IMG/VR virus record: IMGVR_UViG_3300032291_002550
Location: 436-64,435 of that record
DNA from: a virus
DNA: 64,000 bases
Reading direction: 5' to 3' (one strand)
In this document: positions 1 through 64,000 of the stretch, piece by piece
Position numbering within the stretch: position 1 is the first letter of the stretch
Layout: the number at the start of each line of letters is the position of its first letter
Program-made: the position numbers and the translations under genes
The notes under the pieces: model-generated
The model's database searches: none
The model's input: only the letters and a program-made list of their open reading frames with translations
What the model was told of the DNA's origin: nothing

Positions 1-3
1 TAA

Positions 4-1644
<1,641 letters not shown>

Positions 1645-1650
1645 TAAGTT

Positions 1651-1761
1651 ATGTTAAATAGATTTGTTGAGTTATTAGCAGAAATTCAGCAAGAAAAAGA
1701 AAGTCCCGTTTCACTAAATATTAACTCTAGGGTTATGTTAGTGGACGGGACTAATTTTTAA
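1651..1761 (+). pseudogene. Short ORF (36 aa) duplicating the 5' end of the downstream RNase H gene
   Basis: Encodes MLNRFVELLAEIQQEKESPVSLNINSRVMLVDGTNF*. The C-terminal NSRVMLVDGTNF is homologous to LDVNSRPMVIDGTNFFF encoded at 2815-2913 just upstream of the RNase H body. Its start has the aagttATG context. It contains the inverted repeat gtcccgt(1703-1709)/acgggac(1745-1751). Confidence 0.4.
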
Positions 1762-1811
1762 TTCTTTTCTTAGTTAGTTTTCTATGTAGCCATATATTTA
1801 TTTTAAAAGAA

Positions 1812-2816
1812 ATGTATACACAAGAACAAATAAATAAAGTATATGAGTTATTAACTGACACTAATAATTCTATTTGCGGATTAAGTAACTTAAATATAAT
1901 GAGGTATTTGGGTCATGATAGACCTAAAAAATCCGTAATTAAAAAATTATCTAATCAACTATTCTCGACATATAGTAAAGAATATATAATGGCTATTTGT
2001 AGATCTAAGCAAAGTCGTATAGCAAATACATCCAGAAATTCTAAACCTATACGATATTCAGATGCTTCTAAAAAGCGTATGAGTGAGTCAATGAAGAGAC
2101 GAAATAGTGAGATAAAAAACACTCCGGAAGGTGAGCGCATTTTTCAAATTAAACGTGATGCTATGCTTAAGACTCGTTCATATGGACTTCATTTAACTGA
2201 CGAAGCTATGAAAAAGAAATATCAAACACGTAAATCAAAGTCTGATAAATGGCATTCTGACGAAACTATTAAAAAAATGATATTATCTAATACGGGTCAA
2301 ACACGGAATGAAGTATCTAAGAAACGTATGTCAGATGCTAAAAAAGGTACTATACCATGGAATAAAGGTATTCCATGTAAAGATAGTACTAAAGAAAAGT
2401 TGTCTGATGCTATATCCTATCTTCATCAAATTGGTAATTATCCATTTAAAATTAAATCAAAGGGACATGCAGAAATTGAACAAATATTACTAGAACTTAA
2501 TTATGATGTAATATCTGAATTTAAATTAGGAAAATATTCATATGATCTTTATATTAAAGATATCTTACTAATAATAGAATTTCATGGAACATATTGGCAT
2601 TTAGACCCGAAGATATATAAAGAAGATTATTATGATAAATCAAAAAATCGATATGCAAAGGATCAATGGGATAGGGATGATATTAGAAAATGTCATGCTA
2701 CATCTGCTGGGTATAAATATTCAGTTATATGGCAATCAGAATGGGAAAGTATGACTACCCAAAATAAAATAAATAAACTTAAATCAATAATAGAAAATGG
2801 ATATAGAATACCTTAA
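1812..2816 (+). CDS. Homing endonuclease (HEG1): NUMOD3-like DNA-binding repeats plus a C-terminal PD-(D/E)xK (DUF559/Vsr-like) nuclease domain
   Basis: Tandem H-S-(D/E)-E-T-K-x-K-(I/M)-S-like repeats: KWHSDETIKKMILSNTG, SKKRMSESMKRRNS, SKKRMSDAKKGT. C-terminal YSYDLYIKDILLIIEFHGTYWHLDP...K matches the D-x(n)-E-x-H/K nuclease core. Inserted in the 5' region of rnh. Confidence 0.7.
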   Translation: MYTQEQINKVYELLTDTNNSICGLSNLNIMRYLGHDRPKKSVIKKLSNQLFSTYSKEYIMAICRSKQSRIANTSRNSKPIRYSDASKKRMSESMKRRNSEIKNTPEGERIFQIKRDAMLKTRSYGLHLTDEAMKKKYQTRKSKSDKWHSDETIKKMILSNTGQTRNEVSKKRMSDAKKGTIPWNKGIPCKDSTKEKLSDAISYLHQIGNYPFKIKSKGHAEIEQILLELNYDVISEFKLGKYSYDLYIKDILLIIEFHGTYWHLDPKIYKEDYYDKSKNRYAKDQWDRDDIRKCHATSAGYKYSVIWQSEWESMTTQNKINKLKSIIENGYRIP

Positions 2817-2893
2817 TAAATTATTCAAAGAAACCTTTGAATCTAACAATCAATCATTAACATTAGATGTTAATTCACGCCCCATGGTAATAG

Positions 2894-3856
2894 ATGGGAC
2901 GAATTTTTTTTTTAAGATGTTTTATGGCTAACCCCGTAATGAATGAAAACGGGGAGCATTTAGGCGGGTCTTTAGGATTCTTAAAGTCACTAGCTTCTTA
3001 TGTTAAAACATTCAAACCTACAAGAATTATTATTACGTTTGATGGTAAAGGAGGCTCTAAAAAAAGAAAAGAGTTATATCCTGAATATAAAGGTAATCGT
3101 TTAGCTCCTAAATCTTTTAACAGAGCTGAGATATTTGAAAATGCAGAAGATGAAAGTGCTTCAATGAAGCATCAGTTTGTAAGATTAATACAATACCTAC
3201 GTTGCTTACCGGTGTCGGTAATTACTGCAGATCATGTAGAAGCAGATGATATGGTAGCATATTTAACTACAGATATTCTTAATACAAAAAGTAATAATGT
3301 AATGATAGTTTCAGACGATAAAGATTATCTGCAACTTGTAAATGAGAAAGTTAATGTATATAGACCAGTAGAAAAGCGTTTATATAAATTAGAGGATGTT
3401 AAAGTAAGATTTGGGGTACCTGCAGAGAATTATCACCTCTATAAAGTATTTATTGGAGATGATGGCGATAATATACCCGGAGTGCCTGGAATCGGCCCTA
3501 AGACCGTAGGAAAATTGCCTATTTTACAAGAAAATAGAGTAGTTGGTTTAGAAGAATTTTTATCTTTTTGCGAAGATAAACAAGATGATAAATTATACAA
3601 AAAAATCATTAACAATAAAGACATTATAACACGTAATTATAAATTAATGCAACTACATAATGTAGATATATCAGGTACACATAAACTATTCTTAATTGAT
3701 AAGTTTAACGAACCTATATCGTTAATTAATAAAAATGAGTTTATACAAATATTAACTACTGATAAAGGATATAACTATATTAACGATCCTATTACATTTT
3801 TAAATATGTTTAATCAGTTAAATATATTTGCACTAGGAAATAATAATAATTCTTGA
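2894..3856 (+). CDS. rnh: RNase H / 5'-3' exonuclease (FEN family, T4 rnh-like). The true start is probably the ATG at 2884, which requires a frame change in a T10 tract
   Basis: IIITFDGKGGSKKRKELYPEYKGNR, the H3TH motif GDDGDNIPGVPGIGPKT, and acidic active-site residues. The ORF as called begins MGRIFFLRCF and lacks the conserved DG Asp. The upstream out-of-frame ATG at 2884 encodes MVIDGTNFFF*, which supplies it. Confidence 0.85.
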   Translation: MGRIFFLRCFMANPVMNENGEHLGGSLGFLKSLASYVKTFKPTRIIITFDGKGGSKKRKELYPEYKGNRLAPKSFNRAEIFENAEDESASMKHQFVRLIQYLRCLPVSVITADHVEADDMVAYLTTDILNTKSNNVMIVSDDKDYLQLVNEKVNVYRPVEKRLYKLEDVKVRFGVPAENYHLYKVFIGDDGDNIPGVPGIGPKTVGKLPILQENRVVGLEEFLSFCEDKQDDKLYKKIINNKDIITRNYKLMQLHNVDISGTHKLFLIDKFNEPISLINKNEFIQILTTDKGYNYINDPITFLNMFNQLNIFALGNNNNS

Positions 3857-3887
3857 TCTTTAGAAAAGTATATTATATATTAGGAAT

Positions 3888-5249
3888 ATGAGTCAAGATA
3901 GATTTACGCAGTACGGAAAAACCTTTCAATTAAAAATAATTGCAGCCCTTATAAAAGATAAAACATTTCTTCAACAAATATTCGATATTCTAATACCTGA
4001 ATATTTTGATTCTGAAGCTAATATTTGGATTGTAGATATTATCATGAAATACTTTCCAGAATATAAAACAGTACCTACATTAGAAGTATTTAAAGTAAAG
4101 GCGCTAGAACTTACATCTGAACCTTTAAAAATGTCTATCGTAGAATCTTTAAAAGATATATTAAGATATGTTGAAGCAGAAGATTTAGATTTTGTCAAAA
4201 CAGAATGTGTTAACTTTTGTAAAAATCAATGTATTAAAAAAGCTATTATCGAATCTGTTGAGTTATTACAATCAGGAGAATATGATAATATCAAAAAGAA
4301 AATTGATACTGCAATGAAAGCAGGAGCTAATCAAGATATTGGATTAGATTATTTAAAGGATGTTAAGCTTCGTTATGAAGAATCTGCTAGAATAACTTTA
4401 CCTACACCTTGGACTGCATTTAATGAATTGGTTGATGGCGGTATTGGTAAAGGAGAGCTTATTATATTTGTGGCAGGACCTGGTGCTGGTAAATCTACTT
4501 CGATGATTAATGTAGGAGCTCATTTATTAAGACAAGGAAAAACAGTAGTCCATTATACAATGGAATTATCAGAGCCCTATGTAGCTCAAAGATATGATTC
4601 AGTAGTTACTGGAATAGCAACAGCAAACTTAAAATATAACTTAGAAGAAGTTGAGCATGAATTATCAAAACTAAAAGGACAATTATATTTAAAGTTCTTT
4701 CCGACAAAAACAGCATCTGTAACGACATTAAAAGCTCATTTAGATAAAATGATAATGCAAGGAGTAAAACCTGATATTGTTATTGTAGATTATGCAGATT
4801 TATTACGTTCAGCAAAAGCAAAAGAAAAACTTCATGAAGAATTAGAAACTACATATGAAGATTTAAGAGGATTAGCCGGAGAATATCAAATACCAGTTGT
4901 TACGGCATCTCAAGCAAATAGATCTTCTGTAGAATCTGATATTATTACATCAGATCAAGTAGCTTCTTCATTTAGTAAGATTATGATTGGAGATGTTATT
5001 ATTTCATTAGCAAGAAAAACAACAGATAAGATTGCAGGTACAGGAAGAGTGCATTTTATTAAGAATCGTTTCGGGCCAGATGGATTAACATTACCAACTA
5101 AACTTAATATGTCAAATGGTAGAATTGATATGTATCAAGAATCATCTGTTAAAGGAAGAGAAACAAAAACAGAGATGGATGAAGATTCAGTAACACGAAA
5201 ATCTTTAGCTACAAAATATTCAGAACTTCTAGGAAATTCTCTAGGATAA
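3888..5249 (+). CDS. Replicative DNA helicase (DnaB / T4 gp41 family)
   Basis: Walker A IIFVAGPGAGKSTSM, RecA-like core, 453 aa, and a position next to the replication genes. Confidence 0.75.
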   Translation: MSQDRFTQYGKTFQLKIIAALIKDKTFLQQIFDILIPEYFDSEANIWIVDIIMKYFPEYKTVPTLEVFKVKALELTSEPLKMSIVESLKDILRYVEAEDLDFVKTECVNFCKNQCIKKAIIESVELLQSGEYDNIKKKIDTAMKAGANQDIGLDYLKDVKLRYEESARITLPTPWTAFNELVDGGIGKGELIIFVAGPGAGKSTSMINVGAHLLRQGKTVVHYTMELSEPYVAQRYDSVVTGIATANLKYNLEEVEHELSKLKGQLYLKFFPTKTASVTTLKAHLDKMIMQGVKPDIVIVDYADLLRSAKAKEKLHEELETTYEDLRGLAGEYQIPVVTASQANRSSVESDIITSDQVASSFSKIMIGDVIISLARKTTDKIAGTGRVHFIKNRFGPDGLTLPTKLNMSNGRIDMYQESSVKGRETKTEMDEDSVTRKSLATKYSELLGNSLG

Positions 5250-5305
5250 TTATATTAAACAGATGATAAAATTAGCAAATATATTAAATGAAATTATTGA
5301 TATAT

Positions 5306-5455
5306 ATGGAAGATGAAACTATAATATATAAAATAGAAATCTTACAACTTATAGAAAGATTTTATAACATCAAAATACATGATGATGAAGTTGAAAATAT
5401 AATTACATTTAAAGATTTAATCAGTATGGTAAAACAAAAAATAGAAATTTATTAG
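5306..5455 (+). CDS. Small hypothetical protein (49 aa) in the helicase-nrdB intergenic region, not in the ORF track
   Basis: Uninterrupted ORF MEDETIIYKIEILQLIERFYNIKIHDDEVENIITFKDLISMVKQKIEIY in an otherwise 300-bp noncoding gap. Confidence 0.3.
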   Translation: MEDETIIYKIEILQLIERFYNIKIHDDEVENIITFKDLISMVKQKIEIY

Positions 5456-5556
5456 CACGAACTTCTAGGATAAACCTTATGTAATTGATAATTATTAATA
5501 CCTAAATAAAATACGTTATAACTAATATCAATTTACATTATTACAAATTACACAAC

Positions 5557-6537
5557 ATGAACAACAACATTTTTAAACCTAGAGTCAATATTCTGCCATA
5601 TGAATATCCATCATTATTAGCATATAAAGATGCTATAAGACATTCATATTGGATTGATACCGAATTCAATTTTACAACCGACATTAATGATTTTAAAACT
5701 AAAGTAACTGACCAAGAAAGGGAAGTTATTAAAAGAGCAATGTTAGCAATTGCTCAAATAGAAGTTAATGTTAAAACATTTTGGGCAGATATGTATAAAA
5801 GAATGCCTATTACAGAAGTAGGAGATGTAGGAATGACATTTGCCGAATCTGAAGTTCGTCATAAAGATGCATATGCTCGTCTTATAAGAATTTTAGGACT
5901 AGAAGATGAATTTCAACATGTTATCGAAATACCAGCTATCAAAGACCGAATTGCATATTTATCTAAATATTTAGATGGTACGAGGAGTAAAGACGATAAA
6001 ATGTATACTAAATCAATACTTTTATTTTCTTTATTTATTGAACATGTAAGTTTATTTAGTCAATTTCTAATTATGATGTCATTTAATAAGGAAAAGAACT
6101 TATTTAAAGGAATTTCTAATGTTGTTGAAGCAACTTCTAAAGAAGAAGAAATTCATGGTAATTTTGGTTCAGAAATTATTAATATTATCAAAAAAGAAAA
6201 TCCGGAATGGTTTGATGAAGAATTTGATCGTCTTATTTATTCTGCTTGCAAAAAAGCATATACAGCAGAAGTTAAGATATTGGATTGGATTTTCGAACAT
6301 GGAGAATTAGAGTTCTTATCTAAAAAGACTATCGAACAATTTATACAGAATCGATTTAATAATTCACTTCAAAGAATAGGAATGCAGCCAGTATTTCAAG
6401 TAGATTTTTCAGAAGTAGAAAAAACTCTATGGTTTGATATTGAAATTACATCTACTAAAGAAGGAGATTTCTTTTATAAAAAGCAAATAGATTACAACAA
6501 AAAAGGTAAAAGCATCACTGAAGATGATTTATTTTAA
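5557..6537 (+). CDS. nrdB: Ribonucleotide reductase small subunit (class Ia NrdB)
   Basis: Two di-iron E-x-x-H motifs (ESEVRHKDAY and EEEIHGNF) and the conserved ferritin-like core. Confidence 0.9.
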   Translation: MNNNIFKPRVNILPYEYPSLLAYKDAIRHSYWIDTEFNFTTDINDFKTKVTDQEREVIKRAMLAIAQIEVNVKTFWADMYKRMPITEVGDVGMTFAESEVRHKDAYARLIRILGLEDEFQHVIEIPAIKDRIAYLSKYLDGTRSKDDKMYTKSILLFSLFIEHVSLFSQFLIMMSFNKEKNLFKGISNVVEATSKEEEIHGNFGSEIINIIKKENPEWFDEEFDRLIYSACKKAYTAEVKILDWIFEHGELEFLSKKTIEQFIQNRFNNSLQRIGMQPVFQVDFSEVEKTLWFDIEITSTKEGDFFYKKQIDYNKKGKSITEDDLF

Positions 6538-6547
6538 ATAAACAAAT

Positions 6548-8173
6548 ATGATACAAGAAAAATATTATTGGTTAAACGAAAATAGCAGAACATTCTTATC
6601 TAGAGGCTATATATCTGAAACACCAGAACAAAGAATTAAAGATATTGCAAATACAGCAGAAAAATATCTTAAGATAGAAGGATTTGCAAAGAAATTTGAA
6701 GAGTATATGGCTAGAGGCTATTATAGTTTATCTACACCAGTTTGGATTAACTTTGGGAAAGATAAAGGATTACCTATTAGCTGTTATGGTTCTAATGTAG
6801 ATGATACTTTAGACAGTATTTTAAATGCTGCTAGAGAAATTGGTATGATGAGTAAATATGGCGGAGGTACATCTGCATATTTAGGAAATATTAGAGCTAG
6901 AGGTACAAGAATATCAACAGGAGGAACAGCAGATGGCCCGACACATTATGCACGTTTATATGATACAACAGTAGATGTATCTAAACAATCAGAAGCTAGA
7001 CGTGGAGCTTGTGCTGTATGGTTACCTGTAGAACATGGAGATATTTTAGAATTTTTAGATATCGGAACTGAAGGTAACTTAATTCAAAATCTTCAATATG
7101 GGGTTACAGTTACAGATGCATGGTTAAATGAAATGAAATCTGGAGATGCTGAAAAACGTAAGATTTGGGCAAAGATCATACAAAGAAGAAATGAATTTGG
7201 CTTTCCATATATTATGTTTAAAGACAATTCAAATAACAATACACCATATAAAGAATTAGGATTAGATATTACAGCATCTAATTTATGCTCTGAAATTCAA
7301 TTACCGACAGATTCATTTAACTCATTTGTTTGTTGTTTAGGTTCATTAAATTTATTACATTGGGATGAAATTAAAGAATGTGATGCTATTGAAGTATATA
7401 CAATGTTCTTAAATGCGGTTATGGATGAATTTATATTTAAGTCATATAATATGCCGGGAATGAAACGAGCTCATAGATTTGCTGAACAACATAGAGCAAT
7501 TGGATTAGGTGTATTAGGATATCATTCTTTATTTCAGTCTAAACTAATTCCATTTGAATCTCTTCAAGCCAAACAATTAAATTATGAAATCTTTAAAATT
7601 CTTAAAGAAAGAAGTGATTCTGCATCAAAATATTTACATGATGAAAAAGGATATCGTTCATTAAGAGCTGGGTTTGCAAATACTACATTAGTTGCTATTG
7701 CTCCTACTAAATCAAGTTCATTTATTTTAGGACAAGTATCAATGGGTATTGAGCCGATTAAATCAAATTACTTTATAAAGGATTTAGCAAAATCAAAAAC
7801 AATTTATAAGAATCCTTATTTAGAACTAGAATTAGAAAAGTATGGATTAAATACACCAGCAGTATGGGAAGGAATTTTAAAGAAAGATGGTTCAGTGCAA
7901 CACTTAGATTTTCCTACTAAAGAAGTATTTAAATCATTTATTGAAATATCTCCTAAGGAAATTATTTTACAAGCAGCGCAGAGACAACAATTTATAGATC
8001 AATCTCAATCATTAAATTTAATGATTCATCCTTCAGTACCAGCAAAAGATATTAACCAATTATATTTATATGCTCATGAAGAAGGTATAAAGACATTGTA
8101 TTATCAATTTAGTCAATCATCAGCACAATCATTTTCTAGAAATATTCTAGAATGTGTAAGTTGCGAATCTTAA
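6548..8173 (+). CDS. nrdA: Ribonucleotide reductase large subunit (NrdA), compact form without an ATP-cone
   Basis: Active-site ASNLCSEI, the catalytic cysteines, and the C-terminal CVSCES redox pair. Only 541 aa. Confidence 0.85.
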   Translation: MIQEKYYWLNENSRTFLSRGYISETPEQRIKDIANTAEKYLKIEGFAKKFEEYMARGYYSLSTPVWINFGKDKGLPISCYGSNVDDTLDSILNAAREIGMMSKYGGGTSAYLGNIRARGTRISTGGTADGPTHYARLYDTTVDVSKQSEARRGACAVWLPVEHGDILEFLDIGTEGNLIQNLQYGVTVTDAWLNEMKSGDAEKRKIWAKIIQRRNEFGFPYIMFKDNSNNNTPYKELGLDITASNLCSEIQLPTDSFNSFVCCLGSLNLLHWDEIKECDAIEVYTMFLNAVMDEFIFKSYNMPGMKRAHRFAEQHRAIGLGVLGYHSLFQSKLIPFESLQAKQLNYEIFKILKERSDSASKYLHDEKGYRSLRAGFANTTLVAIAPTKSSSFILGQVSMGIEPIKSNYFIKDLAKSKTIYKNPYLELELEKYGLNTPAVWEGILKKDGSVQHLDFPTKEVFKSFIEISPKEIILQAAQRQQFIDQSQSLNLMIHPSVPAKDINQLYLYAHEEGIKTLYYQFSQSSAQSFSRNILECVSCES

Positions 8174-8189
8174 TATTTAAAAAAAAGTT

Positions 8190-8417
8190 ATGGAATTATT
8201 TGGGTGGATATGCACTATAACAGTGCTAATTGGATTTATATTAAATAGTATCCAAAAACTAAAATATGCTATATACGTATGGATAATCGGCGATATCGGA
8301 TGGATATTATATGATATATCCATACGTAATTATAGCCACTTAGCATTAAGTGGAATTATCATATTAATAAACTTATACGGGTTATATAAAATAAATAAAA
8401 ATGAAAGTAGGAATTAA
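8190..8417 (+). CDS. Small membrane protein (2-3 TM)
   Basis: Hydrophobic 75-aa ORF with the aagttATG start context. Confidence 0.4.
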   Translation: MELFGWICTITVLIGFILNSIQKLKYAIYVWIIGDIGWILYDISIRNYSHLALSGIIILINLYGLYKINKNESRN

Positions 8418-8826
8418 AAAGTTACATCCGGATGCAGTAATACCAAAGTATTCAAAACCGGGAGATGCAGGATTAGATTTAACTGCAGTAGAAGTTATTA
8501 ACAACGAAGGATTTCAAATTACCTATAGAACAGGTCTAGCAATGGAAATTCCAATAGGATATGTTGGGCTATTATTTCCAAGAAGTTCTATTCGTAATTA
8601 TCAAATCTCATTATCAAATTGTGTTGGAGTAATTGATAGCGGTTACAGAGGAGAAATACAATTTACGTTTAATAAGAATGGTGGAATACCTTCTAAGCGT
8701 TATGAAGTAAGAGATCGTGTTGGACAAATCATCATATTACCGTACCCAGAAATTGAATTTGTAGAGTTAGATAATTTATCTGAATCAGAAAGAGGCGAAG
8801 GTGGATTTGGAAGTACCGGGAAATAA
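8401..8826 (+). CDS. dut: dUTP diphosphatase (dUTPase)
   Basis: KPGDAGLDL, RSSIRNY and GVIDSGYRGEI motifs. Confidence 0.9.
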   Translation: MKVGIKKLHPDAVIPKYSKPGDAGLDLTAVEVINNEGFQITYRTGLAMEIPIGYVGLLFPRSSIRNYQISLSNCVGVIDSGYRGEIQFTFNKNGGIPSKRYEVRDRVGQIIILPYPEIEFVELDNLSESERGEGGFGSTGK

Positions 8827-8861
8827 TTTAATCTCTGATATTTATATTATATAATATAAGT

Positions 8862-9923
8862 ATGATAGATAAAATATTAGAACGTATACAACTTACTAAA
8901 GAAGATGTCCATGGCATGATTAATGATGCTCTTAAATCTAAAAAAGAAGATACATCATTAATCATTCCAAAATCTTTACAACAAAAGATTATTAAGGCCG
9001 GCAAGGAACTTGATTTTAAAACATTTATAAATAATTTACCTGGAGGCGCGTCGTCAATTGCGATGTCTAACTTTTTAGCTTCTTTAAAACCTAACGAACA
9101 AGATGAATTCGTAAACTTACTATATTCTAAAAAATCTGTTGCAGATATTAATGCTGGAGATTATTCTTCAGGATTCGGTTCTAGATTATATGAGTTAGAG
9201 CCGAAAGGTATTGGAAAAGCAGAATTATTTTTAGCTACATTATTAAGAAATTCTAAAGTTTCTGGCGGTGGAGAATCATTTGATTTATCTATAGGAAATA
9301 AAAAATACGAGATTAAAGATTACAGAAGTGCTGGGTCTGCTCCAATTCGTTTAGGTACTAAAGGTAAAGTTACGAGATTTGAATTTTGGAAAGAGATTAT
9401 TAAAACATTAGACGTCGTTAACAATTTAGTAGCTACTGGCGAAATTAAATATATTCAAAATGAAAGCTTAAAAAAATTAATAACGGATGTTTATTCTCGT
9501 ATTGATATGATATCAAAAGGAGAATTAAATAAAGACGATATTAAAAAATTAAAACAACTTTATGTTGAATTTAATGCATTATCTCAATCAAATGCAACAG
9601 GATATACATATGTTACATTTAGAGGGCCAAATATAGAACCTACATCATATGTAGTTGATGAAGTACCTGCAAATTTAAAGAAAAATGTAACCTTAAATTT
9701 AAAACAAAAAGGGGCTTCAGAAAGTTTAATTATTGAATTACGAAGATTAAAATACGTAAGAAACCCTAAAGAGTTTGAAATGGATATGCAAGAAGCTGTA
9801 AATTCAATTGTAGGAAATGAAATTCCATTTATAGTATTTAGACCAGATGGGCCAAAAATTACTACAGAATTTGAATTCTCTAAAATCTCTCAAGGAGGTA
9901 TTTATATTAAAGAAAAGGTATAA
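8862..9923 (+). CDS. Hypothetical protein; possible PD-(D/E)xK-like core (ESFDL...YEIKDY)
   Basis: 353 aa with no strong motif. The D...EIK pattern is only suggestive. Confidence 0.45.
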   Translation: MIDKILERIQLTKEDVHGMINDALKSKKEDTSLIIPKSLQQKIIKAGKELDFKTFINNLPGGASSIAMSNFLASLKPNEQDEFVNLLYSKKSVADINAGDYSSGFGSRLYELEPKGIGKAELFLATLLRNSKVSGGGESFDLSIGNKKYEIKDYRSAGSAPIRLGTKGKVTRFEFWKEIIKTLDVVNNLVATGEIKYIQNESLKKLITDVYSRIDMISKGELNKDDIKKLKQLYVEFNALSQSNATGYTYVTFRGPNIEPTSYVVDEVPANLKKNVTLNLKQKGASESLIIELRRLKYVRNPKEFEMDMQEAVNSIVGNEIPFIVFRPDGPKITTEFEFSKISQGGIYIKEKV

Positions 9924-9943
9924 ATAATGTACAACTTTAAAGT

Positions 9944-9975
9944 GCTCGAATATAAAAATTTCGAGCTCTTTTACT
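9944..9975 (+). terminator. Rho-independent terminator
   Basis: Hairpin gctcgaa-(9 nt loop)-ttcgagc followed by tcttttact. Confidence 0.6.
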
Positions 9976-9991
9976 CTTATTTTAAAAAATA

Positions 9992-10034
9992 TTAGGAAAT
10001 TTGAAATGTATTACTTATATTTAAGTATATAAAG
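9992..10034 (+). promoter_or_regulatory. Conserved intergenic element, copy 1 (dyad plus mini-ORF), upstream of the QueD-like gene
   Basis: ttaggaaatttgaaatgtattacttatatttaagtatataaag. Matches the consensus found at six other loci. Confidence 0.6.
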
Positions 10035-10038
10035 AATT

Positions 10039-10563
10039 ATGAGAAAATATCAATCAACAAAGCGCTTTGATAATTATAGTGTCGCGATTAGACAATGGAA
10101 AGCAAAACATTCTCATTGCCAACTCTTACATGGATATGCTTTAGAATTTAAAGTATGGTTTGAATCTGTAGATGGTGTAGATGAAGAACAATTAGATGAA
10201 ATGAATTGGATTGTAGATTATGGTATCTTTAGTCGTAACGGATTAAAAGATTGGATGAATGATATGTTTGATCATACCATGTTAATCGAGAAAGATGACC
10301 CCTATTATGATGTATTTGAACAAATGGGTCAAATGGGAATAGCTAAACCAATATTCATGGATAGAATCGGTGCAGAAAGTGCTGCTAAATTAGTATTTGA
10401 TAAGTTTAATGATGTATTTTCTAAAACAGAAGGTGGTAGAGTCAAAGTCGTTAAAGTAGAATGTTTTGAAAATAATAAGAATAGTTCAGTATATTATGAA
10501 GATAATATTCAATCAAATCAAATAAAAACAATAAAAAATCATAGCCCTGAACATGGGTGTTAA
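10039..10563 (+). CDS. queD: QueD-like 6-carboxy-tetrahydropterin synthase (PTPS fold) with non-canonical Zn-ligand positions
   Basis: HSHCQLLHGYALEF aligns to E. coli QueD HKCGRLHGHSF. The motif reads C-x3-H-G-Y, not C-x3-H-G-H, and the first His (AHRL) is replaced (AIRQ). Confidence 0.65.
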   Translation: MRKYQSTKRFDNYSVAIRQWKAKHSHCQLLHGYALEFKVWFESVDGVDEEQLDEMNWIVDYGIFSRNGLKDWMNDMFDHTMLIEKDDPYYDVFEQMGQMGIAKPIFMDRIGAESAAKLVFDKFNDVFSKTEGGRVKVVKVECFENNKNSSVYYEDNIQSNQIKTIKNHSPEHGC

Positions 10564-10825
10564 TAAACAAGTTATGGCAAATTACAGTAAACAATGGGTT
10601 GAAAATAATGACCCCAACGGTATCGAATGGGATTTTGATATCTTAGAAAAAGCAGATCTTTTACAAGCAGATACATACGTTCCAGAAATATGTGAAGGTT
10701 ATGGGTTTATTGCAATTGGTAGAAGTATTGATAATGAAATAATGTTGGCAGTGCCGGTACCTCCATTGCCAGATGATACCGAAGAAATGATACAATGGGT
10801 ACCATATAATGAAATAATAAAATGA
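10553..10825 (+). CDS. Hypothetical protein
   Basis: 90-aa ORF overlapping its neighbours by ATGA. Confidence 0.4.
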   Translation: MGVNKQVMANYSKQWVENNDPNGIEWDFDILEKADLLQADTYVPEICEGYGFIAIGRSIDNEIMLAVPVPPLPDDTEEMIQWVPYNEIIK

Positions 10826-11379
10826 AATTAAAACAGCTCTACAATAAGTTACTTTTAGAAAGATATGTTAATCTTACAGACGACTCTGACAGAAGAAAAT
10901 ATGGTCAGTTAGTTTGGAATATGCTCCAAGATTCATATAAAGATATCGGAGGATATAAAGGCGCGTCATCTATAGATGATTTAATCGCATCTTCGAGCTT
11001 ATGGAAATTAGTACGTCGTAATGGTAAAATTGTAGCGTTTTCTTTGTATAAAGATCTTAAAGGAAGAAAAGGAATTGGTGTTGCAACTGACGGGACTGAA
11101 GAGGGCAAAAAAGCACTTTATGATTTATGGGCAGAAGACCTAAAATTAAATAGATCATGGACAGAAGTATCTGGAAAGACCAAACATATTAAACTTAAAC
11201 ATGGATTTAAGCCGATTCCTAATAAGTATGCAGCAGAAATTTTAAATAAAGAAATTTTAAGTCTTAATCCTGATGGTATACATTATACAAGATTAATAGG
11301 TGGGGTTCCATATGAAAAAGCAATTGTAGGGCAAATACCTGGATATGAAAATGTCAAGGACTTTAAATACACAAAATAA
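10822..11379 (+). CDS. Hypothetical protein
   Basis: 185-aa ORF. Confidence 0.45.
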   Translation: MKLKQLYNKLLLERYVNLTDDSDRRKYGQLVWNMLQDSYKDIGGYKGASSIDDLIASSSLWKLVRRNGKIVAFSLYKDLKGRKGIGVATDGTEEGKKALYDLWAEDLKLNRSWTEVSGKTKHIKLKHGFKPIPNKYAAEILNKEILSLNPDGIHYTRLIGGVPYEKAIVGQIPGYENVKDFKYTK

Positions 11380-12008
11380 TGAATATAATTTATATACATG
11401 GATTTAAATCTGCTGGCGAAGGAGATAAATCTAATCAACTTAAGACATATTTCTCCAAGTATGGACAAAAAGTAAATATAATTAGCCCTACATTATCAGC
11501 CAATCCTAAAGAAGCCGTAAATACATTATCTTCAATTATTAAAGGTACTAAGGGTCCTGTTATTGTTGTAGGTACTTCATTAGGCGGATTTTATGCTTTA
11601 TATTGTGCGGCTAGATTTGATGTCCCGGCATTTGTAATTAATCCATCGTTAGAGCCTCATAAATCCTTAGCTAAGGATATCGGGACACATACGCGCTATG
11701 GAAGTGGCGAGCCATATGAATTTAAGAAAGAATATTTAGATTCATTAAAGTTTTTATTTGATGCTATTCAATCATCATCTATTACATCATCAAATTTACA
11801 TTTTTATATTTCTTCTGATGATGAACGTTTAACGTTTGATAAATTAGATCAATACTTTCCGTATAGAAAAACTTTAAAGAAGTTTGAAAATGCGGGTCAT
11901 AGATTTTCTAGATTCAACGAAATATTACCAGATATTGAAAATGTCGTAAAAGAATTAAATTTTATTACAGAAGCTTTGAAAAGAAATAAAAATTTATTAT
12001 ATATTTAA
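11379..12008 (+). CDS. Alpha/beta-hydrolase (YqiA/UPF0227-like esterase)
   Basis: IYIHGFKSAG and the nucleophile elbow VVGTSLGGFYA. Confidence 0.6.
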   Translation: MNIIYIHGFKSAGEGDKSNQLKTYFSKYGQKVNIISPTLSANPKEAVNTLSSIIKGTKGPVIVVGTSLGGFYALYCAARFDVPAFVINPSLEPHKSLAKDIGTHTRYGSGEPYEFKKEYLDSLKFLFDAIQSSSITSSNLHFYISSDDERLTFDKLDQYFPYRKTLKKFENAGHRFSRFNEILPDIENVVKELNFITEALKRNKNLLYI

Positions 12009-12023
12009 GTAAATAAAAAAGTT

Positions 12024-12413
12024 ATGGAAGAAAATTTTTATATCACAAAAGAAGTGATAAAAGATATAGAACATTCAGAAATTGATTATCTAATTCATGA
12101 AGAATTTGGTTATGATTATGAAAATGATCAAGAATTAGTTGAAATAGAAATCGGTAATGGCGAAGTTACAAATGCACCAATTAGTATTGATTTGATGATT
12201 AAGACATTTCAGGAATTAAAAGAACAAGGTGCAACGCACGTTTCTCTTGATTATCACTGCGACCATATTGGGTATGAAATGACAGGATATAAAATATATC
12301 ATTCAACAGAAGATCAAATTAAAGCTTATGAAGATAAGTTAGCAATTAATCAAGAAAAAGAGCTTAAATTAAGAGCATTACGAGAGGAATATAAAAGAAT
12401 AGAAAATGAGTAA
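12024..12413 (+). CDS. Highly acidic small protein
   Basis: 129 aa with a strongly biased D/E content. Confidence 0.45.
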   Translation: MEENFYITKEVIKDIEHSEIDYLIHEEFGYDYENDQELVEIEIGNGEVTNAPISIDLMIKTFQELKEQGATHVSLDYHCDHIGYEMTGYKIYHSTEDQIKAYEDKLAINQEKELKLRALREEYKRIENE

Positions 12414-12711
12414 GATTAAAATAAAAAAAGAAGTCTTTTTCCTTGAAAAGGATACGCCTATTACTTGGAAAGAAATTAAAGATTTCAAATTTGAAGATGA
12501 TGATATCATTGATATAGGTTCTGAAGAACCATATTATAGCGAAAATAATTCTTGGGAGGCTTTTTGTTATTGTCGTGTTGAAAGAATGGTTGAAGAGACT
12601 GATGAAGAATATGAGGATAGAATGGAAAGAAAAAAATCTACCGATTCATTATTAAAAAAGAATAGATATGAACAATATCTAAAACTTAAAAAAGAATTCG
12701 AAGTCGAATAA
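12406..12711 (+). CDS. Highly acidic small protein
   Basis: 101 aa, with EDDDIIDIGSEEPYY...EETDEEYEDRMERKK. Confidence 0.45.
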   Translation: MSKIKIKKEVFFLEKDTPITWKEIKDFKFEDDDIIDIGSEEPYYSENNSWEAFCYCRVERMVEETDEEYEDRMERKKSTDSLLKKNRYEQYLKLKKEFEVE

Positions 12712-12728
12712 AATAAATAAAAAAAGTT

Positions 12729-13562
12729 ATGAGTAAAATAAATAGTAATAAACTACTAATTAGTAGCGATTTTTACAGCATTCAAGGCGAGGGCATTTCA
12801 TCAGGAATACCAGCATATTTCGTAAGATTAGGAATATGTAACTTAACTTGCGGAATGTCTCGTAAATTTGCAAATCAATTGGAAAAAGATAAATCATTAG
12901 AAGATGGAGAAATCTTTGAAGGTGATTTACATAAAGAAGGTAAAGCAACTTGGACTTGTGATTCAACAAGCCAATGGTTATGGAGAGGTGAAGATAAAGA
13001 ATTCCAATATCTAATTGATAGATGGAAAGAACAAGATATCTATGAAGATATTAAGAATGGTACTATACGTATTATTTGGACTGGTGGAGAACCTACAATC
13101 AAAGGACATCAAGAAGCTATTGTCAACTTTCATAATTATTGGGCCGAACAAGGAGAGCCTACATTTAATTCTTATAGTGAAATAGAAACAAACGGAACAG
13201 TAGTAATCGAAGATCATTTATTCAGATTATTAAATCAAATCAATTGTTCTCCTAAATTATCTAACTCAGGTATGACTGAGAAGCAACGTATTAATCCAGA
13301 CGCTATCAAGCGTATAATGGAACATTCTAATTATCAATTTAAATTTGTTATATCCAATGAAGAAGACATTAAAGAATTATTCCGCGACTTTGTCGTACCA
13401 TTTAGCATACCGCTTTCCAATGTGGTTTGTATGCCAGGATTAGATGATGTAGCTAATTTTGAAGAACGTACTCAATTTGTATTAGAGATGGCTAAGAAAT
13501 ATAAGTTTAGAGGATTAACAAGATTGCACATTGCGGCATGGAATAAGACGTTAAATGTTTAA
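12729..13562 (+). CDS. queE: 7-carboxy-7-deazaguanine synthase (radical SAM QueE)
   Basis: N-terminal SIQGEGISSGIPAYFVRLGICNLTC matches the QueE signature EGxxxGxPxxFVRxxGCNLxC. Third Cys is distal (WTC). Confidence 0.75.
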   Translation: MSKINSNKLLISSDFYSIQGEGISSGIPAYFVRLGICNLTCGMSRKFANQLEKDKSLEDGEIFEGDLHKEGKATWTCDSTSQWLWRGEDKEFQYLIDRWKEQDIYEDIKNGTIRIIWTGGEPTIKGHQEAIVNFHNYWAEQGEPTFNSYSEIETNGTVVIEDHLFRLLNQINCSPKLSNSGMTEKQRINPDAIKRIMEHSNYQFKFVISNEEDIKELFRDFVVPFSIPLSNVVCMPGLDDVANFEERTQFVLEMAKKYKFRGLTRLHIAAWNKTLNV

Positions 13563-13565
13563 GTT

Positions 13566-13985
13566 ATGGATAAAGAACTAGAACAGTTTAAACAGTTTGA
13601 GCCTAAAAACTCTAATCGTTTTTATGTTAAATTTGGAGACCCATTTAATATACCTATTTATGTAATTAAAGAAGTTCAAAGACCTTCATTTAAAATGGCT
13701 AACTGCGGCATACAATGGAATGATATGATTTTTACTATGTATGACCCAATTAATCCATCAACATCTCAGGCTATCTTCGAAGGATTAAGAAAGTTAAGAA
13801 TGCAAGATTCTCAACAAATTAAAATTAATCTAAAGTTATTAGGCCCGATTGGGGATTCTATAGAATTATGGGATATTGTTGGGACTATAGATTATATAGA
13901 TTTTGGATATTTAGATTGGAATAGCGGTGACCCTCTTAATATAAAAGTAAATATTAAAGTACTACATGCAATATTACAATATTAA
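13566..13985 (+). CDS. Hypothetical protein
   Basis: 139-aa ORF. Confidence 0.45.
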   Translation: MDKELEQFKQFEPKNSNRFYVKFGDPFNIPIYVIKEVQRPSFKMANCGIQWNDMIFTMYDPINPSTSQAIFEGLRKLRMQDSQQIKINLKLLGPIGDSIELWDIVGTIDYIDFGYLDWNSGDPLNIKVNIKVLHAILQY

Positions 13986-13997
13986 AAACATATAAGT

Positions 13998-14141
13998 ATG
14001 AAAACAAGAGACGAACAAATTGATGATATCGCGAGGCATATAGCTCGAGGAGGATGGTCCTCTATTAGAGCATATGTCGAAGATCACATTCAAGATTGGG
14101 AATTAGAAGATGAAGATGAAATCAATACTGAAGAAGATTAA
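13998..14141 (+). CDS. Small acidic hypothetical protein (47 aa); alternative to, or overlapping, track ORF 14110..14307
   Basis: ORF MKTRDEQIDDIARHIARGGWSSIRAYVEDHIQDWELEDEDEINTEED, preceded by tataagtATG. Confidence 0.3.
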   Translation: MKTRDEQIDDIARHIARGGWSSIRAYVEDHIQDWELEDEDEINTEED

Positions 14142-14307
14142 ACTCAAATTTCATTATATAGGTAATGAAAATACATGGAGCTTTCTTCCTACAATACAAG
14201 GTTGGTATGTTGACTTAAAAAAATATAACCATGGGGATAATTACGCAATAGTTCTAAGATTTTTAAATAAAGCTGTTGGAATAAATATTTGCATAAAAAA
14301 TAAATAA
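14110..14307 (+). CDS. Small hypothetical protein
   Basis: 65-aa ORF. Its coding status is uncertain because it overlaps 13998..14141. Confidence 0.25.
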   Translation: MKMKSILKKIKLKFHYIGNENTWSFLPTIQGWYVDLKKYNHGDNYAIVLRFLNKAVGINICIKNK

Positions 14308-14311
14308 AGTT

Positions 14312-14548
14312 ATGAGTAAATATAGAATTACAGAAAAAGTAAATGGATTAGGAGAAAAGACATTCCATTTAGAAGAAGATAGACTTTTTGGATGGCATGA
14401 AGTTTATTATTCGATGGGACATGAATACTCTGCTCCTATTTATCATAAAACATTAGAAGATGCTATAGCTGAAAGAGATAGATTATTAGCAGCTGAAAAA
14501 CATGAAAAATTGGCTAACACAATAATATCAACTAAAGTAATAGAATGA
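14312..14548 (+). CDS. Small hypothetical protein
   Basis: 78 aa with the aagttATG context. Confidence 0.45.
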   Translation: MSKYRITEKVNGLGEKTFHLEEDRLFGWHEVYYSMGHEYSAPIYHKTLEDAIAERDRLLAAEKHEKLANTIISTKVIE

Positions 14549-14715
14549 AAAAGAATCAAATGGCAGCAGAAATGGTCAACAATTATATTGATAAAGTAAT
14601 TGAATCACTTACAGCACAAAGAGATAGTTTAAATGAACTTATCACAAACTGTGAAGAAATTAGAACGAATATATTAAATGAAATAAATAATACTACACAA
14701 ATTAATAATAAATAA
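14545..14715 (+). CDS. Small hypothetical protein (56 aa), not in the ORF track
   Basis: ORF MKKNQMAAEMVNNYIDKVIESLTAQRDSLNELITNCEEIRTNILNEINNTTQINNK with an ATGA overlap onto the upstream gene. Confidence 0.35.
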   Translation: MKKNQMAAEMVNNYIDKVIESLTAQRDSLNELITNCEEIRTNILNEINNTTQINNK

Positions 14716-14719
14716 AGTC

Positions 14720-15019
14720 ATGATAACAAGTAAACCATTAGGAGATAGAGTCTTAGTAGAAGCTCTTCCTAAAAATGAAGAAAAAACAACAGAAGCAGGA
14801 TTTTTTATTCCTGATTCAGCATCAACAGAAGATGTAAAATTTACAACAGTAGTAGCCGTAGGTGATGGTATCTTTACACAAAGCGGAACGCCAATTCCTA
14901 TGTCAGTAAAAGTAGGAGATAAAGTAGTTCTTCCTCCGTATCATCAAGGAAATGATATTAAGATTGACGGTAAAGATTATATTATTTTAAGAGAGTCTGA
15001 ATTATTAATGGTTCTGTAA
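14720..15019 (+). CDS. groES: Co-chaperonin GroES (Hsp10)
   Basis: PLGDRVLVE...EKTTEAGFFIP...VVAVGDG...VKVGDKVV...ILRESELLMV aligns along the full length of bacterial GroES. Confidence 0.85.
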   Translation: MITSKPLGDRVLVEALPKNEEKTTEAGFFIPDSASTEDVKFTTVVAVGDGIFTQSGTPIPMSVKVGDKVVLPPYHQGNDIKIDGKDYIILRESELLMVL

Positions 15020-15055
15020 TTTGGTTTTTACAGTTGTTTCTCTTATATTAATGAT

Positions 15056-16240
15056 ATGATAAAGAAAAATTTATTCTATTTCGGGTTAGAACCCTTAAAA
15101 TCAAGATATACATTTCAGCTATCAACACGTTGGATGCCAGAAGCGTTTGAGCTTCAAAATGATAAAATTAATTTTATTGATGTAACGGGTGAGTTTGATG
15201 AAGATGCAGAAATTAAAGTAGGTGCAGTATTAGATGCTGTAGGTCGTGGTAAGTTTGCAATGAGCCAGTGCTCGAACTTTTTGGAATGTATTAGGCAAGG
15301 TCATGTAAAAGATGGAGATATTATCTTCTTGCAAGATTTTTGGACTCCGGGTATTGAAAGTATCTTTTATGCTTTAGACCTTTACGGTTATAAAGATATT
15401 AAGTTTTACGCTCGTAATTGGGCTCAATCTTCGGACGAATATGATTTTACCTTTGCAATGAGAAAGTGGATGAGACATTACGAATTGGGGCTAGATAAGC
15501 GTTTAAATGGTATGTTCGTTGGAAGTACTTTACATAGAGATTTGTTAAGAGCTGATGGGTTTACTTGTCCGATACATGTTGTATCTATGCCAGTTTCAGC
15601 AGAAGAAATAAGAAGTAAAGTTCCAGGTTGGAAAGAAAAGTTACTAGAACCGAAGAAAAATGTAGTTATGTTTTCATCTAGATTGGATAAAGAAAAAAAT
15701 CCATTCTTTATGCTTGAGGTAGCTAAGAAGTTCTTAAGAGAAAATCCTAATTTCCAATGGCACGTTACTACATCTGGTAAAGAATTAAGAAGTATGCTTC
15801 CGGGCGTAATAGATGCTTTTAGATTATATGCTAAAGAAGAATCTAGATTCAAATTATTAGAAGGATTAACTAAAGAAGAATATTATGAGGAATTAGCATC
15901 CAATGCTATCATCTTTAATTCTTCTTTACAAGATTGGGTATCATTTACAATTGTAGAAGGAACAGCATTTGGTATTGATGTAGTATATCCTAATTTTAGA
16001 GGATTTCCAGAACAAGTACCAGCAAATAGAATGTATACTCCTTTTGATGTAGACTCGGCAGTTAAGGTATTAGATACAACTATTGATGATATGGCTTATA
16101 ATGGAAGCACTAATTATGGTATTGTTGAGAGAAGCGACTTGGGAAGAAGAACAGAAGCTTGGATTGTAGCTAATAATCCTGATTTTGAATTAAATATTTG
16201 GCATGAAGCTGAATTATGTACAGAACTATTAAAAAAATAA
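15056..16240 (+). CDS. Putative GT-B fold glycosyltransferase (paralogue of 20285..21379; T4 beta-glucosyltransferase-like C-terminus)
   Basis: Shares the D(F/A)W(T/N)P(G/A)I motif and overall layout with ORF 20285. It is ~400 aa, the size of T4 DNA glucosyltransferases. Confidence 0.45.
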   Translation: MIKKNLFYFGLEPLKSRYTFQLSTRWMPEAFELQNDKINFIDVTGEFDEDAEIKVGAVLDAVGRGKFAMSQCSNFLECIRQGHVKDGDIIFLQDFWTPGIESIFYALDLYGYKDIKFYARNWAQSSDEYDFTFAMRKWMRHYELGLDKRLNGMFVGSTLHRDLLRADGFTCPIHVVSMPVSAEEIRSKVPGWKEKLLEPKKNVVMFSSRLDKEKNPFFMLEVAKKFLRENPNFQWHVTTSGKELRSMLPGVIDAFRLYAKEESRFKLLEGLTKEEYYEELASNAIIFNSSLQDWVSFTIVEGTAFGIDVVYPNFRGFPEQVPANRMYTPFDVDSAVKVLDTTIDDMAYNGSTNYGIVERSDLGRRTEAWIVANNPDFELNIWHEAELCTELLKK

Positions 16241-16857
16241 CAATGAAGAATTTTAAACAATACACTGAAGAAGAAAAAAATGAAATCATAGAAACTGCCA
16301 GTAAGCATTATTATGATTTCATGAAGGCCTTAGGATTAGATCCTGATTCAAATCCACATGAAATAGATACGCCAAGAAGAGTATCTAAATCATTTGTTAA
16401 CGATTTGATTAAATCAAAGTTTAATGAGCCACCTAAGATTACAGCATTTTCTAACACAGATGGATATGACGGAATGGTATTTCAAGGAGATATTAATGTT
16501 AAGTCTATTTGTAGCCATCATCATTTGCCGTTCACCGGTAAAGCATATGTAGCATATCTTCCAGCGCCAGATGGTAAAGTAATTGGTTTAAGTAAGTTAA
16601 ATCGTGTTGTAGATTATTTTTGTCGTATGCCGCAAGTCCAAGAAAATTTAACTGAACAGATAAGCGCGTATTTAAATAAAACATGTGAAGGTAATTTAGG
16701 TGTTGCAGTAGTAATAGAAGCAGGACATCAATGCGCGTGTTTAAGAGGTATACAGCATGATTCGACAATGATGACATCAAAATTAACTGGTGCATTTAAA
16801 GCTGATGCTGCTACCCGCGATGAATTTTATAAGTTTATAGGATATCTTAAAAAATAA
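16216..16857 (+). CDS. folE: GTP cyclohydrolase I (FolE)
   Basis: SICSHHHLPFTGKAYVAYLP matches the FolE CEHHLVPF zinc/active-site motif. Confidence 0.9.
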   Translation: MYRTIKKITMKNFKQYTEEEKNEIIETASKHYYDFMKALGLDPDSNPHEIDTPRRVSKSFVNDLIKSKFNEPPKITAFSNTDGYDGMVFQGDINVKSICSHHHLPFTGKAYVAYLPAPDGKVIGLSKLNRVVDYFCRMPQVQENLTEQISAYLNKTCEGNLGVAVVIEAGHQCACLRGIQHDSTMMTSKLTGAFKADAATRDEFYKFIGYLKK

Positions 16858-16858
16858 A

Positions 16859-17356
16859 ATGGCCCAGTATAGTACATCATTAACAGAAAGATTTCCAGTA
16901 ACCGGTACTAAAGGACAAATCGGAGAAGAGTGGCTTAAGTCAATATTACAGTCATATGGTTATGAAGTAACTGATTATGCAGGTCAAGTAGAACATCAAA
17001 AGCGCGGTTATGACTTTAGTATTAAGAAACCAGAATGGTTACGAGAATATTATCTAGATTGTAAAAATAATTTGTATTGTGATTGGGAATTGCATTTTAA
17101 AATAGAGATTGAAGATCATGGAAAGCTCGGTTGGTTTTTTTCGAGCCGAGCTGATCGAATCTATCATGTAAACCCATATACTAATACCTATATAATGTAT
17201 GATTTAAATGAAATGCGTAAATTGGTAGTAGATGCCTTATTAACTAATAATACTACGTTATTTAAAAGAGTAGATTATAAAGGGGCAATTCTTCTGCAGT
17301 TTGATATTACTCAAAACAATAAAGGATTATATCCTATAACAATAAAAAAACATTAA
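16859..17356 (+). CDS. Hypothetical protein
   Basis: 165-aa ORF between folE and the DNA polymerase gene. Confidence 0.45.
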   Translation: MAQYSTSLTERFPVTGTKGQIGEEWLKSILQSYGYEVTDYAGQVEHQKRGYDFSIKKPEWLREYYLDCKNNLYCDWELHFKIEIEDHGKLGWFFSSRADRIYHVNPYTNTYIMYDLNEMRKLVVDALLTNNTTLFKRVDYKGAILLQFDITQNNKGLYPITIKKH

Positions 17357-17359
17357 TAA

Positions 17360-19903
17360 ATGTATAAAAACGTATATTACGACAGAACAAATAACGAAGT
17401 TATTGTGTGGGATGACAAAAAGGGACGTCTTAACTTTAAATATAAAAAATACGCATATATCAAAGCCCCAAATGGAAAATATACTGCTTTAGACGGTAAT
17501 CGTGTAGAGAAAGTATATAATTGGGATAGAGAGGATGAACAAAGAGGAATTATATATGAATCAGATGTGAAGCCTGAATTACGTATTCTAATCGATAATT
17601 ACGGAGACACAGATGATATTTCAGAAGATATAACTACATTATTTTTTGATATTGAAGTATCTAAAGGAGATGGATATTCTACTCCATGGGAAGCTGATAA
17701 TGAAGTAACAGCAATAACTTTATATGATAATATTTCAAAAGATTGGAATGTATTATTATTGGATAAAGAACATTTAACAAAAAATAAAAGAACAGATAAA
17801 TATATCTTCGAAGCATTTTCGTCTGAAAAAGATTTATTAATGCGATTCTTTCAACTTTATCTAGAAATTAGCCCAGACATTTTAACAGGATGGAATATAG
17901 ATGGTTTTGACGTTCCTTATATCTATAACAGAACTAAAAAGCTTTTAGGAGCTAATGTTGCTAAACAATTAAGTCCAGTAGGAGTAGTTTCAAAAGACTT
18001 CCGTAAAGACAGAATGAATATTGGTGGTGTAGCTGCACTAGATTATATGTATTTGTATAAAGCATTTACTTATAACGAAGAACCTTCTTATGCTTTAGAA
18101 TTTATATCTCAAAAAGAATTAGGTCGCGGAAAGATTCAGTATGAAGGAGACTTAGATAATCTTTATAAACAAGATTTAGAAAAGTTTATTGAGTATAATA
18201 TTAATGACGTTCAATTGGTTGTAGACTTAGATGAGAAACTAGACTTTATTACATTAGCAAGAAACATTGCTCATAAAGGACATGTTCCTTATGAAGATGT
18301 ATTTGCATCTAGTAGATATTTGGATGGAGCTTGTCTTACTTACTTAAATCGACTAGGAGTTATTGCTACTAATAAACCCTTAAGAGAAGAAAGTGACGAA
18401 GATGAAGATTCTGACGAAAATGGATTTGAAGGAGCATTTGTAAAAGATCCTAAACCAGGATTGTATGAATGGGTATTTGACTTAGATTTAAAAGCCTTAT
18501 ATCCTTCAACTCAAAGAACGGTTAATATATCTCCTGAAACTAAGGTATGTAAGATTGAAAATTGGGACCATGTAAAATTCATGAAGAATGATGAAACTTA
18601 TGTATATAAGTATAAATCTAAATCTTGGAAAGGAATGGAGCTAAGAAAATTCTTAGAAGAAAATAATTTCTCTATCTCAGCTGTTGGTGTAATATATGAT
18701 CTTAAAACAAAAGGATTAGTTCCATCTATCTTAGAAAAGTGGGATACAGAAAGAACAGAATATCGACAACTTGCAAAGAAATATGGTGAAGGTGGTAATG
18801 AAAAAATGTATCGTTTCTTTGACTCTCGTCAATTAACTATGAAGATTTTATCTAACTCTTTATATGGTGTATTAGGAAATGCTGGATTTAGATTTTATGA
18901 TATTGATAATGCTGAAGGAACTACATTAGGAGGTAAAGCAGTTATTATGCATAAAACAAATTATGCTAATAATTGGCTAAACCAAAAATTAGGAACGAGT
19001 GGCATTGATTATGTATTGTATATTGATACGGATTCTGCATTCTTCTCAGCAATGCCGTTAATTAAAAAGATGCAAAGAAACCAAGGACGTGAATTAACTA
19101 GAGATGAATGTGCAGATATTACTTTTAAATTAGCCGTAGCTTGTGAAAGTGTTATTAATTCAACGTTTGATGAATTTGCAAAGAACGCATTTAATGCAAC
19201 AGAACATCATTTCCAAACAAAACAAGAATATGTATCTGAAACGGCAATATGGATTGCAAAGAAAAGATATGCTCAAAAAATTATCTCTGAAAAGGGTGTA
19301 AGTATATCTAAAATGACAAATGGTAAAAAAGAATACAAACTAGATGTAAAAGGATTGGATGTTGTAAGATCTTCATTTCCAAAAGCATTTAGAGGATTTA
19401 TGTCAGGCATTATTATTGATATTCTTAATAAAGCAGAAAAGCAAGAAATTGTTGATAAGATATTTGATCTTAAAGACTCATTACCTACATTAGACATTTA
19501 TGATATTATGACTATATCTGGTATTAAAGAATTAAGTAAGTATCCTTGTAAGAAAACAGGTTCTATATTTAAAACAAGACCAAAAGGAATGCCTATTCAT
19601 GCTAAATCTTGTGCAAATTTTAATGACCTATTAGAGCACTTTAAAATTAATTCAATGGCGCCTATTAGTGATGGAGATAAAATAAAATGGACTTACTTAA
19701 AACCTAACCGATTAGGTATTGAAACCTTAGCGCTAACGGGCTTTAATGATCCAATGGATATCTATTCTATCGTTAAGGAACATATTGATTATACGAGCAT
19801 CTTTGAAGCTTCCTTAGAAAATAAACTTAATGACTTTTTCGTTGCATTGGGATGGTCGGAAGTTCCTAAGAATAATCACGGAAAAAAATTCTTTGAATTT
19901 TAA
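17360..19903 (+). CDS. DNA polymerase, family B (T4 gp43-like)
   Basis: Exo I FDIEVS, Pol motif A DLDLKALYPS, motif C YIDTDSAFF. 847 aa. Confidence 0.9.
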   Translation: MYKNVYYDRTNNEVIVWDDKKGRLNFKYKKYAYIKAPNGKYTALDGNRVEKVYNWDREDEQRGIIYESDVKPELRILIDNYGDTDDISEDITTLFFDIEVSKGDGYSTPWEADNEVTAITLYDNISKDWNVLLLDKEHLTKNKRTDKYIFEAFSSEKDLLMRFFQLYLEISPDILTGWNIDGFDVPYIYNRTKKLLGANVAKQLSPVGVVSKDFRKDRMNIGGVAALDYMYLYKAFTYNEEPSYALEFISQKELGRGKIQYEGDLDNLYKQDLEKFIEYNINDVQLVVDLDEKLDFITLARNIAHKGHVPYEDVFASSRYLDGACLTYLNRLGVIATNKPLREESDEDEDSDENGFEGAFVKDPKPGLYEWVFDLDLKALYPSTQRTVNISPETKVCKIENWDHVKFMKNDETYVYKYKSKSWKGMELRKFLEENNFSISAVGVIYDLKTKGLVPSILEKWDTERTEYRQLAKKYGEGGNEKMYRFFDSRQLTMKILSNSLYGVLGNAGFRFYDIDNAEGTTLGGKAVIMHKTNYANNWLNQKLGTSGIDYVLYIDTDSAFFSAMPLIKKMQRNQGRELTRDECADITFKLAVACESVINSTFDEFAKNAFNATEHHFQTKQEYVSETAIWIAKKRYAQKIISEKGVSISKMTNGKKEYKLDVKGLDVVRSSFPKAFRGFMSGIIIDILNKAEKQEIVDKIFDLKDSLPTLDIYDIMTISGIKELSKYPCKKTGSIFKTRPKGMPIHAKSCANFNDLLEHFKINSMAPISDGDKIKWTYLKPNRLGIETLALTGFNDPMDIYSIVKEHIDYTSIFEASLENKLNDFFVALGWSEVPKNNHGKKFFEF

Positions 19904-19925
19904 TTAGTTTTTATTATATTATATT

Positions 19926-20285
19926 ATGAAAGATTTAAAAACCACTGTAATGGTCAAGTTATCAGTAGATGCTTGTCATAACTTTCCTTTAGCTGCGGAA
20001 TTATTTCCTGAGGTAGATTTCCTAGCAGATAGACATAGACATATGTTTCATTTTACTTTATCAAAAAAAGTATTTCATGACGATCGAGATGTAGAGTTTA
20101 TCATGTTCAAGAGAGATGTATTAGAATATCTTTTAGAAAAATATTATGATCATAGTACTAGAACACATGAATTTGGAGCTCAATCCTGTGAAATGTTAGC
20201 CAAAGAGCTATTAAATGAATTTGATTGTGAATGGGTTGAATGTTGGGAAGATAATGAAAATGGCGCTCGCTGCGAATTAGTATAA
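19926..20285 (+). CDS. Hypothetical protein
   Basis: 119-aa ORF. Confidence 0.45.
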   Translation: MKDLKTTVMVKLSVDACHNFPLAAELFPEVDFLADRHRHMFHFTLSKKVFHDDRDVEFIMFKRDVLEYLLEKYYDHSTRTHEFGAQSCEMLAKELLNEFDCEWVECWEDNENGARCELV

Positions 20286-21379
20286 TGAAAACAATCTATA
20301 TCTTAGACAGTAAGACGATTGAATTAAAATATATACGTAATTGGCAAAATAATCTTCAAGAATGTTTAGAGGAGTTTATTCAAAAGAAATCACTTAAATA
20401 TCAAGTAAAAACTCTTTATGATATTCAACCGAACCCATTATCAATTATAGATAATAGTCCTTTAACATTTAAAGATATTGTAAATCAACAAGCTTCGCAG
20501 TCTACCAGATTTGCGGAGCTCTTTTACAATAAAGAAGTACACCAAGGAGATCATTTTATTTTTATGGATGCTTGGAACCCTGCTATCTTTCAATTACGTT
20601 ATTTATCTACAGTATATCGTATACCTATTTGGATTCATGGATTTTGGCAAACCGGATCATTTAATAAAACATCTTATCTAGCATTTGCCAAAACATTAAC
20701 ATGGCAAAAAAATGCAGAACGAGCTTTAGTAGCTGCTATTAATCATAACTATTATGATAGCGATTATCATTTATCTTTACTTAAAAGCTTATTCAAAACA
20801 TTCGGAGCAAAGAATTTATTTAATAATCCAGGAAGAGTTCAAAAAGCTGGTCCTCCAATGACTCATGTACGTGATTATGCCGAGCAATTTAAAAAAACAA
20901 AGAAACGCGATATGATTTTATTTGCTGATAAAGGTACAGTAGATCGTAACATGATTATTTTTCGTGAACTGCAACGAGCAATGCCTCAATATGAATGGGT
21001 TTGTATAGAAGATAAAATGCCAAATGAAACTCAGTATCATGGATTATTAGCTTCTTCTAAATACGTATTAATCTTAGATTTAATTGATTCTTCTTCTATA
21101 ACAGCTTTTGAAGCCATGATGCACGGAGCAATACCATTAGCACCTGACAGATTAAACTTTAAAGAAATTGTACCAGAGAAATGGAGATATCCTTCGGAAT
21201 GGACATTAAGTTATTTAAATTACACGGAAAATTATACAGTAATTATAGATTATATCAAAGACCGTATGGAGAACTATGATACATATAAAGAAGGTATTGA
21301 AGAATGGGCGAAATATTTAGATACAAATTATTATAGAGTAGATGCGTTAAAAAATAACGTTTTTTATTTGGAACAATAA
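20285..21379 (+). CDS. Putative GT-B fold glycosyltransferase (paralogue of 15056..16240)
   Basis: FMDAWNPAIFQLRYL parallels LQDFWTPGIESIFYAL in ORF 15056. C-terminal ITAFEAMMHGAIPLAPDRLNF resembles T4 BGT ITLRVWETMASDAVMLIDEEF. Confidence 0.45.
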   Translation: MKTIYILDSKTIELKYIRNWQNNLQECLEEFIQKKSLKYQVKTLYDIQPNPLSIIDNSPLTFKDIVNQQASQSTRFAELFYNKEVHQGDHFIFMDAWNPAIFQLRYLSTVYRIPIWIHGFWQTGSFNKTSYLAFAKTLTWQKNAERALVAAINHNYYDSDYHLSLLKSLFKTFGAKNLFNNPGRVQKAGPPMTHVRDYAEQFKKTKKRDMILFADKGTVDRNMIIFRELQRAMPQYEWVCIEDKMPNETQYHGLLASSKYVLILDLIDSSSITAFEAMMHGAIPLAPDRLNFKEIVPEKWRYPSEWTLSYLNYTENYTVIIDYIKDRMENYDTYKEGIEEWAKYLDTNYYRVDALKNNVFYLEQ

Positions 21380-21396
21380 TTATAATAAATATAAAC

Positions 21397-22122
21397 ATGA
21401 AAAAATCAGAACTAAAAGTATTGATTAAGGAAGAGATTAAGAAAGTCTTGAAGGAAGAAGCAAATGAATCAAACTCGTTGAGTTCTTCAAATCTAAAACC
21501 CGGGGATATTATTATATTTTCTCAGGATGCTACTCCAAAATGGAAACGTTTTATTAATGGATTGGTATCCGGGTTTTATATGTCGAATATTCAGCCTAAA
21601 GCCGGTGATAAATTTAAAGTAACCGACTATGAAACATCATGGTCAGTAGGAGATTATCCTTTACAAAATCTAAATAGACCTAATGAGTTTATTAAAGCTA
21701 CAAATGGTGAAGATCAAATATCAGCACCTAGATCATGGATAGATAGTTTAATTAATAAAGGAATAGTTAATGTTAATAAACAATCTTCTTTAAAAGAATG
21801 GAATTCAAATAATCCTTTTGATGTTATGGCATTAACTGATAAAGAAGATTTGCAAGATATTTCAACTATACAATCTTTCGTAGAATATCATCATTTACCA
21901 AAATTAATTATTGATATATGTAAATATGCTGCAGAAGAGTTAAATGTATATCCAATTAAAATTACTCAACAAGGAATGGTATTTCCTTCCAAAGGATTTA
22001 ATAAAGTTGAATTAGAATTTAAAAATAATGGCCAAATTAATCTTTATAAATTTATTGGACGTACTTTAGATTCAGCATATCCATTTGAATATAAAATTTT
22101 TAAAGATATGATAACTAAATAA
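21397..22122 (+). CDS. Hypothetical protein
   Basis: 241-aa ORF. Confidence 0.45.
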   Translation: MKKSELKVLIKEEIKKVLKEEANESNSLSSSNLKPGDIIIFSQDATPKWKRFINGLVSGFYMSNIQPKAGDKFKVTDYETSWSVGDYPLQNLNRPNEFIKATNGEDQISAPRSWIDSLINKGIVNVNKQSSLKEWNSNNPFDVMALTDKEDLQDISTIQSFVEYHHLPKLIIDICKYAAEELNVYPIKITQQGMVFPSKGFNKVELEFKNNGQINLYKFIGRTLDSAYPFEYKIFKDMITK

Positions 22123-22135
22123 TTAAAATAAAATT

Positions 22136-22157
22136 AGCCCGAAAGGGCTTTTTTTAT
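22136..22157 (+). terminator. Rho-independent terminator
   Basis: agcccgaaagggct followed by T8. Confidence 0.75.
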
Positions 22158-22216
22158 GTTCTACATTAGGTTCTTTGAAATAATATCTTTATATTAGATA
22201 AAAAATAAGTTATAAA

Positions 22217-23425
22217 ATGGATTTATCAAAAATCACAGCACCGAACCCAAACAGAAAGCCATTATTTATTCCTTCATTATCCGCAGGAGGAACAGCAGCT
22301 TCTTTAAAAAAGAATAGAGAAGTTGAACCCGGTTTAACAACTAGATTTTATGCGGAAGATTTCCCAGAAGAATTTCGCCACCCATACTTCTTAATTACAG
22401 CAGGACATTTTTATAAAAAGATGGATGCTCGTGTAACATTTGGATTAGAGAATGTATTTACATTTGGAGATTCAGGAGGTTTCCAGATTGCATCAGGAGC
22501 TATTAAATGGGATGTAGGTATTAGAGATCAGATACTAGCATTCTTAGAAGAAAATTCAGACGTAGCTGCAAATTTAGATATTCCACCTCGTATGTCATAT
22601 GAAGGTAAATTTCAAGAATCATTAGATTTTAGTTACGATAATTTTAAATACTTTGCTAGTAAGCAACAAGGTAAAACTAAATTCTTAAACGTACTTCAAG
22701 GAAATAATCCTAGTCAGTTTAATTTATGGTATGATACCGTAAAAGACTTTGATTTTAAAGGATGGTGTGTTGGAGGTAGTCGTAGATTAGTAGATTTTAT
22801 TTATACTATTGCTTTATTCTTAGAGAATCGTGAATTTGAAAATCCAAGAAATGAATTTATTCATATGTTAGGTATTTCTAAAGTATCTGATTTCTTTATA
22901 CTTGGAACTTATCAAGCTCTTTTAAATAAGCATTATGGAGGTAAGATTCAATTAATGACGGATAGTTCTTCACCGGGACAATTTCCAGTATATGGAGATA
23001 TTATTTTAGCTCCGAATTTTGGAACATTAAATTGGACGCAAATGCATGTTTCTAGAGATATTAAGTATACAGCTGAAAAACTAATGCCTGTTCTTTATCA
23101 TACACCGGTATCTAAAAATTTTACAATGGGCGTAGTTAATGATTATAAACAAGAATATTATGATAGAGCTACCATTCAAAATTTATTAGTATTTAATAAA
23201 GGTATGTATGATATTGCAGATTTTTGTTCTGGAGATGTAGAGTTATTACAAGGAATTGTTCCGAATGATATGCATATTATTCTTAAATCAATACATGAAA
23301 TGTTCGAACAACCAGATAATGCATATAAAATTTACGAGAAGTATAGACATTATTACGTAAATTATGGAGGAGATTGGGTTCCTAGTCAAAACAGAGAAAT
23401 ATTAAATAATTTCTTTGAAAATTAA
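22217..23425 (+). CDS. dpdA: DpdA-like transglycosylase (tRNA-guanine transglycosylase family; predicted to insert 7-deazaguanine into DNA)
   Basis: TGT catalytic signature FGDSGGFQ, a TIM-barrel-length protein (402 aa), and co-occurrence with folE, queD and queE. Confidence 0.75.
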   Translation: MDLSKITAPNPNRKPLFIPSLSAGGTAASLKKNREVEPGLTTRFYAEDFPEEFRHPYFLITAGHFYKKMDARVTFGLENVFTFGDSGGFQIASGAIKWDVGIRDQILAFLEENSDVAANLDIPPRMSYEGKFQESLDFSYDNFKYFASKQQGKTKFLNVLQGNNPSQFNLWYDTVKDFDFKGWCVGGSRRLVDFIYTIALFLENREFENPRNEFIHMLGISKVSDFFILGTYQALLNKHYGGKIQLMTDSSSPGQFPVYGDIILAPNFGTLNWTQMHVSRDIKYTAEKLMPVLYHTPVSKNFTMGVVNDYKQEYYDRATIQNLLVFNKGMYDIADFCSGDVELLQGIVPNDMHIILKSIHEMFEQPDNAYKIYEKYRHYYVNYGGDWVPSQNREILNNFFEN

Positions 23426-23462
23426 AATAAAATCATTATAATTAAGAAAATAAAAATAAGTT

Positions 23463-24179
23463 ATGCAAAAAGAAAAATTGGTATCGTTTATCAATCGCTA
23501 TTATTTAGCTGGTAATACTGATAGCGTTAAGTTAGTTGTAAAAGAAGGACAGTTATTATGTTCTTTTATTTCCGCAAATCAAAATGTAATTGGAGAAGTT
23601 ACATTACAATCCGTTGATATGGAAGATGCAGAATTGGCAGTATATACTACAAGTCAATTATTAAAAATGCTTTCTGTATTAGATGACTCAGTAGAGATTA
23701 AGTTTGTAAAAGTCGGAGATAAAGTATTCTCAATGATTGTTGAAGATAAAAATACATCAATCACTTATATGTTAGCAGATTTATCTGTTATTAAAGCAGT
23801 TCCGAAAGTAAAAACCCTTCCTCAATTTGATGTAAGCATTAACATTACTAAAGAATTCTCTGAGAAGTTTTTGAAAGCTAAGAATGGTATGCCAGAAGCA
23901 GAAAACTTTGCGGTAGTATCAGATGCAATATCATCAGAAATATTACTTAATTATTCAACAGTAAATACTAATAGAATTAAGTTTAGTGTAGAAGCAACAT
24001 CACATAATAAACTAAATGCTACATGTTTTTCTGCGAATATCTTTAAAGAAATCTTAACTGCAAATAAAGGAGCAGAATCAGGAATATTTGAAGTGTCTGG
24101 ACAAGGATTAGCTCGTGTAACCTTCACAGGTAAAGATTTTAACAGCATTTATTATTTAGTACAATTAAGCATTCAATAA
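23463..24179 (+). CDS. Sliding clamp (T4 gp45-like), tentative
   Basis: 238 aa and located immediately upstream of the clamp loader. The N-terminal pattern resembles gp45. Confidence 0.5.
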   Translation: MQKEKLVSFINRYYLAGNTDSVKLVVKEGQLLCSFISANQNVIGEVTLQSVDMEDAELAVYTTSQLLKMLSVLDDSVEIKFVKVGDKVFSMIVEDKNTSITYMLADLSVIKAVPKVKTLPQFDVSINITKEFSEKFLKAKNGMPEAENFAVVSDAISSEILLNYSTVNTNRIKFSVEATSHNKLNATCFSANIFKEILTANKGAESGIFEVSGQGLARVTFTGKDFNSIYYLVQLSIQ

Positions 24180-24188
24180 CATTATATT

Positions 24189-24491
24189 ATGATAAACACA
24201 GAAATTATAGCAGAAACAAATAGACTTAAAGAGTCTTTCTTAAAGAATATGAATATGAATGTGCCGGCTTATGTAATTGGACCTAAGCAGCATTTTAGAT
24301 TTGTAAATTGGGTTATTGATGAATCATTAGATTCAAATTATCGTTTAGTGACTGATATTACAGCATTAAATGCTAAACGTAGCGAATTAGAATCTTTCGA
24401 GCAATATAAAGCTAGATTAAAGATGCAAAAGTTGCTAATGAAATATAGATACATGTTCATAACTGATTTAGCTGCGAAAAATGTTAATTAA
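24189..24491 (+). CDS. Hypothetical protein
   Basis: 100-aa ORF between the clamp and clamp-loader genes. Confidence 0.4.
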   Translation: MINTEIIAETNRLKESFLKNMNMNVPAYVIGPKQHFRFVNWVIDESLDSNYRLVTDITALNAKRSELESFEQYKARLKMQKLLMKYRYMFITDLAAKNVN

Positions 24492-25422
24492 TAAATACGC
24501 TGAACATGATATTTGGTGTGAGGCCTATAGGCCCGTTACCATTAATGATTATATCGGTAATGAGCATATAAAAGAAAAGATCGGGCAATATCTTCAAAAA
24601 GAGGATATTCCTCATCTTTTGTTATATGGACCTCCAGGTACTGGTAAAACGAGCTGTGCTAAATTAATTACTAATACTTTTGGATTTGAAACTCTTTATA
24701 TTAATGCATCAGATGAAAACTCTGTTGATGTAATTAGAGATAAAATAAAATCTTTTGTAAGTACTATTAGTTTTAATAAGTTTAAAGTAGTTATTTTAGA
24801 TGAAAGTGATTATGTTACGATTAATGGTCAAGCCGCTCTTCGTAACTTAATGGAAACATTTAGTAAACATGCCCGTTTTATTCTTACTTGTAATTATGTA
24901 GATAGAATTATTCCTGCCATTCAAAGTAGATGTCAAGTATTTCAAATCATTCCTCCTAGCAAAAAAGAAGTTGCGGAAAGAGTAGTAAAGATTTTAAATA
25001 ACGAAAACATTATATATGATATTAAAGATATTGCAACATTAGTTAATGAAGGATATCCTGATATCAGGAAAGTTATTAATCTTTGTCAACAACATTCATC
25101 TAACGGAGAATTAACTATATCTAAAGGAATTGCAGAACGTGGGAGCTATGCAATGAAATGTATTGATATTCTTAAATCAGAAAAGAATCCTAAAGATTGC
25201 TTTACGAATATTAGACAAACAATTGCAGATGCTAAGATAAAAGATTTTGCGGATTTGTATAGATTAATGTATGATGAAATTGAATCATATGGAAGTGGTC
25301 ATATAGGGCCTATTATATTAATCATTGCTGAATATCAGTATAAGGACAGTTTTAGTGTTAATAAAGATATCAACGTAGCAGCAATGTTTGGACAAATCAT
25401 AGGCGAGATTAACAAAAAATAA
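24481..25422 (+). CDS. Clamp loader ATPase subunit (AAA+, T4 gp44/RFC-like)
   Basis: Walker A GPPGTGKTS, Walker B ILDESD, and the SRC motif IQSRCQVF. Confidence 0.85.
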   Translation: MLINKYAEHDIWCEAYRPVTINDYIGNEHIKEKIGQYLQKEDIPHLLLYGPPGTGKTSCAKLITNTFGFETLYINASDENSVDVIRDKIKSFVSTISFNKFKVVILDESDYVTINGQAALRNLMETFSKHARFILTCNYVDRIIPAIQSRCQVFQIIPPSKKEVAERVVKILNNENIIYDIKDIATLVNEGYPDIRKVINLCQQHSSNGELTISKGIAERGSYAMKCIDILKSEKNPKDCFTNIRQTIADAKIKDFADLYRLMYDEIESYGSGHIGPIILIIAEYQYKDSFSVNKDINVAAMFGQIIGEINKK

Positions 25423-25427
25423 GCGAT

Positions 25428-25727
25428 ATGGAAAATGTTACGAGAGTAAAATTTGAATTGGAAATAGCAGCTCAACGTTTAATTAGCGAGTATATGGTTA
25501 ATAATGAACATATCGAATCGGAACTTAACCAAGGTATAAAAGCTGCATTTGAAAAAATAGATATTGCCGCGACGATAGAAAAAGCAGTAACTGATTGTAT
25601 AATAACAGCAATTAAACAATCATCGGATTATGGAGCTATTAGAAATGCTGTTAAAGAAAAAACGGATAAAATAGTTGAGCATTATATTGATGCTGCTGTT
25701 AATAAATTTAAAACAGATTATAATTAA
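25428..25727 (+). CDS. Hypothetical protein (positional candidate for the clamp-loader small subunit)
   Basis: 99 aa, immediately downstream of the clamp loader ATPase. Confidence 0.35.
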   Translation: MENVTRVKFELEIAAQRLISEYMVNNEHIESELNQGIKAAFEKIDIAATIEKAVTDCIITAIKQSSDYGAIRNAVKEKTDKIVEHYIDAAVNKFKTDYN

Positions 25728-25739
25728 AAAATAAAAGAT

Positions 25740-25961
25740 ATGGAAAATTTAAATATAAAACTATCAGATCAACCAACTATGAAGTGCGGTTCTTTAGATG
25801 AAGAAGGAAATTTATGTGAGAATGCTACATTCTTTCCGGTAATGTTCTTTAAAGAATTATCACCTATGATGTCTCCGTCAGGAAAAGAAGAACTTATTCC
25901 TGTAGAAACATATAGATGTACTGATTGCGGTTCTATTCCTAATAGATTTCCTCAACCATAA
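25740..25961 (+). CDS. Small zinc-ribbon protein
   Basis: Two CxxC-like pairs (C...C, CTDCGS). Confidence 0.4.
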   Translation: MENLNIKLSDQPTMKCGSLDEEGNLCENATFFPVMFFKELSPMMSPSGKEELIPVETYRCTDCGSIPNRFPQP

Positions 25962-26476
25962 TGGCTACACAAGATAAAAAAGTAACTGTTTTTGACATTG
26001 TTAAGATTATGACCACTACGGAAAGAACGTGGTCTGATCTTTCCGATGAAGAAAAGAATGTCGTAGAACCTTTCATGATTATCATGATTCTTTCGATGCA
26101 TCCTGATTTATTAGAGATATGTAATGAATTTCAACGTTATGCTATATCATCAGACTTATCTCCTAGGGAAGTATATACGTTCTTTAACGAGCTATTACCA
26201 AAGAGAAGTTATTATAGTACTTGGATAAAGGGAACGAAGGATAGTTCTTATAATGATCATCTAATTAGCTTAATCGCCCAAGAATATGAATGCTCGAAGA
26301 CCCAAGCATATGAATATTTAAATATCTTAACAGAATCTAATAATATAGAAGCAATTGTTAAAATAGTTTCTAAGTATGGATATACTGAAGCTCAAGTCGA
26401 AGCTATTATTTTAAATAAAACTATTCCAACAGCTAAACCAAAGAAAGTAGCTGCTAAAAAAACAAAATCAAAATGA
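25961..26476 (+). CDS. Hypothetical protein with a Lys-rich tail
   Basis: 171 aa, with C-terminal AKPKKVAAKKTKSK. Confidence 0.45.
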   Translation: MATQDKKVTVFDIVKIMTTTERTWSDLSDEEKNVVEPFMIIMILSMHPDLLEICNEFQRYAISSDLSPREVYTFFNELLPKRSYYSTWIKGTKDSSYNDHLISLIAQEYECSKTQAYEYLNILTESNNIEAIVKIVSKYGYTEAQVEAIILNKTIPTAKPKKVAAKKTKSK

Positions 26477-26739
26477 TAAACTATACATATATACTAGTAT
26501 TCTTTACAATGATGGCTACAGATTATTTCTGGGGCATTTATATTAAATCAATGTCTAAGCATCAAGCTATAAAAGCTTCGATATTCGGGGCATTTATTAT
26601 GTTATGCGGCGCATTTACAGCTATTAGTTATATAGAAAATCATTGGGCATTAATTCCAGCAACGATTGGTGGTATGATTGGTACATATATATCTGCTAAA
26701 TACGGTAACTTAGATAAAAATAATGGGCAAACAAACTAA
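26473..26739 (+). CDS. Small membrane protein
   Basis: 88 aa, hydrophobic. Confidence 0.4.
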   Translation: MINYTYILVFFTMMATDYFWGIYIKSMSKHQAIKASIFGAFIMLCGAFTAISYIENHWALIPATIGGMIGTYISAKYGNLDKNNGQTN

Positions 26740-26938
26740 AAAACATTCAATATTTGAAAGTATTACTAATACTATTATTGGACTTTTAACAACACTTATC
26801 TTTAGTCCACTTATATACGGTATAGTAGGAATAAAGTATACATTCAACCAATTAGGAATGGCGACAATATTATTTACTATATTATCAATAATACGTGGAT
26901 ATGTTGTAAGAAGATTCTTTAACAATAAAATAAAATAA
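26723..26938 (+). CDS. Small membrane protein
   Basis: 71 aa, hydrophobic. Confidence 0.4.
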   Translation: MGKQTKKHSIFESITNTIIGLLTTLIFSPLIYGIVGIKYTFNQLGMATILFTILSIIRGYVVRRFFNNKIK

Positions 26939-26940
26939 AA

Positions 26941-27252
26941 ATGACAACACCAAATAATAATTACGAGCACGTTAATCATCCTAAACATTATAATACATTC
27001 AGTAAAGAAGTAATTGATATGATGATAGATGTTTGGGGCATTGAAAAAACAATTGCATTTTGTGAAATGAATGCTTTTAAATATAAAATGCGTATGGGAG
27101 ATAAACCTGAACAACCATTAGAACAAGATGCTAAGAAAGCTTCATGGTATATTAATAAAGCAAAAGAATTAAAAGCTAAGTTAGAGATTATTGGAGTAAT
27201 AGAGCCTATTACGGAAGCAATAAAAGAAATTCATGTTAAGAGTCTTTCATAA
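26941..27252 (+). CDS. DUF3310-family phage protein
   Basis: VNHPKHYN...EVIDMM...FCEMNAFKYKMR pattern typical of DUF3310. Confidence 0.55.
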   Translation: MTTPNNNYEHVNHPKHYNTFSKEVIDMMIDVWGIEKTIAFCEMNAFKYKMRMGDKPEQPLEQDAKKASWYINKAKELKAKLEIIGVIEPITEAIKEIHVKSLS

Positions 27253-27254
27253 TA

Positions 27255-27971
27255 ATGAAGTATAGCACAGTAATAATATCAGACTTACATTTAGGAAGTA
27301 AAGCTTCTAGAAGAGATGACATACTAGAATTCTTAGATAAATTATCTACAGACACATTAATACTAAACGGAGATATTGTTGATGGGTGGTCTTTGCAAAG
27401 AGGAAGTAAATGGACTAAAAAAGATACTAAAATACTTAGAAGATTATTAAAGATATCTGAATCAGGGACTGATGTTATTTGGATTAGAGGTAATCATGAT
27501 GAATTTTTAAAAGAATTTATTCCATTTGATTTAGGAAATATTAAGATTGTTGAAGATTATATTCATCAATACGGTAAGACACGTTATTATATTTTTCATG
27601 GAGATGTATTAGATGTGTTTATTACAAAAGTAAAGTGGCTGGCTTATATTGGTTCTATTGGGTATGATATTGCTTTATGGATTAATCGTTGGTATAATCG
27701 TTGGAGAGTATGGAGAAAATTACCATACTATTCAATATCTAAGGATATTAAAAATGGTATTAAGAAAGCTACAAACTTTATAAATGACTTTGAAATAAAT
27801 GCTATTAAGTTAGCAAAGCAAAAAGGATGTAACGTAGCAATATGCGGCCATATTCATCAGCCATCTTTAAAGGATGGATATATGAATTCTGGAGATTGGT
27901 GTGAAAATTGTACAGCATTAGTAGAAACAAAAGACGGTAAATGGAAATTAATAGATTATCATAATAAATAA
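27255..27971 (+). CDS. Calcineurin-like metallophosphoesterase
   Basis: DLHLG, GNHDE and GHIHQP metal-ligand motifs. Confidence 0.75.
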   Translation: MKYSTVIISDLHLGSKASRRDDILEFLDKLSTDTLILNGDIVDGWSLQRGSKWTKKDTKILRRLLKISESGTDVIWIRGNHDEFLKEFIPFDLGNIKIVEDYIHQYGKTRYYIFHGDVLDVFITKVKWLAYIGSIGYDIALWINRWYNRWRVWRKLPYYSISKDIKNGIKKATNFINDFEINAIKLAKQKGCNVAICGHIHQPSLKDGYMNSGDWCENCTALVETKDGKWKLIDYHNK

Positions 27972-27972
27972 T

Positions 27973-28434
27973 ATGGAATTAATAAGCACGCATATATGTA
28001 AAGCATCAGATATTGGTATTCATAACAATATGTTCGGTGGTACATTAGTTGGATGGGTAGATGAAGCATCTGCAGTATATTCTGCACAAATTTGTGATAC
28101 GCCAAGAATGATTACTATTAAAGTAGATGAATTTATATTTAAGAAGCCTATAAAGTTGGGCAATATTATAAAGATTTATGGAAAAGTATCAGAATTCGGA
28201 AATACTTCTATAACATTATATATCGAAGCCAGAAAACATAATGTATATACAGGCATTCAAGAAGTCGTAACGCATACAAAAATGAAATTTGTGCGGATTG
28301 ACGATGAAGGAAATCCAATTCGTATATCTAATCGAGTAAAACAACGTTATCATAAAAGATTAAAGCAGTTCGGAAAAGGACTACTTTCTACAGAAGAACG
28401 ATTATTAGAAGAAGTTTCAGAGAAATCTAATTAA
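27973..28434 (+). CDS. Hotdog-fold acyl-CoA thioesterase
   Basis: MFGGTLVGWVDEASAVYS core typical of YbgC/4HBT thioesterases. Confidence 0.65.
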   Translation: MELISTHICKASDIGIHNNMFGGTLVGWVDEASAVYSAQICDTPRMITIKVDEFIFKKPIKLGNIIKIYGKVSEFGNTSITLYIEARKHNVYTGIQEVVTHTKMKFVRIDDEGNPIRISNRVKQRYHKRLKQFGKGLLSTEERLLEEVSEKSN

Positions 28435-28441
28435 ATGAATA

Positions 28442-28471
28442 GTAAGGAGTTAGTGAACCTAACTCCTTACA
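28442..28471 (+). other. Perfect 12-bp stem hairpin with a 6-nt loop and no T-tract
   Basis: gtaaggagttag-tgaacc-ctaactccttac. Confidence 0.6.
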
Positions 28472-28506
28472 TACTGAATATCAATACATTAAAATTATAA
28501 TAAAAT

Positions 28507-28550
28507 TTGGAAATATGAAATGTATTCCTTATCTTTAAGTATATTAAAAA
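28507..28550 (+). promoter_or_regulatory. Conserved intergenic element, copy 2
   Basis: ttggaaatatgaaatgtattccttatctttaagtatattaaaaaa. Mini-ORF MKCIPYL*. Confidence 0.6.
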
Positions 28551-28552
28551 AG

Positions 28553-28843
28553 ATGGCAAAGAAGATTAAAGAAGAAGCTATACCTAAAAAATCACTTAAA
28601 AAAGAAGTATCATATACAGATGATGAAGGAACAGATACTTGGATTTATAATGATAAAGGGCATCTTATTGAAGTAAAACTAGATTGGAATAAAGCATTTC
28701 TTAAAAAATATAAAGCAGATATCGAATATCAAGAATCATTACCTAAATCTAAAAGGCAATATCTTAATCCGGAAAATGGTAAGTTTGTTGGATATGCTCG
28801 AGCAAAAGCTTTAGGATTTTTTGAAGATGAAGATGATGAATAA
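28553..28843 (+). CDS. Hypothetical protein. Start corrected to the ATG downstream of the conserved element
   Basis: The track ORF begins inside the conserved element (MYSLSLSI). The ATG at 28553 (MAKKIKEE) follows the element, as at the other copies. Confidence 0.5.
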   Translation: MAKKIKEEAIPKKSLKKEVSYTDDEGTDTWIYNDKGHLIEVKLDWNKAFLKKYKADIEYQESLPKSKRQYLNPENGKFVGYARAKALGFFEDEDDE

Positions 28844-28862
28844 TAAAAATATTAAATAAATC

Positions 28863-29540
28863 ATGAAAAGAACATTATATTCGCGCGCGACCACAGGAAA
28901 GGTTTTAGAATGGACTATTGAAGTCGAATCTAATAAATATCGTACAATATCCGGTTATATAGACGGAGTAAAAACAACATCAGAATGGACTGTTTGCGAG
29001 CCTAAAAATATAGGAAGAGCAAATGCTACGACAGCAGAAGAACAAGCTATTAATGAATCAACAGCTATTCATCGTAAGAAAATGGAAAAGGGCGCATTTG
29101 AAAATATTAATGATATTGATACACCTATTTATTTCGAGCCAATGTTAGCTGCTAAATGGGAAGATTATAAAAATAAAATAGCATTTCCAGCATATTCTCA
29201 ACCGAAGTTAGATGGCTGTTTAAGTTATGATACGTTAATTAATACTGATAAAGGTAAGTTGATGATCGGAGATATTATTAATAATAATATCGATTGTTTA
29301 GTAGATACATATAATACCAATACCAATTTAATTGAACGTAAGAAAATTTTAAATAGAATGAAAAATGGTATTGATATTAATGAACAGCAACAAACTCAAT
29401 GGTATGAAATCGAAGTGGAAGATGGTCGAAAAATTAAAATTACCGGCAACCATCGAGTATATCTTCCGAAGTTACGGTGTTGGAGACGAGTAGATGAGTT
29501 AAATGAAAATGATATATTATTAAACTATTTTAAAAAATAA
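28863..29540 (+). CDS. lig: ATP-dependent DNA ligase, N-terminal fragment (N-extein through motif I KLDG) fused to the N-terminal half of a split intein
   Basis: Motif I PKLDG is followed directly by intein block A CLSYDTLI and block B ITGNHRVY. The ORF terminates after the intein-N region. Confidence 0.8.
   Translation: MKRTLYSRATTGKVLEWTIEVESNKYRTISGYIDGVKTTSEWTVCEPKNIGRANATTAEEQAINESTAIHRKKMEKGAFENINDIDTPIYFEPMLAAKWEDYKNKIAFPAYSQPKLDGCLSYDTLINTDKGKLMIGDIINNNIDCLVDTYNTNTNLIERKKILNRMKNGIDINEQQQTQWYEIEVEDGRKIKITGNHRVYLPKLRCWRRVDELNENDILLNYFKK
29217..29537 (+). mobile_element. Split intein N-terminal half (IntN, ~107 aa)
   Basis: Starts with Cys (CLSYDT) immediately after the ligase KLDG. 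Contains the TxxH block B (TGNH). Confidence 0.75.
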
Positions 29541-29589
29541 CCATCAACTTTTTGGTGTAATATAATAATTATAATAAATAAAGATTTAT

Positions 29590-30504
29590 ATGACACCTAT
29601 AGAAAAGTTACAACAGATAGAACTGAATACAGCAATTTTAAATTACCACGGTAATGATCATACAAGAAGAAAGTACATACGTGATATTATTACTGCTGAA
29701 TTACTTAAGTATTTAGTAATTGATAAAAAATATCCATCTAATTACATCGGAACATTGATTTCTGATATCATCGGTATACGAATAGATGCAGGATATATAA
29801 TTCATAGATGTAAAGAATTAAATATTAAAACATTTTCAATTAAAGAATCTGCTAACTTAAAATCAACAAAAGTAAGAAAGGCAGAAACATGTATAAAGAA
29901 ATATGGGTCATCAAATCCGTTAGGAAAACAAAGCCCGATATATAAAAAGCGCAATCAAACAGTCCAAGAAAAGTATGGTGTATCAAATGTATTTCAACTA
30001 GACTCTGTTAAAATGAAAACAAAAGATACGATGATAAAAAAGTATGGTGTATCAAATCCAGTATATATGGAAAACTATAAACGAAATTGTGGGCGTCGTA
30101 GTAAAATACATACTACAATAGAAACTCTCTTAATTGACTTAAATATACAATTTGAATCAGAAAAAAGAAATATGTTTTCTGCATTTAATAAATACTATAA
30201 TAAAATATATTCGCCTCAAGTAGACATCCTATTGAATGATTATAATATAGTAATAGAAATAAATGGAGATTTATGGCACGCAAATCCTAAAAAATATAAA
30301 GCAACTGACTTAATACCATTACGAATTGGACAGACTGAAGCCCAGATAATTTGGGCACGTGATGCTGCCAGAACAGAACAAATTAAATCATTCGGCTTCG
30401 AAGTAATTGAATTATGGGAGCATGATATTAAAACTAACTTAAGTATAATAAAAGAACAGTTATATGAAAAAATATATAAAAATAACAAAAATTACGAAGA
30501 TTGA
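29590..30504 (+). CDS. Homing endonuclease (HEG2) between the split-intein halves: KYGVSN repeats plus a C-terminal PD-(D/E)xK nuclease
   Basis: Repeats KKYGSSNP / EKYGVSNV / KKYGVSNP. C-terminal DILLNDYNIVIEINGDLWHANP resembles the nuclease core of HEG1 and HEG3. The 3' end overlaps the IntC ORF. Confidence 0.7.
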   Translation: MTPIEKLQQIELNTAILNYHGNDHTRRKYIRDIITAELLKYLVIDKKYPSNYIGTLISDIIGIRIDAGYIIHRCKELNIKTFSIKESANLKSTKVRKAETCIKKYGSSNPLGKQSPIYKKRNQTVQEKYGVSNVFQLDSVKMKTKDTMIKKYGVSNPVYMENYKRNCGRRSKIHTTIETLLIDLNIQFESEKRNMFSAFNKYYNKIYSPQVDILLNDYNIVIEINGDLWHANPKKYKATDLIPLRIGQTEAQIIWARDAARTEQIKSFGFEVIELWEHDIKTNLSIIKEQLYEKIYKNNKNYED

Positions 30505-30577
30505 TCCTGAAGTTAAATATGATCTTGAAATACAAGATAACCACAACTATTTTGCAAACGATATACTAGTGCATAAT
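30464..30577 (+). mobile_element. Split intein C-terminal half (IntC, 38 aa)
   Basis: Ends in block G NDILVHN, followed by the Cys+1 of the extein. Confidence 0.75.
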
Positions 30578-31315
30578 TGTCGTGCCATTGTTAAGAGTGA
30601 CGGTATGTGGACACGAAATGGTAAGCCTATTATATCTGCTCCGCATATATTTGAATGTCTTAAGCCGTTATTTGAAATTAATCCAGATCTTATTTTTGAC
30701 GGGGAACTTTATGCTGATAAATTTGCTAACGATTTTAATGCTATATGTTCATTAGTAAAGAAAACTAAACCAACAGCCGAAGATATTAACGAATCAAAGG
30801 AAAAGATTCAGTATCATGTATATGATTTACCGAGCTTTAATGCCACATTTGTTCCAAGATTCCAACATCTTCATAAAATGCTTACAAATTATCACCCGTC
30901 TATTGTTGTTGTACAAACAGAACAAGTAGACAATTTTAATGATGTAGATGCGTTCTACGAAGATTATATTTCTTTGGGATATGAAGGTCAAATGATACGA
31001 TTAGACGCTCAATATGAACATAAAAGAACAAAGTCTTTATTAAAGAATAAGTCCTTTATAGATGAAGAATATACGATCATTGATATTGAAGAAGGTAATG
31101 GAAACAAAGCCGGAATGGTAGGTTCTTTTGTATTTAAGAATGCTAATGGCAAAATATTCAATGCTTCTCCTAAGTTTAACTGGGGCATATGCCAACGAAT
31201 GTTAAACGATAGAGAATTATTAATCGGAAAAGAAGCTACGATTAAGTATTTTAATTTAACACCAGATAATATACCTAGATTTCCGTACGTAATAGCGATA
31301 CGAGATTACGAATAA
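30464..31315 (+). CDS. lig: Split intein C-terminal half fused to the DNA ligase C-terminal fragment (C-extein)
   Basis: After ...ILVHN, the extein CRAIVKSDG completes motif I KxDGxR. It is followed by motif III LIFDGELYA, motif IV EGQMIRLD and motif V LLKNKS. Confidence 0.8.
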   Translation: MKKYIKITKITKIDPEVKYDLEIQDNHNYFANDILVHNCRAIVKSDGMWTRNGKPIISAPHIFECLKPLFEINPDLIFDGELYADKFANDFNAICSLVKKTKPTAEDINESKEKIQYHVYDLPSFNATFVPRFQHLHKMLTNYHPSIVVVQTEQVDNFNDVDAFYEDYISLGYEGQMIRLDAQYEHKRTKSLLKNKSFIDEEYTIIDIEEGNGNKAGMVGSFVFKNANGKIFNASPKFNWGICQRMLNDRELLIGKEATIKYFNLTPDNIPRFPYVIAIRDYE

Positions 31316-31332
31316 AAAAACTTAAAAAAAGA

Positions 31333-31378
31333 TTAGGAAATATGAAATGTTTTCCTTATCTTTAAGTATATTAAAAAT
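31333..31378 (+). promoter_or_regulatory. Conserved intergenic element, copy 3
   Basis: ttaggaaatatgaaatgttttccttatctttaagtatattaaaaatt. Confidence 0.6.
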
Positions 31379-31389
31379 TAAAATTAGTT

Positions 31390-31587
31390 ATGATGAAATT
31401 TTTCAGTTGGATTAAAAACGACCCTTTCCTTAAAGGAATTCTACAAATAGCTTGTAATATTACTTTACTAGAATATGTTATTTTACCGATGCTTAATATG
31501 TCCAGTACAATATTATTCTTTCTAGGTATGTTATTAATATATCTCTTAATTGTAGTTAATATTCGAATCTTTAAAAAATTATACTAA
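31390..31587 (+). CDS. Small membrane protein
   Basis: 65 aa, hydrophobic. Confidence 0.4.
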   Translation: MMKFFSWIKNDPFLKGILQIACNITLLEYVILPMLNMSSTILFFLGMLLIYLLIVVNIRIFKKLY

Positions 31588-31601
31588 AAATAAAAACAAA
31601 A

Positions 31602-32429
31602 ATGAAAAATAAAATAAAATCAGTGTTAATGGTACTGGGTGCCATTTCACTACTTAGCTTAGGAAGTTGTTCACGTATTGACGCTGGACATGTAGGTATG
31701 AAAGTTTCTTACTTTGGAGATGACAAAGGAGTAAATGACATTGTGTATGTTACGGGGTGGACATTTTACAATCCTCTTACATCAACAGTTATTGAGTGGC
31801 CAACATTCGTTAGACACGTTGAGTATGTAGGAGAGCATGGGTTCGTTGTAAATTCAAAAGACGGAAGCGAATTTGCCGTAAATCCTATTATCAATTATAG
31901 TATCGTGCCGGATAAAGCTCCAGATATCTATAGAAAATATCGTAAAGATTTAGGTGATCTCGAAATAGCATTTTTAAAGACAACAGTCCAGGACGTATTT
32001 CGTGTCGCTGCTAATGAATTTAATGCAGATAGTTTAATAAGTAATAGACAAAGATTCGAGACGTTAGTAATGAAGGACTTACATAGTCGATTAACTTCGG
32101 AAGGATTCATGGTTCAGCAATTAACAAGTAACTTAGTTTATCCAGAATCATTTAAGAATGCGATTAATGCTAAGAATAATGCAGTACAGCAAGCTCTTCA
32201 GGCCGAGAATCAAGTAAAAACGGCAGAAGCTCAAGCTAAAATTAAAGTGGCTCAAGCAGACGGTGAAGCTCAAGCAATGTTAACGACCGCTCGCGCTGAA
32301 GCAGAAGCTAATAGATTAAGACAAACAACCTTAACAGAGAATTTATTACAGCAACAGTTTATTAATAAATGGGATGGTGTATTGCCTGTATATGGCCAAG
32401 TACCAACCTTATTTAAATCTATTCAGTAA
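31602..32429 (+). CDS. SPFH/band-7 (prohibitin/HflC-like) lipoprotein
   Basis: Lipobox LSLGSC. SPFH core with a C-terminal Ala/Gln-rich coiled coil (AEAQAKIKVAQADGEAQAMLTTARAEAEANRL). Confidence 0.7.
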   Translation: MKNKIKSVLMVLGAISLLSLGSCSRIDAGHVGMKVSYFGDDKGVNDIVYVTGWTFYNPLTSTVIEWPTFVRHVEYVGEHGFVVNSKDGSEFAVNPIINYSIVPDKAPDIYRKYRKDLGDLEIAFLKTTVQDVFRVAANEFNADSLISNRQRFETLVMKDLHSRLTSEGFMVQQLTSNLVYPESFKNAINAKNNAVQQALQAENQVKTAEAQAKIKVAQADGEAQAMLTTARAEAEANRLRQTTLTENLLQQQFINKWDGVLPVYGQVPTLFKSIQ

Positions 32430-32440
32430 TAAAACGGATA

Positions 32441-32513
32441 ACTCAGATGGCGTAATTGGTAACGCGCCCGTCCTGGAGATGGGAAGATATAGGTTCGAAT
32501 CCTATTCTGAGTT
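32441..32513 (+). tRNA. tRNA (73 nt). Anticodon loop CCUGGAG, so Pro(UGG) in the canonical register, but position 33 is C
   Basis: Hand-folded. Acceptor actcaga/tctgagt, D-stem gcgt/acgc, anticodon stem cccgt/atggg, T-arm atagg-ttcgaat-cctat. No encoded CCA. Confidence 0.6.
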
Positions 32514-32547
32514 CAAAAAAAAAATAACTTGCAAGTTATTTTAAATA

Positions 32548-32668
32548 GTCAGGTGGCGGAAAGGTATTAGTAGTGGTGAACGAAAATATCGTGGTAGACG
32601 CTAGTTAACAGACAGAGAGATAAAAGGAATGGTTTACTCTCATACAGGTTCGAATCCTGTCCTGACTA
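32548..32668 (+). ncRNA. Atypical tRNA-like element (121 nt) with a canonical acceptor stem and T-arm but a non-tRNA interior
   Basis: Acceptor agtcagg/cctgact and T-arm acagg-ttcgaat-cctgt are perfect. I could not fold the ~85-nt interior into D or anticodon arms. Confidence 0.35.
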
Positions 32669-32682
32669 CTAAAAAGAAAGTT

Positions 32683-32838
32683 ATGTCATCAGAAACAAAA
32701 AAAAGAAAGTCAGATAAAAAATTACATTGGGGTCGAGGTAGACATTTCATGAAATGGGTAGGTAAGGGCATAAAAGGACTTACTTATTTTACATCGTCTC
32801 AAAGACGAATAAATAATAAAATTGACTTAGAAGATTAA
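32683..32838 (+). CDS. Small basic protein (51 aa). Track ORF 32629..32838 trimmed to the aagttATG start
   Basis: MSSETKKRKSDKKLHWGRGRHF..., preceded by the conserved aagttATG context. The N-terminal part of the track ORF overlaps the tRNA-like element. Confidence 0.3.
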   Translation: MSSETKKRKSDKKLHWGRGRHFMKWVGKGIKGLTYFTSSQRRINNKIDLED

Positions 32839-32843
32839 AATAT

Positions 32844-32935
32844 AGTCAGGGGGTAATATAGGCAGCTACCCATCCGGAGTGGGGTGAGTTAAGAAGTGGG
32901 TTTCTTAAATGCAGGTTCGAATCCTGCCCTGACTG
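32844..32935 (+). ncRNA. Atypical tRNA-like element (92 nt), paralogous to the 32548..32668 element
   Basis: Same acceptor agtcagg/cctgact, and T-arm gcagg-ttcgaat-cctgc. The interior holds a 7-bp hairpin ttaagaa-gtgggt-ttcttaa and a possible tccggag loop, but no clean cloverleaf. Confidence 0.35.
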
Positions 32936-32949
32936 CAAAAATTAAAAGT

Positions 32950-33525
32950 ATGAAAGTAATATTCTTAGATATAGACGGCGTTCTTAATTGTCAAGATGCA
33001 TATCATAATAATGAATGTAAATATGTTGATTTTACATTAAATGATGTTGAAGACTTTTATCAGACATTTTGTTCTTGGAGTAAAATGTGGTTGAATAAAT
33101 TAATTGATGAGACTGGAGCTAAAATAGTAATATCTTCTACTTGGAGACATTCAGGTATTGATTTCATGAAAAAAGTTTGGGAATTAGAAGAAATGAGTGG
33201 CGAGATAATTGGGTTGACTCCTCACTTAAAAAGAGCCGATAACTATACTATACCTCGTGGATGTGAAATTGATTTTTACTTAAACAATACATTAAACTTT
33301 AGCCATATCAATTGGGATAAAACTATACAACAAGAATATATGTATAAATCAGGTATTGAAAACTATATTATAATTGATGATGATTCTGATATGTTGTATG
33401 GTCAAAGACATCATTTTATAAATGTATTACCTTCTCCAAGAAACACAAAAGGATTTAATGAAGAACATTATAAACTTGGAATGGAGATGTTAAGTAAAAC
33501 AGTAATTGATTTAAATTATGAATAA
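32950..33525 (+). CDS. HAD-superfamily hydrolase (nucleotidase-like). Start corrected from the track ORF
   Basis: HAD motif I FLDIDGVLN and ISSTWR. The track ORF's N-terminus overlaps the tRNA-like element. The ATG at 32950 has an aaagtATG context. Confidence 0.6.
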   Translation: MKVIFLDIDGVLNCQDAYHNNECKYVDFTLNDVEDFYQTFCSWSKMWLNKLIDETGAKIVISSTWRHSGIDFMKKVWELEEMSGEIIGLTPHLKRADNYTIPRGCEIDFYLNNTLNFSHINWDKTIQQEYMYKSGIENYIIIDDDSDMLYGQRHHFINVLPSPRNTKGFNEEHYKLGMEMLSKTVIDLNYE

Positions 33526-33925
33526 AGAATTTATCCCTTACGAAGAAGCATTAGCTTTAAAAGAATTAGGATTTGACGAACCTTGTTTTGGATATTTTTA
33601 TCATGAAAATATGTTTACAAAATGTCATCCAAATATTTACCACTCTAATACATTTACAGAATGTGATACGTATGAAGAAATACCACTAGATTCATGTAAA
33701 ACACCACTATATCAACAAGCATTTAGATGGTTTAGAAAGAAACATGGATTAAGTTCTTATGTGAGACTCATAAACTTGCAAGGCAAATCTTATTGGAAGA
33801 TTGATAAAGTCGAAACGGAAGATAAAATTAAAGGATATTCTTCTTTTGAAAATAGTTACGAAGGATCGGAGCTAGAATGTCTTAAAAAATTAATAGAGTT
33901 AATAACAATAAAAAATAATGAATAA
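33518..33925 (+). CDS. Hypothetical protein, tandem paralogue A
   Basis: MNKEFIPYEEALALKELGFDEPCFGYF...LECLKKLIELI, near-identical in layout to the next ORF. Confidence 0.5.
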   Translation: MNKEFIPYEEALALKELGFDEPCFGYFYHENMFTKCHPNIYHSNTFTECDTYEEIPLDSCKTPLYQQAFRWFRKKHGLSSYVRLINLQGKSYWKIDKVETEDKIKGYSSFENSYEGSELECLKKLIELITIKNNE

Positions 33926-34349
33926 AGAATTTGTACCATATGAACAAGCACTGGCTTTAAGAGATTTAGGATTTGACGAACCTTGTCTAGGGTATTTTGA
34001 TATACAATATAACGGTATTACTCAATCAAGTAGCGGTCGTTTAATTTTAGGTAAAGACCCCGATACATTGCAATGTACTAAAAAAATGCTATATATTCAT
34101 GGACAATTAAAAATTCTAGCGCCGACATATTCACAAGCATTTAAATGGGTTAAAGATAAGTATAGTTTATTCCACGAAATACAGATAGATAGGACAGCTG
34201 AGCCTAAATATTGGAATAATATATTCAAATATGAACATTTTGGAAATTATGAAGAACTTAGAGTAGGAGAATGGTTCTTACACAGAACTCAAGAAGACGC
34301 AGAGTTAGATTGTCTTAAAAAATTAATAGAAATAGTAAAAACAAAATAA
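33918..34349 (+). CDS. Hypothetical protein, tandem paralogue A'
   Basis: MNKEFVPYEQALALRDLGFDEPCLGYF...LDCLKKLIEIV. Confidence 0.5.
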   Translation: MNKEFVPYEQALALRDLGFDEPCLGYFDIQYNGITQSSSGRLILGKDPDTLQCTKKMLYIHGQLKILAPTYSQAFKWVKDKYSLFHEIQIDRTAEPKYWNNIFKYEHFGNYEELRVGEWFLHRTQEDAELDCLKKLIEIVKTK

Positions 34350-34350
34350 T

Positions 34351-34941
34351 ATGAAAGTAATATTCTTAGATAATGATGGCGTAATATGCCTAGCCCATAA
34401 TTGGGGTTCTAGATATAAAAAACGTGTTGCGGCAGATCGTAATCCGCACATGGATAGTAATTTACAAAATGTCGAATATCGTTTTGATAATTTTGATACT
34501 AAAGCAATTGAAGTATTAAATGAAATCTTAAAAAAGACTGATGCAGAAATAGTTGTTAGTTCTGATTGGAGATTACATGCAACCTTAGAGGAATTAGGTA
34601 AATATTACCTGTCTCAAGGTATTATTAAAGCGCCTATTGCTATTACTTCGAGGACTGAAGATATAGACCCCGGAGCATGGAATTTACTAAGATATAGAGC
34701 AGATCTGGAGCTAGAACGTTCGATTGAAATACTAGATTGGCTAGATAAACATCCTGAGGTAACGAATTGGGTTGCAGTTGATGATTTAAATATGTCCGTT
34801 AACTATTTATCAGGACTTTTTTCTAATAAAGATGAGTTAGATAAAAAGCCCGGATTGACAAATTTCGTTCATACTAAAAAATCTAGTGAAGGAATAAAAC
34901 AAGTGGGCATTAAGGATAAAATATTAAATTATTTGATATGA
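34351..34941 (+). CDS. HAD-superfamily hydrolase, paralogue of 32950..33525
   Basis: MKVIFLDNDGVI and SSDWR. Confidence 0.6.
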   Translation: MKVIFLDNDGVICLAHNWGSRYKKRVAADRNPHMDSNLQNVEYRFDNFDTKAIEVLNEILKKTDAEIVVSSDWRLHATLEELGKYYLSQGIIKAPIAITSRTEDIDPGAWNLLRYRADLELERSIEILDWLDKHPEVTNWVAVDDLNMSVNYLSGLFSNKDELDKKPGLTNFVHTKKSSEGIKQVGIKDKILNYLI

Positions 34942-35153
34942 CATACATTCTTACAATAATAATCGTATTACTTATAATATTGATTCCTTATGTAATAGGA
35001 AATACAATTTATATAAAATATGATGTAGATTATAATTTTATAGAAGCATGGCTGTTAGGTTCAGCTATAATAATGTTAACAATCAGTATTTGTATGTTAT
35101 TTTATTATATAGGAGTTATGTTTTTAAACGAACTTCGCGTGCAACTTAAATAA
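34938..35153 (+). CDS. Small membrane protein
   Basis: 71 aa with 2 TM. Confidence 0.4.
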   Translation: MTYILTIIIVLLIILIPYVIGNTIYIKYDVDYNFIEAWLLGSAIIMLTISICMLFYYIGVMFLNELRVQLK

Positions 35154-35157
35154 AAGA

Positions 35158-35200
35158 TTAGGAAATATGAAATGTTTTTATTATCTTTATGTAAATTAAA
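35158..35200 (+). promoter_or_regulatory. Conserved intergenic element, copy 4
   Basis: ttaggaaatatgaaatgtttttattatctttatgtaaattaaaaat. Confidence 0.55.
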
Positions 35201-35205
35201 AATAT

Positions 35206-35424
35206 ATGCAGCACGAAATTAATCTTTCATATACATTCGAAGAAATGGTTCGATTTTTAGAATCAAAAAAATATCTAATCTCCAGGCTTAATACAAGTTC
35301 TGGAGAATTATCATGGGCTCATAAATTTAATACTCCAGTACCTGATCCTGAAATGATTACGTATTCGAATATTAAAATGAAATTCGAGCAAGAATTTAGA
35401 ATACACTTATTAACAGTCAAATAA
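35206..35424 (+). CDS. Hypothetical protein
   Basis: 72-aa ORF directly after a copy of the conserved element. Confidence 0.45.
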   Translation: MQHEINLSYTFEEMVRFLESKKYLISRLNTSSGELSWAHKFNTPVPDPEMITYSNIKMKFEQEFRIHLLTVK

Positions 35425-35428
35425 TATT

Positions 35429-36223
35429 ATGAATAAAGAAAATAAAAAACTAGCCTTTAAAGGGTTTGATCGAGATTTAAAATGTAAAAATGTTCAATTC
35501 CGAATAGGAGATACGTTTACAACAGCTCATGCTAGCACTAATAAACCTCCAGCATTATGTTCAGCAGATGGTTATCATTATGGAATTACATTAAAAGATG
35601 TATTTGCTCATTATCCAGATAATAAAAGTAATCGTTTTTGTATTGTAGAAGTATCAGGGTTATATTCTGAAGATGGCCAAAAAGGTACAACGACATCTTT
35701 AAAGATAATTAGAGAATTATCAAAGGATGAAGTTATTAGACAAACGCTAGAAGAAAGTTTTGACTTAGAAACTTTAAAAGATATTCAAACACAATATCCT
35801 TTATGTCATGTAGGTGGAAGTATTGGATTATTTTTACATGGTGTTCGTTTAAAACGTTGGGCAGATAGTGGCTTATCTGATTTAGATTTAATCTTCCCTT
35901 ATTATATTGCTCCAGAAAGTACTGATAAATTAACATTAGATTTTTCAGCTGATAAAACATCTGGAAATGATTTTGATTATACGTTTTCCGTTAACGGAAT
36001 AAAGGTTGATGTAAAGATTGATAACATGCAGCGCTATGAATTAATTACATATAAGGGCTTTAAATATAAAGTAAGTCCTTTATTAACTATTCTTGAAGCA
36101 AAGATGAAATATGCCTTATTAGGACAATCAAAACATTCATCTGATATCAAAGAAATGATTTTGGGGCATAAAGAACCAAATATTATAGATATGAACTTAG
36201 ATGATCTTTTTTCTGGTTTATAA
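35429..36223 (+). CDS. Hypothetical protein
   Basis: 264-aa ORF. Confidence 0.45.
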   Translation: MNKENKKLAFKGFDRDLKCKNVQFRIGDTFTTAHASTNKPPALCSADGYHYGITLKDVFAHYPDNKSNRFCIVEVSGLYSEDGQKGTTTSLKIIRELSKDEVIRQTLEESFDLETLKDIQTQYPLCHVGGSIGLFLHGVRLKRWADSGLSDLDLIFPYYIAPESTDKLTLDFSADKTSGNDFDYTFSVNGIKVDVKIDNMQRYELITYKGFKYKVSPLLTILEAKMKYALLGQSKHSSDIKEMILGHKEPNIIDMNLDDLFSGL

Positions 36224-36225
36224 AT

Positions 36226-36723
36226 ATGAATAACGAACAACAAGAATTATTGGGTGATGCTTATGAAAATTGGTGTAAACAATTTGAAGTTGACCCGAAT
36301 AATTTTAATGGCGAAGAATTAGCGAATGGGCATAACGACCAATGCTGGGGTTATCCAATATTAGACCATGTTAAGCCTACATCAAAAGAATATAAAAGAG
36401 GACAAATAAATGCTTATTTAGAGGGTAAAGCCGAACAACCTTTTTTCTATTTAACACAAGAAGAATTTATCAACAAATGTAAAAACGATACAGAGTTCTC
36501 TGAAAGGTGGGGATTACAGATTGAAGAACGAGAGTTGAGTTTGGATGAAAGAGTTCATATTTTTAACTCAAAAATGATTAAGGAAGAAATTAGAACTCAA
36601 ATAGCAACGATTGGTATAGATAAGAGTTATTGGAAAAAATCATTAGAAGTAACTAAACATAATATACCAACACGCGCGGTCACAATAACATACAAAGATA
36701 AAAGTATAGAAAGTTATGAGTAA
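36226..36723 (+). CDS. Modular hypothetical protein containing peptide modules A and B that are also inserted into thymidylate synthase
   Basis: LTQEEFINKCKNDTEFSERWG (module A) then RELSLDER...NIPTRA (module B). Both recur in ORF 37330..38559 with ~80% DNA identity at the module ends. Confidence 0.5.
   Translation: MNNEQQELLGDAYENWCKQFEVDPNNFNGEELANGHNDQCWGYPILDHVKPTSKEYKRGQINAYLEGKAEQPFFYLTQEEFINKCKNDTEFSERWGLQIEERELSLDERVHIFNSKMIKEEIRTQIATIGIDKSYWKKSLEVTKHNIPTRAVTITYKDKSIESYE
36451..36513 (+). repeat. Module A, copy 0 (DNA repeat; the other copy is 37639..37701)
   Basis: ttaacacaagaagaatttatcaacaaatgtaaaaacgat... versus ttaacacaagaagaattcatcaacaaaatcaaaaccgat... Confidence 0.6.
36529..36678 (+). 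repeat. Module B, copy 0 (the other copies are 37951..38094 and 38287..38424)
   Basis: Conserved termini cgagagttgagtttggatgaaag ... aatataccaacacgcgcg. Confidence 0.6.
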
Positions 36724-36967
36724 AGTATATGTTAGATGGAATCCATTATATGAAAGAGTGGTATGTGTTCATTCGTCAGATGAATTAGAATGTGAAAAGT
36801 GCATTGAAGAACGAGAAAAAATAAAAAATACCCCATATACATTAAATGGTAAGTGGTTTGAAATTGATAGTAATAATAACCTATGTTATTGTGGAGATCC
36901 TGTTGATATGACTAATCCAGATTGTGTGGAATATAATTTATGTAAAGAACATTCAATGGATGTTTAA
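36716..36967 (+). CDS. Small Cys-rich protein
   Basis: 83 aa with CxxC-like pairs (CEKC, CYCG, C..C). Confidence 0.4.
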   Translation: MSKVYVRWNPLYERVVCVHSSDELECEKCIEEREKIKNTPYTLNGKWFEIDSNNNLCYCGDPVDMTNPDCVEYNLCKEHSMDV

Positions 36968-36994
36968 AATAAAAGAAAGTTATGAGTAAATAAA

Positions 36995-37291
36995 ATGAAT
37001 AATATACATAACGATTTAAATCATGTCTTAAATAAAGGTAATGGTATTGCATTAATTGTATCTATGGTAGAATGTCCTAAATGTGCTAAAGATATATGGT
37101 TAGAAATGGGAAGTCATTGTGGTTTTGACGCTAATTTAGATTTCGCAATTGACAATTATTGTTATGAGTGTTTTGAACCCATTAAATGTGTCTTTGACAT
37201 TGATGATATTAAAGACACCGGGTTTATCACTATATCAGATTATGGGAGTTTTACATCTAATAATTTTATAACAAATAAAAGTAAATTATGA
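36995..37291 (+). CDS. Small Cys-rich protein
   Basis: 98 aa with CPKC, CYEC. Confidence 0.4.
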   Translation: MNNIHNDLNHVLNKGNGIALIVSMVECPKCAKDIWLEMGSHCGFDANLDFAIDNYCYECFEPIKCVFDIDDIKDTGFITISDYGSFTSNNFITNKSKL

Positions 37292-37329
37292 GTGAAGAAA
37301 TAAAAGAAATATATTATAAAAAATAAAAG

Positions 37330-38559
37330 ATGAATAAATTAGATAAAGATTATTGTGACCTACTTCAAGATATTTTGGAAAATGGGACAAAAAAAGAAAC
37401 TCGTAATGGTGGAACTATAAGTGTTTTTGGTAGACAAATAAGACATAAAATGTCCGATGGATTTCCTTTGCTTACGACAAAGAAAATGTATATGAAAGGA
37501 ATTATAACTGAATTGTTATGGTTCTTACGTGGAGATACTAACATTAAATACTTAGTTGATAATAATTGTCATATTTGGGATGGTGATGCTTATAAGAATT
37601 ATTATAATAGAATGTGGAGTCTTAATCCTCTACCCAAGTTAACACAAGAAGAATTCATCAACAAAATCAAAACCGATGATGAGTTTGCTAATAAGTGGGG
37701 TGAGTTAGGACCAATTTATGGTAAGCAATGGAGAAGTTGGGAAACTAAGTATATTAAACCCAAAAGTCAATATGCGATTAAACCTAGTAATGGATGGCCA
37801 GATTCTATCAATATCGACCAAATCGCAAACCTAATCAACGACATTAAAACAAATCCAGACTCAAGACGATTAATGGTTAATGCTTGGAATGTGGGTGAAC
37901 TGGATTCGATGGTTCTTCCACCTTGTCATTATGGATTTCAAGTTTATACAAGAGAGTTGAGTTTAGAAGAGAGATGTGATGAATATATTAAAAGACACCC
38001 GAAAGAAACAAACGATGGAGTGTTAAATTACAAATGGATTGGTGATAATTTATGTACTCATGAAGATTACGATAAATGGAATATCCCAAAACGAGCAATC
38101 TCACTAATGTGGAATCAACGAAGCGTAGATACATTTTTAGGACTTCCTTTCAATATAGCATCTTACGGATTGTTGTTAGAAATCATTGCTAAGGCAGTTA
38201 ATATGGTTCCTGAAGAGTTAATTGGTAACTTAGGTGATACACATTTATATTTAAACCATATTGAACAAGCGAAGGAACAAATTGGGAGAGAATTAAGTTT
38301 AGATGAAAGGATTGATTTAGCATCATTAGATATACATTTCGATCCGTTTGATTTCGGCGTTGGTATGATATCTGCTGAGCATTCTCATAAAGTATGTGAT
38401 GATTATGGTATTCCAAAACGAACAAGACAACCTTATCCATTGCCAACATTAAGAATCTCTTCAGGTCCTTTAGATGATATTGCTCATCACGAAATTATGG
38501 ATTTTATATTAGAAAACTATCAATCACATCCATCAATTAAAGCTCCTTTGTCAAATTAA
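37330..38559 (+). CDS. thyA: Thymidylate synthase (ThyA) with three in-frame peptide-module insertions
   Basis: GELGPIYGKQWRSW, catalytic PPCH, DTFLGLPFNIASY (Asn conserved, so dUMP-specific), GDTHLY, C-terminal HPSIKAPL. 409 aa because of ~21-, 48- and 46-aa insertions. Confidence 0.85.
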   Translation: MNKLDKDYCDLLQDILENGTKKETRNGGTISVFGRQIRHKMSDGFPLLTTKKMYMKGIITELLWFLRGDTNIKYLVDNNCHIWDGDAYKNYYNRMWSLNPLPKLTQEEFINKIKTDDEFANKWGELGPIYGKQWRSWETKYIKPKSQYAIKPSNGWPDSINIDQIANLINDIKTNPDSRRLMVNAWNVGELDSMVLPPCHYGFQVYTRELSLEERCDEYIKRHPKETNDGVLNYKWIGDNLCTHEDYDKWNIPKRAISLMWNQRSVDTFLGLPFNIASYGLLLEIIAKAVNMVPEELIGNLGDTHLYLNHIEQAKEQIGRELSLDERIDLASLDIHFDPFDFGVGMISAEHSHKVCDDYGIPKRTRQPYPLPTLRISSGPLDDIAHHEIMDFILENYQSHPSIKAPLSN

Positions 38560-38575
38560 TAGATATTTATTATAA

Positions 38576-39115
38576 ATGATAAGTTTATCAATATTAGCTA
38601 CTGAAATATATCAAAAACTAGGAAAGAAATATCCTAATATAAACGAGCGTAAAAAAGCTACTAAAGATTATATATTAACAGAAATAACGCAATGGGGTAT
38701 TAAACAATCTTCCTTTGCATCAGGAGATATTTTATCTTTCAGGCCTGCAGAATTTAAAGGTACAGCTGACAGCAGTCCATTTGAAGTAAGATTAATTTAC
38801 GATTATGATGATAATTTTTGGGAATTAAAGTTTGGAAATTTAAATGCACCTGATGATGAAACACAATTTGGGTGGGCTCATGAAGATCCATATAAACTTC
38901 AAAAAGCTTTATTTTTACAAAATGTATTAAATAAAGAAATTGTTCCGCTTTTTAACGACCCAGAATTCATAGGTATTAGATTTGCTCCGTACGATGGAGA
39001 CGGATTAGCAGACCAACGATTAAGTTATTTTCAGAACATGTTTAATAAGTTAGATAAAGGCAAATTCAATATTAAAAAGTTCGAAGATACCTTTTATATA
39101 ACTAAAAAAGTATAA
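38576..39115 (+). CDS. Hypothetical protein
   Basis: 179-aa ORF. Confidence 0.45.
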   Translation: MISLSILATEIYQKLGKKYPNINERKKATKDYILTEITQWGIKQSSFASGDILSFRPAEFKGTADSSPFEVRLIYDYDDNFWELKFGNLNAPDDETQFGWAHEDPYKLQKALFLQNVLNKEIVPLFNDPEFIGIRFAPYDGDGLADQRLSYFQNMFNKLDKGKFNIKKFEDTFYITKKV

Positions 39116-39151
39116 TCAAATTAATAAAAAATTTTAATGTATTGTAAATTA

Positions 39152-39175
39152 GGGACTTAGGTCCCTTTTTTACTT
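39152..39175 (+). terminator. Rho-independent terminator
   Basis: agggac-ttag-gtccct followed by ttttttac. Confidence 0.75.
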
Positions 39176-39190
39176 TTTGATTGTTTATTT

Positions 39191-39229
39191 GAATTGTTTT
39201 CCTTATCTTTAAGTATAATAAGAAATAAT
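39191..39229 (+). promoter_or_regulatory. Conserved intergenic element, copy 5 (3' half only)
   Basis: ttttccttatctttaagtataataagaaataat, directly after the terminator and before the ATG at 39230. Confidence 0.5.
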
Positions 39230-39433
39230 ATGATATCTTCGAACTTTTTACAAATAGCTACAATGTTTAGCAACTCATTTATCGGCATTAACGATTATCA
39301 GAATGATTGGAAAGAAAGAATAAAACAGCAATGGCAAGAATCTAAATCTTTGCCTAGAAAACAAAAAAAAGCTAAAAGAAAGGAATTGAACCTGGATTGG
39401 AGCATTGCTAATTATAACCCGTTTAATTTTTAA
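39230..39433 (+). CDS. Small hypothetical protein. Start corrected to 39230
   Basis: MISSNFLQIATMF... The track ORF starts inside the conserved element. Confidence 0.4.
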   Translation: MISSNFLQIATMFSNSFIGINDYQNDWKERIKQQWQESKSLPRKQKKAKRKELNLDWSIANYNPFNF

Positions 39434-39668
39434 AGATATGGAATCTTTTAAGTATTTAAAAACTTATCAAAAACAATTAATAATAACAGTATCTACTTAT
39501 TTTATATTGTATATAAGTAAAACATTTATTATGTGGGAATTTGAAAATCCATTTAAATGGTTAATAGAAATGCCTACATATTCAGTAGGTGCGAGATTTG
39601 TAATATTACTTAGTTATAGTATATATCATAGTGTAGTATATGCGTTTATAAAATGCTTTGAACCTTAA
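39405..39668 (+). CDS. Small membrane protein
   Basis: 87 aa, hydrophobic. Confidence 0.4.
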   Translation: MLIITRLIFKDMESFKYLKTYQKQLIITVSTYFILYISKTFIMWEFENPFKWLIEMPTYSVGARFVILLSYSIYHSVVYAFIKCFEP

Positions 39669-39680
39669 ATTAAAAATAAT

Positions 39681-39938
39681 ATGATAACAATAATAATAAT
39701 TTTAGCAGTATACTTACTGTCAGCGTATGCATCTTATAAATTTACGCAAATAGCGCACTTTCATGAAAATGGGAGGTTTAATAATCTCGAGCCTGAATTT
39801 GATGATTTACTTATCACTTTTATGCCAATTGTAAATACAATATTAGCTATAGTATTCTGGATTGACTCTCCATACAGAAAATCAGAGTCTAACAGAATAT
39901 CCAATTTTTTCAAACCAAAAAATAAACAAATAAACTAA
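39681..39938 (+). CDS. Small membrane protein
   Basis: 85 aa, hydrophobic. Confidence 0.4.
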   Translation: MITIIIILAVYLLSAYASYKFTQIAHFHENGRFNNLEPEFDDLLITFMPIVNTILAIVFWIDSPYRKSESNRISNFFKPKNKQIN

Positions 39939-39945
39939 ATCAATT

Positions 39946-40428
39946 ATGCAATTAAAATTAAACTCATGGTACGTACAATTATGGAATTATACTTACCCAG
40001 AAACAGTCCCAAACAATTTATGTCCTTTATTTTGGAAATTAGTAATAGCAATATTGTTATTTCCTATTAATATTGTATTACGAATTCCTGTTAATATAAT
40101 GAACTTATTCACTAAAAACAAAGTAGAGCGCGGCGATGCTAGATCTGGTATAGGATTTGGTATTTATGCAATAATTATTGGAACAGCATTTATATTAACT
40201 TGTTTATATAACTATATTTTATGGGCAATTAATGCTTATAGTTATGATAACGGATGCGCGTCTTTAGGCGGACTATTTTTAGTAGTTGGGGCATTCTTTA
40301 TTATTAGACATTATTGGTTAACGTATAATACAGGTTATAAAATAGAACATACAGTATCAAATAATATAGTAGTAAATTATACTAAATCTTGGTATGAAAA
40401 TCATTGCCCTAAAATTAATTGGAAGTAA
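39946..40428 (+). CDS. Membrane protein (4 TM)
   Basis: 160 aa, hydrophobic. Confidence 0.4.
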   Translation: MQLKLNSWYVQLWNYTYPETVPNNLCPLFWKLVIAILLFPINIVLRIPVNIMNLFTKNKVERGDARSGIGFGIYAIIIGTAFILTCLYNYILWAINAYSYDNGCASLGGLFLVVGAFFIIRHYWLTYNTGYKIEHTVSNNIVVNYTKSWYENHCPKINWK

Positions 40429-40508
40429 ATAGTATATATTAGTTATACGAACGTATAAAGTATTTCACTAAGTTGTTAGATAATTATAAAAAATAATCTA
40501 ATAATTTA

Positions 40509-42386
40509 ATGAAATACTTTTTTACTCTCGGGCTGATCTTACTAACCTCTGTAATTTTCGCTCAAACATGCCCTACACCTAACGGCAACTCAATCATTAT
40601 CAAACCAACATATTCAGTTGGAAGCTCAATAGCAAATGAGTCAAATTCCATTCTTTGCTATAACAACACATCAGCAACAAAAATTACTGCGTTACAGTTT
40701 AGAATAACGTATGATACCGTTGCATTTACAAACCCTTCAGTTAGTTTAACATTAACAGACACTAGTAATCATTATCTTCAATATTATGTTGATAATGGTA
40801 ATATTACTATTACAACAGTGTATGACGGACAAGATGCTAATTACACTTATCCTTCAGGAGAATTAATCAAAGTTAATTTTAAACATTCTAATCCTTCTAC
40901 ATTCCAATACTTAACTGGGATTCAACCTTTAGCATTTAATTTATCTTATCCTACATTAGCTTCAACGAGCACCGGTAAAGATACAGTATTAACTAAATTT
41001 AATGCTGGTGGACAATTTATCAGACCTAGCATTCAATTTTCTGGAACATTTAAAAACGTAACAGGAACATATTCTAAAAAGATATTAGTTGGATTCTGGA
41101 AGCAACCTAAATCAGGTGGTAATTGGACATTAGTAGATGTTGATACAACAGATAAAGATGGTAAATTCTTATTCAAACCAATTATAGATACTACATATTG
41201 GACTTGTAAAATCGAAGTTAAAGGAGATACATTAAAATATGGTAATGTAGTTTCTACAGCAGATGCTCAGAAAGTAAATAGATTTGTATTAGGAATTGAA
41301 TCTCCAAAAGATTTTGATTTTTATACAGCAGATCCTAATAACTCAGGAAATATTTCAATTTCCGATGTATATACTATCTTTAATAGAATTGCAGGAAGAT
41401 TTAATAGTTTTTCAGTGCCTGATGTAAGATTCTTTACTGAATCAGAATATCTTGCAATCAAAGGAGAACCAACTACTAATTACACTCAAATGATTCCTGG
41501 CGTAACTAATTATTCATATACAATAATAACAGGAGTTGATTCTATAACAGTATATGTTTTAGTAACAGGAGATGCAAATGAAACAGGATATCAAATGGCT
41601 AAATTATCTCCTATAAAAATAACTAATCCATTAAATTCTCCAAACTTTATTATAGATCAAACTACAGAATACTATGCTAATTTAGATGAAATGGAAATTA
41701 AATTACCGACATTAAATGTTGAAGAAGGTAATTTAGTAAATATTCCAATACAAGTATTAACTAATGGTCAATCTTTAGGAGCTGTACAATTATCAATGAA
41801 ATATGACAGCGATTTATTAGAATTCAAAGGAGTAGCTTCAAAAGGAGCTACTTCTAACTGGATGTCATTTATAAATGCTAATAATAATGAAGTTGAATGG
41901 GGCGGTGTAGATATGAGTGAACAAAATAAAATTATTGACGGTCAAGAAGTAGCTGTATTACAGTTTATTGCTAGAAGACCTAAAATGGATTGGTCAGCAT
42001 CACCATTATATGTAACTCGTAAGTTTGTTGGAAATGCTGTAGCTAAAGATTTAAGCATTAGACCTACAGACGGAAGAATTGAAGTTCTTAAGACAGTTTT
42101 AAAGTCTGAAAAATTAAAAGATATTAATATCTTAATTTATCCTAATCCAACATCAGGTATTGTATCAGTTCAGTTTAGTGTACCTGAAAATAACTATACA
42201 TCAGTATACTTTATTGATTTAAATGGAAACAAAGTAGCTAATATCGTTAACGAGAAAATGCCAAAAGGAGAATACAGATATACAGCTAATCTTTCATCAT
42301 TACCTACTAATGCATATTTAGCAGTTATGGAATGTGACGGTAAAGTAATTGCAAGTACGAAAGTATTAAATGGGACAGTACTATAA
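40509..42386 (+). CDS. Secreted protein with a type IX secretion system (T9SS) C-terminal sorting domain
   Basis: Flavobacterial signal peptide (...VIFAQ). C-terminal ~85 aa INILIYPNPTSGIVSVQF...VYFIDLNGNKVANIV...KGEYRYTANLSSLPTNAYLAV matches the Por_Secre_tail (type A CTD) pattern. Confidence 0.7.
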   Translation: MKYFFTLGLILLTSVIFAQTCPTPNGNSIIIKPTYSVGSSIANESNSILCYNNTSATKITALQFRITYDTVAFTNPSVSLTLTDTSNHYLQYYVDNGNITITTVYDGQDANYTYPSGELIKVNFKHSNPSTFQYLTGIQPLAFNLSYPTLASTSTGKDTVLTKFNAGGQFIRPSIQFSGTFKNVTGTYSKKILVGFWKQPKSGGNWTLVDVDTTDKDGKFLFKPIIDTTYWTCKIEVKGDTLKYGNVVSTADAQKVNRFVLGIESPKDFDFYTADPNNSGNISISDVYTIFNRIAGRFNSFSVPDVRFFTESEYLAIKGEPTTNYTQMIPGVTNYSYTIITGVDSITVYVLVTGDANETGYQMAKLSPIKITNPLNSPNFIIDQTTEYYANLDEMEIKLPTLNVEEGNLVNIPIQVLTNGQSLGAVQLSMKYDSDLLEFKGVASKGATSNWMSFINANNNEVEWGGVDMSEQNKIIDGQEVAVLQFIARRPKMDWSASPLYVTRKFVGNAVAKDLSIRPTDGRIEVLKTVLKSEKLKDINILIYPNPTSGIVSVQFSVPENNYTSVYFIDLNGNKVANIVNEKMPKGEYRYTANLSSLPTNAYLAVMECDGKVIASTKVLNGTVL

Positions 42387-42408
42387 TTATATATAAATCA
42401 ATAAATTT

Positions 42409-42753
42409 ATGTCAGAAGAAACAGAAAACCACAATGATGGTACATGGAGCGGTCTAAAAAAGACTCTTATCGGTACATTATCAACAGCAGTACTTGGAGC
42501 AGGTACATGGCTAACTACAACATTCTTTACTCCTCAAACAGAGTCTAAAGAAGAAACTAAAACAGAGCAAGTAGCCCCAGCACCTGCAGCAGCTCCGGTA
42601 GTTATTAACTTATCTAATAACAACGAGCAAAAGCAATCTTCAGCGCCAGCTACTACAACTATTATTAAAGAAAGAGTAATAGAGAAACAAGCTCCTAAAG
42701 AAGAAAAGAAGAAAGAAGAAAAACCTAAAGAAGAAGAAGAAGCTCCTTGGTAA
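42409..42753 (+). CDS. Membrane-anchored low-complexity protein (Pro/Ala/Glu/Lys-rich)
   Basis: One TM, then AAPVVINLSNNNEQKQ...KEEKKKEEKPKEEEEA. Confidence 0.4.
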   Translation: MSEETENHNDGTWSGLKKTLIGTLSTAVLGAGTWLTTTFFTPQTESKEETKTEQVAPAPAAAPVVINLSNNNEQKQSSAPATTTIIKERVIEKQAPKEEKKKEEKPKEEEEAPW

Positions 42754-42754
42754 T

Positions 42755-43036
42755 ATGAAAACACCAATTACATTTAAAGAATGGATTCAAGACTTATTCA
42801 AAGATGAACGTGGTCAAGCATCTATCAAACCAGTAATTGCTTTGATAGGTACAATATTCTTATGCGTAACAATGGCAATTAATTCATTATCACAAAAGGA
42901 TTTTAATCCAAACTCAGAATTAGTTTATGCTGTTATGGCTATAACAATTGCTGGTATGGGGTCAGATACATTAGATAAGTTTTCTTTTAAGAAAAAAGAC
43001 AATTCAGATCAATCAGAACAACAAAAACAAGTTTAA
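42755..43036 (+). CDS. Small membrane protein
   Basis: 93 aa with 2 TM. Confidence 0.4.
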   Translation: MKTPITFKEWIQDLFKDERGQASIKPVIALIGTIFLCVTMAINSLSQKDFNPNSELVYAVMAITIAGMGSDTLDKFSFKKKDNSDQSEQQKQV

Positions 43037-43041
43037 CAACA

Positions 43042-43425
43042 ATGGCAAAAATTAAAGAAGTGATAGAAAATATCACGGAGCCAATATTAGGCTCAGAAAT
43101 TAAAAATGTAGATGAAAAAAACAGATTCTACTTTATGCTTCAACAAATGCAAAATAACAGATGGAAAATTACGGGTATCGTATTATTTTTATTCTTCTTT
43201 ATTATTGCAGGTATCAATTCAGCAGTATTTTTTGGTGTAAGCATCGAAGAATCTTGGAAAGAAATGCTTCTTATATTATTAGGAGCGTTTGTTGGAAATT
43301 TAAATAAAGTAATTGATTATTGGTTTAATTCAGAAGATAGAGATAAGATGCTAATCGCTAAGGTAGATGAAGAAGATGATTCTATTGATGAGATTATTGC
43401 TAAAAGAAATTCTCCAGCACAATAA
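43042..43425 (+). CDS. Small membrane protein
   Basis: 127 aa with 2 TM. Confidence 0.4.
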   Translation: MAKIKEVIENITEPILGSEIKNVDEKNRFYFMLQQMQNNRWKITGIVLFLFFFIIAGINSAVFFGVSIEESWKEMLLILLGAFVGNLNKVIDYWFNSEDRDKMLIAKVDEEDDSIDEIIAKRNSPAQ

Positions 43426-43427
43426 AA

Positions 43428-44117
43428 ATGAAAAAACTTTTAATGGGTATCACTATCCTGGCTTTATTGTCAGGATGTGGTACAACCAAAACAGAAACTT
43501 ATCAAGCAGAATTTGAAAAGAAACAATCAATTACTGTAGTAAGTGACTATGATGGTAAATCAATACCCGTTCAAATATTATCTATTGGTATTAATGAGAA
43601 TATATTAAGTTCTTATCCAATGCTAAAAGAAAAGAATGTTGGATTAGGTGTTACTAATATTGCTTTAGATTACTTAGAAGGAACAAATCGTTTTGAGTTT
43701 ACTGAAGACAAAGAAGAAATTAAACTTAAAATGGTAAAGCAATTTCAAGCAAGTGCAAAAGGCTTTACTGAAAATAAATTAGATGGCAAGGGAAAGATTA
43801 AACTAGCGAAATATTTTGTATATATCGAAGTTTATGATTTTTCTGTCGATGAACAAGAAACATATGTTGCGGGCAAAAAACAATTACAAGTGACTACAAG
43901 ATTAGGCTTACAAATAAGATTTGTAGATGCTGAAACTAGTCAAATTAGAGTTGGTTCAGGATTAGGAGAAGCTACGCAATATGGACAATCATTTTTGAAA
44001 TCTCTTGATATGAAATTTGCCCAATCAACTGTGGGAATTTCAACAAGAAAAGCTTTAGAGACAGGATGCTCTAGAGTAGTTTCAAAAATGATTAAAGATG
44101 GAATATTCGAAAAATAA
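43428..44117 (+). CDS. Lipoprotein (weak CsgG-like resemblance)
   Basis: Lipobox LLSGCGT. 229 aa. Confidence 0.45.
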   Translation: MKKLLMGITILALLSGCGTTKTETYQAEFEKKQSITVVSDYDGKSIPVQILSIGINENILSSYPMLKEKNVGLGVTNIALDYLEGTNRFEFTEDKEEIKLKMVKQFQASAKGFTENKLDGKGKIKLAKYFVYIEVYDFSVDEQETYVAGKKQLQVTTRLGLQIRFVDAETSQIRVGSGLGEATQYGQSFLKSLDMKFAQSTVGISTRKALETGCSRVVSKMIKDGIFEK

Positions 44118-45342
44118 AATACTTTTTATTATTTTAATTTTATGTATGATAAGTGGGTTGAGTGTAAAAGCTCAATCCATTTCATACTCTTATATCGACC
44201 CATGTACCAAAAAAACTAAAAATATTAATGTTTCTAACATTAATGGGTCTTTACCAATTGTAATGAATTATTACGGGCAAGTAAGAGCATTTACACCGAC
44301 AGAACTTCAAAATGGTACTTTTGATAATTGGGCTAATTCAGTATATAATGATTATGGAAAAGGAAATCCATGTGAACAAATAGGAATTCAAACAATTACA
44401 ACTAACGTATTAAATATAACTAATAATATAGTTAATAATGTCGTTTCATTAGGCTCAATGTTAACTTCAATAACATCAACAGGAGTTAGTTCTGTTCCTA
44501 CCGACGTTCCAACAGATTCTAAGAATGGGTCTAATGGTACCACATCTACTGATAAACCTGAAGGTGGTTCTGGAAATGGAGGTAGTGGTGGTTCTGGGGG
44601 TAATGTAGAAAATAAAGAAGAAAAGAAAGATGTGGAGCAGAAACAAGAAGAAGAAAAGAAAGACGCTGCTCAATCATCTGCGAAAACTACCAGCAAAGCC
44701 GTATCTAAATCAGATAAGCCATCTATTATGTTAACTGCTGATTTAGTAGGAATGCAATCTGCAGCAGATAAAACTCAAGACGCTAAAGCAACAATGTCTT
44801 ATATTAGAATATCTGGAAATAAAAAAACATCATTAGGTATATCGACAGACTTTACAGTAAATGCTAATATAGGAAATATAACAGTATTTAGATCTTGGAT
44901 GACTCAAAAAACGGCCCGTAAACATATAGATTTAATTTCTAATAGTATATCATTATTACCAAATAGCTATAGTAATACATTAGTATTTATAAGAATAGAT
45001 AACGTAAAGAAATTTACCGGATTGTATGGAGCTGGATGTATGTATGGATCTTTATATAATGAATCATTAACTTCTTTATTAGCATTAGGAGGTGGAATGT
45101 ATAAAGGACAATTAACTAAAAAGGTTGATGCGGTATTTATATTAGTAGCGGTATATGTTCCTTATACAAAATATTACACTGAAAATATATTGGAATCAAA
45201 ACCATTAATACTACCATTTATGAATATAAATTATAAACTAACTAAATCCTTTAGATTTGGATTAACGGGCGGAACTACATATTCAGTAAATGAACAAGTA
45301 ATAAATTATCAAGTATTATTTGGAGCTAAATTAACGTTATGA
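44098..45342 (+). CDS. Secreted protein with a Gly/Ser-rich linker and a possible C-terminal beta-barrel
   Basis: Signal peptide ...SVKAQ. GSGNGGSGGSGG linker. C-terminal alternating hydrophobic strands. Confidence 0.45.
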   Translation: MEYSKNKILFIILILCMISGLSVKAQSISYSYIDPCTKKTKNINVSNINGSLPIVMNYYGQVRAFTPTELQNGTFDNWANSVYNDYGKGNPCEQIGIQTITTNVLNITNNIVNNVVSLGSMLTSITSTGVSSVPTDVPTDSKNGSNGTTSTDKPEGGSGNGGSGGSGGNVENKEEKKDVEQKQEEEKKDAAQSSAKTTSKAVSKSDKPSIMLTADLVGMQSAADKTQDAKATMSYIRISGNKKTSLGISTDFTVNANIGNITVFRSWMTQKTARKHIDLISNSISLLPNSYSNTLVFIRIDNVKKFTGLYGAGCMYGSLYNESLTSLLALGGGMYKGQLTKKVDAVFILVAVYVPYTKYYTENILESKPLILPFMNINYKLTKSFRFGLTGGTTYSVNEQVINYQVLFGAKLTL

Positions 45343-46472
45343 AAAAATGTCTATGTATCTTATTCTTAATAATATCATCTTTTATTAATGCTCAGAACTT
45401 TTCTCAATCGGGGACTGTGTACGGGATTAATAATATAGGAATATCTAATATTAGAATACAACTTTGGAAACGAACAGTATCTACTTCTATTGTAAGTAAT
45501 TTAACTACAAAAGTATTTTCAACTCATAATGGAAATGGAAGTACTTCTCAATATGCTAATTATCCGACATCCTTAACAGAAATGGATAAATGCTTTAATA
45601 CATCATTTAGCAATACTATCTTAAGATGGTCCGGGACTTTATCTTCTAGTATAGTATTAAATTGGAGTAGTTGGAGCACTTTATCATCTAACGGAGTAAC
45701 TGTACCTAATAACGGAGAATATTTTTCTACAGAAGTAACAGGTACCTTTGTTCCTGCAGAATCTGGTACTTATACATTTGGTATAAATTCAGATGATGGA
45801 TCTGATTTATTAATAAACGGAGTATTGGTAAAATCATTTTATGGCGGACATGGTATGAGTGGATATCAATATGGAACTATTAACTTAGTTGCTGGAACTC
45901 AATATACCTTTAAAGCTAGAATGCAAGAATATGGAGGAGGCGAAGGATTAGCTGTTGTATGGAAACGACCATCCCAATCTACTTATTCACTTCAAGTAGC
46001 TGAATTAGGAACAACCACTATAAATACATCTGCATGGACTTTAGATACTACAGTATTAACTAATGCATTAGGAAATTATAATATATCAAGACCATCATTA
46101 GCAACAAATGAATGGAGAATAATATTAGACACATTATCAATACCTGCTCCACAAAGAATTAATGTTTTAGATAATACTAATCTTATATTTAATAAAAGAA
46201 CTATTAACGGAGCTGATTATTTTAGATATGATTTAAATACTGATAATAATTTCTCAGTATCAGATATTTATTTACAAATAAAGAAGCGTAGAGGATTAAT
46301 TTGGTCGGTACCGAATTATAGAATATACACACAAACAGATCATTCTATAATTAGAACATCAATTTTAAACTTAAGATCAACATACCCAGGGACGCAATCA
46401 TTTACAACATCTACATTAACAAATAGTGGAATAACTAACTTTTATATTATAAGAACAGGATATGACAATTAA
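45339..46472 (+). CDS. Secreted PA14-domain protein
   Basis: Signal ...FINAQ. GTFVPAESGTYTFGINSDDGSDLLINGVLV matches the PA14 core pattern. Confidence 0.5.
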   Translation: MKKCLCILFLIISSFINAQNFSQSGTVYGINNIGISNIRIQLWKRTVSTSIVSNLTTKVFSTHNGNGSTSQYANYPTSLTEMDKCFNTSFSNTILRWSGTLSSSIVLNWSSWSTLSSNGVTVPNNGEYFSTEVTGTFVPAESGTYTFGINSDDGSDLLINGVLVKSFYGGHGMSGYQYGTINLVAGTQYTFKARMQEYGGGEGLAVVWKRPSQSTYSLQVAELGTTTINTSAWTLDTTVLTNALGNYNISRPSLATNEWRIILDTLSIPAPQRINVLDNTNLIFNKRTINGADYFRYDLNTDNNFSVSDIYLQIKKRRGLIWSVPNYRIYTQTDHSIIRTSILNLRSTYPGTQSFTTSTLTNSGITNFYIIRTGYDN

Positions 46473-46908
46473 ATCATTATTATTCGGATTATTATTACTT
46501 CCGATATTTTCATTCGGGCAATGTATACATATTGACTCAGTTTATAATAAAACTGAATTAAAATCAATAGAAAATAGAAATGTATTATTCGGAGTTAAAC
46601 AAATAACGGAAGATTTATTACAAGAAAAAGGTTATGATATTTGTCCTAATCAAGGGTTAAATGTTAATATAGAAATAGTTTATATTGGATTACCGGAAAA
46701 TACTTTAAGAATTGCTGGTTTTGCTCTTCAAAACAAAATCACAGAAATAAAGGTAAATATAATTATCGATAAACAAGTTAAAGAAGGAACAGGCACATAC
46801 AAAACATCTACAAATGCTATGATGCTTGAAATTAACGAAGACGTTCCATTTAAACAAACAGTTCTTTCTAATGCAATTAAGTTAGCTCTTATTGATGCGT
46901 TAAAATAA
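46462..46908 (+). CDS. Secreted small protein
   Basis: Signal peptide ...FSFGQ. 148 aa. Confidence 0.45.
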   Translation: MTIKSLLFGLLLLPIFSFGQCIHIDSVYNKTELKSIENRNVLFGVKQITEDLLQEKGYDICPNQGLNVNIEIVYIGLPENTLRIAGFALQNKITEIKVNIIIDKQVKEGTGTYKTSTNAMMLEINEDVPFKQTVLSNAIKLALIDALK

Positions 46909-46912
46909 AGTA

Positions 46913-47293
46913 CTACTTTTTCTTAATAATAAATAATATACTCCAAAACAGTTCAAATGTAACGCCAAATACTATATAATATAGTATAACATCTAATACT
47001 GGGTTTATTATTGGTACGTAGCACGTTATTCCTACGTATAACAGCACTAACATTATACTCTTGGTTAAGTGCCATAAATCAGTAATCGCACATAATATGG
47101 ACGTAGAAAAGGGGAAAATGGGGCCTTGATTAGGGTCTCCATTCTTATATTTATTTCTCCATGACACAGAAGGGTCGATATACCACTTAAGTTGTACAAA
47201 TTTACTGAAAATTGACAAATTAAAACGATATGTAATTACGTCCATAATAGCATTACAAATTGCTGCTAGAAATATAAAAATTAATGTTAACAT
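46913..47293 (-). CDS. Integral membrane protein (4 TM); the only minus-strand gene in the window
   Basis: 126-aa hydrophobic ORF on the minus strand that does not overlap any + strand gene. Confidence 0.5.
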   Translation of the reverse strand: MLTLIFIFLAAICNAIMDVITYRFNLSIFSKFVQLKWYIDPSVSWRNKYKNGDPNQGPIFPFSTSILCAITDLWHLTKSIMLVLLYVGITCYVPIINPVLDVILYYIVFGVTFELFWSILFIIKKK

Positions 47294-47306
47294 TTTTTAA
47301 GTTTTA

Positions 47307-47338
47307 TTAGGAAATACGATATTTTTTATTTATAATTA
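47307..47338 (+). promoter_or_regulatory. Conserved intergenic element, partial copy (5' half) in a divergent intergenic region
   Basis: attaggaaatacgatattttttatttataatt, before the ATG at 47343. Confidence 0.4.
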
Positions 47339-47342
47339 TGAA

Positions 47343-48308
47343 ATGGCAATAATAAATAAGATTTTAAAAACGACGAATTCGTTAAACATTAATGATTCGA
47401 CAAAAAAGAAAATATCATTTTCGCAATATTCAAAGTGGGCAAAATGTCCTAGAAGCTGGAAACTTAGTTACATTGATAAAATAAAGGTATTTAAGCCATC
47501 GATGGCTCTCACGTTCGGAACTTCATTCCACGAAACTCTTCAACATTATCTTAAAGTACTTTATGATGAATCTGTTAAAAAAGCGGATGGAATAAATCTT
47601 CATGAAATGCTTCAAGAACAAATGATGAATAACTATGCATTAGATGTTATGAATAATAATAATGTACATTTTTCTAATCCTGAAGAAATAAAGGAATATT
47701 GGAATGATGGATGTGAAATATTAGATTATATCCGTAAACATCGTTTAGAGTATTTTTCTACTAAAGGAATGGAACTTGTTGGAATTGAACTTCCTTTATT
47801 AATTCAAGCTTCTGAAACCAATGAAAATGTAATGTATCTCGGCTATTTAGATGTAGTAATGTATGATAAGGTCTTAGATAAGATTATTATATACGATATT
47901 AAAACATCTACTAAAGGATGGACAGATAAAGAAAAGAAAGATAAGATTAAAACATCTCAAGTAATCTTATATAAAAAATACTTTTCAGAACTATTAGATT
48001 TCCCGATAGATAAAATTAACGTAATATTTTGGATTGTAAGAAGAAAGATATGGGAGAACCCGGATAATCCATTTATTAGAACAAAGCGCATACAAGAATT
48101 TATTCCTACTGCGGGTTCGAAAACATTAAAAGACGTAACTCGTAATGTTAATACATTTATTTCGAGCTGTTTTAATAAAGATGGAAGTTATAATAATGAA
48201 GCAACTTATCCAGCAATAAAAGGCGTGGATTCTGATCACTGCCGTTGGTGCGAATACAAAAATCACGAATCATGTCCAGCATCAGAACGTATAACAGCAT
48301 TAAATTAA
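47343..48308 (+). CDS. PD-(D/E)xK nuclease of the RecB/Cas4 family with a C-terminal Fe-S cysteine cluster
   Basis: GYLDVVMYD...IYDIKTSTK (D...D-x-K core). C-terminal CRWCEYKNHESC plus an upstream Cys (Cas4-like 4Cys). Confidence 0.6.
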   Translation: MAIINKILKTTNSLNINDSTKKKISFSQYSKWAKCPRSWKLSYIDKIKVFKPSMALTFGTSFHETLQHYLKVLYDESVKKADGINLHEMLQEQMMNNYALDVMNNNNVHFSNPEEIKEYWNDGCEILDYIRKHRLEYFSTKGMELVGIELPLLIQASETNENVMYLGYLDVVMYDKVLDKIIIYDIKTSTKGWTDKEKKDKIKTSQVILYKKYFSELLDFPIDKINVIFWIVRRKIWENPDNPFIRTKRIQEFIPTAGSKTLKDVTRNVNTFISSCFNKDGSYNNEATYPAIKGVDSDHCRWCEYKNHESCPASERITALN

Positions 48309-48317
48309 TAAAAAAGG

Positions 48318-48360
48318 TTGGAAATATGAAATGTATTCATTATCTTTAAGTATAATAAAT
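48318..48360 (+). promoter_or_regulatory. Conserved intergenic element, copy 6
   Basis: ttggaaatatgaaatgtattcattatctttaagtataataaat. Mini-ORF MKCIHYL*. Confidence 0.6.
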
Positions 48361-48600
48361 ATGACAATAAAAGAAAAAGAAATTGTAGAACAAGCTGAAA
48401 ATATTGTAAAAAAGTTTAATAAAATGTATCCAGTTGGAAGTATAGTAATGCACAGAGATAATAATATAAATGGAGTTAATTTTATAGAAAAAAAGGTAAA
48501 ATCAAAAGCATTTATTAGCGAAAGATTTGGTCCTTGTGTTTATTTCGAAGGTACGATTATATCTTCAATTGAAGAAGGTTATGTATTTTACAATAACTAA
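48361..48600 (+). CDS. Small hypothetical protein. Start corrected to 48361
   Basis: MTIKEKEIVEQ... directly after the element. Confidence 0.45.
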   Translation: MTIKEKEIVEQAENIVKKFNKMYPVGSIVMHRDNNINGVNFIEKKVKSKAFISERFGPCVYFEGTIISSIEEGYVFYNN

Positions 48601-48716
48601 ACGAATTTTAAAACGCTAACTACTAGCAAGTTAAAAAATAAATAAACTTTTATTTTGGTAATACGATTAGTAATACTATTTTTGAGGCAGATAATAAGAA
48701 AATAAACAATTTAAAC

Positions 48717-49259
48717 ATGGAATTAACAACTAAACACTTAGCAGCTTATTTGCCTTATGGGTTGAAAGTGTCAAATAGTATAAATTTTGCGGACTTTGGA
48801 ATATGTCAAAATACTACTGAATTACTTCAAGGATATAGTTTTGGCAACGTTATAACAGATAAAGACGAGTTTGGAATAGAATACTGCATATTACATTTGA
48901 GACCACTATCAGACCTGACAAAAGAGATAACTATTAATGGTGAAACTTTTGTGCCGATGCTAGAACTATTGAAAATTGCGATTAATGATTTTGATGATAA
49001 TGAAGGTGAAATAAATGCTGGAATGATTACCGAATGGGAGTTACATGATTTAAACATCACAGCATATTTAAATGAAGAATTAGTATGTAAATTATTATAC
49101 AATAAATCAAAAATTAAATTTACTTTTATATCTCCACAAGATTTATGGTGGTCATGCTCTTATAGTTTAATGGAAAAACTATTAGAATGGCACTTCGATA
49201 TTTTTGGACTTCTTGAAAATAATTTAGCAATTAATATTAACGAAATAAACAACTTATAA
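48717..49259 (+). CDS. Hypothetical protein
   Basis: 180-aa ORF. Confidence 0.45.
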   Translation: MELTTKHLAAYLPYGLKVSNSINFADFGICQNTTELLQGYSFGNVITDKDEFGIEYCILHLRPLSDLTKEITINGETFVPMLELLKIAINDFDDNEGEINAGMITEWELHDLNITAYLNEELVCKLLYNKSKIKFTFISPQDLWWSCSYSLMEKLLEWHFDIFGLLENNLAININEINNL

Positions 49260-49261
49260 CA

Positions 49262-50080
49262 ATGAACTACAAAATACGCATAACAGCAGAGAACCAAGCT
49301 ATTATCAAGAGAATAGCAGATGAAAATGAAATGAACCCAAATGAGTTTAAGTTTAATAGCCCTAATCCTATTTATCATATTGAAAATGGTGAGTTTACAT
49401 TTTATCCTCAAGACCCCAAAGAAACAAACGATTACACCGAACTAACCACCGAACAATTCGTTCAAATGTTCGACAAAAAAGAAACCGAACTAGACAAATG
49501 GCTAAAGGAAACTAAGGATAAGAATTTGAGCGAAATGGAGATTTATAAATTATTGTTTAGCCAAAAAGAATGTCCTGACAATATTTACATAGATTTAAAA
49601 AATAAATTTAGTGTCAATAGTCAAAAAGAGTTATCGGAATTTTTATTCAACCAATGGAACAATCCAACCGAAGAAAGTCCGAAAGTTGAAACAGAATGGC
49701 AGCCAAAAAGAGGGGATAGAGTGTTGGTGTTTGATGATTGGGACGAGCCTAAAGAAAGAATTTATTTAACATATTCAAAAGGTGAACGTTATCCATATAG
49801 AGTTGTAAGTGTAGGTACCGAGGACAAATTCAATAAAAATGAATTATTTGAAAGTTGCGCTTATCAACACATGAAACCACTACCAATAGAACAGCCCAAA
49901 GAACCCAACTTTAAAAGTAAGTTTGAAGCAACTATTGAGTTGATTGAAAATGAAATTAAAGCATTAGAAAACAAAAGAGATTATGCTGCAAAAGATAAGC
50001 TATATCAAATAGCTAGTGGATTAGTTTCAGAAATTGCACAAGCAACTAAACTGTTAAATAAAATTAAAGAACTAAAATGA
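49262..50080 (+). CDS. Hypothetical protein
   Basis: 272-aa ORF. Confidence 0.45.
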   Translation: MNYKIRITAENQAIIKRIADENEMNPNEFKFNSPNPIYHIENGEFTFYPQDPKETNDYTELTTEQFVQMFDKKETELDKWLKETKDKNLSEMEIYKLLFSQKECPDNIYIDLKNKFSVNSQKELSEFLFNQWNNPTEESPKVETEWQPKRGDRVLVFDDWDEPKERIYLTYSKGERYPYRVVSVGTEDKFNKNELFESCAYQHMKPLPIEQPKEPNFKSKFEATIELIENEIKALENKRDYAAKDKLYQIASGLVSEIAQATKLLNKIKELK

Positions 50081-50194
50081 AACCTGCACATAGAAGATAT
50101 AATCGAATATTTACAAAAATAAATCCAGAAGAATGTAAATTTCATATACATACTTTAGTTTATTATGGAATTAAGATTTGGAAGCAAACATTAA

Positions 50195-50659
50195 ATGTTA
50201 AATTTAAAAAGAAACGATATGATAGAATCTCCAACTAAAATATTAAAAATTGGGGTAACTGGAGATATTATTTATGAAAATGCTAGAAAGATTAAAGAAA
50301 CATTGTTTCAATTAAAACAAAATCTTAAAGGGCAAGAATTTATTGTATATTCTTTAGGAGGTAAGCACGGAGCAGATAAATATATTAAAAAATATTGCTT
50401 AGAGCTTAATATTCCATATAAAGAATATACGCCTTTATTTATCCCAGCAACATTATATTCAGTTTATCCTCCAGAAATGCATAATCAAAAATGGCATCCA
50501 GCAATTGCAGATCGCCATATACGTAATTTCTTAAAAGCATGTAAAAAATTTATTGTTTTTATTAACAAAGATGAAGTATCAGAAAAGTTTAGTTTGAAGC
50601 TTATAAAATCTCAAACAACAAAACTAAAAAATCCGGCCGTATTTATTAACGAGATTTAA
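50195..50659 (+). CDS. Hypothetical protein, possibly SLOG/DUF2493-like
   Basis: GVTGD...SLGGKHGADKYIKKY resembles the GGxxGAD motif of phage SLOG proteins. Weak. Confidence 0.4.
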   Translation: MLNLKRNDMIESPTKILKIGVTGDIIYENARKIKETLFQLKQNLKGQEFIVYSLGGKHGADKYIKKYCLELNIPYKEYTPLFIPATLYSVYPPEMHNQKWHPAIADRHIRNFLKACKKFIVFINKDEVSEKFSLKLIKSQTTKLKNPAVFINEI

Positions 50660-50698
50660 AAATCAGGCCTTTTTAAGTACTGAAATATAATTATATAT

Positions 50699-51274
50699 AT
50701 GAGTAATATTATTAAACTATCAAAACTTCTAACTGAAATATTAAATGAATTCGGAGACCTTAAAGGGATTGACCCCGTTAAATGGCAACGAGTATCTGAT
50801 AGATATTTATTTCAAGTAGATAATAATAAAGTAGAGTGTATGTTTCAACCATGGACTCATCAAGAATTAATAGATGTTATTATTCCTTCTGTTGATAATG
50901 AAGTATTTCAAGATACAGTTATAAAAAAACGATCAATAATATTAAATAGTTATAATTTATCATATACAGTTAATGGTCAAACAGATCAAGCAAAGAAAAC
51001 AGATGTTCATACATTTCTTGTTATAATAAGTACTATAGTAAGTATCGTAAAAGATTTTATTGAAACTAATAATCCATTTATTCTTACTATTATTAGTGCA
51101 TCAAAGTTTGGAGGTATATCTAATGATAAACAAAAAGATTTGATATATAGAGAAATTTCAAGACAACATCTTCCGAGTAATTATTACTTAAGAGATATTC
51201 ATATAAAAGAAATGTTGAATGGTAATGAACCAGTTAAAAATTTAAAAGGATTGATCTTGTTTAAAAGAAAATAA
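50699..51274 (+). CDS. Hypothetical protein
   Basis: 191-aa ORF. Confidence 0.45.
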   Translation: MSNIIKLSKLLTEILNEFGDLKGIDPVKWQRVSDRYLFQVDNNKVECMFQPWTHQELIDVIIPSVDNEVFQDTVIKKRSIILNSYNLSYTVNGQTDQAKKTDVHTFLVIISTIVSIVKDFIETNNPFILTIISASKFGGISNDKQKDLIYREISRQHLPSNYYLRDIHIKEMLNGNEPVKNLKGLILFKRK

Positions 51275-51315
51275 TTCATTATATTCAATTATAAAATAAA
51301 AATTAAAAATAAGTT

Positions 51316-51363
51316 ATGAAGAAAAAGAAAATTCTTTTCCTGTGTGATGACCCCAGATTTTAA
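51316..51363 (+). pseudogene. Mini-ORF (15 aa) mimicking the N-terminus of the glycosyltransferase downstream of HEG3: direct-repeat copy 1
   Basis: MKKKKILFLCDDPRF*, preceded by aagttATG. It recurs as ...EKKKILFLCDDP* at 52437-52511 and resembles MAREIILGTCHVF of ORF 52542. Confidence 0.4.
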
Positions 51364-51399
51364 TTTCCGACGATCCGAGATATTTATATTAAATATCGT

Positions 51400-52425
51400 A
51401 TGGAATCATCAAATAATTTTATCAAATGTGCTATATGCGATTCATTAATGCAGTCAAGAATTAATGGGTCGCACTTAAAAACACATAACATATCTATAAC
51501 AGAATATTTGATTAAGTATCCGTTTGCAGAAACGGGGTCTTATATATCATCAACTTTTAAATGTCAGATCTGTAACACTGATATTGAAAATAAAAGTTCA
51601 GTTAAGATAAAACATTTAAAAGATCATGGTTATTCTATAGATGAATATAATATACAGTACTTAAAACGTCTTTGCCAATGTGGATGTAATGGCATAGCAA
51701 CATATTCATATGCTAGACATAAGTATAACAAGTATATTGAAGGTCATGACATCACATCATGGAATACCGGATTAACTAAAGAAACACATGACTCTTTAAA
51801 GAGGGTATCAGAAGCTAGAAAAAGAACAAAAGGTACATATACAGATGAACAAAAATTAAAAATCTCTGAGAAAACTAAATTATCATGGAAAGAACATCCA
51901 GAATCTAAATTAAAGATGGTGAAATCTTATAAAGAGACTATGATTAAAAAATATGGAGTAGATAATTTTAGTAAAACACCAGAATTTCTAGAAAAGTTTA
52001 AAAATACATCTTTAAACCGATATGGAGTAGAATATCCTAATCAAGACCCTGAAATATATGAACGTTCATGTAAAGGCAGAAAATATTATAAAGATTATAT
52101 ATTACCATCAGGTAAAAAGATACGAATTCAAGGATATGAGGGATATGCTTTAGATATACTATTAAATTCATATCATGAAGATGATATATTAACAAAAAAA
52201 TCTGATATGCCAATAGTATGGTATGAATTTGAAAATAAAAGGCGCAGATATTACCCAGATATTTACATACCATCACAAAATCTAATAATTGAAGTTAAAT
52301 CTACATACACATATAATTTAGAGACTGCTCAGATACATTCTAAAATAAACTCTTTGAAAGATATGGGATTTAATACTAATATTTGGATTATCGATAAAAA
52401 AATAATATATTCAATTATAAAATAA
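51400..52425 (+). CDS. Homing endonuclease (HEG3): zinc-finger-like N-terminus, KYGVxN repeats and a C-terminal PD-(D/E)xK nuclease
   Basis: CAICD...HLKTH and CQICN...HLKDH pairs. Repeats KKYGVDNFSKTPEF / NRYGVEYPNQDPE like HEG2. C-terminal YYPDIYIPSQNLIIEVKSTY (PD...EVK). Confidence 0.65.
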   Translation: MESSNNFIKCAICDSLMQSRINGSHLKTHNISITEYLIKYPFAETGSYISSTFKCQICNTDIENKSSVKIKHLKDHGYSIDEYNIQYLKRLCQCGCNGIATYSYARHKYNKYIEGHDITSWNTGLTKETHDSLKRVSEARKRTKGTYTDEQKLKISEKTKLSWKEHPESKLKMVKSYKETMIKKYGVDNFSKTPEFLEKFKNTSLNRYGVEYPNQDPEIYERSCKGRKYYKDYILPSGKKIRIQGYEGYALDILLNSYHEDDILTKKSDMPIVWYEFENKRRRYYPDIYIPSQNLIIEVKSTYTYNLETAQIHSKINSLKDMGFNTNIWIIDKKIIYSIIK

Positions 52426-52436
52426 AATAAGTTACA

Positions 52437-52511
52437 ATGTTAAACAATTTAAACAGTAATGGTCGTCACTCGGAGAAGAAGAAGATTCTTTTCTTATGTG
52501 ACGACCCGTAA
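52437..52511 (+). pseudogene. Mini-ORF (24 aa), direct-repeat copy 2 of the glycosyltransferase N-terminus mimic; contains a long hairpin
   Basis: MLNNLNSNGRHSEKKKILFLCDDP*. DNA ggtcgtcac...gtgacgacc is a 9-bp inverted repeat enclosing gaagaagaag/cttttctt. Confidence 0.4.
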
Positions 52512-52541
52512 AAACCTAGATTTTCTAGTGGGATTGCCACG

Positions 52542-53867
52542 ATGGCAAGAGAAATTATCCTAGGCACTTGTCATGTATTTGATTATGTGATTGTCGGTGG
52601 CGCATTAAAACATCCAGAAGAAGGTCAAATAATTGACTTATCTCAATCAGTTAAGAAAGATACTGGTATTGATGCTAATGTTAAAATTTATCCTGTATCT
52701 GGTTATGGTACTCAAGAATTAGTACGTCATTTAATCTCTACAGAATCTCCGGATGTATTATTACATTTTACAGACCCTAGATATTGGACATGGTTGTATC
52801 AAATGGAAAATGAAATACGTCAAAGAATTCCAATTACTTACTTAAATATTTGGGACTGTCCACCACCCCCAATGTATAATAAACCTTATTATAAATCATG
52901 TGATTTATTAATGAATATTTCGAAGCAAACTTACGGAATTGTTCATAAGGTATTAGAAGGAGAAAATTATGAAGATTGGCAAATTACCTATGTTCCGCAC
53001 GGAATAAACGACTCACATTTCTTTCCAATATCAAAAGACTCAGACACATATAAAAGTGTCGTAGACTTAAGAAAATCATTCTTAAAGGGTAAGAAAAATA
53101 AAGATGTAATTCCTCAATTTGTATTTTTATTTAATTCTAGAAACATAAGAAGAAAACAAACAGCAGATATTATATTAGCATATAAAATGTTCTGCGATAA
53201 ACTTTCGAAATCAGAAGCAATGAAATGCGTTCTTGTTCTTCATACTCAACCAGTTGATGAAAATGGAACAAACTTATTAGAGGTTATTGAAACTTTATGT
53301 CCAGAATATAACGTTACTTTTACAGATAAATCATTTAATGTTCATGAAATGAATATACTTTATAACTCTTCAGATGTTTTAATTAATATTTCAAGTAATG
53401 AAGGATGGGGATTATCTGTAACAGAAGCTATAATGACTGGTAAAAATGTTATCGTAAATATGACTGGCGGTCTTCAAGATCAAGTTGGATTAATGAAAGA
53501 CGATGGCACATTAGTTACTAAAGAAGATTATAAAGATAAAGAATGGCATTCAAATCATGATGGAAGATATAACAAATGGGGTTCTTGGGCAATACCAATT
53601 ATTCCGAGCAATCGTTCTATTCAAGGGTCTATTCCAACTCCTTATATATTTGACGATCGTGTAAAGATTGAAGACTTAATGAATGCTATGCTGAAATGGT
53701 ATAATACTAATGAAGAAGAAAGAATTCATTCAGGAATAAAAGGTCGTCAATATCTTATTGATAACAGAATGAATGCAAAAGGAATGTGTGAGAATGTTAT
53801 AAAAGACATTACAACTTGCTTAGAAAATTTCGAGCCTAAAGAAAGATATTCAATTATTAAATTATAA
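52542..53867 (+). CDS. Glycosyltransferase (GT-B, GT4-like)
   Basis: C-terminal NISSNEGWGLSVTEAIMTGKNVIV matches the GT-B E-x7-E / EGFGL-type motif. 441 aa. Confidence 0.65.
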   Translation: MAREIILGTCHVFDYVIVGGALKHPEEGQIIDLSQSVKKDTGIDANVKIYPVSGYGTQELVRHLISTESPDVLLHFTDPRYWTWLYQMENEIRQRIPITYLNIWDCPPPPMYNKPYYKSCDLLMNISKQTYGIVHKVLEGENYEDWQITYVPHGINDSHFFPISKDSDTYKSVVDLRKSFLKGKKNKDVIPQFVFLFNSRNIRRKQTADIILAYKMFCDKLSKSEAMKCVLVLHTQPVDENGTNLLEVIETLCPEYNVTFTDKSFNVHEMNILYNSSDVLINISSNEGWGLSVTEAIMTGKNVIVNMTGGLQDQVGLMKDDGTLVTKEDYKDKEWHSNHDGRYNKWGSWAIPIIPSNRSIQGSIPTPYIFDDRVKIEDLMNAMLKWYNTNEEERIHSGIKGRQYLIDNRMNAKGMCENVIKDITTCLENFEPKERYSIIKL

Positions 53868-53880
53868 AATCAAAATAAAT

Positions 53881-54300
53881 ATGTTACATAGAATCATCAA
53901 TTGGATTGTAAGTCCATTCAAAAAGAAAGAAGAAGTAGTAGAAGTACCTACTACATTTACATTAACTAACTCAGTTCCATTATCAGAAACTACAAAGAAA
54001 CAGATTAGAGAAGATCTTATTGAAGCTGTGAAAGAGTTTAAAGAAAAACATTCTGCTGATATAGATACTTTACCGTTATCTAGAGTTTCAGCAGAAGCTA
54101 AAGAAAAGATTGCTGAAGTAATTAAAAGCGACCTTAAGGAACAAATGGAAGTTTATCCAATAACAGAAGAAGTTACTATTAATCATGAAGTAACCGTTAC
54201 AGAAACTCCAAAAACAAAAAAGAAACGTTATTATAAAAAGAAACCAAAGGTTACTAATAACGAATCTACAGTATCAAATACTAAAAAGAGTTCTAAATAA
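53881..54300 (+). CDS. Lys/Glu-rich hypothetical protein
   Basis: 139 aa with a KKKRYYKKKPK tail. Confidence 0.4.
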   Translation: MLHRIINWIVSPFKKKEEVVEVPTTFTLTNSVPLSETTKKQIREDLIEAVKEFKEKHSADIDTLPLSRVSAEAKEKIAEVIKSDLKEQMEVYPITEEVTINHEVTVTETPKTKKKRYYKKKPKVTNNESTVSNTKKSSK

Positions 54301-54302
54301 AA

Positions 54303-55625
54303 ATGAAAAAGACAGTCGTGCTTCAGGCATCGGTAGCTACGGCAAGTGGCTACGGTGCTAGATCTAGAGATATAGCAAAGGCTCTTATTGAAAATCCGGA
54401 TTATGATGTAAAAATTATCCCTACGAGATGGGGAGATACTCCGCAGAATTTCTTAAACGAGCAAGACCCCATTCATAAAGAAATTCTTAAGAGAATGGTA
54501 AAGCAAGGAGAACAGCTTCAACAACCAGATACATATATTCAAATTACAGTACCAAATGAATTTCAAAAGGTAGGTTTACGTAAGTCTATAGGTATTACTG
54601 CTGGAATGGAAACTACATTAGTAGACCCGTCATGGTTAGAAGGTAATAATCGTATGGACCAAGTACTTTGTTCTTCAAAGCATTCTGCGGATGTAATGAA
54701 ATCAAGTAAGTATGATAAGATGGACCAAAATACCCGTCAAAAAGTTGGAGAACTTACCACAGAAAAAGAAGTAGATGTATTGTTTGAAGGAATAGATTTT
54801 AATACTTATCGTAAAGTAGATTCAATTCATAAGTCTATTAATGATATTATGAATGAAATAAACAATAAGTTTTGTTTCTTAGTGGTTGGTCATTGGTTAC
54901 CTGGTCAAATGTGGGAAGATAGAAAAAATATCGGAGGTACTATTTATACATTCTTAGATACATTTAAGAATAAACAAAATGCTCCAGCATTATTACTTAA
55001 GATAAGTTGCGGAAGTTATTCTGAAATGGATCGTTTTGAAATATCTAAACGCGTTAATCAAATTAAAAAGATGTTTGATGATACAGCAACAAGATTACCA
55101 GATGTTTATTTAGTTCACGGAGATTTTACAGATGATGAAATGAATTCATTATATAATCATCCTAAAGTAAAAGCAATGATATCTATGACTAAAGGAGAAG
55201 GATTCGGAAGACCGTTAGCAGAATTTGCTATGACAGGTAAACCAATTATTGTTTCTCATTATTCTGGTCATAAAGATTTTCTTCCTCAAGAAATGGTAAT
55301 GTATATTCCAGGTGAAATGCGTAATGTACATTCTTCAGCAGTCGTTCAAAATATGATTCTTCCAGAGTCGCAATGGTTCATGCCAAACCCGATGGTAGCA
55401 GGAAGATATATGATTGATACATTTGAAGATTATAAATCTAAACTAGAGGTTTCAAGAAAGCTACCTAAATACTTAAAAGATAACTTCTCATATGAAAAGA
55501 TGAAAGAAAATCTTTATAAGTTTATTGATGCTCCAGTTAAGGAAATACAAAAGCCTCAGATGCAGCAAATTAAATTGCCATCACTTAAAAAAATCGAACT
55601 ACCTAAAATAAAAAAAGTAGAATAA
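54303..55625 (+). CDS. Glycosyltransferase (GT-B, GT4-like)
   Basis: SMTKGEGFGRPLAEFAMTGKPIIVS motif. 440 aa. Confidence 0.65.
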   Translation: MKKTVVLQASVATASGYGARSRDIAKALIENPDYDVKIIPTRWGDTPQNFLNEQDPIHKEILKRMVKQGEQLQQPDTYIQITVPNEFQKVGLRKSIGITAGMETTLVDPSWLEGNNRMDQVLCSSKHSADVMKSSKYDKMDQNTRQKVGELTTEKEVDVLFEGIDFNTYRKVDSIHKSINDIMNEINNKFCFLVVGHWLPGQMWEDRKNIGGTIYTFLDTFKNKQNAPALLLKISCGSYSEMDRFEISKRVNQIKKMFDDTATRLPDVYLVHGDFTDDEMNSLYNHPKVKAMISMTKGEGFGRPLAEFAMTGKPIIVSHYSGHKDFLPQEMVMYIPGEMRNVHSSAVVQNMILPESQWFMPNPMVAGRYMIDTFEDYKSKLEVSRKLPKYLKDNFSYEKMKENLYKFIDAPVKEIQKPQMQQIKLPSLKKIELPKIKKVE

Positions 55626-55631
55626 CGTTAT

Positions 55632-56147
55632 ATGTCATTGCAAATTAAATCATTACTTCTTCGAGAAGAATTAGAGCATCTTAATGAATTAACTCTAGGA
55701 ACTACAAAACCTTTTATTATATCAAAGGCATTAACACCAATTCCAGGAGATAAAGGATACTTTGAAGTATTTTATGCTCCGATTGAAGGGATAAATGATG
55801 ACAGTTCAATACCTGAGGTAATCGTTACATTTGCACATGTGAGAGATAATAAGTATGAGATGGGATTTACAATAAATGGCAGAGATACTCAAGCATTTAA
55901 AGCACCTATTTCATACTATCTTCGAATTATTAAAACAGTGACCTTAATAATTACAAAGTTTATACATAAAATTAACCCAGAAGCTATACGTCTTAGAGGC
56001 ATGGATAAAGAAAATGTATATAAGCCCGGTCAAAAAGATCGAATATACTTTTCATTTATGCAACAAGAAGGTCCGAAACTAGGATATCGTGTTGCGCAAG
56101 ATGGAAATGGATATCTAATAATGATAAAAAATAAAATAACTAATTAA
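55632..56147 (+). CDS. Hypothetical protein
   Basis: 171-aa ORF. Confidence 0.45.
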   Translation: MSLQIKSLLLREELEHLNELTLGTTKPFIISKALTPIPGDKGYFEVFYAPIEGINDDSSIPEVIVTFAHVRDNKYEMGFTINGRDTQAFKAPISYYLRIIKTVTLIITKFIHKINPEAIRLRGMDKENVYKPGQKDRIYFSFMQQEGPKLGYRVAQDGNGYLIMIKNKITN

Positions 56148-56148
56148 A

Positions 56149-56652
56149 ATGATTGAGCCAAACTTCACAGAAAAAGTTTTATGTCCGTGTAAGAACGGAG
56201 GTAATGCATTTAGAGATTCATTCGATAAGATTGAAGTTTCTTTATGCAGTACCTGCGGGTTAATGACCACTTCTCAATATCAAGAAGATTCGGAACACGT
56301 TGAACAAATTAAAGCATTATGCCCTCCGGAGATGATGTTTATTAGCATCTTAGACGAAAATGGATTTAGATGGTTTCCATCAGTTCTTCCATTCTCTAAA
56401 AAAGGTGTTATATATGCAGAACCTCGAGGTAAAGATGATTTTAAATGGATGGTTGCTCCTGTAGTTAAAGTTGCAGAAGCAGAAGGGCATTTATATATGA
56501 ACCCTGAAACAAATAAATCATATGAAAATAGAATTGCTACGGAAAAAGCAACTATCTTTGATAAGAATGAATTTTTAAAAGCATTAGAAATGTCAGATAT
56601 TCCAGAATCAAAAGCATTATTACAAAGAATTAATTTAATCTTTAATAAATAA
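56149..56652 (+). CDS. Hypothetical protein
   Basis: 167-aa ORF. Confidence 0.45.
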   Translation: MIEPNFTEKVLCPCKNGGNAFRDSFDKIEVSLCSTCGLMTTSQYQEDSEHVEQIKALCPPEMMFISILDENGFRWFPSVLPFSKKGVIYAEPRGKDDFKWMVAPVVKVAEAEGHLYMNPETNKSYENRIATEKATIFDKNEFLKALEMSDIPESKALLQRINLIFNK

Positions 56653-56653
56653 T

Positions 56654-56992
56654 ATGACTTCTCAAGAATTTACAATATGGCTAAAAGGTTTCTTAGATGC
56701 CATGACTCAAATTGAAAATCATCATATATCAAAGATTAAAGATACTCTAAATAAAGTATCTGATACCCCTGAATATACAATTGCCCCTGATATATCTAAT
56801 GAAAAATTAGTTCCGTATCATACTATATGTAGTTGTAGTCCAGCAAATGGTGGTAGTGGTATTTGTGGATGTGTTATGCCAAATAAGTTAGTATCTAGAG
56901 ACAGAAAATCTAATATCTATACTTCTACATCTGAAAATATACCTTTTAACTGGCAATATAAAGAAACAAATAAGACACTTCTTCATGATTAA
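56654..56992 (+). CDS. Hypothetical protein
   Basis: 112-aa ORF with a Cys/Gly-rich segment CSCSPANGGSGICGC. Confidence 0.4.
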   Translation: MTSQEFTIWLKGFLDAMTQIENHHISKIKDTLNKVSDTPEYTIAPDISNEKLVPYHTICSCSPANGGSGICGCVMPNKLVSRDRKSNIYTSTSENIPFNWQYKETNKTLLHD

Positions 56993-58073
56993 ATTAAAAG
57001 ACTTAATAAAAGAATCTAATGACGTGCATGAATATGGTTGCGTTATGCTTTACTTTAACTTTCCTGAAATAAATAAAATACATGATATGATTAATCCTGA
57101 TGATGTATACACAGAAGAAGGAGATAATAGTTATGGTTTAGAAACAGAACCTCATACAACGTTACTATATGGACTTCACCCGGAAGTAACTCTTAATAAT
57201 ATTAAAGAAGTTTTAAGTAAGTTTACATATTCTCCATGTACCGTATATAATACTTCATTATTTAATAATGAAAAATATGATGTATTAAAGTTTGATGTTA
57301 AAGGAGATAATCTTCATAAAACTAATGAAGCTTTAAAGGAATACCCTTATACTTCTAACTTTCCTAAATATCATCCACATTTAACAATTGGATATCTTAA
57401 TCCAAAAATGGGACAAGCATATGTTGATATACTTAAGAAATCTATACCTAAAGATGGATATCAATTAGTTCCGCAATATGCAGTATATTCAATGCCAGAC
57501 GGCACGAAGCATAAATTAAAAATTAATGTTAACGGTAATATTAACGAGTCTACTAGATGGATTGAATTAGCATTTATTGAAGATACTAAATTACTTAAAT
57601 CAAAAAAAAAGATAACGGAGTATTATAATAGCGCTAATCGGTTATTATTTGAACATCTAAACCCAAAGCTAGCATATCCATATACAGAAAAGACAATGTC
57701 TGATGGTCAAATGATGTGGAGTGTCGAAAAACAAGATAATGATCCTCAGTTCCTTGTAACTCTAAAAACTAAACCTAACTTAAAATATTGGATATTAGAT
57801 TTTTACTTTTTCGAAACAGGATATAGCGCTCAAAAAGGATTGACAGGTACACATTATCTAGATACATTAACAAAGATTATTAGAGATAACATAATTCCAT
57901 ATTTTAAAACACAGCAAGATAAAAATATTTTATTCTTTAATGCATATTCTGGAGATGATCATACAACAACTAGAAAAGTAGTATTTCAAAAAATACTTCA
58001 AAAGTTCATAAATACAGATGATTTTGAAATTTCTATTAAAGATAATGATTTTTTAATCTATAAACATACTTAA
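56985..58073 (+). CDS. 2H phosphoesterase-like (LigT-type) N-terminal domain protein
   Basis: Two H-x-T-x motifs: EPHTTLLYG and HPHLTIGYL. Confidence 0.5.
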   Translation: MIKLKDLIKESNDVHEYGCVMLYFNFPEINKIHDMINPDDVYTEEGDNSYGLETEPHTTLLYGLHPEVTLNNIKEVLSKFTYSPCTVYNTSLFNNEKYDVLKFDVKGDNLHKTNEALKEYPYTSNFPKYHPHLTIGYLNPKMGQAYVDILKKSIPKDGYQLVPQYAVYSMPDGTKHKLKINVNGNINESTRWIELAFIEDTKLLKSKKKITEYYNSANRLLFEHLNPKLAYPYTEKTMSDGQMMWSVEKQDNDPQFLVTLKTKPNLKYWILDFYFFETGYSAQKGLTGTHYLDTLTKIIRDNIIPYFKTQQDKNILFFNAYSGDDHTTTRKVVFQKILQKFINTDDFEISIKDNDFLIYKHT

Positions 58074-58077
58074 GCTA

Positions 58078-58719
58078 ATGCAAATTAATATAACATACGG
58101 AATTACGGTTTGTAATGAAGACGAAGAATTAGATCGTCTTCTTACACATCTTATTCCTTTAATAGATGATGAAGATGAAATTCTTATACTTAGAGATATT
58201 ACTAAAACTAACAGTAAAGTAACTAAGGTATTAGAAGCTCATACTACCCATTTTCCTAATCGTATACGAACAATCGAACGATTACTTAATAAAGATTTTG
58301 CTGCATTTAAAAATGCACTTATAGAAGAAGCAAAAGGTGATTATTTATTTCAAATCGATGCCGATGAAGTACCAAATGAATTCTTAATAGAAAATATAAA
58401 AGCAGTTATTGATATTAACAAAGAAGTAGATGTATTTTATATTCCGAGAGTTAATAAAGTAACGGGCATTACTAAGGAACATATAACTAAATGGCGTTGG
58501 CATATTGATGGTAATGAAAGAATAAATTTTCCAGATTTACAAATGCGCTTATTTAAATTAGATAAAGAAATAAAGTGGAAGAATAAAGTTCATGAAGTCT
58601 TGGATAATTACAAAATAACCACTATATTACCTTATGAAGAATATGAAGACTTTTGTCTGTATCATATTAAGGATATTAAAAAACAAGAAGAACAAAATAA
58701 ATTTTACGAGACAATATAA
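58078..58719 (+). CDS. GT-A fold (GT2-like) glycosyltransferase
   Basis: ITYGITVCNEDEELDRLL N-terminus and the DxD-like QIDADEVP. Confidence 0.5.
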   Translation: MQINITYGITVCNEDEELDRLLTHLIPLIDDEDEILILRDITKTNSKVTKVLEAHTTHFPNRIRTIERLLNKDFAAFKNALIEEAKGDYLFQIDADEVPNEFLIENIKAVIDINKEVDVFYIPRVNKVTGITKEHITKWRWHIDGNERINFPDLQMRLFKLDKEIKWKNKVHEVLDNYKITTILPYEEYEDFCLYHIKDIKKQEEQNKFYETI

Positions 58720-60581
58720 TGAATATTATAATACCTATAGGAGGAATTGGACAAAGATTTAAAGACGAAGGATATTTAATGCCTAAACCTTTAATTAATG
58801 TTTTAGGTAAACCTATGATTAATCGTGTTATTGATAGTTTAAATGTAACAGATGATGATTGTATTTATATAGTATATAATAATCAATTGAAAGAATTTAA
58901 TTTTGAAAGTTTAATTAAATTTTATTTTCCAAAAAAGTCTATTAAATTTATTGCATTAAATCATTTAACTAAAGGAGCAGCTGAAACAGTATTATATTGC
59001 CTAAATACATTATCTAATGTAGAGTTAAATAAAAATTTTTTATTAGTAGATTGTGATACTTTCTATACAGATGATATTATTACGTTATATAAAGAATCTG
59101 AATATAAGAATTTAATATATTATTTTGAAGATATTACAACTGACCCAATATTTTCTTATATTAAAATAGACTCAGATAATAAAATTCTCGACATAAAAGA
59201 AAAAGAAAAGATATCTGATTATGCAAACACTGGGGCGTATGGATTTGCTCATGGTCATTTACTTAAAACGTATTGTGAAGATATTTTAAAATTAAATACT
59301 TCAGAATTATATATTTCTTATATTTACGATAAGTTTTTAAAGGATAATATTGAAGTGTATGGTACGAAAATAACTAACTTTAATTGTGTCGGAACACCTT
59401 TACAACTTAAAATTTATTGTAACAAATACAAAAGCAACTCAGAGAAGCTTCGTATATGCTTTGACTTGGACAATACATTAGTATCATATCCACAAATACA
59501 TGGAGATTATTCTAGTGTACTACCTATTACAAAAAATATTAACTTTGCTAAGTTTTTAAAATCATTAGGCCATACAATTATAATACATACGGCTAGAAGA
59601 ATGAAAACTCATACCGGTAATGTTGGAGGTGTAGTTGCTGATATCGGTAAAGTTACTATTGATACGTTAGAGAAGTTTGAAATTCCATATGACGAACTTT
59701 ATTTTGGCAAACCATATGCTAATTTTTATATAGATGATCTGGGAGTTAATCCAATGTTATCATTAGATAAGGGATTAGGAATATTTAATACAATTACAGC
59801 CCCTCGAGAATTTAATAAAGTAGAATTTAATGGCTCTACAATGACTAAATACACTAATAATGAAGGAGAAGTTTATTGGTATCAAAATATACCTAAAAAA
59901 ATAGAATATCTGTTTCCAAAAGTATATAGTTCCGAAAATAATAAATTAATTTTAGAGAATATTGATGGTGTTACATATTCATATCTTTATACTCATAAAG
60001 AATTATCTTTAACTGATTTACATATATTATTAGATACATTAACGAGCGTATATGAACTTAAATCTAATGATGATATAAATATATATTCTAACTATTTTTA
60101 TAAGTTATCGAACAGATATTATTCTAATAAGCATATTTATAAAGATATACCAGAATCTAAAGAATTATTTATTTTAATTTCTAATCAATTAAAAGATTAT
60201 GAAAATAAAAATCTAGGTAAACAAAGAATAATACATGGAGATTTAGTATTTACGAATATTATAAAGACTAAAAATTCTTTAAAACTTATCGATATGCGTG
60301 GTAAAGTTGGAGATGTATTATCAATTGAAGGTGATATGTATTATGATTATGCTAAAATATATCAATCAATAATTGGATATGATTACATCTTAAATGATAT
60401 TGAAATGGATAACGTATATATGAATCAGTTTTTAGTAGAATTCGAATCGCACTTTTATAAAGATGAATTAAAATATATTAAACTTATCACGGCTAGTTTA
60501 TTATTTTCATTAATACCATTACATTCAGACACATCGGAGAAATTTGATAAATACTTTACCTTAATTAAAACCTTACTATGA
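58719..60581 (+). CDS. Multidomain sugar-activation enzyme: sugar-phosphate nucleotidyltransferase, HAD phosphatase and APH/choline-kinase-like kinase
   Basis: N-terminal IIPIGGIGQRF...KPLINVLGKPMI (NTP-transferase G-loop). Central CFDLDNTLV (HAD motif I). C-terminal IHGDLVFTNII...DMRG (Brenner HGDxxxxN kinase motif). Confidence 0.6.
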   Translation: MNIIIPIGGIGQRFKDEGYLMPKPLINVLGKPMINRVIDSLNVTDDDCIYIVYNNQLKEFNFESLIKFYFPKKSIKFIALNHLTKGAAETVLYCLNTLSNVELNKNFLLVDCDTFYTDDIITLYKESEYKNLIYYFEDITTDPIFSYIKIDSDNKILDIKEKEKISDYANTGAYGFAHGHLLKTYCEDILKLNTSELYISYIYDKFLKDNIEVYGTKITNFNCVGTPLQLKIYCNKYKSNSEKLRICFDLDNTLVSYPQIHGDYSSVLPITKNINFAKFLKSLGHTIIIHTARRMKTHTGNVGGVVADIGKVTIDTLEKFEIPYDELYFGKPYANFYIDDLGVNPMLSLDKGLGIFNTITAPREFNKVEFNGSTMTKYTNNEGEVYWYQNIPKKIEYLFPKVYSSENNKLILENIDGVTYSYLYTHKELSLTDLHILLDTLTSVYELKSNDDINIYSNYFYKLSNRYYSNKHIYKDIPESKELFILISNQLKDYENKNLGKQRIIHGDLVFTNIIKTKNSLKLIDMRGKVGDVLSIEGDMYYDYAKIYQSIIGYDYILNDIEMDNVYMNQFLVEFESHFYKDELKYIKLITASLLFSLIPLHSDTSEKFDKYFTLIKTLL

Positions 60582-61627
60582 CATATAAACAAGAAATAAT
60601 AAGTCTTGACTCAAATTATAACAGACAATATTATCATATCTTAGATAATGTATATGTTAAGCAACTAGATACGCCTGAGTATATTGAAGTGGTTCATGAT
60701 TCTAAAAAAGTAGTTGCTGGAATAGATAATGGAGCTCAGTCAGATGGAAATCCAAATACAATATATGATGATATTATTACAAAAGATAATATTATTGAAG
60801 ATGAATATATTAATGATGATGTATTTTTATTCTTTGATCAAGCAGGAGTAAATTATATACATTTCTTCTTTAATATGTTTTGTAAATGTTTTTATTATGA
60901 TAAGATTATTGAAACTAATCCAAATATCAAATTTGGTATTTTAGAAAGTTTTTATCAAGACTCAGGAAATTATTCGTTTATAAAAGATTGGTTAAATCTA
61001 TATTATAAAGATCTTAATGTAATTGTATTTAAAAAAGATATACAATATAAAGTTAAGAATTTAATACTTCCTAATGGATTTTATGCATTTCCTGAAGGTA
61101 GTGGATATAATAATATCTTACATAAAATAATTGAAACGGCATCTAAAATAGAACCAATACAAACTAAATCAAATAGCGTATATATTTCTCGTCAAGATAC
61201 AATTAAACGAGGCTGGTATCATAACAGAATACTTACAAACGAATTAGAACTTATTGATAAATTAAAATCAGAACTTAATTATGATATTGTAGAATTAATG
61301 GATTATGATATTATAGGTAAGATTCAAATTTTTAAATCATATAAGTATATTCTTCAGCAAAGTAGCGCATCTAATATGAATATATTATTTTCAGGAGAAG
61401 ATAATACAAATATCATATTAGCTCATCCATTAATGGAAGGATGGCTAGGATATCATTCTGCCAATTTTGCAAAAGCATCATTATCTAATTTAATAATGTT
61501 ATCTGATGGAGGTACATTGCTACCAGAATTAAAAGACCCGGCTGTTACAGATCCAAATAATTGCCCTTGGGAATTATCAAATATTGACGGAATTATAGAA
61601 GTATTAAAAACACAAATACATGAATAA
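60578..61627 (+). CDS. Hypothetical protein (in sugar island)
   Basis: 349-aa ORF. Confidence 0.45.
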   Translation: MTYKQEIISLDSNYNRQYYHILDNVYVKQLDTPEYIEVVHDSKKVVAGIDNGAQSDGNPNTIYDDIITKDNIIEDEYINDDVFLFFDQAGVNYIHFFFNMFCKCFYYDKIIETNPNIKFGILESFYQDSGNYSFIKDWLNLYYKDLNVIVFKKDIQYKVKNLILPNGFYAFPEGSGYNNILHKIIETASKIEPIQTKSNSVYISRQDTIKRGWYHNRILTNELELIDKLKSELNYDIVELMDYDIIGKIQIFKSYKYILQQSSASNMNILFSGEDNTNIILAHPLMEGWLGYHSANFAKASLSNLIMLSDGGTLLPELKDPAVTDPNNCPWELSNIDGIIEVLKTQIHE

Positions 61628-62567
61628 GAAAAAAATAGCTTGTATGCTGTTTAATTTATCAACAGCCAGTTTATCATATGATGAATTAAAAAATTATGAT
61701 AATGATACATTTTTTGCCCCGAATGCTGTTAATAGCTTTAAAAAATGGAATCCTGAAGTGGATACATTTTATTTAGATGACAATGGATTTAAAGAAATGT
61801 TAAAAGACTTAAATATTACAGAATTTTATGATAATGTAGGAGTAGTACGTATACATGTAATAAAAGAGTTAATGAAGCAGCGTGGTTATACTAAATGTAT
61901 TATGTTAGGTATTGATACATTTACATGTGCACGTTTAGATGAGTTTCTTGACGATGATGTTACAGATATGATTTGTTCAGCAGGACCTCCATATTCATTT
62001 ATCAAAACAGATTATTGGTCACCTCCAATTGTAGAATTTAATTATAATAATCAAATACATCATGATGTAGCATTTATTAATGCCGATGTAGTATGTATTA
62101 ATAATGCAGAAATGGCAGAATTATTATATAATAAAAGTATTGAATATTGGAGTAATCATGCAGAACAAGGAGGAATGAATTGGTGTTATAGCAATCAAGA
62201 TTCATTAGGAGTTAAAGTAAGTATCGTTGATTTTCCATATCTAACTTCAAAAGTATCATATAATGTACGATCTAAAGGAGATGCTTGTGGCGGATATCAA
62301 ATGATAAAAGGTAAAGTATTATCTGGGCGCGGAGGGCAAGTAATTTCAAATATTTATCCCACTTCAGAATATTCTGTTATAAATAATAAATTATTTACGA
62401 AAGACGGGAAACAAATTAAAGTATTTCATTACGCAGAAGGATTAGGATTTCGTACAGACAAAGATGAACAGACCTATGAAGAAGCAGTGTATGAAATGAA
62501 AACAATGTGGTTTAATAAAGAAACGATAGATTTTTTAGAAAAAGAATGCGGTTGTAATTTTAAATAG
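61620..62567 (+). CDS. Hypothetical protein (in sugar island)
   Basis: 315-aa ORF. Confidence 0.45.
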   Translation: MNKKKIACMLFNLSTASLSYDELKNYDNDTFFAPNAVNSFKKWNPEVDTFYLDDNGFKEMLKDLNITEFYDNVGVVRIHVIKELMKQRGYTKCIMLGIDTFTCARLDEFLDDDVTDMICSAGPPYSFIKTDYWSPPIVEFNYNNQIHHDVAFINADVVCINNAEMAELLYNKSIEYWSNHAEQGGMNWCYSNQDSLGVKVSIVDFPYLTSKVSYNVRSKGDACGGYQMIKGKVLSGRGGQVISNIYPTSEYSVINNKLFTKDGKQIKVFHYAEGLGFRTDKDEQTYEEAVYEMKTMWFNKETIDFLEKECGCNFK

Positions 62568-62586
62568 TATTTATTATATTATTGTT

Positions 62587-63900
62587 ATGAAAGAAATATT
62601 AGAATTAGTAGAAAAGTACATTCAAGAAAAACACTCTAAAAAGAGTTGGGAAGCAGGTAAAGATTGGGTTCAGTATGCTGGCCCTTATTTCAACTCTCGA
62701 GAATATGTTGCAGCAGTTAAATCTTTATTAGGAGAATGGTTAGTATTAGGAGCAGATGCTATTAAGTTTGAAACTAAATTTCCTAAACTATTTGGTAAGC
62801 AATATGGATTGTTAACTAATAGTGGATCTAGTGCAAACTTACTTATGATGTTAGCAATGACATCTAAAAGAGGTTTAAATCTTCCAAAAGGAACAAAAGT
62901 AATTACTCCTATTGCAGGATTTCCAACAACGATCAATCCAATAATACAAGTAGGATTTACTCCTATCTTTGTTGATATTGAGCTAGAGACTTTAAACTTA
63001 GATTTAGATGGTGTTGAAAAAGCTTGTATAGAAAATCCAGATGCAAAAATTATTACCTTTGCTCATGTATTAGGCAATCCACCTGATATGAATAGATTAA
63101 TGGATATTGTTAAAAAATATAACTTAATCCTATTAGAAGATTGTTGTGATGCATTAGGTTCAACATTTGAAGGTAAAGCATTAGGATCTTTTGGAGATTT
63201 AGCTAGCTGCTCATTCTATCCAGCACATCATATGACTATTGGTGAAGGTGGATTTGTAGCGTGTAAAGATGAAAGTACAGAGAGAATTATAAGAAGCTTT
63301 AGAGAATGGGGAAGAGGATGTTATTGTGTTGGAAAGCAAAACTTATTAGAGTGTGGAACTTGTAACAATAGATTCAGTAACTGGCTTCCTTCATTGCCAA
63401 ATGATTTATTCGATCATAAATACACTTACGAAGAGATTGGTTATAATTTAAAGCCAATTGAAATGCAAGCTGCTATTGGATTAGTTCAAATGGAAAAACT
63501 AAAGGAGATTGGTGAAAAGAGAAAAGAAAATTATAAGAACCTATTTGCAGCTTTTAGTAAGTATGAACAATACTTTCATTTACATAAAGCTCAACAAGGT
63601 GCAGATGTAGATTGGTTTGCATTTCCAATTACACTAAGAGATGATGCTCCATTCAAGCGTTCAGACATTTGTCAGTTTTTTGAAGCCAATAAAATACAAA
63701 CTAGACCATACTTTGCAGGTAATATTATGTTACAACCAGCTTATGCAGGAATGATGGATCCAGAAAAAGTAGTTAAAGATTATCCAGTTGCTAGAAAGGT
63801 AACTACAGATACATTCTTTTTAGGAACATCTCCGGTAATTGATAAAGCAAAGACAGATTATATTGAAACAATTTTAGATAAGTTTATACAAACTTTATGA
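62587..63900 (+). CDS. DegT/DnrJ/EryC1 family enzyme of the E1 (RfbH/DdhC, CDP-4-keto-6-deoxyglucose-3-dehydrase) type
   Basis: 437 aa. SFYPAHHMTIGEGGFV has His in place of the PLP-binding Lys, as in E1 dehydrases. GSSANLL. Cys cluster CYCVGKQNLLECGTC. Confidence 0.75.
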   Translation: MKEILELVEKYIQEKHSKKSWEAGKDWVQYAGPYFNSREYVAAVKSLLGEWLVLGADAIKFETKFPKLFGKQYGLLTNSGSSANLLMMLAMTSKRGLNLPKGTKVITPIAGFPTTINPIIQVGFTPIFVDIELETLNLDLDGVEKACIENPDAKIITFAHVLGNPPDMNRLMDIVKKYNLILLEDCCDALGSTFEGKALGSFGDLASCSFYPAHHMTIGEGGFVACKDESTERIIRSFREWGRGCYCVGKQNLLECGTCNNRFSNWLPSLPNDLFDHKYTYEEIGYNLKPIEMQAAIGLVQMEKLKEIGEKRKENYKNLFAAFSKYEQYFHLHKAQQGADVDWFAFPITLRDDAPFKRSDICQFFEANKIQTRPYFAGNIMLQPAYAGMMDPEKVVKDYPVARKVTTDTFFLGTSPVIDKAKTDYIETILDKFIQTL

Positions 63901-64000
63901 GGCCAATTGTAATATATACTTATGACTTTGATATAGGAGTTGGAGGTATTAAAGTAATGCACAAACTATGCCATATGTTAAATGAAATGGGCTATGAAAG
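63897..64000 (+). CDS. Hypothetical protein, 5' partial at the window end
   Basis: ATGA overlap. MRPIVIYTYDFDIGVGGIKVMHKL... continues beyond the window. Confidence 0.4.
   Translation, partial: MRPIVIYTYDFDIGVGGIKVMHKLCHMLNEMGYE

Follow-up and report, generated by a model that had tools for sequence, protein, structure and literature searches.

A mobile cassette in the 5' end of a glycosyltransferase gene

The window that we analysed is a 64,000-nucleotide stretch, read on one strand, of an IMG/VR virus record (IMGVR_UViG_3300032291_002550, positions 436 to 64,435). Within it, the 5' end of a gene for a GT4 glycosyltransferase (GT) hosts a mobile cassette of ~1.15 kb (51364..52517), which is located after codon 15 (Table 1). 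The cassette includes a homing endonuclease (HEG) of the PD-(D/E)xK type, a copy of the region upstream of GT, a new N-terminal extension, replacement codons for the first beta-strand, and a short insert that contains a stop codon. In relatives that lack the HEG (L003-L006), the 191-aa gene is followed by 44 nt and then by an intact 462-aa GT. A second GT gene, a paralogue, is found 0.4 kb downstream of the interrupted one (54303..55625).

Table 1. Features of the interrupted glycosyltransferase locus and a tRNA gene of the same window
Feature	Position	Strand	Remarks
Phage tRNA-Pro, anticodon UGG	32441..32514	+	
Upstream resident gene, 191 aa, no assigned function	50699..51274	+	Gene order as in L003-L006
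Resident intergenic region preceding the GT start	51267..51315	+	Upstream arm of repeat D1
Orphaned resident GT 5' end, MKKKKILFLCDDPRF, then stop	51316..51363	+	Corresponds to the first 15 codons of the L003/P0001-type gene; upstream arm of D2; left cassette junction
AGATTTT, 7-bp target duplication	51357..51363	+	Second copy at 52518-52524; flanks the whole 1.15-kb insert
Cassette left end and HEG 5' leader (..CGACGATCCGAGATATTTATATTAAA..)	51364..51399	+	Common to L008/L009, partly coding there
HEG3, predicted free-standing homing endonuclease, 341 aa	51400..52425	+	Pfam DUF7487, E = 5e-45
Cassette-borne GT intergenic copy	52393..52436	+	Downstream arm of repeat D1; overlaps the last HEG codons
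Cassette-borne replacement GT 5' end	52437..52508	+	Extension MLNNLNSNGRHSE followed by KKKILFLCDDP
Two-tier hairpin	52461..52506	+	Outer stem GGTCGTCAC / GTGACGACC (52461-52469 / 52498-52506); inner stem GGAGAAGAA / TTCTTTTCT (52472-52480 / 52486-52494)
9-nt insert TAA AAA CCT	52509..52517	+	Between invariant DD(P) and R
Rest of the GT gene (RFSSGIATMAREIIL...)	52518..53867	+	

HEG3 combines a pair of C2H2-like zinc fingers and helical YGV(D/E)N repeats with a PD-(D/E)xK nuclease domain at its C-terminus. It belongs to a family with homing endonucleases and its catalytic residues (E247, D287, E298, and K300) are invariant in 10 relatives, so we predict that it is a nuclease. We also considered a group I intron and rejected it: the non-ORF sequence that could hold one amounts to just 36 nt and about 90 nt, an Rfam search of 51000-53000 gave no match at E <= 10, and none of the splice boundaries combined a U at -1 with a terminal G.

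The first-pass annotation of this DNA had described HEG3 as bracketed by imperfect direct repeats. We find two such blocks: 51267-51301 matches 52393-52427 with 83% identity, and 51320-51353 matches 52474-52507 with 85% identity. A gapped local alignment of the repeats scores 69, while shuffled sequences score 20.9 +/- 3.5 (maximum 37). In the comparison that the annotation had proposed, of 51313-51390 with 52460-52545, there are 29 identities in 34 positions and the score is 43 (shuffles: 13.7 +/- 2.4, with 0 of 2000 reaching 43). An assembly artefact is ruled out by an independent assembly (L007) that is 100% identical over 6 kb. The annotation had also counted three copies of the gene start, with the real gene beginning at 52542. 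Instead, the putative second copy (52437..52511) and the stretch that follows it form one frame with the 52542 ORF, whose annotated start is an ORF-calling artefact and corresponds to Met22 of the normal protein.

Mobility of the cassette and origin of the two copies

A genome with the cassette (L008) and a HEG-less one (L092) are about 98% identical on both flanks, and the window and HEG-less L003-L006 show the same presence/absence polymorphism at the site. The upstream copy is in each case the HEG-less allele of the same background (the window resembles L003, and L008/L009 resemble L092). The downstream copy is always of one foreign type, foreign intergenic DNA included; the cassette-borne intergenic copy is also found in L008/L009, whose resident intergenic region is unrelated. 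One and the same cassette 5' end and intergenic DNA are shared by two unrelated backgrounds, with either a 191-aa or a 145-aa gene upstream, and hence travel with the HEG. Also, HEG divergence between L008 and L009 exceeds the divergence of their backbones, and about 18 nt beyond the insert are donor-type in L008. The comparison with HEG-less relatives bears out a mobile insertion but not a local duplication of the 5' end.

The direct repeats are best explained as a by-product of one-sided (illegitimate) double-strand-break repair during invasion. When the cassette entered the lineage of the window, repair would have used homology on the GT side and an illegitimate junction upstream, which would yield the direct repeats. 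The putative resident promoter and codons 1-15 remain upstream as an orphan, and it is this orphan that the annotation had seen as the upstream repeat. The orphan copies end 7-12 nt past the boundary between the codons for DDx and R, and the equivalent of the 7-bp target duplication is 10-12 bp in L008/L009. The resident intergenic region is a possible promoter and translation start region (its motif is not significantly enriched in the window). The left end of the cassette is weakly similar to the 3' end of the 191-aa gene (LRDIHIKEM; p about 0.002-0.03), which is suggestive only.

The first-pass annotation had proposed another origin for the repeats, namely an insertion mechanism that duplicates the 5' end of the target gene, so that "decoy" N-termini give immunity to cleavage. 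Bracketing repeats do recur: besides HEG1/rnh in the window, where the layout holds at the protein level, they are present at two of 51 distant DUF7487 loci, namely L041 and L025 (where they span 200 nt with about 95% identity). However, the other 49 loci lack them. Furthermore, two HEG-linked alleles (L013 and L093) have the insert, the extension, and the hairpin but no upstream orphan, so duplication is not required. The two copies come from different alleles, one resident and one imported, and neither is a decoy: the upstream one is a stranded resident start, and the downstream one is functional coding sequence, as judged from synonymous codon change (below). We consider this proposal very improbable and largely refuted; a one-sided repair scar is the better explanation, and the short insert between the codons for DD(P/L) and R, rather than the duplication itself, is the most plausible source of immunity. 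What stands is that the layout is tied to endonuclease invasion and to continued expression of the downstream gene.

The interrupted glycosyltransferase

The cassette-borne 5' end is in frame with the 52542 ORF. It encodes MLNNLNSNGRHSEKKKILFLCDDP, which is followed by TAA AAA CCT and then by RFSSGIATMAREI, and the joined frame reproduces the normal N-terminus of the homologues, MKKKKILFLCDDPRFSSGIATMAREIIL. The extension has a counterpart in a homologue (P0007), and KKKILFLCDDP is strand beta-1 of the GT. The insert site falls in the beta1-alpha1 loop, where DDxR is contiguous in 116 of 120 homologues; residues D22, D23, R25, S28, and G29 are invariant. The annotated ORF (52542..53867, 441 aa) is without beta1, the beta1-alpha1 loop, and the start of alpha1. 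A GT4 enzyme (GT-B fold) is expected to have a Glycos_transf_1 domain and a complete N-terminal Rossmann domain that starts with beta-1. The Glycos_transf_1 domain is present, but the separate 52437..52508 ORF is the sole source of beta-1 and the loop, so the GT is complete only if the two pieces are joined or assembled.

All of the interrupted alleles are broken at the same DDx/R site and the orphans end shortly beyond it, from which we infer that the cleavage site of the endonuclease in HEG-less alleles is at, or close to, the DD(P/L)/R codons. The 9-nt insert would then split the target of HEG3 and protect the genome that carries it.

Alternatively, the GT might simply have been inactivated: the insert would be a scar of imprecise repair at the cut site, retained for its protection against cutting and because the gene is dispensable, and the repeats, the hairpin, and the codons around the insert would have no role in decoding. 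The paralogous GT might compensate for the loss, and short direct repeats around an insert can be a mutational signature. Also, the invasion of L008 is recent (given its similarity to L092), so decay is perhaps not visible yet. Against this, the interrupted alleles all retain an intact body of 440-450 codons, and the GT bodies show no sign of decay (dN/dS of 0.05-0.15). The replacement peptide KKILLLSDDL is identical between alleles although 6-9 of its 10 codons differ synonymously, which implies that the cassette-borne 5' end is translated and functional; conservation through such saturated synonymous change indicates that the cassette-borne N-terminal peptide is under purifying selection. 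Inserts with an intact GT body also outlast the loss of the HEG (L177, L180/L182, L181, and L186). Finally, the hairpin has compensatory changes across clades, and a stop after DDx in nine of ten variants would be unexpected from random filler (3/64 each). We therefore regard inactivation as improbable.

Insert variants and the upstream hairpin

Counting the window, we found ten distinct insert variants at this one GT site; they are related to each other and hence do not represent ten independent events. In nine of them, a stop (TAA, TAG, or TGA) directly follows the last codon before the gap, which we will call the take-off codon (CCG at 52506-52508 in the window). The exception is L186, whose 35-nt gap holds a 10-bp GC stem-loop. 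In eight of the ten, a codon that shares its first two bases with the take-off codon lies directly 5' of the Arg codon at which decoding would resume. In the window, this proposed landing codon is CCT (52515-52517), so the insert consists of a stop, one codon, and the landing codon. The take-off/landing pairs are CCG/CCT (window), CTT/CTC, CTG/CTG (two variants with different gaps), CTG/CTA, TTG/TTG, CTT/CTA, and ATT/ATC, that is, Pro/Pro, Leu/Leu, or Ile/Ile (four codon families and three amino acids). The gaps of these matched variants are 3, 3, 5, 6, 6, 10, 10, and 35 nt and cover all three frames; four are out of frame (gaps of 5, 10, 10, and 35 nt, or shifts of 8, 13, 13, and 38 nt). The two variants without a matching landing codon are L008/L009 (CCG TGA CA AGA) and L178 (TTG TAA TG AGA), and both have a start codon that overlaps the stop (GTGA and TAATG, respectively).

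The annotation had placed the second gene-start copy within a long hairpin, and we do find an outer and an inner stem there, with a folding energy of -24.4 kcal/mol alone and z = -3.8 in a context of 111-135 nt. The last base of the 3' arm is also the first base of the take-off codon. A hairpin is present in all ten variants (-18 to -29 kcal/mol, versus -12.8 for the intact HEG-less allele L001), and its 3' arm ends within the take-off codon in every one. Pairing is found in 81% of cells of the alignment, versus at most 45% with the partners slid, double changes occur at five pairs, and none of 500 shuffles reaches the observed score. The pair counts lean towards the structure, because the complement of the DD codons served to anchor the alignment.

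How the glycosyltransferase may be decoded

As the insert sits between invariant residues of an essential loop, we propose that the GT is decoded by a short translational hop. Peptidyl-tRNA-Pro would leave CCG (52506) with UAA in the A site and re-pair at CCU (52515). Decoding would resume at AGA to give exactly ...CDDP-RFSSG..., with a predicted product of 473 aa. The conserved hairpin may refold behind the ribosome and bias its movement forward. The phage tRNA-Pro presumably could read both CCG and CCU by standard wobble rules, but a part for it in the hop is speculative. Two variants have the exact classic stop-hop motif (CUU UGA CUC in L013 and UUG UAA UUG in L179), and the form in the window, CCG UAA AAA CCU, is this motif with one extra codon. 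The gaps of 3-10 nt are too short to hold an A-site take-off stem-loop (L186 is the only exception), so in this regard the window falls outside the gene 60 type and is more like a stop-hop. The short gaps count against a hop, as does the reportedly low efficiency of stop-hops in E. coli, both spontaneous and in engineered constructs. Also, the matched codons could partly stem from a 2-3-nt duplication when the insert arose or from gene conversion by the resident allele. On balance, we give somewhat better than even chances to an insert that both destroys the endonuclease target and is decoded by a hop.

The main alternative is that the gene is split: the N-terminal piece, a peptide of 24 aa with beta-strand 1, would assemble non-covalently with a C-terminal protein whose synthesis restarts at ATG 52542 in the window (termination-reinitiation), without a hop. 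L008/L009 (GTGA, leading to MTRFSSGIATMAREV) and L178 (TAATG, leading to M-RMHSG) have the classic arrangement for such coupling, which shows that termination-reinitiation is a workable alternative to a hop. A peptide acting in trans would equally explain the purifying selection on the replacement peptide, phage enzymes that are split by HEGs can be active (NrdA of Aeh1 and gp43 of phage 25; PMC2988022), and other contigs also have this GT family divided in the middle of the gene. However, the first in-frame start is past the invariant R25 in the window, L013, L093, and L181, and past S28 and G29 as well in the window and L186, so those residues would be in neither piece. In contrast, both of the coupling-type variants keep R25, which suggests that it is needed. 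Moreover, the sequence upstream of ATG 52542 does not seem to be A/T-rich, unlike the window's other gene starts. A split gene would also leave unexplained the matched flanking codons, the stop right after the DDx codon, and the way that the hairpin tracks the take-off codon. We consider a split gene possible but rather unlikely, with roughly one chance in four.

Third, readthrough or a suppressor tRNA at TAA could yield ...DDP-X-K-P-RF..., with three additional residues. In the window, L013, L093, and L179, the insert (6 or 9 nt) preserves the frame, and C or T follows three of these four stops. But four matched variants are out of frame, so readthrough is not the general mechanism, and each of the three stop codons is found among the variants. 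The invariant DD and R would also be separated by 2-3 residues after readthrough, and we found no suppressor tRNA in the window. This explanation seems scarcely credible to us.

A hop may have a counterpart elsewhere in the window: rnh, beside HEG1, has a T10 run with +1 nt at the equivalent site, and this frameshift would be a sister case that is decoded by slippage. The broader proposal is that the GT locus and its relatives are a second, evolutionarily independent family of HEG-linked bypass cassettes and the first natural stop-hops, with assistance from a covarying 5' hairpin that a purpose-built N-terminal extension encodes, an insert that gives immunity to the PD-(D/E)xK endonuclease, and rnh as the sister case. 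Judging from the sequences, we see this proposal as evenly balanced.

T4 gene 60 has essentially been the only model of efficient programmed bypassing in bacteria or phages, and specialists have long expected shorter counterparts. The GT locus is a graded natural series, with gaps of 3-35 nt at one site, matched codons, and a covarying hairpin, so simple reporters could directly test what gap length, stop codon, tRNA identity, and upstream structure each contribute. There may be a general rule: where the codons that a homing endonuclease targets are too conserved to mutate, immunity can come from an insert that goes unnoticed by the ribosome or polymerase. The frameshift at the T10 run of rnh fits the same rule. 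There is also a practical consequence. Gene callers give N-terminally truncated GT ORFs (441-456 aa) and miss the small upstream ORF, and in phage metagenomes, it may often be the case that a "broken" gene beside an endonuclease is recoded and not dead.

Comparison with known systems

The byp elements of Magnusiomyces capitatus are short mobile inserts of tens of nucleotides, GC-rich within an AT-rich gene. L186 is similar in that a GC-rich insert in an AT-rich gene would be tolerated by bypassing between matched codons. However, byp elements are found at many sites in eukaryotic organelles and have no endonuclease, whereas here there is one site and it is tied to a HEG. (These mitochondrial elements are mentioned in the review PMC5009743.) Synthetic stop-hops in E. 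coli are described as having matched codons flanking a stop, so that 9 nt correspond to one amino acid (Weiss et al., 1987, PMC5009743), and according to the same review no natural in-frame stop-hop is known. Those are engineered, whereas the motif here is natural and has a conserved upstream hairpin.

Aeh1 nrdA/mobE and phage 25 gene 43 (PMC2988022; PMC3045599) also have a HEG inside a conserved coding region and a host gene that consists of two ORFs, as does the GT, which possibly still forms an active enzyme. Unlike in those cases, the N-terminal piece amounts to just one beta-strand (about 24 aa), and in most variants a restart would lose invariant residues. As in the intronless homing of T4, the HEG adjoins its target gene and appears to cut away from its own insertion point, and flanking markers seem to be co-converted (the donor-type stretch in L008). 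The account of T4 homing by Parker et al. (1999, PMC2988022) documents one-sided illegitimate repair, and by analogy, illegitimate junctions where one flank has no homology would explain the orphan and the 7-12-bp duplication. The difference is that the junction here is inside the target coding sequence.

The closest parallel is the MobA element of T4, which is described as combining an N-terminal extension, a replacement homologous segment, and a bypass that blocks cutting by MobA (Bonocora et al., 2011, bioRxiv 10.1101/2022.08.31.505936). Both there and here, a free-standing HEG lies within the conserved region of an essential-type enzyme gene and brings an N-terminal extension along with a replacement for the displaced host codons. 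In both, a noncoding insert follows a take-off codon and stop and interrupts the endonuclease target (a predicted one here), a matching landing codon adjoins the codon at which decoding resumes, and a stem-loop lies 5' of the take-off site (in gene 60, 5' stem-loops are thought to prevent backward movement; PMC6551183). The insert can be kept after the endonuclease is lost, and near-isogenic genomes with and without the element exist. The components differ, however. The nuclease is an unrelated PD-(D/E)xK protein of the DUF7487 family rather than HNH, and the target is a GT4 glycosyltransferase rather than the topoisomerase II large subunit. The gap is 3-35 nt (a 9-nt shift in the window) rather than 50 nt, and the A-site take-off stem-loop of gene 60 is absent from the short gaps. 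The take-off codons are for Pro, Leu, or Ile rather than Gly (GGA). Finally, the displaced host 5' end was deleted in T4 but persists as an orphan in the window, where bypassing is a prediction.

The glycosyltransferase gene downstream of HEG3 has an interrupted start

The 341-aa protein of HEG3 (Pfam DUF7487, E = 5e-45) combines two C2H2-like zinc fingers with a nuclease domain at its C-terminus, and residues E247, D287, E298, and K300 of this domain are invariant; its closest protein match is a Vibrio phage "HJR family nuclease". Downstream lies a 441-aa ORF whose product is a GT4 glycosyltransferase (GT; closest match in Flavobacterium phage vB_FspM_immuto, 48%). No close DNA relatives were found among cultured phages. 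Over 6 kb, the window is matched at 100% identity by an independent assembly (L007), so the HEG3/GT layout is not an assembly error.

GT homologues have 456-471 aa and start with MKKKKILFLCDDPRFSSGIATMAREIIL, so the 441-aa ORF begins at Met22 of the normal protein. Upstream of it, the same frame reads MLNNLNSNGRHSEKKKILFLCDDP, then TAA AAA CCT (which we will term the insert), then RFSSGIATMAREIIL. The first-pass annotation had counted three diverged copies of this gene start. However, because the frame is the same on both sides and the same N-terminal extension is uninterrupted in a homologue (P0007), the second and third copies are a single start that is split by 9 nt. The residues around the insert (D22, D23, R25, S28, and G29) are invariant in 24 sequences, and a contiguous DDxR is found in 116 of 120 GT homologues. 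In the predicted structure (a confident model, pLDDT 89), the insert falls in the beta1-alpha1 loop, and the 441-aa ORF alone would be without beta1, this loop, and the initial turn of alpha1.

Nor do the repeated starts behave as decoys, as had been suggested: the start peptide KKILLLSDDL that travels with the endonuclease is the same in four clades, with 6-9 of its 10 codons synonymously different. It is improbable that the GT is inactivated. The HEG-linked GT bodies are intact (dN/dS of 0.05-0.15), and in L177, L180/L182, L181, and L186, where all of the endonuclease but its last ~100 nt has been lost, the extension, the hairpin described below, the insert, and an intact GT body are kept. 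(As a test of decay after invasion, dN/dS showed no relaxation, with limited power given that the invasions are recent relative to the divergence of the backbone.) Another GT4-like gene, a paralogue of 440 aa whose start (MKKTVVLQASVATASGYGARSRD) is intact, follows 0.4 kb downstream; it is kept in all of the related contigs and could buffer the loss of the first GT.

The GT family is also split mid-gene, near residues 161-170, into two ORFs (L180 2229-3944, L182 8031-9773, L179/L117, L098, and L105), with the C-terminal part restarting at a new Met (MNEKNKVVLSYIPHG, MPFKINNQFVNKHLLHYVPHG). The spacer in L180/L182 (~340-390 nt) contains small ORFs, including one with many zinc-finger-like cysteines, and may be a remnant of another endonuclease insertion.

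Coordinates of features in the window
Feature	Position	Remark
HEG1/rnh locus	1650-3856
HEG1	1812..2816
rnh-like ORF	2894..3856
60-nt direct repeat	28491-28550 / 31318-31377	90% identical
Ligase-like locus	28863-31315
Ligase-like ORFs	28863..29540; 30464..31315
HEG-like ORF	29590..30504	304 aa
tRNA-Pro(UGG)	32441-32514
T-arm-like repeat	~32642-32679	no tRNA call
tRNA-like sequence	32844-32935	92 nt
Tandem paralogues	32896-34941	two pairs
Inner pair	33518..33925; 33918..34349
Flanking pair (starts)	32951; 34351	MKVIFLDIDGV; MKVIFLDNDGV
AAAGAAAGTTATGAGTAAA repeats	36699-37301	three copies
ORF next to one AAAGAAAGTTATGAGTAAA copy	36995..37291
Direct repeat, first pair	51267-51301 / 52393-52427	83% identical
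Orphan GT start	51316..51363
Direct repeat, second pair	51320-51353 / 52474-52507	85% identical
HEG leader	51364-51399
HEG3	51400..52425	+ strand
Hairpin, outer stem	52461-52469 / 52498-52506
Hairpin, inner stem	52472-52480 / 52486-52494
Putative take-off codon CCG	52506-52508
Insert	52509-52517
Putative landing codon CCU	52515-52517
GT ORF	52542..53867
Paralogous GT4-like gene	54303-55625	440 aa

The repeats are probably a scar of invasion repair

The direct repeats that the first-pass annotation saw around HEG3 are real. When the two flanks were aligned locally with gaps, the score was 69 (shuffles, 20.9 +/- 3.5). Between 51313-51390 and 52460-52545, the comparison by which the first-pass annotation would have been refuted, there are 29 of 34 identities, in an alignment whose score 0 of 2000 shuffles equaled.

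In the related HEG-less contigs L003-L006, a 191-aa gene is followed by a 44-nt spacer and an intact 462-aa GT. Contigs L008 and L009 carry a diverged endonuclease (~71% aa identity) at the same position as HEG3, and both flanks of L008 are ~98% identical to those of HEG-less L092. In a multiple alignment, the upstream copy is always of the resident type: the window matches L003, and L008/L009 match L092, down to the MTNTKKPK start and an intergenic region that is unrelated. The window, L008, and L009 all have a downstream copy of one and the same foreign type, which includes intergenic DNA, likewise foreign, that reaches into the last codons of the HEG; in L008, ~18 nt past the interruption are also donor-type. 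The mobile unit (the cassette) therefore comprises the HEG leader, the HEG, the upstream region, the N-terminal extension, the replacement beta1 codons, and the short insert. Its point of entry lies behind roughly codons 15-18 of the resident GT, where 7-12 bp (AGATTTT in the window) are duplicated.

The more distant HEG-linked contigs L013 and L093 have the extension and the insert without an orphan copy of the resident start, which is the look of a free-standing HEG upstream of its target. Given these contigs and the resident-type upstream copies, we take the orphan, and with it the direct repeats, to be a probable scar of invasion repair. This repair would have been homologous toward the GT and illegitimate at the upstream flank. 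During homing in T4, illegitimate repair is documented where one flank lacks homology (PMC2988022). We hold this anatomy of the cassette and this re-interpretation of the repeats with high confidence, and much more firmly than the decoding proposal below.

Other explanations for parts of the region were rejected. The HEG leader does not align significantly with GT codons 16-28, of which it might have been a third copy in decay (918 of 1000 and 627 of 1000 shuffles scored as well); it shows a weak likeness to the 191-aa gene at its 3' end (p ~0.002-0.03). An Rfam scan of 51000-53000 (E <= 10) gave nothing relevant to a group I intron or another known RNA. The repeated intergenic motif ATTATAAAATAAA is not enriched as a phage-wide promoter would be (8 matches, 4.6 expected), and a scan for sigma-70 promoters and terminators gave no informative signal.

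We also observed an intact HEG-less GT with a cassette-type N-terminal extension (MLDNLSKNGLHEKKKK...) in L001/L002, which have the P0007 allele. It has neither the insert nor the outer stem, and a remnant of the last codons of the 191-aa gene lies upstream. This allele is either the source of the extension or a "hit-and-run" revertant.

Ten interrupted variants share a site and a hairpin

Every interrupted allele that we could reach was collected, which gave ten distinct variants at one common site. (Among the truncated homologues P0062, P0104, and P0115, two were trivial, due to start-codon choice or a contig edge, and one led to a new variant, L186.) A scan of a genome collection for the motif yielded one chance match, in a Blautia MAG.

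Interrupted GT variants, with codons named according to the proposed hop
Variant	Take-off	Gap	Landing	Resume	Remark
Window	CCG	TAAAAA	CCT	AGA
L008/L009	CCG	TGACA	none	AGA	GTG start overlapping TGA
L013/L096/L176/L183	CTT	TGA	CTC	AGA
L093-L095	CTG	TAGCGG	CTG	CGT
L177	CTG	TGAAAAGTCA	CTA	AGA
L180/L182	CTG	TGAAAAGTCG	CTG	AGA
L179	TTG	TAA	TTG	AGA
L178	TTG	TAATG	none	AGA	ATG overlapping TAA
L181	CTT	TGAGG	CTA	CGA
L186	ATT	35 nt	ATC	AGA	10-bp GC stem-loop in gap

A stop codon directly follows the take-off codon in 9 of these 10 variants, which are related rather than independent events. In eight, the landing codon has the same first two bases as the take-off codon; these matches involve three amino acids from four codon families, and the amino acid is the one found at that position in the clade's intact proteins.

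The long hairpin noted earlier in the second copy is borne out (-24.4 kcal/mol), and a two-tier hairpin is present in all ten variants. Its 3' arm consists of the [C/S]-D-D-x codons, ending inside the take-off codon, and its 5' arm is within the N-terminal extension, which appears to exist to encode that arm. Energies range from -18 to -29 kcal/mol in the interrupted variants, as compared to -12.8 in the intact, HEG-less extension allele L001. The arms vary among clades yet remain complementary (GGTCGTCAC / GTGACGACC, CAAATCGTCAC / GTGACGATTTG, AGATCATCTGA / TCAGATGATCT, GGTCGTCAGATAA / TTATCTGACGACC, and AATATCATCACA / TGTGATGATATT). In an arm-anchored alignment, 81% of cells are paired, versus at most 45% with the partners slid, and double-sided changes occur at five pairs (0 of 500 shuffles match the observed score). 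As the alignment was anchored on the complement of the DD hexamer, two of these five are paired by construction; however, the three flanking pairs, which lie outside the anchoring, have 23 of 24 cells paired, with compensatory changes. The decisive covariation comes from clades more distant than L008/L009: comparing the window to L008/L009 alone, the hairpin is only modestly more conserved than the local background of 85-90%.

A short hop could restore the glycosyltransferase

How might the interrupted GT be made? First, stop-codon readthrough (whose product in the window would read DDP-X-KP-RF) cannot be the general solution because, depending on gap length, the downstream part lies in all three frames. 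Second, the GT might function as a split gene in two pieces (in the window, a 24-aa peptide and the 441-aa protein), with reinitiation after the stop. The two variants without a matched codon (L008/L009 and L178) have overlapping stop and start codons that retain R25, which we read as reinitiation, so such a split is viable. In most variants, however, the next in-frame start would drop the invariant R25 (and also S28 and G29 in the window and L186), and as an account of the window we find a split gene rather unlikely.

Third, a stop right behind the take-off codon, a landing codon that matches the latter and adjoins the resume codon, a structured 5' element, and the exact restoration of an invariant motif together match bypassing signals. 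On this pattern we lean, by a little over even odds, toward decoding of the window's GT by a short translational hop. The peptidyl-tRNA-Pro would leave CCG with UAA in the A site and would re-pair at CCU; translation would resume at AGA to give a 473-aa protein with the junction ...LFLCDDPRFSSGIAT.... The tRNA-Pro(UGG) encoded in the window may or may not be relevant. Against the hop, the matched codons could partly reflect a 2-3-nt duplication at the insert's origin, or gene conversion, and the short gaps lack an A-site stem-loop of the gene 60 type.

From the constant insert site and the end-points of the orphan copies, we infer that the insert disrupts the endonuclease's target and confers immunity. 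If so, cutting would occur near the junction of GACGACCC and CAGATTT in the intact allele only, and TAAAAACCT alone, placed in the intact allele, would abolish it.

Other endonuclease loci and repeats

The first-pass annotation proposed that this layout recurs. It does at HEG1/rnh in the window, but bracketing repeats are not a general property of DUF7487 HEGs, as only 2 of 51 distant loci (L025 and L041) have them. In L025, a 200-nt duplication (2264-2465 and 3887-4095 of that contig, ~95% identical) flanks a 456-aa DUF7487 endonuclease and includes the upstream region (a putative promoter) and the first 51 codons of a downstream 225-aa membrane-protein gene. Between the L025 copies, a 2-nt indel and substitutions are seen just where the duplication ends; the downstream gene is intact.

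The HEG1/rnh locus repeats the HEG3/GT architecture. Upstream of HEG1, an orphan (MLNRFVELLAEIQQEKESPVSLNINSRVMLVDGTNF, then a stop) reproduces without change the 36 N-terminal aa of intact homologues (P0241); downstream of HEG1 come a diverged replacement start, MDIEYLNKLFKETFESNNQSLTLDVNSRPMVIDGTNFF, and then, near position 2860, a T10 run. A T9 run would be in frame (leading to ...TNFFLRCFMANP), so rnh is broken by +1 nt exactly at the orphan's end. Either transcriptional slippage or a +1 slip on the U run would bring the gene back into frame.

Elsewhere in the window, an ATP-dependent DNA-ligase-like gene is broken by an intein-like element. The first ORF runs from the KLDG motif into CLSYDTLI..., the last contains ...ILVHN/CRAIV, and between them is a HEG-like ORF (KKYGxSN repeats, IEINGDLWH). 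The locus resembles a "fractured gene" or a split intein with a free-standing endonuclease. The 60-nt direct repeat, which has a small hairpin and an ATG inside, flanks a 107-aa ORF and this interrupted ligase. One tRNA-like sequence has an aberrant anticodon region (ARAGORN "anticodon ag"; Rfam 25 bits, below threshold). The inner pair of tandem paralogues is 78-84% identical over stretches of 43-89 nt that include the first ~85 nt. Finally, the AAAGAAAGTTATGAGTAAA copies, spaced by ~270-300 nt, may be further duplicated gene starts; one reads ATG AGT AAA TAA directly 5' of the ATG of an ORF.

Comparison to known systems

Our literature search found no paper that mentions DUF7487, and none on bypassing in a glycosyltransferase. 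Among known systems, the MobA/gene 60 cassette of T4 comes closest. The MobA element likewise pairs its bypass with an N-terminal extension and a replacement homologous segment; protection from MobA is by the bypass, not by point polymorphisms; and relatives have kept the bypass after losing the endonuclease (bioRxiv 10.1101/2022.08.31.505936). The 5' stem-loops of gene 60 are thought to stop backward movement on refolding (PMC6551183). A HEG with an immunizing, bypassed, non-coding insert is of a kind known from one element; HEG3/GT has another nuclease, another target, and another gap architecture. The shortest variants, CUU UGA CUC in L013 and UUG UAA UUG in L179, match the "stop-hop" motif, which is on record from synthetic constructs and from no natural case (PMC5009743). 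The HEG3/GT locus would supply these missing natural short hops.

Follow-up and report, generated by a model that had tools for sequence, protein, structure and literature searches.

Hypervariable regions rich in glycosyltransferases and deoxy-sugar genes have been described in pelagimyophages and cyanomyophages, where they were read, from their genes, as serving modification of the host O-chain (PMC7029224). The 3,6-dideoxyhexose pathway of Yersinia and Salmonella (in which E1/RfbH is AscC/DdhC) has known extensions towards yersiniose and erwiniose (YerE/ErwE and ErwI/ErwJ), and an ErwE/ErwI/ErwJ scheme for erwiniose has been published (PMC9306805). Activation to NDP-sugars by kinase, HAD phosphatase and nucleotidyltransferase activities is represented by the GmhA-HldE-GmhB and HddA-GmhB-HddC heptose pathways, and kinase-nucleotidyltransferase pairs by LicA-LicC and AmgK-MurU. 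In T4-type DNA glucosylation (alpha/beta-GT) and in arabinosyl-5hoC phages, phage GT-B enzymes work in the cytoplasm, and their acceptor is phage-borne. Virion glycosylation in chloroviruses, mimiviruses and mycobacteriophages employs soluble viral glycosyltransferases and rare-sugar pathways, and has a conserved and a clade- or strain-specific part. In the mycobacteriophages, whose capsids and tails are glycosylated, the genes responsible reportedly lie next to structural genes (Freeman et al., 2023).

The locus analysed here shares features with all of these systems. Within the 64-kb window (the whole stretch of DNA that was analysed), the block from 52,542 to 63,900 contains 12 ORFs, all on the plus strand and at the originally predicted positions (Table 1). 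The original prediction of an island of sugar and glycosylation genes was borne out, as were its domain calls (two GT-B glycosyltransferases, a GT-A-like transferase, a three-domain fusion, a 2H phosphoesterase-like protein and an E1/RfbH-type dehydrase) and the broad category of deoxy-sugar and glycosylation function. Instead of the single self-contained pathway envisaged, however, the block is a composite of a conserved glycosyltransferase core (52.5–58.7 kb) and a swappable, hypervariable cassette that starts at 58,718, with the breakpoint at 58,709–58,717. Nor does the island end at 63,900, since a further ORF begins at 63,897 and exits the window; its N-terminus matches those of a 280-aa family placed after RfbH or the 315-aa protein in four relatives (L003, L021, L065 and L082), a family with no Pfam or NCBIfam match. 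The homing-endonuclease gene, which was thought to have invaded the island, lies upstream of the block and outside it. Most of the proteins listed as unknowns indeed lack a family match, but one of them is a GT61-family glycosyltransferase.

Table 1. Features of the locus and of its left-hand neighbours (window coordinates)
Position	Strand	Feature	Basis or remark
47343..48308	+	PD-(D/E)XK nuclease; synteny anchor, not a sugar gene	Pfam PDDEXK_1, 7.7e-16
51400..52425	+	Homing-endonuclease-like gene; mobile insertion	Pfam DUF7487, 5e-45
52542..53867	+	Core GT-B (GT4-like) glycosyltransferase 1	Pfam Glycos_transf_1, 41.8 bits (cutoff 26.4)
53881..54300	+	139-aa K/E/T-rich protein	Lineage-restricted
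54303..55625	+	Core GT-B glycosyltransferase 2	Glycos_transf_1, 23.4 bits (slightly below cutoff); PHROG 2170, 7e-17
55632..56147	+	171-aa dispensable passenger	Comes and goes between close strains
56149..56652	+	Core zinc-ribbon protein	CPxC...CxxC and a beta-rich domain; always between GT-B 2 and GT2
56654..56992	+	112-aa Cys-rich protein	46%-identity relatives in L011-13 and L017
56985..58073	+	2H phosphoesterase domain (residues ~50-150; Acb1 / 2',5'-ligase-like) and C-terminal domain	
58078..58719	+	Core GT2 (GT-A) glycosyltransferase	Glycos_transf_2, 40.5 bits (cutoff 23.3)
58709..58720	.	Left edge of hypervariable cassette (recombination breakpoint)	End of blastn homology and GC drop
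58719..60581	+	Nucleotidyltransferase-HAD-kinase fusion, 620 aa	Nucleotidyltransferase 1-240, HAD 245-350, choline/aminoglycoside-kinase fold 356-620
60578..61627	+	GT61-family glycosyltransferase; cassette gene	Pfam Glyco_transf_61, 43.5 bits (cutoff 27)
61620..62567	+	315-aa cassette protein	Adjoins RfbH in 15 loci
62587..63900	+	E1/RfbH-type NDP-4-keto-6-deoxyhexose 3-dehydrase (PMP, 2Fe-2S cluster)	NCBIfam RfbH equivalog, 468 bits (cutoff 423)
63897..64000	+	Next cassette gene, first 34 codons only	N-terminus MRPIVIYTYDFDIGVGGIKVMHKLCHMLNEMGYE; gene continues past window end

The order GT-B, GT-B, zinc-ribbon protein, GT2 is common to about 100 phage contigs, Flavobacterium phage immuto and Mel-JY01, and recurs in about 30 MAG contigs beyond the 85 mapped loci (synteny table and gene maps). 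Of the first 85 loci, 71 encode GT-B 1 (PHROG 2170, 1.7e-21), with 43–50% identity; GT-B 2 is present in 73 loci and GT2, the last conserved gene ahead of the variable region, in 74. The assignment of GT-B 2 is further supported by a conserved EGFGRP..E motif, and the protein is 49.5% identical to the 'glycosyltransferase RfaG' of immuto. For both GT-Bs, the chlorovirus glycosyltransferase B736L tops the PDB sequence matches, weakly (2e-7 for GT-B 1, tied with TreT). The core adjoins the same nuclease gene across a very large group of aquatic phages (directly downstream of it in 69 loci), and phages carrying the core have been reported on both Flavobacterium and Microcystis. The core genes were found only in viral contigs or mis-binned contigs of scattered taxonomy (for GT-B 2, mis-binned MAG contigs with an unchanged gene order), and no homologue of the core proteins was found in any isolate bacterial genome. 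The locus is surrounded by replication and nucleotide-metabolism genes, and capsid and tail genes are not adjacent.

Several genes in and beside the core vary between close strains, the 139-, 171- and 112-aa ORFs appearing and disappearing even among near-identical ones. Among contigs of about 90% identity, the homing-endonuclease gene is kept in L087 and L091-093 and is missing, together with window positions 51317-52395, from L089 and L090. The 139-aa protein is limited to the closest relatives (L003, L083, L084 and L087-093); the 171-aa protein is present in L088-L093 and absent from L087, in which window position 55625 is joined straight to 56127. Neither has a family match in Pfam or PHROG, and the 112-aa protein has no significant one. 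The 2H protein contains both HxTx motifs (HTTL and HLTI) and matches PHROG 755 at 6e-8, whereas its matches to 2_5_RNA_ligase2 (21 bits), Acb1 (20.6 bits) and TIGR02258 are all sub-threshold; the version in L087 (185 aa) consists of the 2H domain alone. This gene is probably a passenger and not a sugar gene, and possibly serves in anti-defence.

Two relatives, L087 and L088, share about 90% DNA identity with the window over 50.2–58.7 kb (blastn), and this homology stops exactly where the GT2 gene ends. Past the breakpoint, blastn shows no similarity except for another DegT gene that matches at 65%, and the cassettes of both relatives carry other, unrelated sugar genes; the GC content falls from 0.29–0.33 before the breakpoint to 0.23–0.27 in the cassette. 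Among 74 loci, 58 distinct eight-gene architectures were found downstream of GT2. The cassette region is thus swapped by recombination, even between strains that are about 90% identical. In the relatives, the variable region consists almost exclusively of sugar-nucleotide enzymes and glycosyltransferases, including GT10, GT11 and GT25-like families, with up to 8-10 glycosyltransferase genes plus branched dideoxy-sugar pathways, and its right-hand end in many loci is a conserved GT2. Compared with the pelagimyophage and cyanomyophage regions, which are likewise found in large aquatic myophages, the region described here is anchored by a defined conserved core, its breakpoint is mapped to the base, and, as far as the stretches covered here go, its genes are not interrupted by tail-fibre genes.

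RfbH aligns over its full length with the Yersinia E1 enzyme (3bcx, 6.6e-105). His214 occupies the position of E1 His220, in place of the PLP lysine, and all four Fe-S cysteines are conserved (C192/193, C251, C253 and C261), which rules out the possibility that this DegT-family protein is an aminotransferase. About 35 phage contigs encode RfbH at 79-91% identity, and homologues are annotated in Synechococcus phages. The adjoining 315-aa protein has no Pfam, NCBIfam or PHROG match, and its family profile matched nothing significantly in the PDB (top, glycogenin-2, E = 0.45). The obligatory partners of RfbH, which the original prediction proposed to look for elsewhere in the genome, are absent from the window (neither a 4,6-dehydratase nor reductases were found in it, and it ends just after RfbH) but are encoded just downstream of RfbH in relatives. 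Of the 61 RfbH loci whose downstream sequence reaches 8 kb or more, 60 have SDR enzymes, the commonest being closest to dTDP-glucose 4,6-dehydratase (304 bits); Gmd occurs in 26 loci, and a ThDP branching enzyme (ALS/YerE-like or E1 alpha/beta-like) in 43 of the 61. Nine also carry a BphJ/BphI-like pair, in agreement with the erwiniose scheme, and in L022, L059 and L082, which have the same fusion-GT61 cassette, an SDR, a ThDP enzyme and a PanB-like protein follow. The occurrence of RfbH beside RmlB-like 4,6-dehydratases and YerE/ErwE-like ThDP enzymes points to acyl-branched 3,6-dideoxyhexoses as the products of these loci in the relatives. Nucleotidyltransferase genes are missing from most loci, so that host NDP-glucose is probably the starting point of the RfbH branch. 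Unlike the Yersinia and Salmonella pathway, the present one is encoded by a lytic phage in a locus devoid of lipid-carrier and export genes, and neither an E3-type (AscD) reductase nor a glucose-1-P cytidylyltransferase was recognised. Moreover, the relatives' dehydratase resembles enzymes of the dTDP-glucose or GDP-mannose type more closely than it does CDP-glucose 4,6-dehydratase, so that the nucleotide may not be CDP, and in other cassettes the ThDP enzyme is accompanied by PanB-like or HpcH-like proteins, a combination undescribed for branched sugars.

The three domains proposed for the fusion protein were recovered with their catalytic motifs intact, and none maps to an unrelated function. 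NTP_transferase (Pfam) covers residues 4-214, the PDB relatives of this domain including HddC (5xhw, 1e-9); residues 245-346 form a small capless HAD of the TIGR01689-like type (1.4e-18, 67 bits, cutoff 162; PDB 1xpj, 2.5e-21). The C-terminal 265 residues (AlphaFold pLDDT 93) gave ethanolamine/choline kinases, APH(2'') and LicA as the best Foldseek matches, and the maltose kinase fold is also alike. Catalytic residues are invariant across the family (DxDxT, T291, K331, DD339-340, H506-G-D508...N513 and D525). The three activities are those of the heptose pathways, but here they reside in a single chain, the kinase has an APH/ChoK fold instead of a GHMP or ribokinase one, the HAD is of the small capless type and no isomerase partner was found. 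A role of the fusion as the feeder of RfbH was rejected: it is present in only 11 loci, being absent from about 70 of the 81 that carry RfbH, and travels with GT61, which usually follows it. GT61 occurs in 12 loci and accompanies the fusion in nine of ten distinct fusion-bearing architectures, the pair being inherited independently of RfbH. HAD-kinase homologues also adjoin a nucleotidyltransferase in giant-virus-like contigs.

Our tentative reading, to which we would give, taken as a whole, somewhat less than an even chance, is that the window covers the left-hand portion of a phage locus for glycan assembly, resembling an O-antigen/LPS locus in build, which would glycosylate a phage-encoded acceptor, probably virion proteins, in the cytoplasm with a strain-specific glycan. 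At least two hydrophobic segments are predicted in only three of 1433 locus ORFs, none of them in the window, and no initiating phosphoglycosyl transferase, flippase, polymerase, ligase, ABC transporter or Gtr-type gene was found among about 1400 ORFs of about 85 loci. Soluble enzymes without lipid-carrier or export genes suggest assembly in the cytoplasm on an acceptor supplied by the phage, as does a core common to Flavobacterium and Microcystis phages and not seen in isolate genomes. The weak B736L match and the HAD-kinase module of giant-virus-like contigs favour the analogy with virion glycosylation. Against a virion acceptor count the genomic position of the locus, away from structural genes and thus unlike that in mycobacteriophages, and the LPS/LOS-typical GT10, GT11 and GT25-like enzymes of the relatives. 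A further point against it is that, to our knowledge, bacterial LPS and a small number of antibiotics are the only places where 3,6-dideoxy and acyl-branched hexoses have been met so far, and we know of no report of branched 3,6-dideoxyhexoses in any virus.

The main alternative, which we consider unlikely although it is the strongest of the rivals, is that the phage enzymes modify undecaprenyl-linked LPS, capsule or O-glycan intermediates of the host during infection and so alter the cell surface, using host machinery for initiation, flipping and ligation, for example to block superinfection or to keep progeny off debris. The sugar types (3,6-dideoxy, branched and 6-deoxy) and the GT10, GT11 and GT2 enzymes of the relatives are O-antigen-like, similar regions of other aquatic phages have been interpreted in this way, and the host, judged by a T9SS-sorted phage protein, is probably a member of the Bacteroidota with rich surface glycans. 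O-antigen glycosyltransferases are also soluble or peripheral and function without transmembrane segments, so the scarcity of membrane proteins is compatible with host lipid carriers and exporters. However, the missing initiation and export genes argue against this alternative, as does the lack of core homologues in isolate genomes; moreover, the core glycosyltransferases are conserved though the phage hosts must differ widely, and lipid-linked acceptors vary by host.

It is less probable still, and in our view improbable, that the block is no single system but a recombination hot spot gathering unrelated auxiliary genes, the sugar genes being independent and some perhaps idle, or acting on other acceptors, which might be secreted phage proteins (the T9SS-sorted cohesin protein is one example), proteins of the host or small molecules. 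The non-sugar passengers inside the block, the adjoining homing-endonuclease gene and the independent inheritance of RfbH and the fusion-GT61 pair fit such a view, but the strict core order, the almost pure sugar content of the variable region, its conserved right-hand boundary and the published pathways legible in the cassettes as coherent sets do not.

DNA hypermodification, i.e. the transfer of unusual sugars to modified bases of the phage genome, whether hydroxymethyl- or hydroxy-pyrimidines or the side chain of 7-deazaguanine, to block restriction, would offer a conserved, phage-borne acceptor and suit a locus beside a nuclease gene and among genes for replication and nucleotide metabolism; FolE is encoded in the window with a further GT-B adjacent, and known DNA glycans comprise as many as three sugars. 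Glycosylation of DNA by this locus is nevertheless unlikely, and this option ranks as by far the most doubtful: the sole ThyA homologue is in the thymidylate-synthase state (L143, C146, D169 and N177), hence not a 5hm-/5ho-pyrimidine synthase by published criteria, and the glycosyltransferases and branched dideoxy-sugar pathways of the relatives far exceed those of any known DNA glycan system. Screening for a methyltransferase/TET route took in only some of the window ORFs shorter than 250 aa. Furthermore, digested DNA of immuto, which has the same core genes, yielded dA, dC, dT and, replacing dG, the sugar-free fdPreQ1 (324 Da); no further peak was reported, and no glycosylated nucleoside was found (PMC10516641).

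Under the tentatively preferred reading, glycosylation of a phage-made acceptor, an RmlB-like dehydratase expected just downstream would convert host NDP-glucose to NDP-4-keto-6-deoxyhexose and RfbH would turn this into NDP-4-keto-3,6-dideoxyhexose, to which a YerE/ErwE-like ThDP enzyme, seen in relatives and probably present here, would add a carbon branch at C-4, so that sugars of the yersiniose or erwiniose type result. The fusion would separately activate a second sugar or alcohol by kinase, phosphatase and nucleotidyl-transfer steps following heptose-pathway logic, and the neighbouring GT61 would transfer the activated unit. The inner sugars would be attached by the conserved core and the outer, strain-specific part by the enzymes of the cassette. 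The acceptor would most likely be at least one virion protein, a parallel to chloroviruses, mimiviruses and mycobacteriophages.

The glycosylation block, originally predicted to be a single island of ~11 kb, is, as judged from sequence comparison, a composite of a conserved core and an exchanged cassette. Searching of viral contigs with RfbH and the second GT-B yielded 82 loci, whose ORFs were clustered together with those of the window, Flavobacterium phage immuto, and Microcystis phage Mel-JY01. In ~70 loci, a PD-(D/E)XK nuclease, two GT-Bs, a zinc-ribbon protein of 150–170 aa, and a GT2 occur in this order at 40–50% identity, and 58 distinct eight-gene arrangements follow the GT2 in 74 loci. 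As predicted, both 440-aa proteins of the window are GT-B/GT4-like, and the GT-A-like transferase was identified as the GT2. ORFs B, D, and F and the 2H protein gene are passengers that are variably present within the core, and the region is closed in many loci by another GT2 and a fixed phage gene set. The zinc-ribbon family comprises 685 sequence clusters and has no Pfam model. The core order was never found in isolate genomes; it was also detected in ~30 contigs of metagenome-assembled 'genomes', whose labels span scattered, mutually incompatible taxa of marine and fresh waters, as is seen when phage DNA is mis-binned.

Contigs with a zinc-ribbon protein 92–95% identical to that of the window share ~90% DNA identity with it from 50.2 kb to positions 58,709–58,717 (the last GT2 codons) and show no similarity past this point, and the GC content falls across the boundary from 0.29–0.33 to 0.23–0.27. 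After the GT2, the first of two such near-identical contigs carries genes for a GT11, a methyltransferase, a GT10, a GT6, an aminotransferase, an RmlD-like reductase, and a PglD-like acetyltransferase, and the second carries genes for methyltransferases, a GT7, and a HAD-nucleotidyltransferase, whereas the window encodes the fusion enzyme, GT61, protein K, and RfbH. The block does not end with RfbH, as had been assumed, but is followed by an additional gene that is cut at the window end. The homing endonuclease gene thought to have invaded the island is located upstream of it and is polymorphic among near-identical strains. In having conserved flanks and, between them, a hypervariable stretch of low GC content with sugar-nucleotide and GT genes, the loci resemble an O-antigen/capsule cluster; however, they differ from such clusters (Wzx/Wzy or ABC type) in lacking an initiating phosphoglycosyl transferase, a flippase/polymerase, and an ABC transporter, the Pfam families of which were found in none of the scanned proteins.

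Variation was also observed outside the block. The slot of the PA14-domain gene, 6 kb upstream of the locus, is occupied in L087, a ~90% identical relative, by a gene for a 552-aa Laminin_G_3/lectin-like protein, and represents a second variable slot, of the carbohydrate-binding type. Between the nuclease and the locus, the ORFs of another variable spot are swapped for unrelated small ORFs in L087 and two other related contigs (L089 and L090).

Coordinates of features in the window and in related contigs (the latter named in the first column)
Feature	Coordinates	Remarks
GroEL	28–1644	Full-length; Cpn60_TCP1, 265 bits
Third GT-B	15056–16240	Glycos_transf_1, 27.8 bits
FolE	16216–16857	Start overlapped by third GT-B
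Endonuclease-like ORF	29590–30504	DUF7487 + DUF559
DNA ligase ORF	30464–31315	Opens with intein-splicing remnant
tRNA-Pro	32441–32514	Ordinary
tRNA-like gene	32844–32936	2-base anticodon (ARAGORN)
HAD_SAK_2, first	32896–33525	Start overlapped by tRNA-like gene
HAD_SAK_2, second	34351–34941
Thymidylate synthase (ThyA)	37330–38559	409 aa; insertions relative to E. coli ThyA at ~88–116, 211–256, and 322–364
Cohesin-domain protein	40509–42386	625 aa; Por_Secre_tail domain
PA14-domain protein	45339–46472
Variable spot	48300–50233	ORFs 48717–49259 and 49262–50080
GT-B 1	52542–53867	Core
ORF B	53881–54300	Passenger
GT-B 2	54303–55625	Core
ORF D	55632–56147	Passenger
Zinc-ribbon protein	56149–56652	Core
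ORF F	56654–56992	Passenger
2H protein	56985–58073	Passenger
GT2	58078–58719	Core
Fusion enzyme	58719–60581	Cassette; 620 aa
GT61	60578–61627	Cassette
Protein K	61620–62567	Cassette; 315 aa
RfbH	62587–63900	Cassette
Additional gene	63897 to window end	Truncated
Lectin-like protein (L087)	720–2378	PA14 slot
2H domain protein (L087)	10876–11433	185 aa
HAD-kinase homologue (L085)	7267–9020
HAD-kinase homologue (L086)	6768–8687

As originally proposed, RfbH is, from its sequence, a predicted 3-dehydrase of the E1/RfbH family; it is predicted to be of the PMP/[2Fe-2S] type. It matched Pfam DegT_DnrJ_EryC1 (257 bits) and, above the curated cutoff, the NCBIfam model NF011936 RfbH (468 vs. 423 bits), and could be aligned from end to end with Yersinia E1. 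The canonical PLP lysine was looked for in this alignment, and a histidine was found: His214 corresponds to His220 of Yersinia E1 (SFYPAHHMT vs. SFYPAHHIT in 3bcx and SFYPAKHIT in the H220K mutant 3bb8). The EDCCDALG and WGRGCYC...C segments are conserved in the alignment with 3bcx, with all four cysteines kept (Cys numbering counted on this alignment); Agnihotri et al. are said to have identified C193, C251, C253, and C261 as the [2Fe-2S] cluster ligands in 2004. An identity with ColD (GDP-colitose), prompted by the presence of Gmd after RfbH in some loci, was rejected, the E1 model and the cluster cysteines giving the better fit; the ColD-type structure 2gms matched the RfbH of the window at 1.9e-50 over a shorter aligned stretch. 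In ~35 contigs (among L003–L082), RfbH is 79–91% identical to that of the window, whereas the flanking core GTs are only 43–50% identical, suggesting that the RfbH cassette has recently spread horizontally or that constraint is unusually strong.

The original prediction had called for a search for partner enzymes beyond the block. Neither an NDP-hexose 4,6-dehydratase nor an E3-type reductase was detected in the 64-kb window by Pfam on all ORFs of at least 300 aa, nor did the scanned cluster representatives include a recognisable FNR-like reductase; for SpnQ, an RfbH homologue, general cellular reductases can stand in. Short-chain dehydrogenases that include the dehydratase accompany RfbH in 60 of the 61 related loci in which the downstream stretch is long enough, the most frequent being nearest to dTDP-glucose 4,6-dehydratase; GDP-mannose 4,6-dehydratase is present in 26 loci. 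A thiamine-dependent enzyme, either acetolactate-synthase-like or an E1 alpha/beta pair, occurs with RfbH in 43 of the 61 loci, and a BphJ/BphI-type pair of acetaldehyde dehydrogenase and aldolase is added in nine. In erwiniose synthesis, ErwE, a ThDP enzyme, introduces a branch at C-4 of the E1 product CDP-4-keto-3,6-dideoxyglucose with a keto acid supplied by ErwI/ErwJ, and YerE acts likewise in yersiniose synthesis with pyruvate as the donor (PMC9306805). The set found in the nine loci (RfbH, the ThDP enzyme, and the BphJ/BphI pair) matches the erwiniose gene set. In other cassettes, the ThDP enzyme is paired with a ketopantoate-hydroxymethyltransferase-like (PanB-like) or HpcH-type aldolase, which suggests other branch donors. 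Loci that share the fusion-GT61 cassette of the window run on with RfbH, K, the dehydratase, the ThDP enzyme, and the PanB-like enzyme; by analogy, the last three are expected after the window end, and this order is our best guess for the continuation. In full, the stretch past the window would begin with the truncated gene (a 280-aa type) and run through an RmlB-like 4,6-dehydratase, a ThDP enzyme, possibly accompanied by an E1 alpha/beta pair, and a PanB-like enzyme to reductases, more GTs, and a GT2 as the closing gene. Exact look-ups of the fusion enzyme, GT61, and K reached only a 13.6-kb contig whose end lies within RfbH. An exact look-up of RfbH, searches of viral and metagenome contigs with K, and DNA-pattern scans of both for the window tail recovered no sequence beyond position 64,000.

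The three domains predicted for the fusion enzyme were all recovered. The nucleotidyltransferase domain (PF00483, 42.3 bits vs. a cutoff of 21.2; PDB 4evw, 1.4e-20) is related to HddC according to the PDB search, and its GxGxR...K signature (G9, G11, R13, and K23) is invariant in the family alignment. The small HAD phosphatase domain (PDB 1xpj, 2.5e-21; TIGR01689, 1.4e-18) has invariant motifs I–IV (DxDxT, S/T, K, and DD: D249, D251, T253, T291, K331, D339, and D340) and is a relative rather than a member of the curated TIGR01689 family ('capsule biosynthesis phosphatase'), scoring 67 bits vs. a cutoff of 162. The identification of this domain as CrpP of the H. influenzae Bcs3 protein was rejected, as CrpP possesses a cap domain and its motif I is degenerate. 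The C-terminal domain was named by no sequence method, including Pfam, and fold search alone settled its assignment as a predicted bilobal APH/choline-ethanolamine kinase-like domain. Its AF2 model (pLDDT 93) adopts a choline/ethanolamine-kinase or aminoglycoside-phosphotransferase fold, with Foldseek probabilities of 1.00 to ethanolamine kinase, APH(2''), LicA, and choline kinase (E-values from 2.5e-7), and the HxDxxxxN loop and metal-binding Asp (H506, D508, N513, and D525) are invariant. Most plausibly, the enzyme would act in the order kinase, phosphatase, and nucleotidyltransferase, on the lines of the heptose pathway, and would pass its product to the adjacent GT61, which was among the several proteins originally listed as unknowns. 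The fusion enzyme occurs in 11 loci, nearly always alongside GT61. A role in feeding RfbH was rejected on co-occurrence, as RfbH occurs in every one of the 81 loci found through it; a nucleotidyltransferase is missing from most of these. In two long contigs, L085 and L086, HAD-kinase homologues adjoin a separate NTP_transferase; both have giant-virus-like content: one encodes sulfotransferases and a GT6, the other P9_TM, patatin, and DEAD helicases.

For protein K, a match of the family profile to glycogenin-2 in PDB (E = 0.45) was rejected as non-significant. For the putative 2H phosphoesterase, two HxTx motifs (HTTL and HLTI) are visible, but all family scores were below the cutoffs (21.4 vs. 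27, 20.6 vs. 27, and 18 vs. 65.7). The gene may be an anti-defence passenger in the locus. Its product is weakly Acb1-like and carries an extra C-terminal domain of ~180 aa, whereas the L087 protein consists of the 2H domain alone.

The window (29% GC) is a segment of a large phage, in which the ORFs at 47–64 kb are all on the plus strand and closely packed or overlapping. In addition to GroEL, it encodes a DnaB-type helicase, both ribonucleotide-reductase subunits, a family-B DNA polymerase, a clamp loader, DNA ligase, thymidylate synthase, and the PD-(D/E)XK nuclease. No near relative of the block was found at the DNA level among 50,697 phage records by megablast. The nearest sequenced phages by protein are Flavobacterium phage vB_FspM_immuto, which also encodes GroEL, in a GroES/GroEL pair, and Microcystis phage Mel-JY01, for which no paper was found; the 'moraphage' paper was rejected as a match because it concerns another lineage. 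The cohesin-domain protein ends in a type IX secretion C-terminal sorting domain and thus points to a host in Bacteroidota; a T9SS cargo encoded by a phage implies such a host and, in infected cells, display at the surface. The ligase ORF is overlapped by the endonuclease-like ORF, and the ligase gene looks split by an intein or a homing endonuclease gene. The two HAD_SAK_2 paralogues belong to a family described as 'Swiss-army-knife RNA repair', and the gene overlapping the first is an odd tRNA-like one.

As far as the sugar nucleotide, the predicted mechanism is well grounded in homology. As for the acceptor, we infer, tentatively and with somewhat less than even confidence, that the glycans are placed on a component of the phage itself, the virion. 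At least two hydrophobic segments were detected in only 3 of 1433 ORFs of ~85 loci and in none of the window by hydropathy scan. This near-absence of membrane proteins indicates that the loci are without an initiating transferase, flippase, polymerase, or transporter of their own and that the enzymes are cytoplasmic. Moreover, the core is phage-specific and kept across phages whose hosts necessarily differ, which argues for an acceptor supplied by the phage. If DNA is set aside, a phage-borne acceptor would be a protein, most simply a virion protein. Glycosylated virion proteins occur in chloroviruses, mimiviruses, and mycobacteriophages. The first PDB match of both core GT-Bs is a chlorovirus GT, albeit a weak one, and the recurrence of the HAD-kinase module in giant-virus-like contigs is a weak echo of the same kind. 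The window differs from the arrangement for virion glycosylation in mycobacteriophages, where GT genes lie beside capsid and tail genes; here, the neighbours are the nuclease, small ORFs, the PA14 protein, and replication genes. To our knowledge, GT genes are not located beside capsid or tail genes in giant viruses either.

The main rival is remodelling of host LPS, capsule, or O-glycan by way of host lipid carriers and exporters; it would fit the sugar chemistry, and such a reading has been published for similar regions of pelagimyophages (PMC7029224); O-antigen GTs are themselves soluble. The conservation of a phage-specific core across phages of differing hosts speaks against host-surface remodelling, which we consider rather unlikely. 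Mixed or other targets account for the remaining probability. DNA, the hypermodification target raised in the original prediction, is a very improbable acceptor, since ThyA, the sole homologue in the window, keeps L143, C146, D169, and N177, i.e. the thymidylate-synthase state, whereas hydroxymethyl- or hydroxy-cytosine synthases are marked by N177D and L143D/E, or by D169N (PMC13326640), the DNA of immuto, which has the same core, yielded dA, dC, dT, and non-glycosylated fdPreQ1 by LC-UV-MS with no glycosylated nucleoside reported (PMC10516641), and loci with at least eight GTs outstrip any known DNA glycan. Far upstream of the block, the third GT-B gene overlaps the start of the gene for GTP cyclohydrolase I (FolE). 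This enzyme is the first in 7-deazaguanine synthesis.

Phage GTs, deoxysugar genes, and hypervariable 'LPS-like' regions were already known, and RfbH homologues have already been annotated in cyanophages. New elements are a defined and very widespread core module with a base-mapped breakpoint, O-antigen-like cassette exchange between near-identical strains, a tri-domain activation enzyme, and the reading of the cassettes as acyl-branched 3,6-dideoxyhexose pathways. The core with its mapped breakpoint provides a handle for mining and comparing such loci in metagenomes, and immuto, as a cultured relative, makes the acceptor question directly approachable. For rare branched deoxysugars, the cassettes furthermore offer a rich supply of enzymes, namely ThDP carboligases together with new partners that supply their donors, and a kinase, phosphatase, and nucleotidyltransferase joined in one chain.

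A broader reading, which may hold but which we consider less likely than not, is that a very widespread group of aquatic phages uses a fixed core and freely swapped cassettes to coat virions, independently of lipid carriers, with strain-specific glycans containing acyl-branched 3,6-dideoxyhexoses that resemble yersiniose or erwiniose and whose new branch donors come from PanB- or HpcH-type enzymes. If so, phage particles would have 'serotypes' under diversifying selection, and the glycan might shield the particle or bait the outer-membrane receptors with which Bacteroidota hosts bind glycans. If the glycan does reach virions, variable sugar coats, encoded in much the manner of bacterial serotypes, would be a trait of tailed phages that infect abundant freshwater and marine bacteria, which would bear on phage-host recognition, grazing, the stickiness of particles in water, and the immune recognition of therapeutic phages.
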